Shown here in pieces: positions 1 through 64,000 of a stretch of DNA of 64,000 nt (position 1 is its first letter; every line of letters begins with the position of its first letter). The notes under the pieces are model-generated. The model did no database searches. It was given only the letters and a program-made list of their open reading frames with translations, and was not told the DNA's origin. This stretch comes from an uncultured Actinomycetota bacterium. Its GTDB lineage: Bacteria; Actinomycetota; Actinomycetes; Propionibacteriales; Nocardioidaceae. Both the position numbers and the translations under genes were made by a program. Where the stretch lies: contig CAWFGV010000004.1 of assembly GCA_963815445.1 (NCBI GenBank), forward strand, positions 121,346 through 185,345, in the 5' to 3' direction.

Positions 1-1627
1 CCTGGACCACGCTGTCGACCTCCAGCCGCAGGGCCGCGCCCTTACTGGCAAGGGCTCGCACTGCCACCGACGAGTTCGGCCCGACGATCGACCCCGCGGT
101 GAGGTCGACCGCGAGAACGGTCGTCGCGTCTGGACCGCTGGCATGCGCGTCCGTGAGCTCGATCGGTACGGCGGCCGGGGGGCTGCCCGACCGCCACCCG
201 TCGCCGATGCCGAATGGATGCCCGGTGTCGGCCTCACGGCTGGTGGCCAGTGCCCACGCCGCGAGGCACCACGCTGCCACCGGTGTGCGGAGCTCGAATA
301 CGTCCGGGTGACTGTCGAGCCAAGCCGTGTCGATCGCGGCGTCGCGATAAGCGTCTGAGTTCGCCAACTCGCGCAAGAAGCCCAGGTTCGTCGTCAGTCC
401 GAGCACCGCCGACTCGTCGAGCGCCGACACGAGCGCGCGGCGCGCCACCTCACGGGTCGACCCCCAGACGATGATCTTCCCGAGCATCGGGTCGTAGTTC
501 GTGCCCACCAGCTGCCCCGCCTCGAGCGCCGCGTCGACCCGGGCCCGTGCGGGCCAGGCGACCACCTGCGCGGTTCCGCCCTGGGGGAGGAAGCCGGCGT
601 AGGGGTCCTCGGCATACACCCGGGCCTCGATCGCGTGGCCGCGAACGGTCACCGCATCCTGGCCAAACGGCAGCGATTCCCCTTGTGCCACAGCGATCTG
701 GAGCTCTACGAGATCAACACCAGTCACGAGCTCGGTCACCGGATGCTCCACCTGGAGGCGAGTGTTCATCTCGAGGAAGAACGCGTCCTCGCCGGAGACC
801 AGGAACTCGACCGTGCCGGCGTTGACATAGCCGACCTCGCGGGCCAGCGCGACCGCCGCAGCGGTGACCCTGCGTCGTACGTCGTCGGAGATCTCGGTCG
901 CCGGCGCCTCCTCGAGCACCTTCTGGTGCCGCCGTTGGACCGAGCAGTCGCGCTCGAAGAGGTGGACGACATGCTCGTGCTCGTCGGCCAGCACTTGGAC
1001 CTCGATGTGTCGGCCATGCTCGACGTACCGCTCGAAGAGCAGGGTGTCGTCACCGAACGCGGACGCGGCCTCGCGACGAGCAGCGGCGATGGCTGCGGCC
1101 AGATCGGCCGCGTCGCGAACGATGCGCATGCCCTTGCCGCCACCTCCGGCCGCGGCCTTGACGAGCAGCGGCAGTCCGACCTGGGCGACGATCGTGTCGA
1201 GGTCGTCAGCACTGGAATCGGCGGCCGGTATGACGGGGACCCCGGCCGCGACGGCGATCTGGCGAGCCTTGTCCTTGCGTCCCATCAGGTCCATCACGTC
1301 GGCCGGAGGCCCGATGAAGACCAGCCCGGCGTCGGTCACGGCGCGGGCGAAGGCAGACCGTTCGGACAAGAACCCGTATCCGGGATGGACCGCGTCGGCG
1401 CCGGTGCGGGCCGCTGCGTCGAGGAGGGCGGGGATCGAGAGATAGGACTCGCCGGCCGGCGCCGGGCCGATCCGGGTAGCGGTGTCGGCGGCCCGGACGT
1501 GCGGCGCGTCGCGGTCGGCGTCGGAGTACACCGCCACGCTGCGCAGGCCGACCTTGGCGCAGGCGCGGAAGACGCGCAGCGCGATCTCGCCGCGGTTGGC
1601 GACCAGGACGCTTCCGAAGCGCGTCAC
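1..1627 (-). CDS. Acyl-CoA carboxylase alpha subunit (biotin carboxylase, methylcrotonyl/propionyl-CoA carboxylase type); C-terminal part runs off the left edge
   Basis: Absent from the ORF track because no stop lies in the window. Reverse-strand translation from GTG at 1627 reads VTRFGSVLVANRGEIALRVFRAC. Further on come LLVKAAAGGGGKGMR (near 1130) and FFLEMNTRLQVEHPVTE (near 740), the hallmark ATP-grasp biotin carboxylase motifs. Confidence 0.85.
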   Translation of the reverse strand, partial: MTRFGSVLVANRGEIALRVFRACAKVGLRSVAVYSDADRDAPHVRAADTATRIGPAPAGESYLSIPALLDAAARTGADAVHPGYGFLSERSAFARAVTDAGLVFIGPPADVMDLMGRKDKARQIAVAAGVPVIPAADSSADDLDTIVAQVGLPLLVKAAAGGGGKGMRIVRDAADLAAAIAAARREAASAFGDDTLLFERYVEHGRHIEVQVLADEHEHVVHLFERDCSVQRRHQKVLEEAPATEISDDVRRRVTAAAVALAREVGYVNAGTVEFLVSGEDAFFLEMNTRLQVEHPVTELVTGVDLVELQIAVAQGESLPFGQDAVTVRGHAIEARVYAEDPYAGFLPQGGTAQVVAWPARARVDAALEAGQLVGTNYDPMLGKIIVWGSTREVARRALVSALDESAVLGLTTNLGFLRELANSDAYRDAAIDTAWLDSHPDVFELRTPVAAWCLAAWALATSREADTGHPFGIGDGWRSGSPPAAVPIELTDAHASGPDATTVLAVDLTAGSIVGPNSSVAVRALASKGAALRLEVDSVVQ

Positions 1628-1691
1628 GGCATACCGCCGGCGTGGCCTGTGGGGACGGGCGAGCTGTCGGACGGCATACGGACTGCACTCT

Positions 1692-1727
1692 CCGTATGGA
1701 CCGTATGGACCGCATGGACCGGATGGA
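1692..1727. repeat. Tandem repeat, 4 x 9 bp (CCGNATGGA)
   Basis: ccgtatgga ccgtatgga ccgcatgga ccggatgga in perfect register, in the spacer between the two carboxylase genes. The first unit overlaps an 8-bp inverted repeat CATACGGA (1675-1682) / TCCGTATG (1691-1698). Confidence 0.8.
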
Positions 1728-1762
1728 CTGCAGTCACCGAGGCAAACCCACAGTCGCTGAGG

Positions 1763-1812
1763 CGCGTTTGCCTTGTGAACAAGCCACCTGGCTTGTGAAC
1801 TAGGCAAACGCG
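1763..1812. repeat. Nested 50-nt palindrome in the carboxylase intercistronic spacer
   Basis: Outer arms CGCGTTTGCC (1763-1772) and GGCAAACGCG (1803-1812) enclose an inner palindrome ACAAGCCA-CC-TGGCTTGT. A further GGCAAAC lies at 1741-1747. Confidence 0.75.
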
Positions 1813-1847
1813 GAGGGCCACCGGGGGCAGCAGGGTTGGCATGGGGG

Positions 1848-3404
1848 TCACATCCGGAAGATGCCGTAGGAGGGTTCGGGGATAGGCGCGTTCGCAGCGG
1901 CGGCAAGGCCCATGCCGAGCACGCGGCGGGTGTCGACCGGGTCGATGATGCCGTCGTCCCACAGGCGCCCGGTCGAGTAGTACGGCGAGCCCTGCCTCTC
2001 GTACTGGTCGCGGATCGGCGCCTTGAACGACTCCTCGTCCGCACTCGACCAGGACTCGCCCTTGGCCTCCAGGCCGTCGCGCCGGACCGTCGCGAGCACC
2101 GACGCCGCCTGCTCACCGCCCATCACGGAGATCCGCGCGTTCGGCCACATCCACAAGAAGCGCGGGTCGTACGCGCGTCCGCACATCCCGTAGTTGCCGG
2201 CACCGAAGGAGCCGCCGATCACCACGGTGAACTTCGGCACGACCGAGCACGCCACCGCGGTGACCAGCTTCGCGCCGTCCTTGGCAATGCCGCCGGCCTC
2301 GTACTGCCGGCCGACCATGAACCCGGTGATGTTCTGCAGGAACACCAACGGGATGCCGCGCTGGTTGCACAGCTCGATGAAGTGCGCTCCCTTCAACGAC
2401 GACTCGCTGAACAGGATCCCGTTGTTCGCCACGATCCCCACGGGGTAACCCCAGATACGCGCAAAGCCGCACACCAGCGTCTCGCCGTACAACGCCTTGA
2501 ACTCGTGCAGCCGAGAGCCGTCGACGACCCGACGGATCACCTCGCGCACGTCGTACGGCGTCCGGGTGTCGGCCGGCACCACGTCGTACAGCGTGGCCGG
2601 ATCCTCGGCGGGCTCTTCAGGCTCGTGCGGCGTCAACGACGGGGGAGTACGCCGTTCGAGCGTGCTCACGATGCTGCGCACGATCGCCAGCGCCTCGGCG
2701 TCGTCAGCCGCGAGGTGATCGACCACGCCCGACGTCCGGGCGTGCACGTCGCCACCGCCGAGGTCCTCGGCCGTCACGACCTCCCCGGTTGCTGCCTTCA
2801 CCAGTGGAGGGCCGCCCAGGAAGATCGTGCCCTGCTCGCGCACGATGACGGTCTCGTCGGACATCGCGGGCACGTAGGCACCCCCTGCGGTGCACGAGCC
2901 CATGACCGAGGCGACCTGCGGGACGCCGGCCGCGGACAGGTTGGCCTGGTTGAAGAAGATGCGGCCGAAGTGGTCGCGGTCGGGGAACACGTCGTCCTGC
3001 ATCGGCAGGAACGCCCCGCCCGAGTCGACGAGGTAGATGCACGGCAGCCGGTTCACACCGGCCACCTCCTGCGCACGAAGATGCTTCTTCACCGTCATCG
3101 GGTAGTAGGTGCCGCCCTTGACGGTGGCATCGTTGGCCACCACCACACACTCGCGACCACTGACCCGGCCGATCCCGGTGATGACACCGGCCGATGGGAC
3201 CGCGTCGTCGTACAGACCGAACGCGGCCAGCGGTGACAGCTCGAGGAACGGCGAGCCGGGGTCGAGCAGCCGGTCGACGCGTTCGCGGACCAGCAGCTTG
3301 CCGCGCGCCACGTGCTTGGCGCGAGCCGCCGCGGAACCACCTTGCCGCACGACGGCGAGCCGCTCACGCAGCTCAACCACGAGCGACATCAGGTCCTCGG
3401 CCAT
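1848..3404 (-). CDS. Acyl-CoA carboxylase beta subunit (carboxyltransferase, methylcrotonyl-CoA carboxylase beta-like)
   Basis: Track ORF 1848..3461. The internal ATG at 3404 (MAEDLMSLV) has GGAGA about 6 nt upstream and is the likelier start. [60 protein letters not shown] and [17 protein letters not shown] match MCC/PCC carboxyltransferase subunits. Confidence 0.9.
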
Positions 3405-3484
3405 CGCATCTCCTCTCGACCCTTCGACCTCAGCGTGACACGCGGCCACGGTGACATTCACAGACGCGCCTCACTACGCCCTCC

Positions 3485-3504
3485 ATGTTAGCGATCATTA
3501 ACAT
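3485..3504. promoter_or_regulatory. Candidate TetR operator, imperfect 20-bp palindrome ATGTTAGCGATCATTAACAT
   Basis: 16 of 20 positions are self-complementary (ATGTTA nn GATC nn TAACAT). It lies in the 121-bp divergent region between the carboxyltransferase start (3404) and the TetR start (3526). Confidence 0.5.
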
Positions 3505-3525
3505 CGGAGGTCTACACTTCCCTGC

Positions 3526-4080
3526 ATGGGCACCTCTCGCCGGGAGCAGATCCTGGACCGGGCGGCCGAGCTGTTCGCCGACAGAGGCTTCCACGGCGTG
3601 TCCGTCCACGACATCGGCGCAGCGTGCGGCATCTCCGGCCCCGCGCTCTACCGCCACTTCGCCAGCAAGGACGCCATGCTGGCCGAGATGCTCGTCAGCA
3701 TCAGTGAGCGGCTGCTCTCCGAGGCCCGTCGACGGGTGGCGACGGCCGTCGACGACGAGGCCGCCCTCCGCGAGCTCGTCCGCTGGCACACCGACTTCGC
3801 TCTCACGCACAAGGACCTCATCGTGGTGCAGGACCGCGACTGGGGTGCACTGCCCGGCAGCGCGCGCGAGCGTGTCCGCACCCTCCAGCGGGCCTATGTC
3901 GGGTTGTGGGTCGCCGCGCTCCGCCGGGTTCGCGGCGAGGTCGGGCCCCGCGCGGGCGAAGCAGCCGCGCACGCGGTCTTCGGCCTCCTCAACTCCACCC
4001 CGCACAGTGCCCGGCTGGGGCCGGAGCGGATGCGCTCGCTGTTGGAGTCGATGGCCTGGGACGCCTTGCACGCCGTGTGA
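3526..4080 (+). CDS. TetR/AcrR family transcriptional regulator
   Basis: N-terminal REQILDRAAELFADRGFHGVSVHDIGAACGISGPALYRHFASKDAML is the TetR helix-turn-helix signature. The gene is divergent from the carboxylase operon. Confidence 0.9.
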   Translation: MGTSRREQILDRAAELFADRGFHGVSVHDIGAACGISGPALYRHFASKDAMLAEMLVSISERLLSEARRRVATAVDDEAALRELVRWHTDFALTHKDLIVVQDRDWGALPGSARERVRTLQRAYVGLWVAALRRVRGEVGPRAGEAAAHAVFGLLNSTPHSARLGPERMRSLLESMAWDALHAV

Positions 4081-4193
4081 TTCCGCCACATCTCGACCAC
4101 GTCTCGCGCCCACTCCTACGCAGCGGGCCGACATCCGTCGAGTTCGCGCGGTACGGCGGCTAGAGTCCTGCCACACCCCCAGCTGAGGAAGAG

Positions 4194-5420
4194 ATGGCAC
4201 AACGGACCTACCTGCACGTCGGGACGCCTACCTCCGGAACGACGTTCCTGCAGCGAGTGCTCTGGCAGAACGCCGCGCCGCTGCGCGCCCAGGGCTTCCT
4301 CCTCCCGGGCCGGATGGTCTCCCACTACACCGCCGCGCGCGCGCTGACCGAGCGGCCGTCGACCGGCGACCACGACGACCGCAGCGAGACCGCCCCGACG
4401 GTCTTGACCGAGATCGGTGACCACGCCTGGACCAAGCTCGTCCGGCAGGTCAACCGCTGGCCCGGTTCGGCCCTGATCGGCCACCCCGCGCTGGCCGCCG
4501 CGACCAGCGAGCAGGCCGGGCGAGCCGTCGCGGCCCTCGAGGGCGAGGTTCATCTGGTGCTGACCGCTCGCCCGGTCCATCTGCAGGCGGCGGTCGCGTG
4601 GCAAGAACAGGTCAAGGCCGGCCGGTCTGCTCCGCTGGACGCGTTCCTCGACCGACTGCAGTCCGACGGCAACCCCGGACAACGTTTCTGGCGCCTGCAC
4701 GACCTGGCCGACATCCTGTCTCGCTGGCAGGGTGCGCTTCCGCCGGAACGCGTGCATGTGGTGACGGTGCCGGGAACGACCCCACACACCCGGCCTGCTG
4801 AGGCGCACGAGCTCTGGACCCGCTACGCCGGCGTGCTCGGGCTCGACGCGGCGGCGTACGACGCCCGCTTCGACGTCGTACCCACCGCCCTCGGTGCGGT
4901 CGAGGCGGAGGTGTTACGTGCCGTCCACGCGCGGCGCGACCCCCGTTTCACGGACCCCCAGCGCCATGTCTGGACGCGGCAGCTGCTCGCCAACGACGTG
5001 CTCTCCCGACGACACGGCGCCCCGCTGCGACTACCACCACAGGCACGCCCGTGGCTGTCGGACCGATCCCGGCGCATGACGGATGGCATCCGTTCGGCCG
5101 GCTACGAAGTTGTCGGTGATCTGGATGTCCTCGGTTGGTCCGACCCTCCGACCGAAGCGCAGCTCCCGGCCGAGGTGACAACGCAGGAGCTGGAATCCCT
5201 TGCCAGCTGGACGATTCTGCGCCTCCAGGAGGCACTCGTTCACCGCGAGCCAGTCACGTCCCCACCGCCGATCGGGCCGGACGACGGAGTCGACGGCATC
5301 ATCGAGCTGCTCGAACACATCCGCGCTGCCGACACCGGCCGACCACCGCGATCCGCGCCGCGCGACCCGTCCCGCGCGCTACGGCTCCGGCAGGCCCTTC
5401 CCGTCCGGCGCAGCCGCTGA
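4194..5420 (+). CDS. Hypothetical protein, sulfotransferase-like P-loop N-terminus
   Basis: 408-aa ORF with GAGGAAGAG just upstream of the ATG. It starts YLHVGTPTSGTTFLQRVLWQN, which resembles the PAPS-binding loop of sulfotransferase-family proteins. The rest has no motif I can name. Confidence 0.5.
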   Translation: MAQRTYLHVGTPTSGTTFLQRVLWQNAAPLRAQGFLLPGRMVSHYTAARALTERPSTGDHDDRSETAPTVLTEIGDHAWTKLVRQVNRWPGSALIGHPALAAATSEQAGRAVAALEGEVHLVLTARPVHLQAAVAWQEQVKAGRSAPLDAFLDRLQSDGNPGQRFWRLHDLADILSRWQGALPPERVHVVTVPGTTPHTRPAEAHELWTRYAGVLGLDAAAYDARFDVVPTALGAVEAEVLRAVHARRDPRFTDPQRHVWTRQLLANDVLSRRHGAPLRLPPQARPWLSDRSRRMTDGIRSAGYEVVGDLDVLGWSDPPTEAQLPAEVTTQELESLASWTILRLQEALVHREPVTSPPPIGPDDGVDGIIELLEHIRAADTGRPPRSAPRDPSRALRLRQALPVRRSR

Positions 5421-5554
5421 AACCCCGCTGCGGGCACTCGCGGCACGAAAATAGTTGCACCTATGCAAACTCTTGACCTGCGCCTTACGACGTGGTTTCC
5501 TGACGGTAGTGGTTGAGACAACTGCCACTGGCTTTCTTTACTGAAGGACCTGTG

Positions 5555-6460
5555 ATGTCTCCCATCTTCACCAGTTCTGACCTTTCTGACCATTTGTACC
5601 AGCCTGAGGCGGATCATCTCACCGCCCATGCGTCCACTCTCCCGACAACGGACGAGCGGGCCGTCCGGACACAGGAGCTGCTCCAGCGGTGTGTCGGCGC
5701 CACTCCACAGGAGCAGGATCTCCTGCACGAGGAGATCGTGCTGCTCAATGTCGAGGTGGCTGAGTCCATCGTGATGCGCTACCGCAACCGGGGTGTGCCG
5801 ATCGAGGACCTCGTCCAGGTCGCCTGTCTCGGCCTCGTCAAGGCGGCCCGCGGTTTCGACCCCGCCAAGAGCGACAACTTCCTCGGGTATGCCGTGCCGA
5901 CCATCCTCGGTGAGGTGAAGCGCTTCTTCCGCGACAACGCCTGGACCGTGCGCCCGCCGAGGCGGATCCAGGAGCTGCAGGCCGAGATCGCCACGACATC
6001 GTCTCAGCTCATGCACGAGTCCGGTCGGGTGCCGACCCCGCACGACGTTGCCGACGCGATCGGGATCGACGCGAAGGACGTGATCGAGGCGCTGTCAGCG
6101 GACGGCTGCTTCTCCCCGACGTCGCTGGACCGTCCGCCGCGCGAAGGCGAGACTGCCCCGCTGGCCGAGGCCCTGGGCTGCGAAGACCCCGGCTTCGCGC
6201 ACGCCGAGGCGGTGGTTGCGCTCCGACCGCTGTGCCAGGGCCTGACCGAGCGTGAACGTCGGATCGTCTATCTGCGGTTCTTCCATGAGTGGACGCAGGC
6301 GCGGATCGCTGAGGAGTTCGGGGTGACGCAGATGCAGGTCTCCCGGCTGTTGACCCGCATCTTTGCCAAGCTGCGCGAGCAGCTCGGGACGCTCGAGGCG
6401 GTCGATGCGACTGGTTCGACCGGGCCGGGTAACAACGACCTCACGTCGATACCGGCCTAG
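5555..6460 (+). CDS. RNA polymerase sigma factor, SigB/SigF/SigG (group 3) type
   Basis: Track ORF starts at TTG 5513. ATG 5555 has GAAGGA 8 nt upstream. LGLVKAARGFDPAKSDNFLGYAVPTILGEVKRFFRDNAWTVRPPRRIQEL covers regions 2.x-3. LTERERRIVYLRFFHEWTQARIAEEFGVTQMQVSRLL is the region 4.2 HTH. Confidence 0.9.
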   Translation: MSPIFTSSDLSDHLYQPEADHLTAHASTLPTTDERAVRTQELLQRCVGATPQEQDLLHEEIVLLNVEVAESIVMRYRNRGVPIEDLVQVACLGLVKAARGFDPAKSDNFLGYAVPTILGEVKRFFRDNAWTVRPPRRIQELQAEIATTSSQLMHESGRVPTPHDVADAIGIDAKDVIEALSADGCFSPTSLDRPPREGETAPLAEALGCEDPGFAHAEAVVALRPLCQGLTERERRIVYLRFFHEWTQARIAEEFGVTQMQVSRLLTRIFAKLREQLGTLEAVDATGSTGPGNNDLTSIPA

Positions 6461-6477
6461 CCGATTCGCGCTCCACG

Positions 6478-7167
6478 TCAGTCGGGCGGCAGCTGCCGCG
6501 TCTCGATGATGTGGCTCGCTACGGAGCGAAGCTTGATGTTGCGTTCCTGCGAGTAACGTCGCAACACCGAGAACGCCTGATCCGGCGTAAGACCGAAACG
6601 TTCCATCAGGATGCCCTGAGCGAGGCCGATCAGGTGCCGCGCGTCGATCGCCTGACGCAGGCCCTCCTCGCGGCGGGCATTCGCCAACGCGACCGAGGCA
6701 TGCTGCCCGAACACGTGGGCCATGGCGGCGTCGTCGGGGCTGAAGTCCCGCACCGACGCCGAGTAGAGGTTCAGGGCCCCGAGCGTCTGCTCACCGGCGA
6801 ACAGCCGCACACTCAGCATGCTGTGCAGGCCGAGCTCGGCGGCCAGCGGACCGAAGCGCGGCCAGCGAGGATCGGTCGCGGTGTCATGCACGAGGAACGT
6901 GTCCTGCGACCAGACCGCCTGCAGGCAAGGTCCCTCGCCGAGCTCGGCTTGCAGCTGGTCAGCCTGCTCGATCACCTCGTGGGTGGCGGCAGCGGTCTCG
7001 ATGGTCTTGTTGCGGACGACGTGAATTCCGACGAAGTCGGTCTCGAGCGTCTGCTGCGCGTAATCCGCGATCCCGGCCAGCGTCTCGTCGACGTCGGGTC
7101 GTTCGAGCAGATCCATCGCCATCTCGGCGAAGTCGGCAGCTGCGAGCTCCACTGGCATTCCTCTCAT
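6478..7167 (-). CDS. GAF and ANTAR domain-containing protein (RNA-binding antiterminator type)
   Basis: C-terminal IDARHLIGLAQGILMERFGLTPDQAFSVLRRYSQERNIKLRSVASHII is the ANTAR signature. The N-terminal roughly 150 aa are GAF-like (GEGPCLQAV, LGALNLYS). Track start is TTG 7173, with ATG candidates at 7167 and 7158. Confidence 0.85.
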   Translation of the reverse strand: MRGMPVELAAADFAEMAMDLLERPDVDETLAGIADYAQQTLETDFVGIHVVRNKTIETAAATHEVIEQADQLQAELGEGPCLQAVWSQDTFLVHDTATDPRWPRFGPLAAELGLHSMLSVRLFAGEQTLGALNLYSASVRDFSPDDAAMAHVFGQHASVALANARREEGLRQAIDARHLIGLAQGILMERFGLTPDQAFSVLRRYSQERNIKLRSVASHIIETRQLPPD

Positions 7168-7255
7168 GGCCAAGTCGTGCGTATGTCGACAGGCCCAGCG
7201 GGCAACCCCCCGAACACATCATTGTCCACCGTCCGGCGTGGCGTTGACCAGCGGC

Positions 7256-7948
7256 TCAAGGTTGGACACGCGCGGTCGGCACTGCCACCCCGCCATCGGC
7301 GCGGAAGTGAAACCACGTCTGGTTCGGGTCCAAGGGGCTCGGCGAGCCGGTGAACCGATGCACCCCGACCGAGAAGAGCTCGTCCGCAGGAGCGTTCCAC
7401 GCCACCTCCTCGAAACCCGCCGCGGCAAACCACGACCTGATCTGCGGCGTCAGATCGGGCGCTCGGCGGGACCGGGTCCAGATCACGGTGGCGCCGGTCG
7501 CTGCCAGCTGGGGGACCGCCGACACCGTGCGTCGTACGTCGTCGTCGCTGATGTTGCCGAAGACGCCGCAGAGCAGGACGAGATCGGCAGGAACGGCGCC
7601 GCCATAGCTGGCTGCGTGACCGGCGTCTGCGGTGCGGACCTCGACGTTCGTCAGCCCGGCCTCGGCGGCGCATCGTCGAGCGGCCTCGGCCAGCGTGGGG
7701 TCGAGCTCGACGAGGACCACTCGCACGAGATCGGCATCGTCACGGTCGGCCAGGACGGCGAGTACGTCGCGGCCGTCGCCGGCACAGGCGCTCACGACGT
7801 GGAGCTGCTCCGACGCGTGCCTGTGGATGGACACCTCGTCGAACCAGTGCCGCAGGTGTGCGCGAATGATCGACAGCCGCCGGTTCAGTGGGTTGTCCGG
7901 CTCGGCGTACTGCTGGTGCCAGTGCTGCCAGTGCGTGTCGTGCGGCAT
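7256..7948 (-). CDS. Class I SAM-dependent methyltransferase
   Basis: VVSACAGDGRDVLAVL (motif I variant), VVLVELDP (acidic motif II) and LLCGVFGNISD. Its first 64 nt overlap the end of the upstream DUF2235 gene in another frame. Confidence 0.7.
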   Translation of the reverse strand: MPHDTHWQHWHQQYAEPDNPLNRRLSIIRAHLRHWFDEVSIHRHASEQLHVVSACAGDGRDVLAVLADRDDADLVRVVLVELDPTLAEAARRCAAEAGLTNVEVRTADAGHAASYGGAVPADLVLLCGVFGNISDDDVRRTVSAVPQLAATGATVIWTRSRRAPDLTPQIRSWFAAAGFEEVAWNAPADELFSVGVHRFTGSPSPLDPNQTWFHFRADGGVAVPTARVQP

Positions 7949-9159
7949 CGGGCCATGGTGGCAGACCGGGCCCCGGGCACGACCTGCTTGGGCCGGTCGA
8001 GGTAGACACCGGCGTCCTCGAGCCTCACGGTGATGCTCTCCACGCTGACCTCAGGCAAGGCGATCACCTGCTCCGTCAGAGCGTCCATGTTCTCGGGCGG
8101 GCGGTCCTCGATTAGCAGCTCCAGGTTGGGAGGTAGGTAGTCCCGCTCGGTGTCGAAGTAATGCGCTCGGGCGGCTGAGGACACGAGCACCCCGCTGCCG
8201 GGCGCGCGCAGGTTGCGCCGTGCACCCACGAAGAGCTCCTTCTCCTCCGCCCGGCGGGGCCGGACGCGCTCGCGCAGGTTCGAGATCCGGTAGAACCACC
8301 GCAGCGAGCTGTGCCGGATGGCAGGCGACTGACCGGCGATGTAGGAGTCCAGCAGCGGGCGGTCGAAGACGAGCCCCCGCAGGTTTGCCTCGCTCACCAT
8401 CCAGAGGAGTGCAGTGTCCGACAACCCGGTCTCGCCGTAGCCACCGCCGACGTCGGAGTGCGCGCCCTCGAACCAGACCTGCTTGATCCGGTCGGGTTCG
8501 TCGGGACGGTCCGGTGCCTCCCACAGGCACGGCGCGAACACCATGCGTCCCTCGTCGATGGCGAGCGCCTGACGCGCGCACTGCACCGACTCACCCAGCC
8601 GGATGTCGTGGAACTGGTGGTCCTTCGGCAGTATGCCGGGAACGCCGAGTGCACCGACCGTGTCGAAGACGCCGATGAACTTCGTGGGGGTGTCCGGGTG
8701 GCAGAAGTCGCGCTTGAACTCCTCGTTGCTGGCACCGAACGCACCCGATGCCGGCCTCTTGCGCTGGTAGCGGGTCACGGCTTCGGGCAGCTTGTCCGCG
8801 ATGACGGATCGCCGCGTGAGCAGGCCGACGTACCCGATCATGCCAACGAGGCTGCGCGCGGTGTAGGCACCGCGGCTGAAGCCGAACACGAAGATCTCGT
8901 CGCCCTCCTCGTAGTTGAGCGCGAGGAATCGGTAGGCGGTCTTCACGTTGTTGAACAAACCCGAGCCGAAGGCGCCGCCGAGCAGCTGGTCGAGCTTGTA
9001 ACCGATGCCGACCCCACCGACATACAGCACGAGCTGCTGCACCCCACCGGATGCCGTCGGATCCGTCTGGATCGTGCGCGCGATCTTTTCGATATTGGTG
9101 ATGTGTGCGCTGTCCGGCTTGTTCCAGGTGCCGTCACAGCAGACCACGAGGCGCTTCAT
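7885..9159 (-). CDS. DUF2235 / T6SS Tle1-like alpha-beta hydrolase domain protein, no signal peptide
   Basis: This is the C-terminal 425 codons of the 820-aa track ORF. The ATG at 9159 gives MKRLVVCCDGTWNKPD, the typical DUF2235 start. It has the nucleophile elbow VFGFSRGAYTARS, then DTVGALG and EGAHSDVGGGYG. Upstream of 9159 the ORF is antisense shadow of the cyclase gene. Confidence 0.8.
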   Translation of the reverse strand: MKRLVVCCDGTWNKPDSAHITNIEKIARTIQTDPTASGGVQQLVLYVGGVGIGYKLDQLLGGAFGSGLFNNVKTAYRFLALNYEEGDEIFVFGFSRGAYTARSLVGMIGYVGLLTRRSVIADKLPEAVTRYQRKRPASGAFGASNEEFKRDFCHPDTPTKFIGVFDTVGALGVPGILPKDHQFHDIRLGESVQCARQALAIDEGRMVFAPCLWEAPDRPDEPDRIKQVWFEGAHSDVGGGYGETGLSDTALLWMVSEANLRGLVFDRPLLDSYIAGQSPAIRHSSLRWFYRISNLRERVRPRRAEEKELFVGARRNLRAPGSGVLVSSAARAHYFDTERDYLPPNLELLIEDRPPENMDALTEQVIALPEVSVESITVRLEDAGVYLDRPKQVVPGARSATMARCRTTRTGSTGTSSTPSRTTH

Positions 9160-9321
9160 CTGGCCCTCCAGCCCAACGTGTCCTCTCGTTGTGGTGCTAA
9201 GGAGGCTAGTCGCGCTCGAGCGATACCGGATCAGCCACTCGGTCAGACTTCTCAGAGCCGGGTGCGCCTGTGGCGCGGCTTCGGTCTGACATTTCCCGCT
9301 GGTGGGTATTAGTCTCCCCGG

Positions 9322-12300
9322 ATGGTGTCCTGTCCTTCGTGTGGTGATGAGAACCCGGACGGGAAGAAGTTCTGCGGTGAGTGCGCGGCGCCGTTGGCTG
9401 CTCCGGCCCGGGGTCTGGGGGAGGAGCGCAAGGTTGTCACGTCGTTGTTCTGTGATCTGGTGGGGTTCACGGCGACGTCGGAGTCGGCGGATCCCGAGGA
9501 CGTGAACATGATGTTGGCGGCGTATTTCGCGATGGCGCGCAAGCATATCGAGGGTTTCGGTGGGACGGTGGAGAAGTTCATCGGGGACGCGGTGGTGGGA
9601 GTGTTCGGGGTTCCGGTGGCGCATGAGGATGATCCGGAGCGTGCGGTGCGGGCGGGGTTGAAGATCGTGGAGGCGGCTGAGGAGTTGCGGTCGGTGGGGG
9701 ATGCGCCGTTGGTGATGCGGGTCGGGGTCAACACCGGACCGGCGTTGGTGCGGCTTGGGGCGGTGCCGGGTTCGGGGGAGGGGATGTTGGCTGGGGATGC
9801 GATCAACACGGCATCGCGGTTGCAGTCGGTGGCGCCGGAGATGGGGGTGGCGGTCGGAGTCGGCACCTTTGAGGCGACGGCACGGGTCTTTGAGTACGAC
9901 GAGCTGGAGCCGGCGGTGGTGAAGGGGAAGGCGGAGCCGGTGCGGGTGTTCTGGGCGAAGGCTTCGCTGGCCCGGTTCGGGACCGACATCACCCGCACCC
10001 ATGACTCCCCGTTTGTGGGTCGGGAGATCGACCTGGCGGTGCTGAAGGGGGTGTTCGACAAGACGGTCGCTGCGGCGGCGCCGCAGCTGGTCACGGTCGT
10101 GGGGGAGCCGGGGTTGGGCAAGTCGCGGTTGGTGGCGGAGCTGTTCTCCTATATCGATGACCGGCCTGGTCTGGTCCGGTGGCGGCAGGGGCGTTGTCTG
10201 CCTTATGGGGAGGGGATCACCTATTGGGCGTTGGGGGAGATCCTCAAGGCCCATACCGGGATCTTGGACTCCGACCCGCCAGTGACGGCTCAGACCAAGC
10301 TGGATGCGGTGTTGCCGGCGGGGTCGGAGCGGGAGTGGTTTCGGCAACGGCTGCTGCCGCTGCTGGGGATCGAGGCGACGTCAACCGCGGAACGCGACGA
10401 GCTGTTCACGGCGTGGCGCCGGTTCTTCGAACATGTCGCCGACCTGGACCCGACCGTGTTGGTGTTCGAGGACCTGCACTGGGCCGACCCGGCCATGCTG
10501 GCGTTCCTGGAACATCTCGCGGACCGCGCCGAAGGGGTCCCGCTGCTGGTCGTCGGCACGGCCCGGCCGGAGCTGTTCGACCACCACCCCGACTACGCCC
10601 GCGGGTTACGCAACACCACCTCGATCAACCTGGTCCCGTTGACGCAGGCCGAGACGACCCGGCTGGTGTGCGGATTGTTGGACACCACCGTGATCCCGGC
10701 CGAGCTGCAGACCCCGATCCTGGAACGGGCCGGTGGTAACCCGCTGTATGCCGAGGAGTTCCTCCGGCTCCTCAAGGACAAGGAGCTCCTCGTGCACCAC
10801 GGTGCGAGCTGGGGGCTGGTCCAGGATGCCGAGATCCCGTTCCCCGACACCGTGCAGGCGTTGATCGCGGCCCGCCTGGACACCCTGGCTCCGGACCGCA
10901 AAGCGCTGCTGGCTGATGCTGCTGTGGTCGGGAAGGTGTTCTGGGCGGGTGCGGTCGCGGCGATGGGCGACGTGGCCGAGGTCGACGTCGTGGACCTCCT
11001 GCATGAGCTGTCCCGCAAGGAGCTCGTGCGACCGTCTCGCCGTTCCACCATGGAAGGCGAGGCCGAGTACGCGTTCTGGCATGTGCTCGCACGTGACGTC
11101 GCCTACAGCCAGATCCCCCGTGCCTCCCGCGCCGCCCGCCACGTCGCCGCCGCGACCTGGATCGAGTCCAAGGCCCCGGACCGGCTGGAGGACCTCGCCG
11201 ACGTGCTCGCCTACCACCACACCGCCGCCCTGGACCTCGCGACCGCCGCCGGACAGGCCGACCTCACCGACCTGCAGGAGTCCGCACTGCGGTTCCTCAC
11301 CCTGGCTGGTGAACGTGCCCTCGGACTGAACACCGCCGCCGCCCTGGACGCCTTCGAACGCGCCCTGGTCCTCACCCCGGCCGGACACCCCACCCGGCCC
11401 GACGCCCTCACCCACTTCGCCGACGCCGCACGAAACAGCGGCCGCAACGCCGACGCCGCCACCGCCCTCGACGAAGCCATCACCATCTACCGTCAACGCG
11501 ACGACACCCGCGCCGCCGCCCGCACCATGACCACGCTGGGCAGCGTGCTGGAACGACTCAACGACCCTCGTAGCCGCGAGCTCTCTGCCCAAGCCCTAAA
11601 CCTCCTCGAACCCCTGACGCCCGGCCCCGATCTGGTCGAGGCACTGCTGAATGTCGCAGAAGATGCAATTTTCGCTGGGAGGCCCGAGGAAGGCATCACC
11701 CTCATCGAGCGAGCCCTCACCATTGCCGCCGAGGCTGGTCTGCCCCGACCACCCCTAGCCTTCGCGGCGCGCGGCAACGGCCGAAGCTATCTCGGCGACG
11801 CAGGCGGGCTGCAGGACTACCGCGATGCCATCGAGCTGCAGACCCAGGCCGGACAGGGCAGACGTGCCGCGATCAACTACAACAACCTCGGCGTCGCTCT
11901 CCGCAACTTCAATGGGCCGCAAGCAGCCTTGGACGTCTTGTCTGAAGGCCTTGCGTTTGCCACCCCCCGCGGGCTCGAAGACGTGGCGCTGATAGTCCGG
12001 GGCAGCGCGCTACCGGCGATGCTCAGCAGCGGCGACATCCCCGCAACCCTCACCGCAGCAGCCGAGCTGGCAGTGCACGCCGACGACACCGGCGACGAGC
12101 TCAGCCTTGTCGAGATCCGAGCCGTCCAGGCACTTGCGCTTACCTACACCGGCCGCGCCGACGAAACCCGAGGCGTCCTCGACCTGATCGTCAACGCTGC
12201 CCGGCGATCAGGCCGGCCCGACCTGATCGTCTCCGGGTTCGGCTGTCCAGCGGTCGTCTACGCCACCCTCGGTAGCCACCAGACGACAGTTCAGTTGCTC

Positions 12301-12738
12301 ACCGACATCGAGACCACCCCCGGTCTCGACGACGCCAGTGAGCTCGCCACCTACCTGCCCACGATCGTGCGTTCCGCCATCACGATCGGTGACCCCGGCC
12401 TCGCCGAACGCCTCGCCCGCCACCTCGCCCCCCGATACCCCTACGCCGAACATGCCCTGGCCGCTGTCCGAGCAGCACTCGCGGAAGCACACGGCGAAAC
12501 CGACACCGCCGCCGCCGGCTACGCCGACGCCGCCGCCCGCTGGCAGAGTTTCGGCGACATACCCGAGCAAGGCTTCGCACTGCTCGGCTCAGGCCGTTGT
12601 CTGCTCGCCCTCGCACGCCACGAAGAGGCCAAGGAACCCTTGCTGGCCGCCCGCGACGTCTTCACCCGCTGCGGCATGCTCCCCGCTCTCGAAGAGACCG
12701 AGACGTTACTGGCCAAGGCCACGCCTCTCAGCTCCTAG
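9322..12738 (+). CDS. Zn-ribbon / class III adenylate-guanylate cyclase / STAND (AAA) NTPase / TPR multidomain protein, paralogue 1
   Basis: CPSCGDENPDGKKFCGEC zinc ribbon. Cyclase core FCDLVGFT, EKFIGDAVVGVFG, RVGVNTG and GDAINTASRLQS. Walker A GEPGLGKSRLVAE and Walker B VLVFEDLHWAD. About 600 aa of TPR-like helical repeats follow, ending FALLGSGRCLLALARHEEAKEPL. Confidence 0.9.
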   Translation: MVSCPSCGDENPDGKKFCGECAAPLAAPARGLGEERKVVTSLFCDLVGFTATSESADPEDVNMMLAAYFAMARKHIEGFGGTVEKFIGDAVVGVFGVPVAHEDDPERAVRAGLKIVEAAEELRSVGDAPLVMRVGVNTGPALVRLGAVPGSGEGMLAGDAINTASRLQSVAPEMGVAVGVGTFEATARVFEYDELEPAVVKGKAEPVRVFWAKASLARFGTDITRTHDSPFVGREIDLAVLKGVFDKTVAAAAPQLVTVVGEPGLGKSRLVAELFSYIDDRPGLVRWRQGRCLPYGEGITYWALGEILKAHTGILDSDPPVTAQTKLDAVLPAGSEREWFRQRLLPLLGIEATSTAERDELFTAWRRFFEHVADLDPTVLVFEDLHWADPAMLAFLEHLADRAEGVPLLVVGTARPELFDHHPDYARGLRNTTSINLVPLTQAETTRLVCGLLDTTVIPAELQTPILERAGGNPLYAEEFLRLLKDKELLVHHGASWGLVQDAEIPFPDTVQALIAARLDTLAPDRKALLADAAVVGKVFWAGAVAAMGDVAEVDVVDLLHELSRKELVRPSRRSTMEGEAEYAFWHVLARDVAYSQIPRASRAARHVAAATWIESKAPDRLEDLADVLAYHHTAALDLATAAGQADLTDLQESALRFLTLAGERALGLNTAAALDAFERALVLTPAGHPTRPDALTHFADAARNSGRNADAATALDEAITIYRQRDDTRAAARTMTTLGSVLERLNDPRSRELSAQALNLLEPLTPGPDLVEALLNVAEDAIFAGRPEEGITLIERALTIAAEAGLPRPPLAFAARGNGRSYLGDAGGLQDYRDAIELQTQAGQGRRAAINYNNLGVALRNFNGPQAALDVLSEGLAFATPRGLEDVALIVRGSALPAMLSSGDIPATLTAAAELAVHADDTGDELSLVEIRAVQALALTYTGRADETRGVLDLIVNAARRSGRPDLIVSGFGCPAVVYATLGSHQTTVQLLTDIETTPGLDDASELATYLPTIVRSAITIGDPGLAERLARHLAPRYPYAEHALAAVRAALAEAHGETDTAAAGYADAAARWQSFGDIPEQGFALLGSGRCLLALARHEEAKEPLLAARDVFTRCGMLPALEETETLLAKATPLSS

Positions 12739-12791
12739 CGAGTTGTCAGAAGTAGGGAGGGCTATCGCCGTCCGTACTTCTGACAACTCGG
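12739..12791. repeat. Palindromic intergenic repeat, copy 1 (CGAGTTGTCAGAAGTA ... TACTTCTGACAACTCGG)
   Basis: Perfect 16-bp arms at 12739-12754 and 12775-12790. The loop GGGAGGGC TATC GCCGTCC can pair further with one mismatch. The element starts one nt after the stop of cyclase paralogue 1. Confidence 0.85.
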
Positions 12792-12829
12792 TCCTGACAA
12801 GGTGGGGCAGCGGGCCATAGTCTCGGCTG

Positions 12830-15800
12830 GTGCAGTGTCCTTCGTGTGGTCATGACAATGCCGAGGGGCACAAGTTCTGCAGTGAGTGCGCCGCGTCGCT
12901 GTCGGTCGCAGGACGCAACCTGCGGGAAGAGCGCAAGGTCGTCACCTCGCTCTTCTGTGATCTCGTCGGCTTCACTGCGACCTCGGAGTCCGCTGATCCC
13001 GAAGACGTCAACACGATGCTCGCCGCCTATTACGCCATGGCCCGCAAGCACATCGAGTCCTTCGGCGGCACGGTAGAGAAGTTCATCGGTGACGCCGTCG
13101 TGGGCGTCTTCGGCGTACCCGCCGCACACGAGGACGATCCAGAACGTGCCGTCCGTGCCGGGCTGAAGATCATCGAGGCGGCTGAAGACCTCGCCTCTGT
13201 CGGCGGCGAACCGCTGGCCCTGCGGGTCGGGATCAACACCGGGGAAGCGCTGGTCCGCCTGGGAGCACGGCCGGGCGCCGGTGAGTCGATGCTGGCCGGA
13301 GATGCGATCAACACCGCCTCTCGCCTGCAGTCGGTCGCACCTGAGCTGGGCGTCGCAGTCGGACTTGGTACGTACGAAGCCACGCGGCAGATCTTCGAGT
13401 ACGACGAGCTCGAACCGGCGGCGCTGAAGGGCAAGGCAGAACCAGTGCGGGTGTTCTGGGCGAAGGCGCCTCGCGCGAGGTTCGGAACCGACGTGACGCG
13501 ACGACACGACACGACCTTCGTCGGGCGCGAGATCGACCTGGCGATCCTGAAGGGCGTCTTCGAGAAGACGGTGGCACAGAGCGCGACCCAGCTGGTCACG
13601 ATCATCGGGGAACCCGGTGTCGGGAAGAGTCGTCTGGTCGCGGAGCTCTTCGCGCACATCGAGGAGCGCACGGAACTGATCCGCTGGCGGCAGGGCCGAT
13701 GCCTCCCGTACGGCGAAGGGGTGACCTTCTGGGCTCTGGGCGAGATCCTCAAGGCACACACCGGAATCCTCGAGTCCGACCCACCCGCAACAGCAGCAGC
13801 CAAGCTCGACGTCGTCCTGCCCGAAGGCGCCGAGCGCGAGTGGTTCCGACAACGCCTGCTGCCCCTTCTTGGCATCGAGGCCTCATCATCCGCTGAGCGC
13901 CAGGAGCTGTTCACGGCCTGGAGGCGGTTCCTCGAGCAGATGGCAGAGCAGGACCCCACCGTGTTGGTGTTCGAGGACCTTCACTGGGCCGACCAGGCCA
14001 TGCTGGACTTCCTCGAACACCTCGCTGACCGGGCCGAGGGGCTGCCCCTGCTGATCATCGGGACCGTCCGGCCGGAGCTGTTCGACCACCACCCCGACTA
14101 TGCCCGCGGGCTGCGCAACAACACTCCGATCAATCTCGCACCGCTCTCCCAATCGGAGACCACGCGCCTTGTGTGCTCCCTGCTCGAGACAAGCGTCCTC
14201 CCGGCGGAGCTGCAAACTCCGATCCTGGAGCGTTCCGGTGGCAATCCGTTGTACGCCGAGGAGTTCGTCCGTCTCCTCAAGGACCGAGATCTGCTGGTCA
14301 AGACCGGATCCGCCTGGGCGCTGGCCGAAGACGCGGACATCCCGTTCCCGGACTCTGTGCAAGCACTGATCGCGGCGCGCCTGGACACTCTCTCTCCCGA
14401 ACGCAAGGCCGTGCTGGCCGACGCCGCGGTCATCGGGAAAGTCTTCTGGGCCGGCGGGATAGCCGCCATGGGCGGCCTCGGCGTATCGGACGTGGTCGAG
14501 GTGATGCGCGAGCTCTCCCGCAAGGAGCTCGTGCGGCCGGCCCGCCGTTCTTCGATGGAGGGCGAAGCGGAGTACTCGTTCTGGCATGTGCTGGCCCGCG
14601 ACGTCGCCTACGCCCAGATTCCCAGGGCATCACGAGCGTCCCGTCACGTCGCCGCAGCCGGCTGGGTCGAGTCGACGTCACCGGGGAGGCTCGAGGATCA
14701 CGCGGACGTGTTGGCCTACCACTACACCGCCGCGCTGGAGCTGGCGAAGGCTGCAGGGCAGCGTGACCTGACAGACCTGGAGACCCCCGCGACCCGGTTT
14801 CTCATCCTGGCCGGAGAGCGGGCCCTCGGGCTGGACACCGCCGCGGCTCTCGACGCGTTCGAACGCGCCCTCGCACTGACCCCGGTCGGTCATCCAGCCC
14901 GCGCGGAGACGCTGAGTCGGTTCGGAGATGCCGCCCGTCAGGCGGGACGGCTCAACGACGCCGTCAGCGCACTCGAGGAAGCGGTCGCCCTCTTCGCTGA
15001 CCGCGGCGAGGTGCTCCCCCGCGCGCGCGCGATCAGCGTCCTGTCCGGAGTTCTCCAACGAGTCAACGACCCGCGGTCCGTCAGCCTCTCCGCTAGGGCC
15101 TTGGCCGATCTCGAAGGAATCCCACCCGGCCCCGAACTGATCGACCTGCTCGCCGATGTCGCGTCGGACGCGGCTTCCACCGGCCGCGCCGAGGAGGGCA
15201 TCGCGCTCTCCGAGCGAGCTCTCGCAGCCGCCGAGAGGGCGTCCCTTCCGCGGCCGGCTCGCGCTCTGGGGAGCCTGGCGAATGCGCGCACCGTCCTGGG
15301 CGATGCTGGCGGTCTGGACGACTACCGCGAAGCGTTGAAGCTCGCGATTCAGGCCGGGCAGGGCAGAGTTGCTGGGCTGTTGTACAACAACCTCGGGGTC
15401 GCGTTGCGCCACTTCGAGGGCTCCCGCGCAGCCCTGGAGGTGTTTGCCGAGGGGATCGCCTTTTCCACCTCGCGGGGCATCGACGAAGTGGCGATCTTGA
15501 CGCGCACCAGCTCGCTGCCAGCGATGCTCAACGAGGGTGACCTGCAACGAACGCTGGCGGCCGCGGACGAGGTCGCCAAGCACGCGCATGACAGCGGCGA
15601 CGAGTTCGACCTGGTAGAGATCGGGGGGGTCCAGGCGAACATCCTGACCTACCTTGGAGTGACCGACGTCGCGACTGACTTGCCTGACCGGCTGGCCCGA
15701 ATGGCGCGCCGTTCCAGTCGACCGGATCTCGCTGCGGGGGGTCTCGGAACTGCCGCGATCCTCCTCGTGGCACGGGCAGAGCCAGCGGCCGCAGCGGAGC

Positions 15801-16267
15801 TCATGGAGGAACTGGCGACGACGACAGGGCTGGAGGGCTCGTCCGAGCTGGCCAACTACCTTGCACCGGTCGTGCGGGCCAGCGTCGCCATCGACCGGCC
15901 AGATCTCGGCGAACGACTCGCGGCACGACTCCTGCCGCGCTACAAGAGCGCCGAGCACGCCTTGGCCGCCAGCGAGGCTGTGCTGGCCGAAGCCCACGGA
16001 GACACGGAGCAGGCGGTCGTGGCCTATGCGGACGCACTCGAGCGATGGCAGGAGTTCGGAGTCGTACCAGAGCAGGGATTTGCGCTCCTGGGGCGAGGGC
16101 GTTGTCTGCTGGCCCTGTCCCGGAACGAAGAGGCCAAGGCGTCCCTGTCTGCGGCCCGGGACATCTTCGCCCGCTGCGGCATGCTGCCTGCGTTGACGGA
16201 GACCGACGAGCTACTCGCCGACGCAACCCGCACTCACTTCCTGATTGTCAGAAGTGGAGGGGGCTAG
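12830..16267 (+). CDS. Zn-ribbon / class III adenylate-guanylate cyclase / STAND (AAA) NTPase / TPR multidomain protein, paralogue 2
   Basis: Co-linear with paralogue 1 over the full length and carries the same motifs (CPSCGHDNAEGHKFCSEC, FCDLVGFT, FIGDAVVGVFG, GDAINTASRLQS, GEPGVGKSRLVAE, VLVFEDLHWAD). By eye roughly three quarters of residues are identical. Confidence 0.9.
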   Translation: MQCPSCGHDNAEGHKFCSECAASLSVAGRNLREERKVVTSLFCDLVGFTATSESADPEDVNTMLAAYYAMARKHIESFGGTVEKFIGDAVVGVFGVPAAHEDDPERAVRAGLKIIEAAEDLASVGGEPLALRVGINTGEALVRLGARPGAGESMLAGDAINTASRLQSVAPELGVAVGLGTYEATRQIFEYDELEPAALKGKAEPVRVFWAKAPRARFGTDVTRRHDTTFVGREIDLAILKGVFEKTVAQSATQLVTIIGEPGVGKSRLVAELFAHIEERTELIRWRQGRCLPYGEGVTFWALGEILKAHTGILESDPPATAAAKLDVVLPEGAEREWFRQRLLPLLGIEASSSAERQELFTAWRRFLEQMAEQDPTVLVFEDLHWADQAMLDFLEHLADRAEGLPLLIIGTVRPELFDHHPDYARGLRNNTPINLAPLSQSETTRLVCSLLETSVLPAELQTPILERSGGNPLYAEEFVRLLKDRDLLVKTGSAWALAEDADIPFPDSVQALIAARLDTLSPERKAVLADAAVIGKVFWAGGIAAMGGLGVSDVVEVMRELSRKELVRPARRSSMEGEAEYSFWHVLARDVAYAQIPRASRASRHVAAAGWVESTSPGRLEDHADVLAYHYTAALELAKAAGQRDLTDLETPATRFLILAGERALGLDTAAALDAFERALALTPVGHPARAETLSRFGDAARQAGRLNDAVSALEEAVALFADRGEVLPRARAISVLSGVLQRVNDPRSVSLSARALADLEGIPPGPELIDLLADVASDAASTGRAEEGIALSERALAAAERASLPRPARALGSLANARTVLGDAGGLDDYREALKLAIQAGQGRVAGLLYNNLGVALRHFEGSRAALEVFAEGIAFSTSRGIDEVAILTRTSSLPAMLNEGDLQRTLAAADEVAKHAHDSGDEFDLVEIGGVQANILTYLGVTDVATDLPDRLARMARRSSRPDLAAGGLGTAAILLVARAEPAAAAELMEELATTTGLEGSSELANYLAPVVRASVAIDRPDLGERLAARLLPRYKSAEHALAASEAVLAEAHGDTEQAVVAYADALERWQEFGVVPEQGFALLGRGRCLLALSRNEEAKASLSAARDIFARCGMLPALTETDELLADATRTHFLIVRSGGG

Positions 16268-16292
16268 AGCCGCCTGTACTTTGATCACTCGG
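16243..16292. repeat. Palindromic intergenic repeat, copy 2 (degenerate)
   Basis: GATTGTCAGAAGTGGAGGGGGCTAGAGCCGCCTGTACTTTGATCACTCGG aligns with copy 1 but with a decayed right arm. The stop of paralogue 2 (TAG 16265-16267) lies inside it. The convergent lipoprotein reading frame ends at 16300. Confidence 0.65.
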
Positions 16293-16299
16293 TGGGGGG

Positions 16300-17206
16300 T
16301 CAGTGGCAGACGTCGTGGAGGAGCCCCATCGCCTGAGCCTGGAGGGATCTGGGCGGCTCGATGATCTCGGTGTGCGGGCGGCCGGACCCGACCCGGACGA
16401 TCGCAGTAAAGATGAACGTCTGCTGGCTCGACGACAGGGCATGCGGCTCGCAGCGGTCATTGCCCTGGATCAGCACCGGCACGGTGCACAGCCTGCTGTC
16501 CTGTGTCCAGCCGCGCAACCTCGCCTCGAGGCGGATCGTCGGGGAAGACCTCGAGGAGAACGCTGCCGAGGATCGAGTCGATCACCACGCGGCTGCCCGA
16601 CCCACCGTCCGCTGGCCGCTTCAGGACCAGGGCACCCACCAGGCTCGGCAGCCCGTGGACCACCTCGCGGCGGAACGGCGTCCGGTAGGTCAGAGAGCCG
16701 GCAGCGACCAGGGCAGCGTGCGCGCAGCCGTCGTCGTGCAACTGGGTGAGCTCGTCGATGCCGAGCCGGTCGACCGGGAGTCGCAGCTCGCCGGAACCGT
16801 CCTCCGCCGTGTAGTCGACGACCACGGTCGCGTCCCGCGCCGAGGCACCTGGACCACAGACCGGATCGCCGTAGTCGACGGTGAGGTCGATGGTCCGGCC
16901 GGGTGTGAAGTCGGTGTCCTTGGCGGTGGGCGGTTGGCCCTCGAAGGCCGAGGTCTCGAGCCGCACCTGGTCGACATGCAGCGCGGTCTTCGCGTCGGTC
17001 GTGAGCTCCAGTCCGATCCGTCGCGTCCCGATGTCGGCCCGCTGCTGGACCACCGTGGCCGTCAATCCGACGGGTGCTTGTCCGACGGAAGACCCATCAC
17101 CCGGTGTCGTCTCCCCCGGCCTGTCGCTCGTCCCGCCTCCCGTACAGCCAGCGAGCACGACGAGCAGTCCCACCGCCGCGCCCGCAGCCCAAGCTGTTGA
17201 CCGCAC
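16300..17206 (-). pseudogene. Lipoprotein gene, probably frameshifted near 16541-16544
   Basis: The track ORF 16457..17206 starts MRSTAWAAGAAVGLLVVLAGCTGG (signal peptide plus LAGC lipobox). Its last 25 or so codons are rich in A/T-ending codons. The overlapping 16300..16518 ORF in another frame has G/C-ending codons and protein-like sequence. The total span of 907 nt is not a multiple of 3. Confidence 0.5.
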
Positions 17207-17221
17207 CGCATTCCCCGTCCT

Positions 17222-17274
17222 CGAGTTGTCAGAACCAACTGGCCCTCCAGCGCTGCCTTATTCTGACAAGTCGG
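17222..17274. repeat. Palindromic intergenic repeat, copy 3 (core inverted relative to copy 1)
   Basis: CGAGTTGTCAGAACCAACTGGCCCTCCAGCGCTGCCTTATTCTGACAAGTCGG. The arms GAGTTGTCAGAA / TTCTGACAAGTC have one mismatch. The core GCCCTCC is the reverse complement of the GGAGGGC in copy 1. It lies between the divergent lipoprotein and GGDEF gene starts. Confidence 0.75.
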
Positions 17275-17411
17275 GTGGACGGACCCTAGGACCATCGACC
17301 GAACGGGCAGATCTGCCTCGCAAATGCCTCTATTACGCTGCGTATGTGTCTTGCCACCGTCTGTAGGGCGCATGCTTGAGCACATTGCTCCACCTCTCTG
17401 TCAGGAGTGCC

Positions 17412-18446
17412 ATGCCCACCCGGGATGACGCACGTATTCGCAGCCTCGCCACGATGGCGCGCGCCCTCGGCCGTTCCGAGGCTCTCCTGACGCTGCTCGA
17501 GATCGCGTCGGAGGAGGCCCGTCAGGCGCTGGCTGCCAGCACCGCGTCGATCAGCCGCCTCGAGCAAGGATCGACGACCGTCCGGACGCTCATCAACGTC
17601 GGTGAGCTCGGCCCAACCGAGGAGCGGTGGCCGCAGGACGAGACGTACGACATGGGGTCCTTCTCCAACCTCGAGCTCGTGCTCGCGGACTCGAAGACCT
17701 GGACCGCATCGATCGATGATCCCGACGCCGCGCCGGCGGAGCTCGACCTCCTCCGTCAGCTGCACAAGGGGACCTCGTTGGGATCACCCATCATCGTCGA
17801 CGGTCAGCTCTGGGGAGAGTTCTACGCGACGCGGCCGGTCGGTGCACCGGCCTTCGACACCGACGACATCGCCTACATCGAGGCCCTCGTCGCCATCTTG
17901 TCCGGATCCATCTCGCGTTCACTCCGCGAGGAGTCACTCGAGCAGCTGGCGTTCCAAGACCCCCTCACGGGACTCTGGAACAGACGTGCCCTTGATGAGC
18001 GCGCCGCCCAGGCCTTCAACGTTCCCGCGGACTCGACCCGGATCATCAGCGTCGTCCAGGTGGACATCAACCGCCTCAAGGAAGTCAACGACGAGCTCGG
18101 CCACCACGCCGGGGACCAGCTCATCCAGTCCGTCGCGCGCACGTTGCTCGCGGAGTTCAGCGGACTGCCGGCGAGCCTGGTGGCGCGCGTCGGCGGAGAC
18201 GAGTTCACCGTCCTGGTGGTTGGCCACGAGCCGGCGACCGTCGCCACTGTGGTGGAGCGGCTGAGCCAACGCGCGTGGCAGCTCGGCGTACAACCCGGCG
18301 TCTCGTGCGGAATCGCCAGCGCCGTCCTCACACCCGAGTCGAAGATCACCCCCAGCGAGCTGTTCGCCGCCGCCGACCAGGCCCAGTACACGACCAAGCG
18401 CCGCCACGGCAGGGCATCGACCGCCCTTGGCGGCATCGTCGGCTGA
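17412..18446 (+). CDS. GAF domain-containing diguanylate cyclase (GGDEF)
   Basis: FQDPLTGLWNRRALDE, VDINRLKEVNDELGHHAGDQLI and RVGGDEFTVLV. The N-terminal roughly 170 aa are GAF-like (GSPIIVDGQLWGEFYA). ATG 17412 has AGGAG 4 nt upstream. The track ORF begins at TTG 17376. Confidence 0.85.
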   Translation: MPTRDDARIRSLATMARALGRSEALLTLLEIASEEARQALAASTASISRLEQGSTTVRTLINVGELGPTEERWPQDETYDMGSFSNLELVLADSKTWTASIDDPDAAPAELDLLRQLHKGTSLGSPIIVDGQLWGEFYATRPVGAPAFDTDDIAYIEALVAILSGSISRSLREESLEQLAFQDPLTGLWNRRALDERAAQAFNVPADSTRIISVVQVDINRLKEVNDELGHHAGDQLIQSVARTLLAEFSGLPASLVARVGGDEFTVLVVGHEPATVATVVERLSQRAWQLGVQPGVSCGIASAVLTPESKITPSELFAAADQAQYTTKRRHGRASTALGGIVG

Positions 18447-18505
18447 TCGTCCGCAGGCTCGACCGGCTCGGCGGAAACCACAGACCCAGCGGCTACTCTG
18501 CGCGT

Positions 18506-19198
18506 ATGTCGCGCATCGTGTTGATCGAGGACGATCCGGCGATCCGGCGTTCCCTCGCGCGAGACCTGCGTGCCAACGGCCACGTCGTCACCACCACGGA
18601 GTCAGGGGCTGAGGGGTTGTCGACCGCACTCGCGCACTCTCCGGATGTCGTCATCCTCGACCTCGGACTTCCCGACCTCGACGGGCGAGACGTCCTGGCG
18701 ATGCTGCGCGCGGTGCGCGACGTGCCCGTCATCGTCGCCACCGCGCGTGACGATGACGCGAGCATGGTCAAGCTGCTCGACGCCGGCGCGGACGACTACG
18801 TGGTGAAGCCGTTCCGGGCGGCCCAGATCGAAGCCAGGATCCGAGCCGTGCTCCGACGGGCTGCCCCTGGCCAGGCACGGGCCGACGATGCCATCGAGGT
18901 GGGCCGGCTCCGCATCGACCCGAGCAGCCGGGAGGTCCGGCTCGACGATGAGCGCATCGACCTCTCACGCAAGGAGTTCGATCTCATCTTCGCGCTGGCG
19001 CGGCGGACCGGAGATGTGGTGTCGAAGAACGAGCTGCTCGCCGAGGTGTGGCAGCAGCCCTGGGGTGGTGGCGACCGAACCGTCGACGTGCACCTGTCGT
19101 GGCTGCGCCGCAAGCTCGGCGAGACGGCGGCCGAGCCCCGGTACCTCCACAGCATCCGCGGCGTGGGCATCAAGCTCGCCCCGCCCGAAGGCGATTGA
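18506..19198 (+). CDS. OmpR/PhoB-type response regulator
   Basis: MSRIVLIEDDPAIRRSL, VILDLGLPDLDG and DDYVVKPF form the receiver domain. The C-terminal winged helix reads SRKEFDLIFALARRTGDVVSKNELL...VDVHLSWLRRKL. The track ORF 18275..19198 has an implausible upstream extension. Confidence 0.9.
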   Translation: MSRIVLIEDDPAIRRSLARDLRANGHVVTTTESGAEGLSTALAHSPDVVILDLGLPDLDGRDVLAMLRAVRDVPVIVATARDDDASMVKLLDAGADDYVVKPFRAAQIEARIRAVLRRAAPGQARADDAIEVGRLRIDPSSREVRLDDERIDLSRKEFDLIFALARRTGDVVSKNELLAEVWQQPWGGGDRTVDVHLSWLRRKLGETAAEPRYLHSIRGVGIKLAPPEGD

Positions 19199-19201
19199 CC
19201 C

Positions 19202-20548
19202 GTGCGGCGACGCATCCTGACGCTGACCGTCGGCCTCACCGCCACCGTGATCCTCGCCTTCGCCATCCCGCTCGCCTTCCTGATCTACCAGTCCGTCGAG
19301 AGCTCGGCGCTGGATCACGCCCGCTTCGAGGCCGAGGGCGTGGCCGGGTTCATCGGAGCGGGGTCTCCGACCGAGTCAGACGTGACGCAATTCCTCACCC
19401 ACCGCGACGACCGCGACCACGCAACGACCTGGGTCGTTGGCCCCAGTGGCACCGTGCTCGGTACGCCGCCCACGGGCGTACCGAACGTGAGCGCCCGCGG
19501 TCCTGACCTCGACGCCGATGGCGATGGGCGCATCGGTGATGTGGCGCCCACCAACGTGGAAGACGTCGGCACAGGCGTCGTCACCCAGGTGCAGGCGCTC
19601 ACCCAGAGCGGAACCTGGACAGTGCGCACCTATCTCACTGATGCGCAGCTGCGTGAAGGCCTGGCCGCCCGGTGGTCGATCCTCACCGCCGTCACGTTGG
19701 CACTGCTCGCCGGCAGCGTCGCCGCTGGGGAGTTGTCAGCTCGGCGGTTGGCCCGACCGCTTGAAGACGCAGCCAGCACGGCCCATCGGTTGGCGACCGG
19801 CGACACGATAGCCCGGGCCAGCACCGACGGCCCCCGTGAGGTGGCCGAGGTGGGGGCCGCGCTCAACCAGCTCGCTGATCGGATCGACGAGGTGATCGCC
19901 ACCGAACGTGAGGCGGTCGCCGACCTGTCGCATCGCCTGCGTACTCCGTTGACCGCACTACGCCTCGACATCGACGCGCTCGACGATCCGGCGGACGCGG
20001 CCAGGTTGAGCGAGCACGCCACGAACCTGGAACGGTCCCTGACCGCGATCATCCACGCGGCCCGGCGGCCGGCCCGCGAGGGACGGTTCCCCGGCTGTGA
20101 CGCGGCCGACGTCGTCCGACAGCGGGTCGACTTCTGGACGCCGCTCGTCGTCGACCAGGACCGCCACACCACGATCGACATCGCGAACACGCCCACGTCG
20201 GTACGTCTCGCGCGCGACGACCTGACCGCGGCCGTGGACGCCCTGATCGAGAACGTCATCGCCCACACCGCCGAAGGCACGGACTTCGAGGTGTCGGTAC
20301 GCCACGACACGTCTGAGGACCGACCGATGGTCGTCGTGACAGTCGCCGATCACGGCGAGGGCATGCCGGCCGGCGTCGGCGTGCGCGGCCGAAGCGACCG
20401 GGGCTCGACCGGTCTCGGCATCGACATCGCCCGACGAGCAGCCGATGACAGTGGCGGGTTCCTCCGGCTCGGCCAGCACGATCCCACCGGCGCCCGGGTG
20501 GAACTGTGGCTCGGCACACCCTCTCAGGTCGGTCACAGCACGATTTGA
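19202..20548 (+). CDS. Sensor histidine kinase (two TM segments, HAMP, HisKA, HATPase)
   Basis: GTG start 3 nt after the regulator stop. H-box ADLSHRLRTPLTAL, and the ATPase G-boxes DHGEGMP and GSTGLGIDIARR. Confidence 0.9.
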   Translation: MRRRILTLTVGLTATVILAFAIPLAFLIYQSVESSALDHARFEAEGVAGFIGAGSPTESDVTQFLTHRDDRDHATTWVVGPSGTVLGTPPTGVPNVSARGPDLDADGDGRIGDVAPTNVEDVGTGVVTQVQALTQSGTWTVRTYLTDAQLREGLAARWSILTAVTLALLAGSVAAGELSARRLARPLEDAASTAHRLATGDTIARASTDGPREVAEVGAALNQLADRIDEVIATEREAVADLSHRLRTPLTALRLDIDALDDPADAARLSEHATNLERSLTAIIHAARRPAREGRFPGCDAADVVRQRVDFWTPLVVDQDRHTTIDIANTPTSVRLARDDLTAAVDALIENVIAHTAEGTDFEVSVRHDTSEDRPMVVVTVADHGEGMPAGVGVRGRSDRGSTGLGIDIARRAADDSGGFLRLGQHDPTGARVELWLGTPSQVGHSTI

Positions 20549-20605
20549 CCCTGATTTGACCTCGCGTTGCGGTCCACCTGAGGGGTGCCGGGCGATGCTC
20601 GGTAC

Positions 20606-20935
20606 ATGAACAACCAACCGGCCCAGCACGAACCACGGCAACGGACTGCGCTGGTACGCCGTTCGGCCCTGGCCGCGACCGGCGTCGTGATCGCCGGAGT
20701 GGCCGGCACCGCCGGTGTCGCCGCCGGGATCAGCCAGTCGGTCCATGGCACGTCGCCCAGCGGCACCACCAGCTACTCCGGCCAGACCGGGACTGCATCC
20801 GGAACGCCCGACTCGGGCAGCTCGGGGAACACCGGCTCGTCCGGCCGGGTCACGCAAGGACAGAGGCAGAACAACCCGGGTCTGAGCGCCCCACCGGCCA
20901 GTGGATCAGTGTCCGGCGGGACCCACGGCTCATGA
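20606..20935 (+). CDS. Small secreted Ser/Gly/Thr-rich protein with Tat-like signal (hypothetical)
   Basis: MNNQPAQHEPRQRTALVRRSALAATGVVIAGVAGTAGVAAG, followed by about 65 aa of S/G/T-rich low complexity ending SVSGGTHGS. Its stop overlaps the apbE start (ATGA at 20932-20935). The track ORF starts at GTG 20585. Confidence 0.5.
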   Translation: MNNQPAQHEPRQRTALVRRSALAATGVVIAGVAGTAGVAAGISQSVHGTSPSGTTSYSGQTGTASGTPDSGSSGNTGSSGRVTQGQRQNNPGLSAPPASGSVSGGTHGS

Positions 20936-21879
20936 CGCACCGGCAGCGGCCCTCCGGCCGTCACGAATGGTCACAGTGGAGCTGCACCGTCGCCGTGTGC
21001 GTCGAGGACCCGAGGTACTCCGTCGAGGCAGTTCGCGTGGTCGCGGCCCTGATGGACGGCGTCGACCGGGCGGTCAGCCGGTTCCGACCCGATTCGGAGC
21101 TCTCCCGGTGCAACGACCGAGCGGGTCGAGCGACCCCCGTCAGCTCGCTGACCGCTGAGCTGATCGGCCACGCACTCGATGCCGCAGACCGCTCGGACGG
21201 TCTCGTCGACCCGACCGTCGGCCGCCATCTCATCGCGGCCGGCTACGACCGCACCATCAGCGAGATCACCGGCGTGGTGGACCTCCACCCGCGGCCGGCC
21301 GAGCTGCCGCGTTGGCGGGACGTCCGCCTCGACCCGGAGCTGGGGCTGGTCCTCGTCCCGCCCGGGCTCGCCCTCGACCTCGGTGCGACGGCGAAGGCGT
21401 GGACCGCCGACCGGGCCGCCCAGCTGCTGGCAGACCGGATCCCGGGCCGCATCCTCGTCGAGATCGGCGGGGACGTCGCGGTCCAGCGGGCCGAGCGTGA
21501 CCCCTTCGTCGTCCGGGTGGCCGAGCGTGAGGGCGTGCCCGGCGAGCTCGTGTCCCTGGCGCACGGCGGCCTCGCGACCTCGACCACGTGGGTACGTCGC
21601 TGGGGGAGCGGAGATCGCGTCGGCCACCACATCATCGACCCACGGACCGGCCGACCGAGCGCCGGACACTGGCGCACCGTCTCCGTCTGGTCCCCGTCCG
21701 CGCTGGCGGCCAACACTGCGAGCACCGCGGCCGTCGTGGCCGGAGCCGACGCGCAGACCACCTTGGAAGCGGCCGGCACCCCGGCACGCCTGGTCGATCA
21801 GCGGGGCAACGTGGTTCACACCAGACGTTGGCCGGGAGAACCGAGCCCGAAGGCGACCGCAGAGGCGATGGCGTCATGA
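20932..21879 (+). CDS. apbE: FAD:protein FMN transferase (ApbE family)
   Basis: WSCTVAVCVEDP, LDLGATAKAWTADRAA, VEIGGDVAV and GLATSTTWVRRW follow the ApbE pattern. Confidence 0.8.
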   Translation: MTHRQRPSGRHEWSQWSCTVAVCVEDPRYSVEAVRVVAALMDGVDRAVSRFRPDSELSRCNDRAGRATPVSSLTAELIGHALDAADRSDGLVDPTVGRHLIAAGYDRTISEITGVVDLHPRPAELPRWRDVRLDPELGLVLVPPGLALDLGATAKAWTADRAAQLLADRIPGRILVEIGGDVAVQRAERDPFVVRVAEREGVPGELVSLAHGGLATSTTWVRRWGSGDRVGHHIIDPRTGRPSAGHWRTVSVWSPSALAANTASTAAVVAGADAQTTLEAAGTPARLVDQRGNVVHTRRWPGEPSPKATAEAMAS

Positions 21880-22496
21880 CACTGTGGTACATCGCCCGGG
21901 CGGCAGGACTCGTCGCCCTGGCCGCGCTCACCCTGGCCACCGCGCTCGGGGCGTTCGCCTCGGTCCGGCAGCCCCAGGACGGCCTGCGCGCTCATCGTTG
22001 GCGGTACGCGCTGCAATACGTGCACCGCGCCGCGGCGGCCACCGGGTTGCTCCTGCTCGTCGTGCACATCAGCACGCTCGTGCTCGACGGCCAGTCCGGC
22101 GTCAACCTGCAGTCCGTCGTGATCCCTTTCACTGCGTCGTACCGGCCGGTGGCCGTGACGCTCGGGACCCTGGCCCTGTTCGCCACCGTCCTGACCGCGC
22201 TGGTCGGCGCTGCCCGGGGCAGGTTGGCGACCTCGGTGCGCGCGGTCCGGGCGTGGCGTGCGTTGCACCTGACGGCGTACGGGGCCTGGGCGTTGGCCAT
22301 GGGGCACGGCTTCCTGGCCGGGACGGACAGCGGCTACGGGCCGGTCATGCTCGGATACCTCCTCGCCCTCGTCGTCGTGGGCGCTGCGGTGGGCGCCCGA
22401 CTGTGGTCACACCAGATCGCCCAGGCCGGTCCGCTGGCCCGTGCTCGCCGCGAAACCCTGGCTCGCGAAGCCCGAACGGTCGGACTGTCACGATGA
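21876..22496 (+). CDS. Ferric reductase-like (MsrQ-like) transmembrane di-haem protein
   Basis: ATG 21876 overlaps the apbE stop (ATGA). Product is MTLWYIARAAGLVALAAL..., with multiple TM helices and two His pairs spaced H-x13-H (VHRAAAATGLLLLVVH) and H-x12-H (HLTAYGAWALAMGH). The track ORF 21588..22496 has a non-membrane upstream extension. Confidence 0.75.
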   Translation: MTLWYIARAAGLVALAALTLATALGAFASVRQPQDGLRAHRWRYALQYVHRAAAATGLLLLVVHISTLVLDGQSGVNLQSVVIPFTASYRPVAVTLGTLALFATVLTALVGAARGRLATSVRAVRAWRALHLTAYGAWALAMGHGFLAGTDSGYGPVMLGYLLALVVVGAAVGARLWSHQIAQAGPLARARRETLAREARTVGLSR

Positions 22497-23767
22497 ACAA
22501 CCCTGTGCACCGCTTGGCGACGTGGTCCATCGGAGAGCCGCGCCTGCTCGCGGGCACGACAGAATCCGACCGGGTGCACTGGACGCAGCACCGTGCCCTG
22601 CACGGCGACCTGCCGAGGTTGTCCCGGGCGACGTACGAGGAGCTCGCGACGACCGCGGGTCTGTTGGGGCGCGGGGGTGCCGGCTTCCCGGTCGCGCGCA
22701 AGCTCGCCGCGCTGCCTCGCCGGGGCACGCACGCCGTCGTCGTCAACGGGTCGGAGAGCGAACCACTCAGCGCCAAGGACCGGACTCTGATGCGCACCGT
22801 GCCGCACCTGGTCATCGACGGTGCGCTCGGAATCGCCACCAGCCTGCGCGCACGGAAGGTTCTCATCACGGTCCACGATCCGCAGGCGGCTGCCTCGTTG
22901 GGTGCGGCGCTCCGCGAACGTCCCGACGCCAGGCAGGTCCGCATCGACCTCCGGCCGAGCCGGTTCGTGGCTGGGGAGGCACGCGCCGTGGTCCGGGGTG
23001 CATCGGGTGGCATCGGCTTGCCGCACGGGCGTCGCACCCTGCCGTCGGATGACGGGTTGGACGGTCGGGCGACCTTCCTGTCCAACGCCGAGACCTTCGC
23101 CCAGCTGGCGATCCTGGCCCGGCTGGGCACGTCGCAGTACGCCGACCGCGGCGTCGCGGAGGAGCCGGGCACGAGCCTGCTCACCGTGACCGGCGCGGTG
23201 GGCCACCCCGGAGTCATCGAGGTGCCCAACGGCGTACCCCTCGCGGTTGTGCTCGCTGCCGCCGACGCCGCTCCGGACGCTGCCGTCCTCGTCGGTGGCT
23301 ACCACGGAACGTGGGTCCAGGCCGGTCAGACCCCGACACTGTCTCGTCCCGCTCTGGCCCGCGCGGGTCTGACCTTCGGCGCCGGCGTGATCGCCGTGCT
23401 GTCGGAACAGACGTGTCCGCTCGGTGAGGTCGAGCGGGTGTCCCGCTGGTTGGCGGGTGAGTCAGCGGGTCAGTGCGGCCCGTGTGTCTTCGGACTCCCG
23501 GCGATCGTTCAGGACCTCGCGCGCATGCTGAGCAGGGATCCCCGCGGCGCGCGCGACCTGCAACGGCATGCCGGCCTGGTCAACGGACGTGGGGCATGCG
23601 CACACCCGGACGGCGTCGCACGGTTCGTGACCTCATCGCTGAAGCGGTTCGGGGTGGACCTCGACCAGCACGTGCGGCTGCACGGCTGCGGACGGCCCGT
23701 GCTCGGTCAGCTGGGCACCGGCCCGAACGTGCCCTGGCCCGGTTTCGCAGCACAAAGGAGCGCCTGA
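22493..23767 (+). CDS. NuoF-like NAD(P)H-binding iron-sulfur protein (NADH-ubiquinone oxidoreductase-F Fe-S binding region family)
   Basis: ATG 22493 overlaps the previous stop (ATGA). GLLGRGGAGFPVARK, ESAGQCGPCVFGLP and GRGACAHPDG resemble the NuoF nucleotide/FMN and 4Fe-4S motifs. The 862-aa track ORF 21179..23767 is a read-through shadow upstream of 22493. Confidence 0.8.
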   Translation: MNNPVHRLATWSIGEPRLLAGTTESDRVHWTQHRALHGDLPRLSRATYEELATTAGLLGRGGAGFPVARKLAALPRRGTHAVVVNGSESEPLSAKDRTLMRTVPHLVIDGALGIATSLRARKVLITVHDPQAAASLGAALRERPDARQVRIDLRPSRFVAGEARAVVRGASGGIGLPHGRRTLPSDDGLDGRATFLSNAETFAQLAILARLGTSQYADRGVAEEPGTSLLTVTGAVGHPGVIEVPNGVPLAVVLAAADAAPDAAVLVGGYHGTWVQAGQTPTLSRPALARAGLTFGAGVIAVLSEQTCPLGEVERVSRWLAGESAGQCGPCVFGLPAIVQDLARMLSRDPRGARDLQRHAGLVNGRGACAHPDGVARFVTSSLKRFGVDLDQHVRLHGCGRPVLGQLGTGPNVPWPGFAAQRSA

Positions 23768-23994
23768 TGGCGATCACGTCCTCGCCGGGAACCCGCCAAC
23801 CCACGCTGGAGATCGACTGGACCCGCTGCGACGGCCACGGGCTGTGCGCCGCGCTCCTGCCCGAACGCATCGCGCTCGACGAGTGGGGCTTCCCGATCAT
23901 CGCCCGCGCGCCACTCGGGACCACGGAGGTCACCGACGCCAGACGTGCGGTGCTGGCGTGCCCAGCACTCGCGCTGCGGATCCAGCGGTCGTAA
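23767..23994 (+). CDS. Small ferredoxin
   Basis: ATG 23767 overlaps the previous stop (TGATG). MAITSSPG...IDWTRCDGHGLCAALLPERIALDEWGFPI...ACPALALR, 75 aa with a C-x2-H-x2-C ... CP pattern. Confidence 0.7.
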   Translation: MAITSSPGTRQPTLEIDWTRCDGHGLCAALLPERIALDEWGFPIIARAPLGTTEVTDARRAVLACPALALRIQRS

Positions 23995-24062
23995 CCCTCG
24001 CGGCTCGCGCGGCTTGACCCAATCCCAGGCCGAAGACACCACCGTTGCCACAAGATGGTGGC

Positions 24063-25229
24063 ATGCCCAGACGGTTGATCTGGTTGGTCTGGTTGGTCGT
24101 CGTCGCGCTGGCCGCGGGGACCGGTTGCACCGGGTCCCCGTCGCCACCGTCGACGTCAACGGTGACCACCACGGCAGGCACGGTCCCGGCGACGGTGACA
24201 CCCACTAGCCGCGAACCTTCCCCGTCGGAGCACGACGTCGCCACCGCTGACCTGGGGCAGGTTCGGGTGGGGCCGTTGGCGTTGGCCGGTGACCGGGTCC
24301 TCTACCCGTTCACGAGCGTCGGCGGCCAGGAGTGGACCCGGGTCGGGGTGACAGACGCCGCCACCGGGAAGAGTCAGGTGGTCGCACAGACGGAATGGGA
24401 CGGCGGTCTGGTCAACTGGGTCGCCGGCGCGGGGGAGTGGGTCGCGTGGACCGACCAGTCGCGGCGTCAGGACGACTCCGACCCGAACGTGCTGTGGCGG
24501 GTGTGGGCGCTGAACCTCAAGACCGGCCGCAAGCTGACGCTTTCGTCCAATGGGGACACGCCGGACCCGTACGTGCCGGTGGTGCTCGGGCAGGACGACT
24601 ACCTGTTCTGGACGCAGGCCGAGACGGACCGCAGCGCCCGCGAGTTCGTCTGGCGGCCCGGCTGGTCGGCACCCAAGGATCTGCTGCGACATCGGGAGAT
24701 GACTCCGGGCAGCGAAACCGCGTCCGGTGGTGACCTGGTCTTCCTCAGCTCGGCCGCGGTCCCGCACCACAGCCACGCCGTCGGCGGGGACTGCTGGTCG
24801 GTACCGCTGGACGGGACCGGCAAGCCGCGGCCGCTGACCCGCACCGGACTGGCGATGGGGTGTGCAGCCAGCGACGGCTGGCTGGTCTACACCTTGCACA
24901 TCGACCCGAACACCAAACCGGTCCCTCCCGACGGGATTCTGGATGACCCGTGGGAGGTCAGAGCGCGGCGACTGGGCATCGAGCACGACACGTTGCTGCA
25001 CCACGGCTACCTGGCGATGGGGCATCCAGTCACCGGGGACGGGTTCACCGTGTTGCCGCTTGGCGGGCTGGCGCTGTCGGTGCGGTCGTTGACGTCGAAG
25101 GCGCGCCTGCGCATCGGCGGCGGCGTGGATCAGCTCACGATCGCGGCCGGCGACGGGGATCTGCTGGCCTATACGACGTATCGGTCCCACCGGGCAACCG
25201 TGCACGTCGTTGGCGTCGGTGACCTGTGA
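24063..25229 (+). CDS. Lipoprotein, beta-propeller-like (hypothetical)
   Basis: MPRRLIWLVWLVVVALAAGTGCTGS gives a signal peptide plus lipobox. A Thr/Pro-rich linker follows, then Trp/Gly-rich repeats (WVAGAGEWVAWTD, LWRVWALNLKTG). The track ORF starts at TTG 24045. Confidence 0.6.
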   Translation: MPRRLIWLVWLVVVALAAGTGCTGSPSPPSTSTVTTTAGTVPATVTPTSREPSPSEHDVATADLGQVRVGPLALAGDRVLYPFTSVGGQEWTRVGVTDAATGKSQVVAQTEWDGGLVNWVAGAGEWVAWTDQSRRQDDSDPNVLWRVWALNLKTGRKLTLSSNGDTPDPYVPVVLGQDDYLFWTQAETDRSAREFVWRPGWSAPKDLLRHREMTPGSETASGGDLVFLSSAAVPHHSHAVGGDCWSVPLDGTGKPRPLTRTGLAMGCAASDGWLVYTLHIDPNTKPVPPDGILDDPWEVRARRLGIEHDTLLHHGYLAMGHPVTGDGFTVLPLGGLALSVRSLTSKARLRIGGGVDQLTIAAGDGDLLAYTTYRSHRATVHVVGVGDL

Positions 25230-25517
25230 GCGCCCCAAGCGTCGATCCGCGATCACGGCAGGGCGACACCCCGTGCCCGTCCCGGCGGCAGTGGACGGTC
25301 CAGGCTTGCGTGGGCGATACGGCGTTGGACGTTGGCGAGTATGTGGAAGTCCATGTGGAGCGGGATCGGATCGACCTGGGCTGTGACCGCTCTCGTTGAG
25401 ACCGCATCTGCCCCTCTTCCGCCGAGCCCAAGAATTTCTGGTATTCCCTTGTGGATAACGGGTTCTGGTGTCGGGTGCTGATCCGGAAGTGTCGGTGGCG
25501 GGTTCTAGGTTGGATCC

Positions 25518-26905
25518 ATGAGTACGACGCAGGGACCGCCACCGACCGTGGGCCTCGACGATGCCTTCGGTCGTGGTTTCGCGGGCGTCCGTCGAGAGCT
25601 TGCTGACCTGGTCGACACTGCGACCTGGTCGTTGGACGACACCCGTCTCGACCAGCGGATCAGGGACGCCCTCGCGGTCCGGGCCGCTGCCGATGAGCTG
25701 GTCGCCCGGCTGGTCGCGGAGGCTGATGACCGCAACCTGGCCCACCGCCACGGTGCGTCCTCCACGAGGGCGCACCTGATGACGACCCACCGGATGTCGG
25801 CCGGCGAAGCGTCCCGGACCGTGCGGACCGCCAAACAGCTGCACAGCACCGGTGTGACCGAACCGACCCGTCGCGCGGTCGCCGCCGGAGACGTGTCGGC
25901 CGAACAAGGGGTGGTGGTCGCGGCCGCGGTCAACCGGCTCTCAGCCAGTGTTGATCCGGACCGGGTCGAGGTGGCTCAGAAGCGATCTGTTGGCGCATGC
26001 GCGGACACTGTCGTTCACCCAGCTGCAGGTCGCGGCGAACCATCTGGTCGAGGTGGTCGACCCCGACACCGTCGACCAGACGTTGGAGCAGCAGCTCGCC
26101 GCCCAGGAACGCAAGGCGTTGGCGTCGGCATGGTTCACCGGCCAGTACGGTGCCGACGGGATCGCGCGCGGCCGGTTCGCGTTACCGAACCTGACCTTCG
26201 GGATGCTCAAGAAACACCTCGACGCGCTGGCCGTCGCCCCGACGCACCGGCACCGGCACCGGCACCGACACGCGACAGCCGTCGTCGATCAGACAGCCGA
26301 ACGACCCACGCGCTGACACGACCGTCGAGCGACCTGCCCTACGGCAACCGGCTCGGCCGAGCCCTGTGTGAGCTCATCGAACACCTCCCCACAGACGGAC
26401 ACCCCCAGCACGGGGCCACCAACGTCTCGCTCGTCGTCACCGTCGAGCGGAGACCAGACTCCGTGCCGGCGCCGGGGAAGCCACCCTGGACACCGGCGGT
26501 GCGATCTCCATCGGTGAGACCCGCCGGTTGGCGTGCAACGCCGGCGTCCTGCCGATGGTGCTCGCGGGTGACTCCCGCATCCTCGACCTCGGCACGAGCC
26601 GTCGCCTGTTCGACCGCTACCAGCGCATCGCGCTCATGACCCGCGATCAAGGCTGCGTCTTCCCCGGCTGTGAACGACCCGCCGCCTGGTGTGAGGCACA
26701 TCATCGGATCCCCTGGAGCCGCGGCGGCCCGACCGACCTCGACAACGGATGCCTCCTGTGCAGCTTCCACCACCACCTCATCCACCAAGGCGAATGGGAC
26801 CTGGCCCTCGCCCCCGACGGCATCACCGAAGTCATCCCACCAACCCGCATCGACCCGCAGCGAAGACCCATCCGCCACCAACGCTTCAAACCCCGACCCG
26901 GGTAG
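25518..26905 (+). pseudogene. HNH endonuclease / DUF222 (REP13E12-like) gene broken by several frameshifts
   Basis: One protein is spread over three frames. The N-terminus is 25518 onward (DLVDTATWSLDDTRLDQRIRD...). The middle is 25948..26316 (LSFTQLQVAANHLVEVVDPD...). A short return to the first frame follows (GRALCELIEHLP...LVVTVE). The C-terminus is 26528..26905, with CVFPGCERPAAWCEAHHRIPWSRGGPTDLDNGCLLCSFHHHLIH. Confidence 0.8.
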
Positions 26906-27183
26906 ACCTTGTTGCTGGACGATCCGAGGACCTGCAGCTCCAACGTTGATGGGTGAGCTGCTCGACGCCCACATCGACGAAGACCGGTTTATTGCCGTGG
27001 CCGACCTGCTGGCCGAGATGGCCGCTCTGTCGGCGGAGCGTGCGACCTGTACCGACGGAGCGGGCGATGAGCGTCGACGCGTTGCTGACCAAGCTCGAGT
27101 CGTTCGCATCCGAGTCTCGCCCCGGTGTCGAGCCGGGTCTTGGCGTCTCTTGAGGGGTGTCGTTCGGTGCCACCACGACCCCG

Positions 27184-27822
27184 TCAAGAGACGCCGAGCA
27201 GCACTCGCGCGAGAGTTAGTTCGAGCCATTCCTGGAACCGGTCAGCGGACCACCCGTAGTCGCGCACCAGCATGCCGAAGGTGGTGGGGCTCGCCAGGGC
27301 CGAGTACGTCGCCGCGGCCTCCTCGGCGTCGAGGCCGGGCCGGAGCGGGCCATTTGCGAGCAGCAGGTCGATGTAGCGCCGCTGCCCCTGGAGGCGGCGT
27401 TCCTCGTGGCCTCTGGTGAGCTCCGCGGCCCGGGAGTCGGCTGCGGCGGCCCCCACGAGGATGGCATGGACCGCATACACGCGCTCCAGGATGCTGCGGG
27501 AAAAGGCGGCGAGTTGGCGCACCTGGTCCCGCTGATCCTTGGTTGCTGCGATTGTGGCGATCTCAGTGCGGTCGAAGATATCGGTGCCGTCGTCGGCGCC
27601 GACGATCGCCGGCTCGGAGATGGCTTCCAGCAGCGCCACCTTGTTTCCGAAGCGCTTGTAAACGGTCTCCACGGAGACGTCGGCGTGCCGGGCAATCGCC
27701 TCGAGCGTCGTTGTGCTGTACCCCCGCTCTGCAAACAACGCCGTGGCGGCCGCCACGATCCGACTACGCGTCTCGGCGGCCTGCTCGGATCGACGTGACC
27801 GTCGGGGGGTCTTGACATCCAT
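27184..27822 (-). CDS. TetR/AcrR family transcriptional regulator
   Basis: ETRSRIVAAATALFAERGYSTTTLEAIARHADVSVETVYKRFGNKVALL is the TetR HTH signature. Confidence 0.9.
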   Translation of the reverse strand: MDVKTPRRSRRSEQAAETRSRIVAAATALFAERGYSTTTLEAIARHADVSVETVYKRFGNKVALLEAISEPAIVGADDGTDIFDRTEIATIAATKDQRDQVRQLAAFSRSILERVYAVHAILVGAAAADSRAAELTRGHEERRLQGQRRYIDLLLANGPLRPGLDAEEAAATYSALASPTTFGMLVRDYGWSADRFQEWLELTLARVLLGVS

Positions 27823-27833
27823 GGCGAAGACGG

Positions 27834-27867
27834 TACAGCATTGCTGTATTACTACAGTCTCACTGTA
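27834..27867. promoter_or_regulatory. Two adjacent 15-bp palindromes TACAG-N5-CTGTA (candidate TetR operators)
   Basis: TACAGCATTGCTGTA (27834-27848) and TACAGTCTCACTGTA (27853-27867). They fill the 53-bp divergent gap between the TetR start (27822) and the isochorismatase-family start (27876). Confidence 0.65.
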
Positions 27868-27875
27868 TCGAACGG

Positions 27876-28514
27876 GTGGTCACCATGGAGTTGAGCCTCG
27901 AGCCGCGCCGCACGGCACTGGTGAACGTCGACATGCAACGGTGCTTCATTGAAGGGAGTCCGCTCGCGTCCCCGGAGGGCCCGGCGCTCGTGCCTCGCGT
28001 CAACAAGCTGGCACAGGCCTGCCGAGAGGGGGGCGCTTTGGTCGTGCACACCCGCGGCTGGTTGCGTCCCGACGGGTCAAACCTCGGCCGCGTCCCGGAA
28101 CTGGTCCCCTCGTTTATCACCGACCTGTACACGGCGGGCGCAGCAACTGCGTTGTTCCCGGAGGATCTGGACGTAGAGCCCGGGGACGTGGTGCTCGACA
28201 AGCCGCGATACGGCGCCTTCCACGGCACTGACCTCGATCAGGTGCTGCGGTCTGCTGCAGTGGACACAGTGCTCATCAGTGGCATCGCGACAAACATCTG
28301 CTGCGACACGACCGCTCGCGAGGCATCCCAGCGGGACTATCGAGTGGTCTTCCTCAGTGATGGCACGGCCACAAGGGAGATGAACGGCGTCCCTGCCGCC
28401 GAGCTGCAGCGTGCGACGCTCGCCAGCCTTGGTATGGTCTTCGCCCGCATCGCGACTGTCGACGAGGTGACCACCGCACTGCGGATCGGGCAACCCGAGT
28501 CGGCATCCGTGTGA
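27876..28514 (+). CDS. Isochorismatase-family cysteine hydrolase
   Basis: TALVNVDMQRCF, VLDKPRYGAFHGTDLDQVLR and VLISGIATNICCDTTAREA give the catalytic Asp, Lys and Cys context of the family. Confidence 0.85.
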   Translation: MVTMELSLEPRRTALVNVDMQRCFIEGSPLASPEGPALVPRVNKLAQACREGGALVVHTRGWLRPDGSNLGRVPELVPSFITDLYTAGAATALFPEDLDVEPGDVVLDKPRYGAFHGTDLDQVLRSAAVDTVLISGIATNICCDTTAREASQRDYRVVFLSDGTATREMNGVPAAELQRATLASLGMVFARIATVDEVTTALRIGQPESASV

Positions 28515-28702
28515 ACCGCTGGAAGGAGCGTCCGTTGGCCGCGGACGCGCACCGCGAGATTGCGAGAACGCTCACAAGCAAACCCGATCTCACGAAACAC
28601 CCTGCTCACTGACGTGACGTCACTTGTCTTAGCTTAGTGGGCGAAAGGACGCGACGGCCGGCGCGAGATCGCGGACACCTTTGGGTTCCCTACCTGGAGG
28701 GC

Positions 28703-29095
28703 ATGGACATGGCTTGGATCGAGAAGAAGCAGCGCCGCGACGGGGGCGTGTCCGCCCGCGTCGTCTGGCGGCTTGGCGGTGGCCGGGATGGCAACTACCA
28801 GTCGGAGACGTTCAGCGCTGGGACCGATCCGCTGACCGCACCTCCTCGATTCATTGACATCGGCGAGGAGTACGTCCGTCAGATCGTCGACCTCTCACCT
28901 GGGCAGCGGAAGCGCTACCTCGGTCACCTCAAGGTGCTCGGCGAGACCCAGGTGCGCGACTCGCTGCTCTTCACCAAGCCGGTCACCTCAATCACCGAGG
29001 CGGACCTGACGGACTGGCTGATCGGCTGGGACCGGTCGCGGAAGACCAAGGCGACTATCCCGGGCTCATCCACGGGGTCTTCGCCCAGGTCATAA
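28703..29095 (+). pseudogene. Tyrosine integrase remnant (N-terminal fragment only)
   Basis: MDMAWIEKKQRRDGGVSARVVWRLGGGRDGNYQSETFSAGTD is the typical N-terminal DNA-binding start of actinobacterial tRNA-targeting integrases. The ORF ends after about 130 aa, 12 nt from the 3' end of tRNA-Leu. The catalytic domain is missing. The last codons read better in another frame (GLIHGVFAQV). Confidence 0.65.
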
Positions 29096-29107
29096 GACCT
29101 GGGGCTG

Positions 29108-29194
29108 TGGTGCGCGAGGGGGGAGTTGAACCCCCACGCCCTTTCGGGCACACGGACCTGAACCGTGCGCGTCTGCCTATTCCGCCACCCGCGC
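29108..29194 (-). tRNA. tRNA-Leu (anticodon CAG)
   Basis: The reverse complement folds as acceptor GCGCGGG/CTCGCGC (one G-U pair), anticodon stem CACGG/CCGTG with loop TTCAGGT, long variable arm TGCCCGAAAGGGCGT, and T arm GGGGG TTCAACT CCCCC. Discriminator A and CCA are encoded. Confidence 0.9.
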
Positions 29195-29450
29195 GCAACG
29201 CCGCGACTCGTCTCAGCTGTTCACACCGGAGGCGCAAAAGCAGTGGGAAGAAGTCCACGGCGAACAGAAAGACTAACACGCACGCATCGTCGCGTTGACC
29301 ACGCTCTACGCTGCGCCGATAGCCGCTCAACGGCCCATTCCGGCTACGATCGAGCCCGACGATGACGTGCCGGCCGACCAAGAGAGGTCCGGTCACGCCG
29401 TCGTGCGTGTCCAGACCGCCGCTGTCGATCGCAGGAGGAGGTGAGAGCCC

Positions 29451-30404
29451 ATGGGGGCCCTGCACCGCTTCGAGCATCGCCTCGAGCAGATGGTGACGGG
29501 CGCCTTCGCCCGTGCCTTCCGCAGTGCCGTGCAGCCGATGGAGATCGCGGCTGCACTCCAGCGTGAGGTCGACAACTCCGCCCAGATTCTCAGCCGCGAC
29601 CGACGACTGGCGCCCAACAATTTCACCATCGACCTGTCCGGCCCCGACTTCGACCGGCTCTCGACGTACGGCGACACGTTGTCGCGCGAACTCGCCGCGA
29701 TGCTGCATGAGCACGCCGAGGACCAGCACTACATGTTCGCGGGTCCCGTCTCGATGAACTTCACCCGCGCCGACGACCTCACCACGGGCCGCTTCCGGGT
29801 GCGCAGCGAGGCGTCGGCCGCGGTGACGCCTGTGGCCGGGCAGAGCCTCACCGACACCGCCGTCGGCCGAGCACCTCTGTTCCTCGAGATCAACGGCACC
29901 CGCCATCCTCTGGAGTCTCCCGGCCTGACGATCGGCCGCGGCAGCAACGCGGACCTACGCATCGACGATCCCGGCATCTCGCGGCGCCACGTCGAGTTCC
30001 GCGTCCAGCCCGGTACCGGGACCGCGTCGGTCAGCGTGGTCGACCTGGGGTCGACCAACGGCACCACGGTGAACGGTCAGCGCGTCCAGCAGGCCGTGCT
30101 CGACGACGGCTCGGTCGTCCAGATCGGCAGCACACGCATCGTCGTACACGTGGGCGGTACGTCGGCGCGACCAGCCAGCCAGCCTGGCGCGTCGGCCCCG
30201 AGCCCTGGCCCCACACAGCCAGGACCAGGTCCGCGGGGTCCGCAGGGCCCAGGCCCGGGGCGCCCGGGACGACTCGCCCTACCCGCCCTACCGTCCCCAG
30301 ACTTCACCGCCCGGATCCTCGGGGTCCCCACCACCATCTCCCAACCCGTCCGGCCAGTCCCTGCGCGCACCTGGACGGGTGACCGGTGTCTGAGCTCACG
30401 CTGA
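29451..30404 (+). CDS. fhaA: FhaA-like protein (DUF3662 N-terminal domain plus FHA domain)
   Basis: MGALHRFEHRLEQMVTGAFARAFRSAVQPMEIAAALQRE is the DUF3662 start. The FHA core is LTIGRGSNADLRIDDPGISRRHVEF...VVDLGSTNGTTVNG. AGGAGGAGG lies upstream. The 3' end is uncertain (see finding). Confidence 0.8.
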   Translation: MGALHRFEHRLEQMVTGAFARAFRSAVQPMEIAAALQREVDNSAQILSRDRRLAPNNFTIDLSGPDFDRLSTYGDTLSRELAAMLHEHAEDQHYMFAGPVSMNFTRADDLTTGRFRVRSEASAAVTPVAGQSLTDTAVGRAPLFLEINGTRHPLESPGLTIGRGSNADLRIDDPGISRRHVEFRVQPGTGTASVSVVDLGSTNGTTVNGQRVQQAVLDDGSVVQIGSTRIVVHVGGTSARPASQPGASAPSPGPTQPGPGPRGPQGPGPGRPGRLALPALPSPDFTARILGVPTTISQPVRPVPARTWTGDRCLSSR

Positions 30405-30859
30405 CGTTGATCAAGGTCGGCTTCCTGGCTCTGCTGTGGATGTTCGTCCTGTCGTCGGTGTCCGTCATCAGGTCGGACATGTTCGGTGAACGGGTCGATC
30501 CACAGCGCGCCGCCGCGGCCCCCAAGCCTGCCAAGCCCAGCAAGCGACCGCCGAAGAAGCGACGCGGCGCCCCCACGCAGCTGGTCATCAGCGAAGGCGC
30601 GAACGCCGGCATCTCGGTGCCGCTCGAAGGCGCCCCGATCCTGCTCGGGCGTGGCGCCGACGCGACCATCCGCCTCGACGACGACTACGTCTCGACCCGG
30701 CACGCGCGCTTCGTCCCCCACGGCGACGACTGGTACGTCGAAGATCTCGGCTCGACCAACGGCACCTATATCGGCAGCCAGCGCATCACGACTCCGATGG
30801 TGGTCGCGATCGGCGTCCAGGTCCGCATCGGCAAGACGATTGCCGAGCTGAAGAAGTAG
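30386..30859 (+). CDS. fhaB: FhaB/FipA-like membrane-anchored FHA domain protein
   Basis: N-terminal TM helix LIKVGFLALLWMFVLSSV, then FHA core ILLGRGADATIRLDDDYVSTRHARF...VEDLGSTNGTYIG. Confidence 0.85.
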   Translation: MSELTLTLIKVGFLALLWMFVLSSVSVIRSDMFGERVDPQRAAAAPKPAKPSKRPPKKRRGAPTQLVISEGANAGISVPLEGAPILLGRGADATIRLDDDYVSTRHARFVPHGDDWYVEDLGSTNGTYIGSQRITTPMVVAIGVQVRIGKTIAELKK

Positions 30860-30862
30860 CCG

Positions 30863-32332
30863 ATGGCTCTCACTCTGCGATTCGCAGCGGTCTCCGACGT
30901 GGGTCGAGTCCGCAAGAAGAACGACGACTCCGGCTTCGCGGGACCACATTTCCTGATGGTGGCCGACGGAATGGGTGGCGCACCGGCCGGTGACCTCGCG
31001 TCGTCCCTTGCCGTGCAGACCATGCGCCGTCTCGACGCGCCGGCGCCGGACGACATGCTCGAGGCACTCGCGGGGGCGGTGCACCGCGCCAACGACCGGC
31101 TGTCGGAGGCCATCGAGGAAGACTCGGGCGTCGAAGGCATGGGGACCACGATCGACGCGGTGCTGTTCGACGGCGAACGCATCGGAGTGGCTCACCTCGG
31201 CGACTCCCGTGCCTACTTGTGGCGCGACGGCGAGCTGCTGCGGCTCACCAGCGACCACACCTGGGTGCAGAGCCTCATCGACGAAGGCCGGATCACCGAG
31301 GACGAGGCGAAGGTGCATTCGCACCGCTCGCTGCTGTTGAAGGTCCTCGACGGCCGACACGACAACGATCCCGACCTCACCCTGTATGACGTCCAGGCCG
31401 GTGACCGCATCCTGCTCTGCAGCGACGGTCTCTCGAGCTTCGTGCCGCACGACCGTCTCGAACGCGTGCTGGCCATCGGGACCACCGAGAGTGTCTGCGC
31501 CGAACTGCTGACACTGGCCCTGGAGGGCATGAGCAACGACAACATCACCGTGGTCCTCGGCGACGTCGTCGACGAGGCTGCAGTGGAACCGGGGCCGGAG
31601 CCGCTCGTCGTCGGGGCCGCCGCCGACCATCCGCGCGTCCGGAGCCGACTACTGGGCTGGGCCCACCGCGACGAGCCCGAGGACGCGATGCTCCTGCCGG
31701 AGGACATCGACCCGGAGGAGATCCGCTACGCACCCCGCGAGCCCAAGCGGTACCGCTGGATCTTCCGTGGCGTCGTGGCCGCGGTCGTTCTCGCGATCAT
31801 CGCCACGGTCAGCGTCTGGTCCTACAACTGGAGCCAGACCCAGTACTACGTCGCCGCCGCAGACGGCAAGGTGGCCATCTACCAGGGTGTGCAGGCCGAC
31901 CTGCCCGGCATCAAGCTGCACCACGTCTACGAGATGCAGGACGTCACCTTGTCGCAGCTGCCGAGCTATCGGCGCAGCCAGGTCATCGATGGGCTCAGCG
32001 CGTCCGACCTTGCCGACGCCCGCGACATCGTCGATCGGCTCCGCACCTTCGTGCGCAACTGCGAGCCCGCGCAGACGACGTCCACCACCAAGTCACCCGG
32101 ACACACCAAGTCGACCACGTCACCGGGCCAGACCAGGCCCGGGCAGACCGGCAAGACCGGAACCTCGACGACGAAGGGCACCAAGAACACGAAGAACACC
32201 CAGGGAACCCCACGCACCGGTGGTACGGGCGGTACGGGCGGCTCCGGCGGCACGGGCGGCTCCGGCGGCACGGGCGGCGGTTCGCCTGAAGAGTGCGCCG
32301 GTGCCACCCCGACGTCAGGGACGTCGTCGTGA
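30863..32332 (+). CDS. pstP: PP2C-family Ser/Thr phosphatase PstP
   Basis: RFAAVSDVGRVRKKNDDS, MVADGMGGAPAGDLAS and LLCSDGLS. A TM helix (GVVAAVVLAIIATVSVW) and an extracellular tail with GGTGGSGGTGG repeats follow. Confidence 0.9.
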   Translation: MALTLRFAAVSDVGRVRKKNDDSGFAGPHFLMVADGMGGAPAGDLASSLAVQTMRRLDAPAPDDMLEALAGAVHRANDRLSEAIEEDSGVEGMGTTIDAVLFDGERIGVAHLGDSRAYLWRDGELLRLTSDHTWVQSLIDEGRITEDEAKVHSHRSLLLKVLDGRHDNDPDLTLYDVQAGDRILLCSDGLSSFVPHDRLERVLAIGTTESVCAELLTLALEGMSNDNITVVLGDVVDEAAVEPGPEPLVVGAAADHPRVRSRLLGWAHRDEPEDAMLLPEDIDPEEIRYAPREPKRYRWIFRGVVAAVVLAIIATVSVWSYNWSQTQYYVAAADGKVAIYQGVQADLPGIKLHHVYEMQDVTLSQLPSYRRSQVIDGLSASDLADARDIVDRLRTFVRNCEPAQTTSTTKSPGHTKSTTSPGQTRPGQTGKTGTSTTKGTKNTKNTQGTPRTGGTGGTGGSGGTGGSGGTGGGSPEECAGATPTSGTSS

Positions 32333-33732
32333 GCGCCCCTCCAACGTCGACCTCGGGACGCTTCGTCAGCTCGTTCGTGCCGCGCAAGCGCCGCGGAGCG
32401 GAGCTGTTCTTGCTCCTGCTCGCCCTGACGCTCGGCGTCGGGTCCTACGCCCTTGTCGGGCTGGGCGCGGAGGACAAGGTGCCGGCCGACATCCTCGGCT
32501 ACGGCGGAGGACTCGTCGTGCTGGGTGTCGCCTGCCACGCGGTGGTCCGGTTGAAGGCGCCGTACGCAGATCCCGTCATTCTTCCCGCGGCGGTGGCCCT
32601 CAACGGCATGGGGCTCGCGATGATCCACCGCATCGACCTGGCCAACCTGGCCGTGGCCAGCGATGCACAGACGTTCGCCCGCCAGCAGCTGATGTGGACC
32701 ACCTTGTCGGTCGTCGGCTTCGTCGTGACCATGCTCGTCATCCGTGACCACCGCCGGCTGCAGGCGTTCACGTACACCGCCGGGTTCGCCGGCATCCTGC
32801 TGCTCCTGCTGCCGCTCGTGCCCGGTCTCGGGGTCGACATCAACGGGGCCCGCATCTGGATCCGGCTGGGGTCGTTCTCGATCCAGCCAGGGGAGATCGC
32901 CAAGATCGCTCTCGCCATCTTCTTCGCCGGCTACCTCGTGGTGAAGCGTGACGCGCTGGCCCTTGCGGGTCGGCGCTTCCTCGGCGTCGATCTGCCCCGC
33001 GGCCGCGACCTCGGCCCGATCCTGCTGATGTGGCTGATCAGCCTCGGGGTTCTGGTGTTCCAGCGCGACCTGGGCTCGTCCCTGCTGTTCTTCGGCCTGT
33101 TCGTGGTGCTGCTGTACGTCGCGACCGAACGGCCGAGCTGGCTGGTGGTCGGCGGTCTGCTGTTCGCGGGCGGCGCCTACATGAGCTACCTGCTCTTCGG
33201 GCATGTCCAGGCGCGCGTGGACGGCTGGCTGCACCCGTTCTCCAACTACGACGCGTACTACCAGATCATCCAGGGCCAGTACGGACTCGCCTGGGGCGGG
33301 ATCCTGGGCCGCGGCTGGGGGCAGGGAAGCCCACAGATCACGCCGTTCGGGTATTCCGACTTCATCGCCACGTCGCTGGGCGAGGAGCTCGGCCTCACCG
33401 GGCTGATGGCGATCATCGTGATCTACGGGTTGATCGTCGAACGCGGCTTCCGCACGGCCCTCGTCTGCCGTGACCCGTTCGGCAAGCTGCTGGCGGTCGG
33501 CCTGTCGATGGCGGTCGCCCTGCAGGTTTTCGTCGTGGTCGGTGGCGTGACGCGGCTGATCCCGCTCACCGGACTCACCACGCCGTTCCTGTCGTACGGC
33601 GGCTCGTCCCTGGTGGCCAACTGGATCATCGTGGCGCTGCTGCTGCGCATCAGCGACCACGCCCGACGGCCGCCACCCGACCTGCGCATGCCGACGGCGG
33701 ACGACGACACCCAGGTGGTGAAGATGCGATGA
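32329..33732 (+). CDS. rodA: FtsW/RodA/SpoVE family peptidoglycan polymerase
   Basis: Polytopic membrane protein with RIWIRLGSFSIQPGEIAKIALAIFFAGYL and SDFIATSLGEELGLTG. GTG 32329 overlaps the pstP stop (GTGA). The track start is GTG 32293. Confidence 0.85.
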   Translation: MSAPPTSTSGRFVSSFVPRKRRGAELFLLLLALTLGVGSYALVGLGAEDKVPADILGYGGGLVVLGVACHAVVRLKAPYADPVILPAAVALNGMGLAMIHRIDLANLAVASDAQTFARQQLMWTTLSVVGFVVTMLVIRDHRRLQAFTYTAGFAGILLLLLPLVPGLGVDINGARIWIRLGSFSIQPGEIAKIALAIFFAGYLVVKRDALALAGRRFLGVDLPRGRDLGPILLMWLISLGVLVFQRDLGSSLLFFGLFVVLLYVATERPSWLVVGGLLFAGGAYMSYLLFGHVQARVDGWLHPFSNYDAYYQIIQGQYGLAWGGILGRGWGQGSPQITPFGYSDFIATSLGEELGLTGLMAIIVIYGLIVERGFRTALVCRDPFGKLLAVGLSMAVALQVFVVVGGVTRLIPLTGLTTPFLSYGGSSLVANWIIVALLLRISDHARRPPPDLRMPTADDDTQVVKMR

Positions 33733-35195
33733 ACAAGCCTATCCGCACGCTCGCCATCGGCTGTCTGCTCCTGTTCGGCCTGCTGCTCATCAACATCAAC
33801 TACGTGCAGGTCATCGAGGCGAGCTCGCTCAACGACAACAACACGAACAAGCGCGCTCGCGACGCCGAGTGCTCCCGTGACCGGGGACCGATCCTTGTCG
33901 ACGGCGAGACGGTTGCTCGCAGCGTACCGAGCAAAGACAGCCTGAAGTTCCGACGGAGCTACAGCCAGTGGCCGCTGTACGCGAACCTCACCGGCTTCTT
34001 CTCGTGCGTGTTCGGCACCACCAGCATCGAGAACACCGAGAACTCCATCCTCTCCGGAAGCGACGAGCGGCTCTTCGTCAACCGGATCATCGACCTGGTC
34101 GGCAACAACCAGCCCAAGGGCGGAAGCGTCCTCCTCACCATCGACCCGAAGGCTCAGCAGGCCGCGCTCGACGGGCTCCAGAACCTCACGAAGCAGTACG
34201 GTCCGACCAGAGGAGCCGTCGTGGCTCTGGACCCCAAGACCGGGGCGATCCTGGCGATGGTCACCCAGCCGACGTACAACCCGAACCTGATCGCCACCCA
34301 CAACGTGCCGGCCGCCACGCGCGCCTACAAGTCGATCTTCAACGCCTCCGACAACCGCGCTCTCAACCGCGCAGCACAGCAGATCTACCCGCCGGGGTCG
34401 ACCTTCAAGCTGATCACCTCCGCCGCGGCGCTCAGCAACGGCTACACGCCGGACTCGATGGTGAAGGGTGGGACGACCTTCCGCCTCCCTGGGTCGAGCG
34501 ACAGCATCCACAACGAGAACGGCTCCAACTGCGGCGGCAACGAGATCACGCTCAGGGATGCCTTGAGAGTGTCGTGCAACGTCTCGTACGCCGATCTGGG
34601 CGTGAAGCTCGGCGCCGACACCTTGCAGGCCCAGGCCGAGAAGTTCGGCTTCAACGAGGACGTGCTGAACGAGCTGCCGTCAGCGACCAGCAAGTTCCCG
34701 ACCAGCATCGACGAGGCCCAGACGGCGCTGTCGGCCATCGGCCAGTACGAAGTCGCGGCGTCTCCGCTGCAGATGGCGATGGTGGCTGCCGGGATCGCCA
34801 ACGGCGGCGCGGTGATGAAGCCCTACATCGTCCAACAGGTGCGTTCGCCCGATCTCGACGTGCTCGACGAGGCCCAGCCCCAGGTCCTGAGCCAAGCCGT
34901 CTCCGGATCGGTGGCAGACCAGCTGACACAGATGATGGTCGACGTCGTCGACTCCGGCACGGGCACCAACGTGCAGATCCCCAACATCTCCGTCGCCGGC
35001 AAGACAGGCACCGCCAACTCGTCGGTCTCAAGGTCGCCGTACGCATGGATGGTCACGTTCGCGCCGGCGGACAACCCGCAGGTCGCGGTGGCAGCGCTGG
35101 TCGAGCAGACGGGCATCAACCGCGCCGACGTCACCGGAAACGGGCTGGCCGGGCCGATCGCCAAGGCCGTGATGGAGGCGGTGATCAACCGATGA
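33729..35195 (+). CDS. pbpA: Penicillin-binding protein A (class B transpeptidase)
   Basis: N-terminal TM anchor, active-site STFK in PPGSTFKLIT, and KTGTA near the C-terminus. The ATG overlaps the rodA stop (ATGA). Confidence 0.9.
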   Translation: MNKPIRTLAIGCLLLFGLLLININYVQVIEASSLNDNNTNKRARDAECSRDRGPILVDGETVARSVPSKDSLKFRRSYSQWPLYANLTGFFSCVFGTTSIENTENSILSGSDERLFVNRIIDLVGNNQPKGGSVLLTIDPKAQQAALDGLQNLTKQYGPTRGAVVALDPKTGAILAMVTQPTYNPNLIATHNVPAATRAYKSIFNASDNRALNRAAQQIYPPGSTFKLITSAAALSNGYTPDSMVKGGTTFRLPGSSDSIHNENGSNCGGNEITLRDALRVSCNVSYADLGVKLGADTLQAQAEKFGFNEDVLNELPSATSKFPTSIDEAQTALSAIGQYEVAASPLQMAMVAAGIANGGAVMKPYIVQQVRSPDLDVLDEAQPQVLSQAVSGSVADQLTQMMVDVVDSGTGTNVQIPNISVAGKTGTANSSVSRSPYAWMVTFAPADNPQVAVAALVEQTGINRADVTGNGLAGPIAKAVMEAVINR

Positions 35196-36541
35196 CGGCA
35201 GTCGGAAATGGTCGCTACTTACTCGAAACACGCATCGCGGCAGGCGGCATGGGCGAAGTCTGGCGAGGCACCGACACCTCGCTCGGGCGAACCGTCGCCA
35301 TCAAGGTCCTGCGGTCGGACGTCTCCGACGACGAGAAGTTCCGGCAACGGTTTGCCGCTGAGGCGCAGTACGCCGCATCGCTTCATGATCCCCACATCGC
35401 CACGGTCTTCGACTTCGGCGACGACGTCGATGCGGCCACGGGTCGGCACTCGACCTACCTGGTGATGGAGTTCGTCGACGGTGTGCCGCTGTCCGACGCC
35501 ATGTCGGAACCGATGGAACCCCAACGTGCCGCGGACCTGATTGGCCAAGCGGCGCAGGGGTTGGCCGCCGCCCATGCGGCCGGCATCGTGCATCGTGACG
35601 TCAAGCCGGCCAACTTCATCGTGCGCCGGGACGGCCGGGTCAAGATCACCGACTTCGGGATCTCCCGCGCCCGCGGCTCCGCGTCGCTCACCGACACCGG
35701 CACGATCATGGGAACCCCGCACTATCTCGCCCCCGAGGTCGCCGAAGGTCGGGAAGCGACACCGGCCAGCGACGTCTACTCGCTCGGTGTCGTGCTCTTC
35801 GAGGCACTGACGGCACTCAAGCCGTTCGAGGGAGAAACCCCGATCGCCATCGCGCTGGCCCATCTGCGCAGCGACCCACGCCCCTTGCCGGAGACGGTCC
35901 CGCCCGCACTGCGCTCGATCACCGAGTCGGCGATGGCGCGGGAACCGATGGCGCGACCAGCGAGCGCCGCAGCCATGGGGGCAGCCCTGCAGACCTTCCT
36001 CGACGAACATGACCGAGCCGTGCGACCGGTGCCGGCTGATCCCGCCCCCACCCAGGTGCTGCCGGCCGGGCAAGCCGCTACAGCCCACCGCATCGAGGCA
36101 ACCGGAGACACGAGGTGGCGCGCCTGGCTGCCGTTGGCTGTGGGCATTGCCACCGTGCTCCTCGTCGTGGGTGTGGTGTACGCCGTGCAGAGCGGCGACG
36201 GCGCAGCGAGCAGGGCCACCGGGGCCAACCAGCTCGGCGCACAGCAGCGCCAACCCGTGAGGGCCAAAATCACGCCGAGCACTGCCGCAGACCCGACGAC
36301 CGTCACGGTCGACCCGGGCGACTATGTCGACCAACCAGCCGGTGATGCCGAAAAGCAGCTCAAGGCCCTCGGCTTCGACATCCACAAGCGAGACGTCAGC
36401 GGTGGCGAGAAGGGTCTGGTCGCGGCGGTCAGGCCCTCCGGTGAGGTCCCGGCGGGTCATCAGGTCACGCTGTCCGTCTACAGCGGCGATCCGCCACCTC
36501 ACGATCACGGCAAACCCAAGCACAAGCCCGAGGAGGACTGA
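35192..36541 (+). CDS. pknA: Ser/Thr protein kinase (PknA position) with TM helix and one PASTA-like extracellular domain
   Basis: ATG 35192 overlaps the pbpA stop (ATGA). GRYLLETRIAAGGMGEVWRG, AIKVL, HRDVKPANF, DFGISR and GTPHYLAPE. The 857-aa track ORF 33968..36541 is shadow upstream of 35192. Confidence 0.85.
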   Translation: MTAVGNGRYLLETRIAAGGMGEVWRGTDTSLGRTVAIKVLRSDVSDDEKFRQRFAAEAQYAASLHDPHIATVFDFGDDVDAATGRHSTYLVMEFVDGVPLSDAMSEPMEPQRAADLIGQAAQGLAAAHAAGIVHRDVKPANFIVRRDGRVKITDFGISRARGSASLTDTGTIMGTPHYLAPEVAEGREATPASDVYSLGVVLFEALTALKPFEGETPIAIALAHLRSDPRPLPETVPPALRSITESAMAREPMARPASAAAMGAALQTFLDEHDRAVRPVPADPAPTQVLPAGQAATAHRIEATGDTRWRAWLPLAVGIATVLLVVGVVYAVQSGDGAASRATGANQLGAQQRQPVRAKITPSTAADPTTVTVDPGDYVDQPAGDAEKQLKALGFDIHKRDVSGGEKGLVAAVRPSGEVPAGHQVTLSVYSGDPPPHDHGKPKHKPEED

Positions 36542-36544
36542 CCG

Positions 36545-38317
36545 GTGGACATGGACAAGACCATGATCGGCAACGGTCGGTACGAGCTGTCCGGACTGCT
36601 CGGACGCGGCGGCATGGCCGAGGTGCGGCGCGCCCAGGACCTGCGGCTCGGTCGTACGGTCGCGATCAAGCGGCTGCGGGTCGACCTGGCGAGCGATCCC
36701 ACGTTCCAGGCCCGGTTCCGCCGCGAGGCCCAGTCGGCGGCCTCGTTGAACCACCCCACGATCGTGTCGGTCTACGACACCGGCGAGGAAGAGGCCACGG
36801 ACGGTTCCGGCCTGATGCTGCCGTACATCGTCATGGAGCACGTCGAGGGCCGGACGCTGCGCGACATCCTCCGCGAAGGGCGCAAGATCCTGCCCGAGCG
36901 CGCCCTCGAGATCACCAGCGCGGTGCTCGACGCGCTCGACTACAGCCACCGCGCCGGGATCATCCACCGTGACATCAAGCCGGCCAACGTCATGCTGACC
37001 CCCGCCGGCGACGTCAAGGTGATGGACTTCGGGATCGCTCGCGCGATCGCCGACTCGTCGGCGACCATGACGCAGACGGCGGCCGTGGTCGGCACGGCGC
37101 AGTACCTGTCCCCGGAGCAGGCCCGCGGTGAGCAGGTCGACGCACGCAGCGACCTGTACTCCACCGGCTGTCTGCTGTTCGAGCTGCTGACCGGTCGTCC
37201 GCCCTTCATCGGCGACTCACCGGTCTCGGTGGCCTACCAGCATGTCCGCGAGGAGGCGATGGCCCCTTCGTCGCTCGACCCCGAGATCTCACCCGCCATC
37301 GACGCCATCACGCTCAAGGCGCTCGCGAAGTCGGTCGACCAGCGCTACCAGAGCGCATCGGAGATGCGCGCCGACATCGGGCGGGCCCTCGAGGGTCGTT
37401 CGGTGCTGGCGCCCGCCGTGCTCGGTGGCGAGGAGACTCAGCAGTTCCTGCCACCACCGGCGGCTGACCCGACCCCGACCGTGGTCACCCCTGCCTATGT
37501 CACCGAGGAGCAGGAGGAACCGCGTCGCCGGACAGCGTTGTGGGTGACGCTCGGGCTGTTGGCCCTGGCGGCCATCGTGATCGCGCTCATCGCCTTCTTC
37601 AACACCGGCGGCGGGACACCGCCCCAGACCCAGGTGCCGAACCTGGTGGGCAAGTCGCTGACGCAGGCCGAGAAGCTGATCAAGGACGCGAACCTGGCGG
37701 TCGGGAAGGAGACCCCGGAGAACAGCGACACGGTTCCCAAGGACCAGGTGCTGCGCCAGAGCGAGACGCCCGGCTCGACCATCGACGAGGGCACCGCGGT
37801 GGATCTCGTCTACTCAGGCGGTCAGCAGAAGGCCATCGTTCCCGACGTGAGCGGCAAGACGCTCACGCAGGCGACTCAGATCCTCGAGGATCGCAAGTTC
37901 CAGGTGACCCCGGTCGAGGACAACCAGAGTGACCAGCGCAAGAACCAGGTGACGCGCACGGACCCGAGCCCCGGCATCCGGCTGCCCGTCGGGTCCGAGG
38001 TCAAGGTCTACTACTCCACCGGCTTCCGCGACGTTCCCTCCGTCGTCGGCGCCACCGTGGACGCCGCGAAGCAGACCTTGACGGACGCCGGCTTCGTACC
38101 CGTCACCTCCGACATCGCCTCCGACCTGCCGAAGGGACAGGTTGTGAGCCAGGACCCGAACGGCGGGAAGGCACCTTACGGGTCGACCGTCGTCATCCAG
38201 GTTTCGCTGGGGCCGACCCAGACCACGCCCACGGACACCACCCCGACCGACACGACCTCGACGACCTCGACGACCAGCACGACCTCGACGACCTCGACGA
38301 CCAGCACGACGCCGTAG
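36545..38317 (+). CDS. pknB: Ser/Thr protein kinase PknB with three PASTA domains and a Thr-rich tail
   Basis: GRYELSGLLGRGGMAEVRRA, AIKRL, HRDIKPANV, DFGIARA and GTAQYLSPEQ. A TM helix (ALWVTLGLLALAAIVIALIAFF) and three PASTA-like units follow (VPNLVGKSL..., VPDVSGKTL..., VPSVVGATV...). Confidence 0.9.
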   Translation: MDMDKTMIGNGRYELSGLLGRGGMAEVRRAQDLRLGRTVAIKRLRVDLASDPTFQARFRREAQSAASLNHPTIVSVYDTGEEEATDGSGLMLPYIVMEHVEGRTLRDILREGRKILPERALEITSAVLDALDYSHRAGIIHRDIKPANVMLTPAGDVKVMDFGIARAIADSSATMTQTAAVVGTAQYLSPEQARGEQVDARSDLYSTGCLLFELLTGRPPFIGDSPVSVAYQHVREEAMAPSSLDPEISPAIDAITLKALAKSVDQRYQSASEMRADIGRALEGRSVLAPAVLGGEETQQFLPPPAADPTPTVVTPAYVTEEQEEPRRRTALWVTLGLLALAAIVIALIAFFNTGGGTPPQTQVPNLVGKSLTQAEKLIKDANLAVGKETPENSDTVPKDQVLRQSETPGSTIDEGTAVDLVYSGGQQKAIVPDVSGKTLTQATQILEDRKFQVTPVEDNQSDQRKNQVTRTDPSPGIRLPVGSEVKVYYSTGFRDVPSVVGATVDAAKQTLTDAGFVPVTSDIASDLPKGQVVSQDPNGGKAPYGSTVVIQVSLGPTQTTPTDTTPTDTTSTTSTTSTTSTTSTTSTTP

Positions 38318-38350
38318 CCGGCGCGATGGCGTGCGCCCGCAGTCAGGGCC

Positions 38351-39085
38351 TCAGCCCGTGGCCGGCGTGGCGTAGCGCAGCGTGATGGGCTGGGTGTACG
38401 CCGGCACGTCGACGCGGGGCTCGTCGCGCAGCTGCCATCCCAGGTTGTACGGCGGGAGGGTGTAGCCGCGGTAGTCCTGGACGCCCGGCGACGCGCTGAG
38501 TGCGGTGTACATCGCGGTCGGGCTGCCGACGGCGACGATCTCGTACGGCGGCGCGTACGGAACACCTTGCAACCGGACCGTGTTGCCGACGCACTTGATC
38601 CCGGTCGTGGCAATGATGCGCTGCCCCTGCAGCGAGATGCCTTCGGCGCCGCCGGCCCACAGCGCGTTGATGACCGCCTGCAGGTCCTGCTGGTGCACGA
38701 CGAGGAGGTTCGGGTCGGTGCCGTCCGGCGCAGCCTGGTCCAGGGGAGCGTCGTCGAGGGTGACGACCAGTCCCGGCCCGGCCAGAGCCTGCATCCCTGC
38801 CGGTCCGGCCAGCCGGTCGACGCGGCGCTTGATCTGGTTGACCTCGGGGTCGTTCACGAGCTTGGTCAGCGCATCGATGTCGGTCTGGACCGCGGCTGCC
38901 TGCGCACGCAGCTGGGTGACGCGTCGGCTCTGGTCCGAGACGACCCCGGCCAGGTCGTTGTTGCGTCCGCCCCGCAGGTCGGTCCCCTTGGCATTGACCA
39001 TGCTGGTCGTGGCAAGCAGCCCGGCGGCGGCGAAGGCTACCGGCACGGCGATCCGCCAGCGCAGCGGCGAACGGTGGTCGGACAC
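38351..39085 (-). CDS. DUF881 domain-containing membrane protein (Rv0012 position)
   Basis: Frame of track ORF 38351..39199. Likely GTG start at 39085 (VSDHRSPLRWRIAVPVAFAAAGLLA, a TM helix). A coiled region follows, then GPGLVVTLDD, LVVHQQDLQAVINALWAGGAEGISLQGQR and VGNTVRLQG. Confidence 0.75.
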   Translation of the reverse strand: MSDHRSPLRWRIAVPVAFAAAGLLATTSMVNAKGTDLRGGRNNDLAGVVSDQSRRVTQLRAQAAAVQTDIDALTKLVNDPEVNQIKRRVDRLAGPAGMQALAGPGLVVTLDDAPLDQAAPDGTDPNLLVVHQQDLQAVINALWAGGAEGISLQGQRIIATTGIKCVGNTVRLQGVPYAPPYEIVAVGSPTAMYTALSASPGVQDYRGYTLPPYNLGWQLRDEPRVDVPAYTQPITLRYATPATG

Positions 39086-39251
39086 GGTGCCTTTCCGGGT
39101 GTCTGTCGGGTGCCCATGGGGGGCTTGTCGGTGCTGGGCGTGTGGTGACGGAGGGTGGAACTGTCTCTGAGGGTAGCCGCGTCCCCGCAGCCACCCCAAC
39201 GGTGTACCCGTTAGGCTGACGACGTCGCAGTTCCAGCATCAGGAGACCCAC

Positions 39252-39503
39252 GTGCCCGAATCACGCTCTCGCAAGAAGGCAGAGTTCACGCCGCCCCCGA
39301 CCAGCCGGAAGCCCGCACGCGTGGGTGGTCGGCGTTGGATCGCGCCCGCGATGGTGGGTTGTTGGCTGTTCGGCCTCGCCTGGATCGTCGTGTACTACCT
39401 GGCACCCGACGTGAAGTACATCCGAGACATCGGCAACTGGAACCTCGCCGTCGGCATGGTGTTCATTGCGCTGGGGTTCGTGTTCTCCACGAAGTGGGAG
39501 TAG
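39252..39503 (+). CDS. crgA: Cell division protein CrgA
   Basis: 83 aa, MPESRSRKKAEFTPPPTSRKP, then two TM helices (WIAPAMVGCWLFGLAWIVVYYL, NLAVGMVFIALGFVFSTKW). AGGAG lies 6 nt upstream of the GTG. Confidence 0.9.
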   Translation: MPESRSRKKAEFTPPPTSRKPARVGGRRWIAPAMVGCWLFGLAWIVVYYLAPDVKYIRDIGNWNLAVGMVFIALGFVFSTKWE

Positions 39504-39555
39504 TCCGGCCACACTGCCGCCCGGTCCGGTTCACCCGGCAGCCATCCGCCGGACT
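39502..39555 (+). terminator. Nested hairpin after crgA (possible factor-independent terminator without U-tract)
   Basis: Outer arms AGTCCGGC (39502-39509) / GCCGGACT (39548-39555) and inner arms CTGCCG (39514-39519) / CGGCAG (39536-39541). Confidence 0.35.
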
Positions 39556-39568
39556 TACACGCGTGTAG

Positions 39569-39600
39569 TTCTCCACAGCAGTTATCCCCACTGTGGACAA
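39569..39600. promoter_or_regulatory. Cluster of three DnaA-box-like 9-mers outside oriC
   Basis: TTCTCCACA (39569-39577), TTATCCCCA (39582-39590) and TGTGGACAA (39592-39600). The last is a perfect reverse complement of TTGTCCACA. The cluster lies in the gap between convergent crgA and rhomboid genes. Confidence 0.45.
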
Positions 39601-39640
39601 AGGAGCTCGCCCAGGGGTCTGCTCAGCCGGTCTCGACGCC

Positions 39641-40534
39641 TCAGGTCAGGGCCGCCGTGCGAGCCAGCGTGGCCACCACGAGGATGACGCCGAACGCGAC
39701 CATCATGCTGGCGTGCAGGGTCCGGCGCTGCGCGCGCGGCGCGTACGCGAAGCCGGCGCCCAGCACCAGCCCGGACACCAGGCCACCCAGATGCGCCTGC
39801 CAGGAAACATTGGCGGCGGTGAAGCTGAACACCAGGTTGATGCCGAGCAGCACGAGCAGCTGCGTCACGTCCCGACGTTGCCTCAGCAGGATCACCAGGG
39901 CCGCCCCGAACAACCCGAAGACCGCTCCGGAAGCGCCCAGCGAGGAGCTGTTGACCGGGGAGAGCCAGTACACGGCAACGCTGCCGCCCAGACCCGACAG
40001 CAGGTAGAGCGCCAGGAACCGCCATCGCCCGAGCGCCGACTCCAAGAAGCTGCCGAAGATCCACAACCCGACCATGTTGAGCAGGATGTGCAACGGCGCG
40101 GTGTGCAGGAAGGTCGACGTGAGCAGCTGCCAGTACGAGCCGTCCGCGACGCCGTCGAGGGTGACGAGCTGACCGTTGTCCCGCACGAACACCTGCTGAG
40201 GGATCAGGATGAGGGTGCGGACGAGCGAGCCGTTGATGCCGCCACTGGCGAGCGCAGCGATGAACACCAGCGCGTTGGCCGCGATGAGCCCGATCGTGAC
40301 GGTGTTGGAGCCGTCGGTGACGCGACCGCCGAACGACGTGCGCACCGTCGGGCTCTGCGCCGCCGCCTCCTTGACACATTCAGGGCAGTGGAACCCGACG
40401 GACGCGGACCGCATGCAGTCCGGACAGATCGGGCGTGCGCAGCGCTGGCAGGAGATGTAGGTCTCCCTGTCGGGGTGCCGGTAACAGTGCGGGATCGTCG
40501 CCGCGTCGTTCGCCGGCGTCCCCTCGGCTGTCAC
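39641..40534 (-). CDS. Rhomboid family intramembrane serine protease with N-terminal zinc-ribbon-like Cys motifs
   Basis: CYRHPDRETYISCQRCARPICPDC...FHCPEC at the N-terminus. TFLHTAPLHILLNMVGLW, the catalytic GASGAVFGLFGA, and AHLGGLVSGLVLG. Confidence 0.9.
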   Translation of the reverse strand: MTAEGTPANDAATIPHCYRHPDRETYISCQRCARPICPDCMRSASVGFHCPECVKEAAAQSPTVRTSFGGRVTDGSNTVTIGLIAANALVFIAALASGGINGSLVRTLILIPQQVFVRDNGQLVTLDGVADGSYWQLLTSTFLHTAPLHILLNMVGLWIFGSFLESALGRWRFLALYLLSGLGGSVAVYWLSPVNSSSLGASGAVFGLFGAALVILLRQRRDVTQLLVLLGINLVFSFTAANVSWQAHLGGLVSGLVLGAGFAYAPRAQRRTLHASMMVAFGVILVVATLARTAALT

Positions 40535-40576
40535 GCCACCACCGGGCGGGTGTCCTGGTTCATGGCCGACTCGAGC

Positions 40577-41101
40577 TCAGCGGTGCTCGACGACGACGGA
40601 CTCGATCACGACCGGGTCGGACGGCCTGTCGCCGCGCTCGGTGGACGTGGTGGCGATCTTGTCGACCACGTCACGACCGGCCTGGTCGCTCACCTCACCG
40701 AAGATCGTGTGCTTCATGTTCAGGTGAGGAGTGGGTCCGACCGTGATGAAGAACTGCGAGCCGTTGGTGCCGGGGCCGGCGTTCGCCATCGCGAGCAGGT
40801 AGGGCTTCGAGAACGTCAGCTCGGGGTGGAACTCGTCCTTGAACTGATAGCCCGGACCGCCCGTACCGGTGCCGATCGGGCATCCGCCCTGGATCATGAA
40901 CCCCGTGATGACCCGGTGGAACGTCAGGCCGTCGTAGAACGGCTGACTGCGCGCCTCACCGGTCCGCGGGTCCTTCCACTCCTGGGTCCCTTCAGCGAGC
41001 CCGACGAAGTTCTCGACCGTGGCCGGGGCGTGGTTGGGGAACAACTGCAGCGTGATGTCGCCGCGATTGGTCTTGAGCGTGGCGTAAAGATCGTCAGCCA
41101 C
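40577..41101 (-). CDS. ppiA: Peptidyl-prolyl cis-trans isomerase (cyclophilin type)
   Basis: GTG 41101 gives [36 protein letters not shown], then [15 protein letters not shown] and [17 protein letters not shown]. The 300-aa track ORF has a spurious upstream extension. Confidence 0.9.
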
Positions 41102-41337
41102 CAGATCACCTGTTTCTTGATGTCTTGAGTTCTCGAGCTCGCATAGCGCTCGGGGTCCTGTCCATCCTCGCATGGCGGCCAAATGGAACCGAGGCAGCCT
41201 TGGGGCGTACACCGGCTGATGGCCACCGGCGTACGCGGAGGGGCTGCTGTGGTGAAAACGGCGGCGATGGGTAAGAGTAGGAGGCAGCGCCGGACCACCC
41301 GCGCGCGGCCGAAGGACGATCCGAGGAGGACCTGGCT

Positions 41338-41961
41338 GTGGCCTTGCGAACGAAGACGCGACGAGACAAGATCCGCTCCGCCGTCCACGATGCCCGCGAC
41401 AGCGTGCAGCCGGCCGCCGAGTCCACGATCGACAAGCTCGGATCCGCCACCGAACAGCTCGTGTCGAACGTCGCCGCAAGTGTCGGCCCGGCCTTGGAGG
41501 ACGCCCGCGACCGGGTCAGGCCAGCGGTCGAGGATGCCCGCGACCGGCTGGCGCCGATGGTGGACGACGCCCGCGACAAGATCGCTCCCCTCGCCCAGCA
41601 GGCGGTCGTCGAGGGCCGGCGACGTGGCCGCCGCGCCGCCGAGCGCCTGGGTGTCGTCGAGGAGCCCAAGAAGAAGAGCCACAAGCTGCGCAAGCTGCTG
41701 ATCGTGGTCGGGCTCGGTGGGCTGGCTGCCTTCATCTACACGAAGATGACGGGCAAGGACGCCGATCCGGTATGGACGACCGACCGCGATACCGCGGCCG
41801 CCCAGCCTGGCGGCACGTCGACCACGCCGACGGGCGCACACGCGAGCGGACCGACCGACGGCTCCGACACCGCGCCGACAGCACCGCTCGCGTCCGAGGA
41901 GACGGTCGAGTCGCCCACGCCGACCACGCCGGACAAGCCGCTGCGGAAGAAGCAGGTCTGA
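41338..41961 (+). CDS. Single-pass membrane protein with four 11-residue DARD repeats (CwsA-like by position)
   Basis: GAGGAGGA upstream of GTG 41338. Repeats are [33 protein letters not shown] and [11 protein letters not shown] (41386-41595). Then [27 protein letters not shown] (TM helix) and a Thr/Pro-rich tail. The gene is divergent from ppiA. Confidence 0.6.
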
Positions 41962-41964
41962 CCC

Positions 41965-42318
41965 TCAGCCGGCAGCGGCGGTCGAGGCCAGTTCGGGATG
42001 CTCGGCTCGCACCCGCCCGGTGGCCTTCCGTTCGCCGTAGAAGCTGAAGAACGGAATCGTCCCGAGCACCAGCACGAGCACGGTGAAGCCGACCGGGAAC
42101 CGCGCCTTGCGCGCGAGCATGGCCGCCATCACGAGGAAGAGCATGTACAGCCAGCCGTGCGCGATGCCGAGGTACATCGTGATCCACTCGCCGAGCTGCT
42201 GGGGGTTCGTTCCGTCGGTCGTCAGGTACTTCAAGGGCACGCCGATGCAGACGAGCACGATCAGCAAGGTGCCGACGACATAGGCCATGACCCGGTAGCG
42301 CAACAGGGCTCCACTCAC
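41965..42318 (-). CDS. DUF3817 domain-containing membrane protein
   Basis: 117 aa. LLRYRVMAYVVGTLLIVLVCIGVPLKY, ...GIAHGWLYMLFLVMAAML..., and GTIPFFSFYGERK. Confidence 0.7.
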   Translation of the reverse strand: MSGALLRYRVMAYVVGTLLIVLVCIGVPLKYLTTDGTNPQQLGEWITMYLGIAHGWLYMLFLVMAAMLARKARFPVGFTVLVLVLGTIPFFSFYGERKATGRVRAEHPELASTAAAG

Positions 42319-42329
42319 GAGCGACGACG

Positions 42330-43106
42330 CTATCCGACGGACCGCGACGGTTCGTCATCGGTGTCCGGCCGCGATCTCGCCATCGTCTGCTCGGCGGCAT
42401 CCACTCGGTCCACACTGCTCAGGTCAGCGACAATGCGCCACCACATGAACCCGACGAACCCGGCGAACACCCACCACTGGATGGCGTAGAGCAGGTTGCG
42501 GATGCCGGCCCAGCGGGACGGGTGCGGGAACGGCGCCTGGACCGGCGTCAGGCTGTCCTCCGGCTTGCTCGAGCTCCGTACGACGTAACCGGCGTAGAGG
42601 TCTCGGTCGAAGTCCTGGACGAGAGTGGCGATGCGGATCCCATCGGTGGTGCGGTCACCAGCAAGGCCTCGGCCGGTCGTGTCCGAGGGCTCCAGCACGC
42701 CGGTCACGGTGACCTGTCCGGACGGCGGAGGTGCGGCGGTGCGCGGGTCTCCCTGGCCCCGGACGACGAGGATCAGTGACCCGGTGGGCGTCTCGAGCGG
42801 CGCGACGACCGCCCGAGAAACGTCGAGGGTGGCGCCGCCCCGGACCTCGAACTGCTGGTCGGAGACGTAACGGCCGGTGACGTTGACGGGGCGGACACCG
42901 TTACCCGGGAAGGCGTCGTCGGGTCCCAGCAGCTGATCGAGGGGCACGGGCGGACGGGCCAGCAGCTGGGACTCTGCGTCATCGTGCTGCTGGTCGTCGT
43001 ACACTCCGAGCTGCCAGAGCCCGAGGACGACCATGGCGACCATCAGCACCAGCGCCACAATGCCCAGGCCCAGTGCCCGCCAGGTGAAGAGCTGGCGGAT
43101 CGTCAT
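42330..43106 (-). CDS. SURF1-like protein
   Basis: N-terminal TM helix with [11 protein letters not shown], a central periplasmic part, and C-terminal [17 protein letters not shown]. Confidence 0.8.
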
Positions 43107-44089
43107 GCCGACGGATGACGGGCGGGCTGGCGGGCGACGGACATGGCATCGAGTGTGCCATCGCTCCCACCGTCCGTTCCGTGCGGGACACCGAGCTCGT
43201 CGGTACGCCGTTCGATGGCCGCCAGGACCGCCACCATGTCCGCGTCGGCATAGCCCAGTTCGACGGTTTCCGCGAACAAGTCGCGGCAGACGTTGAGCAA
43301 CGGAGAAGCGAGGTCGGCGCCGCGGGCCGCGTCGGCGATCAGCTCGTTGTTCTTCAGGACGTCCGCGGCGGCGGCCTGCGCGGCGTAGTCCTGCTGCAGC
43401 AGCTTGAGTGCCTTGACCTGGGACACGTTGCTCGCCATCGGTCCGACGTCGAGGACGTCCACCAGCTGGCGCAGGTCCAAACCGTGCCGGTCGGCGAAGT
43501 GGAAGGCCTCGGTCAGGCCGGTGACCATGGTGATCAGGAACAGGTTGACCGACAGCTTCATGAGGAGCGCGTTCGGCACGTCACCACAGAAGACGGCATT
43601 GCGGACCATGGGGGAGATGACCGAGTCGGCGACCGCGACCCCGTCCGCGTCGCCGGCCAGCATGGCCACGAGCTCGCCCGCCTCGGCCGGTTTGCGCGAC
43701 CCCGAGACCGGCGCCTCCACATAGCTCCCGCCAGCGGCTCTGATGTCGGCCTCGAGTGAGCGCGAGTAGAAGGGAGAGGTCGTCCCCATGTGAATGACCA
43801 TCCGTCCGTCGACGGCCGCGAAGCCCGGGGTGCCGCGCTGAAGCACCGCATCGATCGCGGCCTCGTCGGCCAGCATGAGGATGACCACTCGCGCCGCTCG
43901 CAGCACCTCGGCGGCGGTGGACGCCACACCTGCGCCGGCCAGACGCAGCGGCTCGGTCTTGCTCTCCGTGCGGTTCCACACGAACAGCGGTGTGCCGGCC
44001 CGCACCAGGTTCATCGCCATCGGCTGCCCCATCAGACCGAGGCCGATGAAGCCGATCACCGATCCCTCGAGGTGCCTCTGCACTGCCAT
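43103..44089 (-). CDS. NAD(P)-dependent oxidoreductase (3-hydroxyisobutyrate / 6-phosphogluconate dehydrogenase-like)
   Basis: [22 protein letters not shown] is a Rossmann motif. ATG 44089 is preceded by GGAGGGAGCAGGAG. The track ORF starts at TTG 44113. The stop overlaps the SURF1 start (ATGA). Confidence 0.8.
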
Positions 44090-44125
44090 CTCCTGCTCCC
44101 TCCGCGGTTGCAAATTCGTTTGACT

Positions 44126-44767
44126 ATGACGACTGTCATGATGAACGATGGGCAGACTATGGCACCCACCGCCACCGTGTCGACAACGCGCAGCCCGAGG
44201 ACCCCGGTCCTGCCGGGGGTGCGGGCGATGCCAGCGGGCCCGGCCGTGCTGCTCCGGGCGTGCCTGTCCAGCGACGCCACGTGGTTACGTCAACTGTTCG
44301 AGCGGTGCACGCCCGCCACCCGCTACGACCGGTTCCACGCAGCAGTGCGGGAGATCCCGCCGGCGTACCTGCGCCAGGTGCTCTCGGCGGAGCCCGCCGT
44401 GCACGACGCGTTGGTCGTCGAGGTGCAGCGCCTTGACCTTCTACGCAGCCCGCTCGTGGCCATCGCCTCAGCCGCGCGCGTTCCGTCGGACCGGGGCTCC
44501 TTGGTCGAGATCGCCGTGCTCGTCGAGGACAGCTGGCAGGGCCAGGGACTCGGCACCTGGTTGCTCACGAGTCTCGTCGCCCGTGCCCGTCAACGGGGGA
44601 TCGAGCGTGTCCGGTGGTGCATGCTGAACCAAGGGAGGGAGTTGGTCCGGACGTTGCGCCGCGAGTTCGGACCGCTCGAGGTCCACCGCGACGGCGAGGT
44701 CATCACCGCCGAGGCCCGGTTGAACCCTCGGTCGGCGACAGAGGAGGCAGCGTGGCTGAGGCCGTGA
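44126..44767 (+). CDS. GNAT family N-acetyltransferase
   Basis: [34 protein letters not shown] is the acetyl-CoA binding motif A (Q/RxxGxG). The start is taken at ATG 44126. The track ORF 43790..44767 overlaps the opposite-strand oxidoreductase gene upstream. Confidence 0.7.
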
Positions 44768-45384
44768 CGGACCCGGACAACTCGACGGGTTCCGGCGCGA
44801 TCACGAGCCAGCACGGACCGCGCGAGCGGATGGTCCGCAGTGCCATGGCCCTGATGTGCGTACAGGGCGTCAGCGGCACCGGACTCCGCGAGGTCGTGGC
44901 GCACGCCCAGGCGCCACGAGGTTCGCTGCAGCACTACTTCCCCGATGGCAAGGACCAACTGGTACGTGAGGCACTGGCTCTGGCTGCTCGGCGCGCGATC
45001 CGATCGGCCCGGCCGACTGCCGAGGGCGACGCCGGCAGGCCCTCCGACGTCCTGGCCCGGATGGTGGCCAGGTGGCGGACGTGGTTGTCGGAGTCGGACT
45101 TCGCCCTGGGGTGCCCGGTGGTGGCCACCGTGGTGGACGCCGCGTCGGACAACCCTGCGATCCGCGAAGCAACCGGGGCCGCGTTCGACCAGTGGCAAGG
45201 CGCCGTCCGGACCGAGCTGATGACCGCCGGGGTGCCGGAGGTTCGCGCGGCCGGCCTGGCCGGTGTCGCCATCAGCGCACTCGAGGGCGCCATCATCATG
45301 TCGCGGGCGCGCCATGACCTCGCGTACCTGGACCTGGTGGTCGAGGAGCTCGCCCCACTGCTCGACGGGGCAGCGATGTCCTGA
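44752..45384 (+). CDS. TetR/AcrR family transcriptional regulator
   Basis: RERMVRSAMALMCVQGVSGTGLREVVAHAQAPRGSLQHYFPDGKDQLV is a TetR HTH. GTG 44752 overlaps the GNAT stop region, so the start is uncertain. Confidence 0.8.
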   Translation: MAEAVTDPDNSTGSGAITSQHGPRERMVRSAMALMCVQGVSGTGLREVVAHAQAPRGSLQHYFPDGKDQLVREALALAARRAIRSARPTAEGDAGRPSDVLARMVARWRTWLSESDFALGCPVVATVVDAASDNPAIREATGAAFDQWQGAVRTELMTAGVPEVRAAGLAGVAISALEGAIIMSRARHDLAYLDLVVEELAPLLDGAAMS

Positions 45385-45464
45385 GCCGCTGATTCGGAAC
45401 ACCCTTGCGGTCCAGGACCGCCGTTGACCACAGTCCTGTTCCGAACCGCGTCCACATCACAGAG

Positions 45465-45537
45465 TGGAGACGAAGGGACTCGAACCCTCAACCCCCTGCT
45501 TGCAAAGCAGGTGCGCTACCAATTGCGCCACGTCCCC
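45465..45537 (-). tRNA. tRNA-Ala (anticodon UGC)
   Basis: The reverse complement is GGGGACGTGGCGCAATTGGTAGCGCACCTGCTTTGCAAGCAGGGGGTTGAGGGTTCGAGTCCCTTCGTCTCCA. It has a G3-U70 pair in the acceptor stem and anticodon loop TTTGCAA. CCA is not encoded. Confidence 0.9.
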
Positions 45538-45591
45538 GGGGCGTCGACCTGTGGGGTCGGACGCTGACGTCGTACGACGTCGGAGCTGGGA

Positions 45592-45723
45592 TCAGTGACC
45601 CGGCTTGATCGAGTCGGTCGCCTCAGCCCAGAGCTCGGCGTCCTTGTCGCTGCCGGTCAGCTTGTCGAGCACGACCTTGGCGATGGCGCCGACGACGACG
45701 ACGGCGAGAAGCTTCTTCAGCAT
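45592..45723 (-). CDS. DLW-39 family small membrane protein (43 aa)
   Basis: Below the size cut-off of the ORF track. The reverse strand reads MLKKLLAVVVVGAIAKVVLDKLTGSDKDAELWAEATDSIKPGH, stop. All but a few codons end in G/C. AAGGGG lies upstream. The gene sits between tRNA-Ala and tRNA-Ile. Confidence 0.7.
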   Translation of the reverse strand: MLKKLLAVVVVGAIAKVVLDKLTGSDKDAELWAEATDSIKPGH

Positions 45724-45816
45724 GGTGGCCCCTTCAGGCTGGTCGGACAGGTTGCGCCGGCCCGAGAGCCAGACCCGCCGCAGCTGCTGGCCTGAGTCGA
45801 CCCTGAGTCAACACAG

Positions 45817-45890
45817 TGGGCCTAAGAGGACTTGAACCTCTGACCTCTTCCTTATCAGGGAAGCGCTCTAACCGTCTGAGCTATAGGCCC
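45817..45890 (-). tRNA. tRNA-Ile (anticodon GAU)
   Basis: The reverse complement is GGGCCTATAGCTCAGACGGTTAGAGCGCTTCCCTGATAAGGAAGAGGTCAGAGGTTCAAGTCCTCTTAGGCCCA. Anticodon loop CTGATAA. CCA is not encoded. Confidence 0.9.
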
Positions 45891-45990
45891 GTAAGACAGC
45901 CCCCGTGCGCGAAGGCCGACGAGTGAGATTACCCCATCGGACAGGAAGCTCCCAAACCGGTTCGACGGCGGCAGAGCATGTCCGGGAGGG

Positions 45991-46796
45991 CTACTTCACG
46001 TCCTCCGCAAGGGTGACCTCGACGCCGCCGAGCAGCGACGCCGACATGTTGTAGATGAACGCTCCGAGCGTGGCCAGCGCGGTGATCAGGACCACGTCGA
46101 TCGCACTGATCAGCATCGTGATGCCCATGACCCGGCTCATGCCGACGTAGTCCTTGATGTCGAACGCATCGGCCTTGTCCTGGTTGAGGACACCCTGGAT
46201 GGTGGCGTTGACGTGATCCCACAGACCCGCCGCGCTCATGATCGAGAAGATCAGGAACACCGAGACCACGCACATGATGCCGAACGCGATCGACAGCAGC
46301 AGCGACGCCTTGGTCACCGACCACGGGTCGACGCGCATGAGCCGGAGCTTGGCCCGGCGAACCGTTCGCGGTCGCGATGCGGCGGCACGCCGCTCCGCGC
46401 GCTTGTCGACGGGAGGAGCAACCGCTGCCCGGTGGTCTCCCTGGTCGATCGGCGCCGGCGGCACCGGGAAGGTCCGACCCTTCTCGACCTCGGCCACGGA
46501 GTACGGCTGCGGGTTACCGCCGTACGGCGGCGTCATCACCGGCTGGGTGGGGGCGTCGGTGAAGTCGCGGTCGGCCCGGAGGTCGGCGAAGTCGCGGTCG
46601 GCCCGGGCGGCCGCAGCCTCACGCGCTGACGTGTCGGCGACGTCGCGTTGCGCCGGGGCCTCGGACGTCTCGCGCTGAGCGGTGCCGACTGGGGTTGTCG
46701 CGGCCGGCGTTCCCGACGGAGGGGTAGGCCCGGAGGCTGCCCCGGCCTTGCTCAGCGACCGCCGGGGTGCCAGCGGTTCGTTGTCGCGCGGGTTGG

Positions 46797-46800
<4 letters not shown>
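45991..46800 (-). CDS. DUF3566 domain-containing membrane protein (Rv0007 position)
   Basis: Disordered N-terminus. The conserved C-terminus reads [32 protein letters not shown]...[23 protein letters not shown]. The start overlaps the gyrA stop (ATGA). Confidence 0.8.
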
Positions 46801-49475
<2,675 letters not shown>

Positions 49476-49575
49476 CGCGTGGATCCTTTACTGGTAAGGC
49501 GATTGAGCACGTCTTTGGCTCTCTTCAAGTGGCTTGTTGAGCCGGACCGAGCGACTTCGTCGCTCGGTCCGTCCA

Positions 49576-51711
49576 TCAGATGTCGAGGAAACGCACGTCT
49601 TTGGCGTTGCGCTGGATGAACGATCGTCGCTGCTCGACGTCCTCTCCCATCAGGATGGAGAAGATCTCGTCGGCCTGCGCGGCGTCGTCCAGCGTCACCT
49701 GCGAGAGCACCCGGTTGTCGGGGTCCATGGTCGTGTCCCACAACTCGTCGGCATTCATCTCGCCAAGTCCCTTGTATCGCTGGATCGAGTTCTCCTTGGG
49801 CAGCTTCTTGCCTTCGGCCTTCCCGGCCTCCAGCAGCGCGTCACGCTCGCGGTCGGAGTAGACGTACTCGTGGGGGTGCGGGTTGTTCCACTTCAGCCGG
49901 TACAGCGGCGGCCGGGCGAGGTAGACGTAGCCGCCCTCGATCAGCGGCTTCATGAACCGGAACAGCAACGTGAGCAGCAGCGTCTGGATGTGATGGCCGT
50001 CGACATCGGCGTCGGCCATCATCACGATCTTGTGGTAGCGCAGCTTGTCGGCGTCGAAGTCCTCCTGGATGCCGGTGCCGAGCGCGGAGATGATCGCCTG
50101 CACCTCGGTGTTGGCGAGGACCCGGTCGATCCGGGCCTTCTCGACGTTGAGGATCTTGCCCCGGATCGGCAGGATCGCCTGGACGCGCGGGTCGCGCCCG
50201 CCGCGTGCTGAACCGCCGGCGGAGTCACCCTCGACGATGAACACCTCGCACTCGGCCGGGTTGGTCGACTGACAGTCCGAGAGCTTGCCGGGCAACCCGC
50301 CACCGCCGAGCAGACCCTTGCGGTTGCGGGCCAGGTCGCGCGCTTTGCGGGCGGCGACCCGGGCCGTCGCTGCGGCGATGCCCTTGCGGACGATGTCGCG
50401 GCCCTCGGCCGGATTCTTCTCGAACCACTGCCCCAGCTGGTCGTTCAGGATCTTCTGGGTGAACGACTTGGCTTCGGTGTTACCGAGCTTGGTCTTGGTC
50501 TGACCCTCGAACTGCGGCTCGGCGAGCTTGACGGACACGATGGCGGTCAGCCCTTCGCGGACGTCGTCACCGGACAGCCGGTCCTCCTTCTTCTTGATCA
50601 GCCCCCACTCCTCGGCCCAGTTGTTGACCGTTGTGGTCAGCGCCGCGCGGAAGCCCTCCTCGTGGGTGCCACCCTCGTGGGTGTTGATCGTGTTGGCGAA
50701 GGTGTGCACCGACTCGGTGAAGCTGGAGTTCCACTGCATCGCGACCTCGAGGCTCATGCCGATGTCGCCGTTGGACGCCTCGAACGCGATGATCGTGCGG
50801 TGGATCGGGTCCTTGGGAGAGTTGAGGTGCTTGACATAGTCGACCAACCCGTCCTGGTACAGGAAGCGCCTCTCGATGCCACCGGCGTGGTCGGACCTGA
50901 TGCCGTCGGCGCCACCGTCGACCGAGGCGTCGATGGTCTGGTCGGCGACCGCATCTGCGATGCCGGCCGCGCGCTCCGGCCGCTCGTCGCGAACGACGAT
51001 CTCGAGGCCCTTGTTCAGGAACGCCATCTCGCGGAAACGTGACGCGATCGTCTCGAACGAGTGGTCGGTCGTCTCGAAGATGCTCTTCGACGGCCACCAC
51101 GTGATCGTGGTCCCGGTCTCGTCGGTGGCCTCATGCCGTTCGAGCTCTGCGTCGGGGACGCCGAAGGTGAAGGACTGGGTCCAGCGGTACCCGTCGTTCT
51201 TCACGTCGACGATCAGCTTCTCGCTCAGGGCGTTGACGACCGAGGAGCCAACCCCGTGCAATCCGCCGGACACCTTGTAGCCGCCGCCGCCGAACTTGCC
51301 GCCCGCATGCAGCTGGGTCAGCACCAACGTGACGGCCGGGACGCCCTCGATGGGGTGGATGCCGGTGGGGATGCCGCGCCCGTTGTCGATGACCCGGACA
51401 CCACCATCCGCAAGCAGCGTCACGTCGACCAGGTCGCAGTACCCAGCCAGCGCCTCGTCGACGGCATTGTCGACGATCTCGGTGACCAGATGGTGCAGGC
51501 CGCGTTCGCCGGTCGAGCCGATGTACATGCCCGGCCGCTTGCGCACGGCCTCGAGGCCCTCGAGCAACGTGATGTCCGAGGCGTCATACGTGCCGTCGGC
51601 GTCCGCAGGGACGGTGGCTGCTGTGTCAACCGTTTCCGGGGGGACCGGGTCGCTGCGGTCGGTGGCTCCGTTGTCGTCGTTGTCGACGCTGCCCTGGTCG
51701 CCTTGCGTCAC
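49576..51711 (-). CDS. gyrB: DNA gyrase subunit B
   Basis: [27 protein letters not shown], the TOPRIM motif [14 protein letters not shown], and [12 protein letters not shown]-type [14 protein letters not shown] 51711 has GGAGGAAG 7 nt upstream. The track ORF starts further upstream at 51780. Confidence 0.97.
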
Positions 51712-52079
51712 GCTTGCTTCCTCCGAAGTCGATCGCCGAGCCAGATCGGAGCCACGGCAAGGCCGTGAGAACCGCCCCAACTCAGCACAAAGGCCGCTGG
51801 TGCAGAACGCGAGGCGTCAGTCCCGCTCCTACCCTTGCCGGGTAGGTCCACACGGTGAAGCGGCCTTACTTGAACGTTTCGAGTATAGGCGATTCCCTGC
51901 CCGATGACGGCATTGGCTGCCTCTGGGGACAGGGTGGATCAACGCAGGAAACGGTGCACAAGGGCCTGGAGCGGCGGTTGCAGCCACCAGCAGGGTCGGG
52001 TCTGTGTCCCTCCATGTCCGAGAGGCCCGGAGATCGGCTGCTGACCGCCCGGCGCCGGGCAGCGACCGGGCCGATCGGT

Positions 52080-52658
52080 TCACCCGTACGTGTCACGCGG
52101 ACCCCGGCCGCCGCGAACCGTGCGCCGGCCCCGTCGCCAGGACGGCGCTGCCGGCCCGGCCACGTCGATGCGCAGGACGGTCCCATGGCCGAGCTCCTCG
52201 TTGAGACGGCGTACGACGTTCGGCGCGAGCAGCGTGAGCTGAGTCGCCCAGGCGGTCGAGTCGGTGCGAACGGTCAACCTGCCCTCGGCGAAGCTCTCCG
52301 GCGTGCAGTGCTCGGCGACCTCGCCCCCGACGATCTGGGACCACCGGCCGAAGACACCGTGAACCGCCAGCTCGGTGGTCCAGCCGCTCTCGCTGACGAG
52401 CTTCTCGACGGCCGAACCGACGAGGGCCGGGTCGCGGTCGTCGGGATGAGCACCTGACCGCAGCGGGTTGTCGGGTCTTGGGGCAGTGCGTCGGCCGGTC
52501 GGCCGTCTCGCTTGTCCCCGCAGTCCCGACGCGAGTGCCCTGGCAGTCTCGAGACCGGTGGGGTCGTGGGGGGGCAAGGCCTCGTCGGCGGGCTCCGGTG
52601 ACCCAGTCCTCGGCGGAGGCAGATCGATGCGGGCGCTTTCGTCAGCCGGCTCAGGCAT
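52080..52658 (-). CDS. DUF721 domain-containing protein (DciA-like, Rv0004 position)
   Basis: Disordered N-terminus, then [52 protein letters not shown]. The gene overlaps the recF stop by 8 nt. Confidence 0.8.
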
Positions 52659-53796
52659 TGGTCACCGTCCCCTCCCGTACGTCGAAAAGATGCTGGACCA
52701 GGGTGGTCGGCACGTCATCGCGGACAGCAGCCGTGACCAGCACCTGCTCGGTCTCGGCCACCAGCTGGGCGAGCCGACCACGGCGCAGATCGTCGAGCTC
52801 GGCAAAGACGTCGTCCAGAATGAGTACCGGGTCGTCGCCGTCGGCGCGGAGCAGCTCGAAAGCGGCCAACCGGAGGCCGAGCGCGAACGACCAGGACTCA
52901 CCATGGCTCGCGTAACCCCGAGCCGGCAAGGCCCCGAGCGAGAGAGTGAGGTCATCGCGGTGGGGGCCGACCAGGCTCACTCCACGGTCGAGCTCATCAC
53001 TGCGCCGCCGCCCGAGCTCGGCAAGGATCGACGCCGTCAATGCCTCGCGGTCGACCACTCCCGCCTCGAGCTCGAGCGATGGTTTGTAGGCGAGCGCAGC
53101 ATCGTTGCCGCCGTCGGGCCTCGGCACCGACTCGGACAGGTCCGCGTAGTGACGCGTCACGTGCGGCCTGAGCGCATCGACGAGCGCCAACCGGGCGGCC
53201 AGCAGCTCGGCACCTGTCCTGGCGAGATGGGCGTCCCAGACCTCGAGTGTGGCGAGTGCGCCCTCGTTGCGCTGGCCGGACCGGCGGCCACCGGCGGTCT
53301 TGAGCAGCGTGTTGCGCTGTCGCAGGACCCGGTCGTAGTCGGCCCGGACGCCGGCGAAGCGCGGCTGCCGGGCCACCAGGAGCTCGTCGAGGAAGCGGCG
53401 GCGGTCGCCGGGGTCACCCTTGACGAGGCTCAGATCCTCCGGGGAGAAGACGACCGTCCGCAGAATGCCGAGCACCTCTCGCGCTCGGGGCACGGACCCC
53501 CGGTTGAGCCTGGCCCGGTTTGATTTGCCGGGATTGATCTCCAGCTCGATGAGGGCCTGCCGGTCGTCGCGCTGGATCGTCGTACGCACGATGGCCTGGT
53601 CCGCCCCGAACCGCACCAGTGGTTGGTCGCTGGCGACCCGGTGCGAGGACTGAGTCGCGACGTAGTCGATCGCCTCGACGAGGTTCGTCTTGCCCTGACC
53701 GTTGGGCCCGATGAACGCCGAGACGCCAGGCAGGATCTCGACGTCCGCCGAGGCGTAGGAACGGAAGTCGACGAGGGTGAGGTGGGAGACGTGCAC
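52651..53796 (-). CDS. recF: DNA replication and repair protein RecF
   Basis: [43 protein letters not shown] (Walker A), the signature [18 protein letters not shown], and Walker [13 protein letters not shown]. Confidence 0.95.
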
Positions 53797-53835
53797 CGGT
53801 CGCGTGCTCCCCGGGTCAGGGGGACTCGGTGGTCA

Positions 53836-54753
53836 CTAGGACGGCTGGACGTCGGCTGAGGGGGTGGCGCCCTTGCCACCGCCGGAGCGGACGGCGTGGC
53901 CACCGAACTGGTTGCGCATCGCGGCGACGGCCTTCATCGCGGGTGACTCGTCCTGCCGGGACTGGAACCGGGCGTACAGAGCCGCGGTGATTGCGTGCAT
54001 CGGCACGGCGTGGTCGATGGCGGCCTCGATCGTCCACCGGCCCTCGCCGGAGTCCTCGGCGTACCCCGCGATCTGGGCCAGCCCCTCGTCCTCGTCGAGG
54101 GCTGCGACCAGCAGGTCGAGCAGCCAGGACCGGATCACCGTGCCCTCACGCCAGGAGGCGAGGACCTCCGGGACGTTCTCGCAGATCTCGGCCTTCTGCA
54201 GCAGCTCGTACCCCTCGGCGTACGCCTGCATGAGGCCGTACTCGATCCCGTTGTGCACCATCTTGGAGAAATGACCGGCGCCGACGGGTCCGGCGTGGAC
54301 GAAGCCGTACTCACCCTCGGGCTTGAGCGCGTCGAAGGCCGGCTGCACCTTCGCCACGTGCTCCGCCGCGCCGCCGCACATCAGGGCGTAACCGTTCTCG
54401 AGCCCCCAGACGCCGCCCGACACCCCGCAGTCGACGAACCCGACGCCCTGGGCGGCGAGCATGTCCGCGTGAACCTTGTCGTCGGTCCAGCGGGAGTTGC
54501 CGCCGTCGACGACGACGTCACCCTCGCCCAGCAGCTCGCCGAGCGCCTTGACGGTCTCGCGGGTGGGGTCGCCCGAAGGCACCATGACCCAGACGACCTT
54601 GGGTGTGCCCAGCGCGTCGACGAGCTCCTGCAGACTGCCCGCGTCGCTGATCTCGGCATTGCGGTCGAAGCCGATGACGGTGTGCCCCGCCCGGCGCAGC
54701 CGCTCGCGCATGTTGCCGCCCATCTTGCCCAGGCCGATGAGTCCGATGTCCAT
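53836..54753 (-). CDS. gnd: 6-phosphogluconate dehydrogenase (decarboxylating), short form
   Basis: MDIGLIGLGKMGGNMRERL, VDCGVSGGVWGLENGYALMCGG and GAGHFSKMVHNGIEYGLMQAYAEG. Confidence 0.9.
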   Translation of the reverse strand: MDIGLIGLGKMGGNMRERLRRAGHTVIGFDRNAEISDAGSLQELVDALGTPKVVWVMVPSGDPTRETVKALGELLGEGDVVVDGGNSRWTDDKVHADMLAAQGVGFVDCGVSGGVWGLENGYALMCGGAAEHVAKVQPAFDALKPEGEYGFVHAGPVGAGHFSKMVHNGIEYGLMQAYAEGYELLQKAEICENVPEVLASWREGTVIRSWLLDLLVAALDEDEGLAQIAGYAEDSGEGRWTIEAAIDHAVPMHAITAALYARFQSRQDESPAMKAVAAMRNQFGGHAVRSGGGKGATPSADVQPS

Positions 54754-54853
54754 GCGTTCATCCTTTCCGGGCAGGGCGGGAGCTGCCGTGCCGAGACGTG
54801 GAGACCTGCGAGAGGTCCGTACTGCGTTCAGTCTCTGTCCAGTCTCCGTCGTG

Positions 54854-55996
54854 TCAACCCTGCATACGCAGCGGCATCAGCAGGTAGCGGAAGGCCAGGT
54901 CGGGCTGCCCGTCGGGCCCCCCCAGGCTGGCGAACGCGGCCGGTCGTGCCGGCTGGGTCATGAGCACGTGCACGTGCGAGCCTCCGATGGCGCCGAGTCC
55001 GTCGAGCAGGTAGGCCGGGTTGAACCCGATGGAGATGTCCTCACCCGTCAGGTTGGCCTCGAGCGACTCCGATGCCTGGGCCTCCTCGCCGTTCCCGGCC
55101 TCGAGGGTGACCACGCCGTCCGCGAAGCCGAGGCGAATCGGGGTGTTGCGACCTGCGACGAGCGACACCCGCTTGACCGAGTCGATGAGCGCCGAGACGT
55201 CGATCTGTGCCGTGATGTCGGCGGTGCTGGGGAACAGCTGCCGCACATTGGGGAAGGCGCCCTCGATGAGGCGGGTCGTGGTGCGGCGGTGACCACCGGC
55301 CGCCTCTGACTCGAAGCCGATGAGTCCCTCTGCACCGGAGGTGGACAGGGCGATGGTGAGCTGAGTGCCGGCGGCCAGCGACTTGGCGGTGTCGGACAGC
55401 ACGCGCGCAGGGACCAGTGCGCTGACGCTCAGGTCGGACTGGGTGGGGTTCCACTCGAGCTCACGCAGGCTGAGGCGGAACCGGTCGGTGGCGAGCAGCG
55501 AGAGGGTCGAGCCGTCGATCTCGAGCTTGACACCGGTCAGCACCGGGAGCATGTCGTCGCGACCGGCCGCCGTGACGGCCTGGGCGACCGCCGCGGCGAA
55601 TGTCTCGGAGTCCACGGTGCCGGCGATTTCCGGCATCTCAGGCAGCGCCGGGTAGTCCTCGACGGGCATCGTCTGCAGGCTGAACCGGGAGCTGCCACAG
55701 GTCACGGCCAGCTTCGCACCGTCAAGTGAGACATCGACCGGCTTGGCGGGCAGGGCGCGCGCGATGTCGGCCAGCAGGCGGCCGGAGACCAACACCTCAC
55801 CCTCGTCGGCGACGTCTGCCGGGATCGTGACCTGGGCCGACGTCTCGTAGTCGAAGCCGCTGAGGGACAGCCCGTGCTGGGTCGTCCGGACCAGGATCCC
55901 CGAGAGCTGCGGCAGCGTGCCGGGCCGCGTGGGAATGGAGCGAGCTGTCCAGGCGACGGCCTCGGCCAGGACGTCTCGGTCGACGCGGAACTTCAC
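54854..55996 (-). CDS. dnaN: DNA polymerase III beta sliding clamp
   Basis: MKFRVDRDVLAEAVAWTARSIPTRP, LLATDRFRLSL, and the C-terminal RYLLMPLRM. Confidence 0.95.
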   Translation of the reverse strand: MKFRVDRDVLAEAVAWTARSIPTRPGTLPQLSGILVRTTQHGLSLSGFDYETSAQVTIPADVADEGEVLVSGRLLADIARALPAKPVDVSLDGAKLAVTCGSSRFSLQTMPVEDYPALPEMPEIAGTVDSETFAAAVAQAVTAAGRDDMLPVLTGVKLEIDGSTLSLLATDRFRLSLRELEWNPTQSDLSVSALVPARVLSDTAKSLAAGTQLTIALSTSGAEGLIGFESEAAGGHRRTTTRLIEGAFPNVRQLFPSTADITAQIDVSALIDSVKRVSLVAGRNTPIRLGFADGVVTLEAGNGEEAQASESLEANLTGEDISIGFNPAYLLDGLGAIGGSHVHVLMTQPARPAAFASLGGPDGQPDLAFRYLLMPLRMQG

Positions 55997-56266
55997 GGTG
56001 CGTTGCCTCCTGCCTCGACAACGTGGTCGAAGCGGTCGGCTTCGCCGCGTCCGGGACGTGTACGGGACGTGATCGGACCCCGAGCGCCGGGTCGATCAGT
56101 CAGATCGGCCGGCGCGGGGTGGGGTTGAATCCTGCCATGCCCGGTGATGCTTGGGGACCGTTGGGGCGAAGAGATGGCAAGTTTTCCCCACCCGGCCGGC
56201 CGCAAGGCTTTGGATGAGAGGTCATACAGGTAACTCTCTCGTCGTGGTCGTAGCACCGGTGGATTC

Positions 56267-56442
56267 TGTGGACAACCACTGTCGGTGCTGGTCAGGGGAG
56301 ACATTGGTGGGCGGCGGACCTGTGGACAACCGGCCGTACGTGGATCGACGGGGTGGACATACAGCGATGTGATTCGTGGGCATCCACACGCGTCCACAGG
56401 ACTGGTGCTTCTCGCCGGCGTCAGTCCACAGGCTTGTCCCCA
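56267..56442. other. oriC-type DnaA-box cluster in the dnaA-dnaN spacer
   Basis: TGTGGACAA at 56267-56275 and 56321-56329 (both perfect), and GGTGGACAT at 56352-56360. In the opposite orientation are GCATCCACA (56380), GCGTCCACA (56390), CAGTCCACA (56422) and TTGTCCCCA (56434-56442). An AT-richer patch lies at 56218-56240. Confidence 0.75.
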
Positions 56443-56506
56443 GGTTGTGCGGAGCGCCCGGGGCAGCTCGGCAAGCCGGAGGACGCGCCGGGACCTCACA
56501 CGAACC

Positions 56507-64000: not shown

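Follow-up and report, generated by a model that had tools for sequence, protein, structure and literature searches.

Two tandem cyclase-STAND-TPR genes of an uncultured actinobacterium as putative ligand-gated nucleotide cyclases

We found that the window (the whole analysed stretch of DNA, 64,000 nt in length) carries two tandem genes, A and B, each of which probably encodes a cytoplasmic nucleotide cyclase that is self-contained, gated by a ligand and based on a STAND switch of the MalT/PH0952 type, and that serves ordinary signalling, not phage defence. The ligand gating, the ADP/ATP switch, the activation by oligomerisation and the product are what we infer. A and B belong to a very large family of soil actinobacteria that is annotated yet uncharacterised (matches at E ≤ 1e-30 fall into about 20,000 clusters at 50% identity), and their 3.6-Mb genome encodes at least nine cyclase-STAND fusions. 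This architecture has long been present in annotations, the mechanism that we propose is the expected one, and current concepts are left unchanged.

Domain architecture and fold

Copy A occupies positions 9322..12738 of the plus strand (ATG start, 1138 aa) and copy B positions 12830..16267 of the same strand (GTG start, 1145 aa). The two ORFs are co-oriented, separated by a spacer of 91 nt, and show a coding-type GC3 (0.83 for A and 0.80 for B). Their sizes and the length of the gap are exactly those given in an earlier note on this DNA, and each of the motifs quoted there is present in the translations. The last 11 residues of B (THFLIVRSGGG) represent a read-through into a hairpin element.

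In protein A, a four-cysteine zinc ribbon (residues 4-25, nt 9331-9396) is followed by a class III cyclase (residues 37-206, nt 9430-9939), an AAA_16 NTPase (residues 230-411, nt 10009-10554), an HD/WHD/arm region (about residues 416-650, nt 10567-11271) and a TPR sensor (about residues 651-1134, nt 11272-12723), all on the plus strand. In B, likewise on the plus strand, the four-cysteine ribbon covers residues 3-24 (nt 12836-12901), the cyclase residues 35-205 (nt 12932-13444), the AAA_16 domain residues 229-410 (nt 13514-14059) and the TPR sensor about residues 650-1133 (nt 14777-16228). The Pfam matches common to both proteins are Zn_Ribbon_1, Guanylate_cyc (E = 1.7e-17 and 1.3e-19 for the two proteins), AAA_16 (E = 5e-23 and 2e-26) and TPR_12; in the repeat part, TPR_16 and the LGN/Pins TPR profile match as well. 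The repeats extend over some 480-530 aa and not, as first estimated, about 600 aa, since residues 416-650 form the HD, WHD and arm of the NTPase module.

Among 80 relatives, no variation was seen in the residues of Walker A (G261-K267-S268) and Walker B (E383-D384) or in R415. The NTPase part gave no match in a sequence-level PDB search and was identified by fold search only. The AF2 model has high confidence for residues 230-1138, with residues 600-1133 forming all-helical repeats (pLDDT 85-98). When its NTPase-arm-TPR part was compared with the PDB by Foldseek, the top match was PH0952 (6mfv, a STAND protein with a TPR sensor; E 4e-14), followed by Avs3, Apaf-1 (1z6t, E 8e-9) and CED-4. As modelled, A and B consist of a P-loop NBD, helical and winged-helix domains, an arm and a C-terminal repeat sensor, which is the TPR-sensor STAND architecture known from MalT and PH0952. 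The STAND/Avs-type layout proposed earlier is thus upheld for the fold, while gene context and evolutionary rates argue against the immune role.

For TPR-sensor STANDs, a resting state and its opening through an inducer-triggered ADP-to-ATP switch and multimerisation have been described (PMC6468293). In the mechanism that we propose for A and B, the NTPase module would hold ADP at rest and would be kept closed by the arm and the TPR sensor, with the N-terminal cyclases monomeric and inactive. Binding of a ligand to the TPR sensor would open the module, ADP would be exchanged for ATP and the protein would multimerise, bringing the cyclase domains into the head-to-tail dimers needed for class III catalysis. 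The dimerised cyclase would then form a 3',5'-cyclic nucleotide, most likely cAMP, to be read by receptors encoded elsewhere in the genome. A signalling network to receive such an output exists, as the genome encodes 16 cyclase domains and 6 cNMP-binding domains. In the literature on cyclase-STAND proteins we found no characterised TPR-only member and no biochemical data or ligand for one, in line with the earlier statement that this form has no assigned ligand or output, and no demonstration of STAND multimerisation switching on a class III cyclase.

Catalytic residues and product of the cyclase

Both proteins score well above the curated cut-off of the class III cyclase model PF00211 (64.1 and 70.9 bits versus 21.9) and match solved class III cyclases of the PDB at E 7e-22 (sequence) and 3e-26 (profile), the best being Cya2 (2w01); the best PDB sequence neighbours are class IIIb enzymes. 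In the family alignment, all 80 members, A and B included, have D45, K85, D89, N162 and R166, and the four zinc cysteines are kept in 79-80 of 80. The claim that the catalytic signatures are retained is therefore well founded, both for the metal-binding aspartates (D45/D89), N162 and R166 and for the Walker motifs. The AF2 model has low confidence in the cyclase (pLDDT < 50 at residues 27-226), probably because the alignment was shallow, and does not support the active site structurally.

The canonical base-specifying pair of class III cyclases is Lys with Asp or Thr in adenylate cyclases and Glu with Cys or Gly in guanylate cyclases, as reproduced by our two controls, 5oyh (K-D, adenylate cyclase) and 2w01 Cya2 (E-G, guanylate cyclase). 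Neither A nor B has such a pair: K85 is invariant, yet the second base-specifying residue (position 155) is Met in both proteins and not Asp or Thr, a detail of catalysis that the earlier note overlooked. The same position is occupied by hydrophobic residues in the 80 relatives (F in 35, M in 23, L in 15 and V in 6) and by Met or Leu in 7 of the 8 cyclase-STAND paralogues of the genome. With the adenine-specifying Asp/Thr replaced in this way, ATP as the substrate is an assumption. We regard cAMP as the most likely product because of the invariant Lys85, though not as a secure one, given the Met/Phe/Leu at the partner position.

It is conceivable, if rather doubtful, that the combination of Lys with a hydrophobic base pocket yields a non-canonical product (cGMP, cCMP, cUMP or a promiscuous mix). 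The hydrophobic position 155, shared by relatives and paralogues and differing from the K-D and E-G references, favours this option, but Lys85 is the adenylate cyclase state, and class IIIb adenylate cyclases, to which the best PDB neighbours belong, already tolerate Thr or Ser in place of Asp. Still, the Pycsar cyclases show that the cyclase fold can be retuned to pyrimidines (PMC11224242). The question concerns the output only, and a non-canonical product would fit either biological role, signalling or defence.

Divergence of the pair and variation of the array

Pairwise alignment revealed 70% identity between proteins A and B (789/1133, no gaps), somewhat less than the three of four residues estimated by eye, and unevenly spread along the protein: 85% in the cyclase, 79% in the NTPase, 78% in the HD/WHD/arm region and 56-58% in the TPR part, with the lowest value (32%) around residues 950-1000. 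The nucleotide identity likewise amounts to 70%, and the observation that shared residues often use different codons is borne out, as the codon is the same at only 50% of the identical residues. A saturated dS (1.17) and a dN/dS of 0.19 overall, falling to 0.06 in the cyclase domain, agree with an old duplication of which both copies stayed intact. Omega ranges from 0.06 to 0.38 across domains, which indicates purifying selection on every domain; at domain scale no positive selection was seen, omega being below 0.4 throughout, the TPR part included. An assembly artefact is ruled out, since DNA identity between the copies is no higher than 70% and arrays occur at this site in four congeneric genomes as well. 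A and B are two natural variants whose enzyme and switch are almost alike (79-85% identity) and whose sensors diverge (56-58%), which makes them convenient for sensor swaps.

Each copy is preceded by the same promoter-like motif, read from the sequence as CTGACA-N18-TAGTCT and identical in spacing, at 9287..9315 of the plus strand for A and at 12794..12823 of the plus strand for B; the motif scan listed the latter as CTGACA-16-CATAGT at 12794-12821. The motifs end 6 nt upstream of the ATG of A and the GTG of B, respectively. They may act as promoters, and the short distance to the ATG of A suggests a leaderless or very-short-leader mRNA. Directly downstream of the stop codon of A, the repeat search located a perfect-type hairpin of 52 nt (24-nt arms, 4-nt loop; 12739..12790, plus strand) with a predicted RNA fold of -42.2 kcal/mol (z = -9.3) and no T-run behind it, a probable terminator or unit boundary. 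A decayed copy of the element (16240..16290, plus strand; -28.1 kcal/mol, z = -2.9) overlaps the 3' end of B. The hairpin element also follows each copy in the arrays of congeners G002, G004 and G007. A search for Rfam RNA elements between positions 5000 and 21000 found none.

As each gene has its own promoter-like motif, its own hairpin and a full catalytic set, A and B would appear to be independent receptors that differ mainly in the sensor. Class III cyclases can work as heterodimers, and the adjacency, common orientation and long preservation of both copies could also point to an obligate hetero-oligomer, either a sensor/helper pair or a heterodimeric cyclase of the C1/C2 kind known from mammals. 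We consider this very improbable, since neither protein shows the complementary loss of catalytic residues seen in C1/C2, the genes have separate promoter-like motifs with a strong hairpin between them, and congeners differ in what they retain: in G002 a B-type gene is the only intact copy, in G004 the closest relative of A resides at another locus, and G007 has two other paralogue lineages.

No fixed pairing of A with B was found among the congeners, which keep one, two or three intact copies, and the pair represents one state of an array that varies in copy number rather than a stable unit of two genes. The same site contains one to three copies, some of them frameshifted as in G002 and G004, and is empty in three congeners (G001, G003 and G006), while at least five paralogue lineages are differentially retained. 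A and B belong to an array that was amplified locally and in which copies are gained, lost and recombined. Over the TPR segment, B and its G002 counterpart share 97-99% identity, far above the rest of the gene (79-89%) and with a dS of about 0.5 in flanking genes, which indicates that the sensor part was exchanged recently. Immune receptor families, too, typically show tandem amplification, pseudogenes, a patchy distribution and exchanged sensor segments, and this counts against the signalling reading.

The genes around the pair encode a DUF2235 (Tle1-like) hydrolase, a methyltransferase, a lipoprotein-like protein, GAF-GGDEF and GAF-ANTAR proteins and others, and the nearest cNMP_binding gene on the contig is more than 100 kb away. 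The hydrolase with the methyltransferase, the GAF-ANTAR and the GAF-GGDEF gene were each rejected as obligate partners: the same flanks occur together without cyclases in G001, G003 and G006, and none of them accompanies the family elsewhere, where the neighbours include MFS transporters, PLP enzymes, SDRs, acyl-CoA dehydrogenases and similar. Clustering of 634 flanking ORFs from 80 loci disclosed no recurrent operon partner; no conserved neighbour emerged in 77 loci, the best cluster being present in only 8. Insertion as a tRNA-linked island was likewise dismissed, as a tRNA or tmRNA occurs in 15 of 58 loci, directly adjacent in only 3-4 (weak enrichment at most), and no tRNA lies within 12 kb of the present locus.

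We deem it unlikely that A and B are anti-phage or anti-mobile-element sensors of the NLR/Avs type, in which the TPR part would recognise an invader protein and the cyclase would make an alarm nucleotide, or deplete NTPs, to trigger an effector encoded elsewhere. Arrays with copy-number variation, broken copies and empty sites, the differential retention of lineages, the recent sensor exchange and the STAND fold like that of Avs3 and Apaf-1 all fit such a role. Yet no cNMP-binding effector or conflict gene adjoins the family here or in 77 other loci, where the neighbours are metabolic, and omega stays low even in the TPR part. We give similarly little credence to a broader view of the locus as a receptor repertoire. 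Here, a horizontally acquired cyclase-STAND gene would have been amplified in place, with copies kept, lost or reshuffled and whole TPR segments swapped from one species to another, much like NLR clusters. The different sensors would all act through a single common signal, perhaps a non-canonical one in view of the Lys + Met base pocket by which the genome's cyclase-STAND paralogues are marked, and the array would form a MalT-clade counterpart of the predicted immune cyclase-STAND fusions, answering biotic cues such as phages or competitor molecules.

Comparison with known systems

Rv0386 of M. tuberculosis reportedly has Gln/Asn as its base-specifying pair, as opposed to Lys/Met in A and B. 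Nor is its cyclase domain close to theirs, as the Rv0386 catalytic domain is absent from the PDB sequence matches at E ≤ 0.001. The mclx proteins Rv0386, Rv1358 and Rv2488c resemble A and B in the order of class III cyclase, AAA_16-type STAND NTPase and TPR, and both groups are actinobacterial multigene families prone to pseudogenisation (PMC4452763). However, mclx proteins end in a LuxR/GerE HTH, whereas A and B carry an N-terminal four-cysteine zinc ribbon and no HTH. Pfam detected no HTH family in A, B or seven further paralogues of the genome, and TPR-like helices continue to the C-terminus of the model, in agreement with the earlier description of a TPR-only form unlike the LuxR-ended Rv0386.

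With Pycsar PycC, A and B share a class III-type cyclase fold, reflected in PADLOC PycC matches (E 3e-14 and 2e-17); these count for the defence reading, but they are restricted to the cyclase domain, and their scores do not exceed those of the general Pfam cyclase model. Also in favour of defence, cNMP cyclases fused to STAND NTPases are predicted to form an immune clade (immune clade 1) in a 2026 preprint (10.64898/2026.08.12.744502), and A and B share this kind of fusion. Yet, the fusions named there are with NACHT and AP-ATPase, while the NTPase of A and B is of the AAA_16/MalT type, and the criterion for immune clades is fast evolution, in contrast to the slow-evolving cyclase of A and B (omega 0.06). 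Unlike Pycsar and immune clade 1, the pair has housekeeping neighbours and no adjacent cNMP-binding TIR or TM effector. An anti-phage STAND of the Avs type would be expected to lie in a defence island and to have a cell-killing effector and a sensor under diversifying selection. The likeness in fold to Avs3, the array turnover and the sensor exchange speak for such an assignment of A and B, and the lack of defence neighbours, the TPR omega below 0.4 and a signalling-type effector speak against it.

The cyclase-AAA_16-arm body of A and B also aligns to positions 279-894 of TIGR03903, a TOMM kinase/cyclase fusion (E 1e-66), although the scores (225.6 and 228.1 bits) are far below the cut-off of 705.75; there is no TOMM context and no kinase part, the match beginning only at model position 263-279. 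PH0952/MalT-type STANDs share the NBD-HD-WHD core, the arm and the TPR sensor with A and B; their effector is a DNA-binding domain, while that of A and B is a nucleotide cyclase with a zinc ribbon. The closest architectural relatives, which argue against a defence role, are transcription activators: AfsR-like SARP-(cyclase)-AAA_16-TPR regulators (P0132, P0155 and P0183) possess the same cyclase/NTPase/TPR body, and carry an N-terminal OmpR-type DNA-binding domain (Trans_reg_C) and BTAD in place of the zinc ribbon. Two of these three regulators no longer match the cyclase Pfam model at E ≤ 1e-5. As these SARP-bearing proteins are 44-49% identical to A over nearly the whole length, we place the family among the AfsR/MalT-type regulators.

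Architecture, conserved residues and predicted fold

The tandem pair is genuine. Copy A (9322–12738, ATG start, 1138 aa) and the co-oriented copy B (12830–16267, GTG start, 1145 aa) lie 91 nt apart, as the earlier note stated; its description proved good overall, and every motif it quoted is found in the two sequences. Codon-position GC is of the coding type for both genes (GC3 of 0.83 for A and 0.80 for B). The proposed zinc ribbon, cyclase, P-loop NTPase and TPR make-up was recovered from both proteins by Pfam search: Zn_Ribbon_1 (residues 4–25), Guanylate_cyc (37–206) and AAA_16 (230–411, all in copy A numbering), with TPR_12 and TPR_16.

In an alignment of 80 family members, A and B included, cyclase residues D45, K85, D89, N162 and R166 are invariant, as are Walker A G261/G266/K267, Walker B E383/D384 and R415; the four zinc-ribbon cysteines are kept in 79–80 of the 80. 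The claim that catalytic signatures are retained thus holds for these positions, but one canonical base-specifying residue is replaced. Seven residues before the Asn, adenylate cyclases carry Asp/Thr and guanylate cyclases Cys/Gly. Here A and B have Met, and F, M, L or V occurs across the family; aligned controls read as expected at the base-specifying pair (5oyh K-D, 2w01 E-G). Met or Leu is also found in seven of the eight cyclase-STAND paralogues of the source genome. The A/B cyclase looks active, yet its sequence does not tell the product.

The AF2 model (mean pLDDT 77) is confident over residues 230–1138 and poor in the cyclase domain, where pLDDT is 25–49 (residues 27–226) despite the strong Pfam match and the invariant catalytic residues, as against 80–98 elsewhere; this is probably due to a shallow, high-identity alignment. 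Sequence searches of the PDB matched only the cyclase and generic TPR parts, with no match to the STAND NTPase. The best Foldseek match in the PDB is PH0952 (6mfv, "STAND protein with a tetratricopeptide repeat sensor", E 4e-14), followed by Avs3 (8dgc), Apaf-1 (1z6t, 3sfz), SAMD9 and CED-4. For the predicted structure, this ranking confirms a true STAND module with an arm and a TPR sensor, and bears out the layout proposed earlier.

Divergence of the copies and history of the array

BLASTP aligns A and B end to end with zero gaps at 70% identity (789/1133), somewhat below the three of four residues claimed before. Nucleotide identity is also 70%, and NG86 gives dN 0.22, a saturated dS of 1.17 and omega 0.19. 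Of the residues that are identical, no more than half have the same codon, in line with the codon differences remarked on before. On these grounds the duplication is old, with both copies intact, in agreement with the earlier note. Both copies are under purifying selection and have diverged mostly in the sensor: omega is 0.06 in the cyclase, 0.12 in the NTPase, 0.13 in the HD/WHD/arm region and 0.27–0.38 in the TPR part, and identity at the amino-acid level, 85% in the cyclase, drops to 56–58% in the TPR part, with a minimum of 32% near residues 950–1000. This divergence, together with the arrays of other genomes, rules out an assembly artefact, whether by collapse or by duplication.

In front of each copy stands CTGACA-N18-TAGTCT, which stops 6 nt short of the start codon, and behind each copy comes a palindrome, TTGTCAGAAGT...ACTTCTGACAA. 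The palindrome after A folds at -42 kcal/mol (z = -9.3), while that after B is decayed, and the extra C-terminal residues of B (THFLIVRSGGG) represent read-through into it. The element also lies 3' of every copy in the three other arrays (congeneric genomes G002, G004 and G007). Since each copy has its own motif and palindrome, the repeat unit can be read as promoter-like motif, gene and hairpin, and A and B are probably transcribed separately. A third, related palindrome (17226–17269; TTGTCAGAACC ... inverted TTGTCAGAATA) is located beside the start of the lipoprotein-like gene; in the arrays of G004 and G007, half-sites are also present 5' of the first copy.

The array site is bounded on the left by a DUF2235/Tle1-like hydrolase gene (7885–9159, minus strand, divergent) and on the right by the lipoprotein-like gene (16457–17206, minus strand), followed by GAF-GGDEF. 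Two intact copies occupy the site in G007. G004 likewise has two intact ones there, along with a frameshifted copy and a C-terminal remnant, and carries a further intact copy at another genome location; of the three copies at the site in G002, the last alone is intact. The broken copies (3134–10050 of the G002 locus, 14063–17712 of the G004 locus, and the 60-aa remnant) may be genuine pseudogenes, or else may result from consensus indel errors in those assemblies. The more distant congeners G001, G003 and G006 have the flanking genes with no cyclase gene between them. In the maximum-likelihood tree, a single clade (support 100) unites all copies of the genus with a protein of one Nocardioidaceae MAG. 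It comprises at least five paralogue lineages, and the subset retained differs from species to species; A clusters with the G004 copy that was relocated, and B with the copy at position 3 of G002. This is birth-and-death evolution following one acquisition. Of 301 genomes sampled across the phylum, 30 have a full-length relative (E <= 1e-200); these 30 are in other families, and no such relative occurs in those listed genomes that are of the same class but outside the genus. Named relatives are mostly from Thermoleophilia and Gaiellales MAGs. A horizontal origin is therefore likely.

Between B and its G002 orthologue, DNA identity is 79–89% over 12739–14750, 97–99% over 14830–15950 and then ~80%, and dS is 0.09–0.15 in the TPR part vs ~0.5 in the flanking genes, which indicates a recent inter-lineage recombination confined to the TPR sensor segment of B. 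Copy A is 90–99% identical to the broken first G002 copy; the upstream flank (9160–9300) is only 85–87% identical.

Neighbouring genes and proposed mechanism

The hydrolase (Pfam E 9e-80) and a SAM methyltransferase (together 7256–9159, minus strand) are divergent from A. As a dedicated cyclase partner this pair was rejected, because it is kept in congeners without the array and the hydrolase gene is interrupted by a stop in G003. The surroundings are regulatory: genes for a sigma-70 family factor, GAF-ANTAR, GAF-GGDEF and a HAMP histidine kinase (5513–7173 and 17376–20548) are likewise conserved in congeners with or without the array.

Class III cyclases require a dimer. The best-supported reading is that A and B are independent ligand-gated cyclases: sensor occupancy would open the STAND module, ATP-dependent multimerisation would pair the cyclase domains as active dimers, and a diffusible cyclic nucleotide, probably cAMP, would act on receptors whose genes lie elsewhere. 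As to its STAND part, the scheme is that of PMC6468293; the coupling of this part to cyclase dimerisation we infer. An obligate A+B heteromer is unlikely, given the full catalytic set in both proteins and the differing copy content among congeners. A defence role draws some support from the fold, which resembles that of Avs3, from the dynamics of the array and from a 2026 preprint predicting immune cyclase-STAND fusions (10.64898/2026.08.12.744502). However, neither the fast evolution nor the conflict-gene neighbours on which that preprint bases an immune role is seen for A/B, and the fusions it names are of NACHT and AP-ATPase, whereas A/B carry AAA_16.

Family context and relation to known regulators

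A and B belong to a known, widely annotated and biochemically unexplored kind of protein, to which our analysis adds the non-canonical base-pocket residue, the repeat unit of promoter-like motif, gene and hairpin, the history of gain, loss and recombination in the array, independence from neighbour genes and a link to SARP regulators. The family is very large (>8000 word-sharing matches; 19,946 clusters at 50% identity, E <= 1e-30, by exhaustive search). The best 120 of the >8000 matches are 62–90% identical and 1006–1172 aa long (most 1135–1141 aa), and the named ones among them are annotated "class 3 adenylate cyclase/TPR repeat protein". No gene is a recurrent neighbour in 80 loci of other genomes, and even the best cluster is present in just 8/77 loci; neighbours include MFS transporters, PLP enzymes, SDRs, acyl-CoA dehydrogenases, MeaB and ArsR, and 10/79 loci have more than one copy.

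The source genome (3.6 Mb) encodes 16 cyclase domains, at least nine of them fused to AAA_16, and six cNMP-binding domains. Three of its other cyclase genes lie ~0.2–2.5 kb from a cNMP_binding-domain gene (C5:453830-458916, C5:596879-601149 and C5:411676-412526) and are possible cyclase-receptor pairs, unlike A/B; the cyclases at C5:453830 and C5:596879 are AAA_16 fusions, and the third is C5:412119. SLOG domains are proposed sensors of nucleotide derivatives. In the 1132-aa cyclase-AAA_16 paralogue at C5:596879-598810, a prokaryotic SLOG/LSDAT-like segment (PF18171, E 6e-8) forms the C-terminal end in place of recognisable TPRs.

N-terminally extended relatives are fusions with SARP (Trans_reg_C + BTAD). 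Three metagenomic ones (P0132, P0155 and P0183) are organized as SARP, cyclase(-like), AAA_16 and TPR; in two of them the cyclase domain is below Pfam detection and may be a degenerate scaffold. As these extended proteins are SARP fusions and are 44–49% identical to A over the full body, the family is tied to regulators of the AfsR/MalT type.
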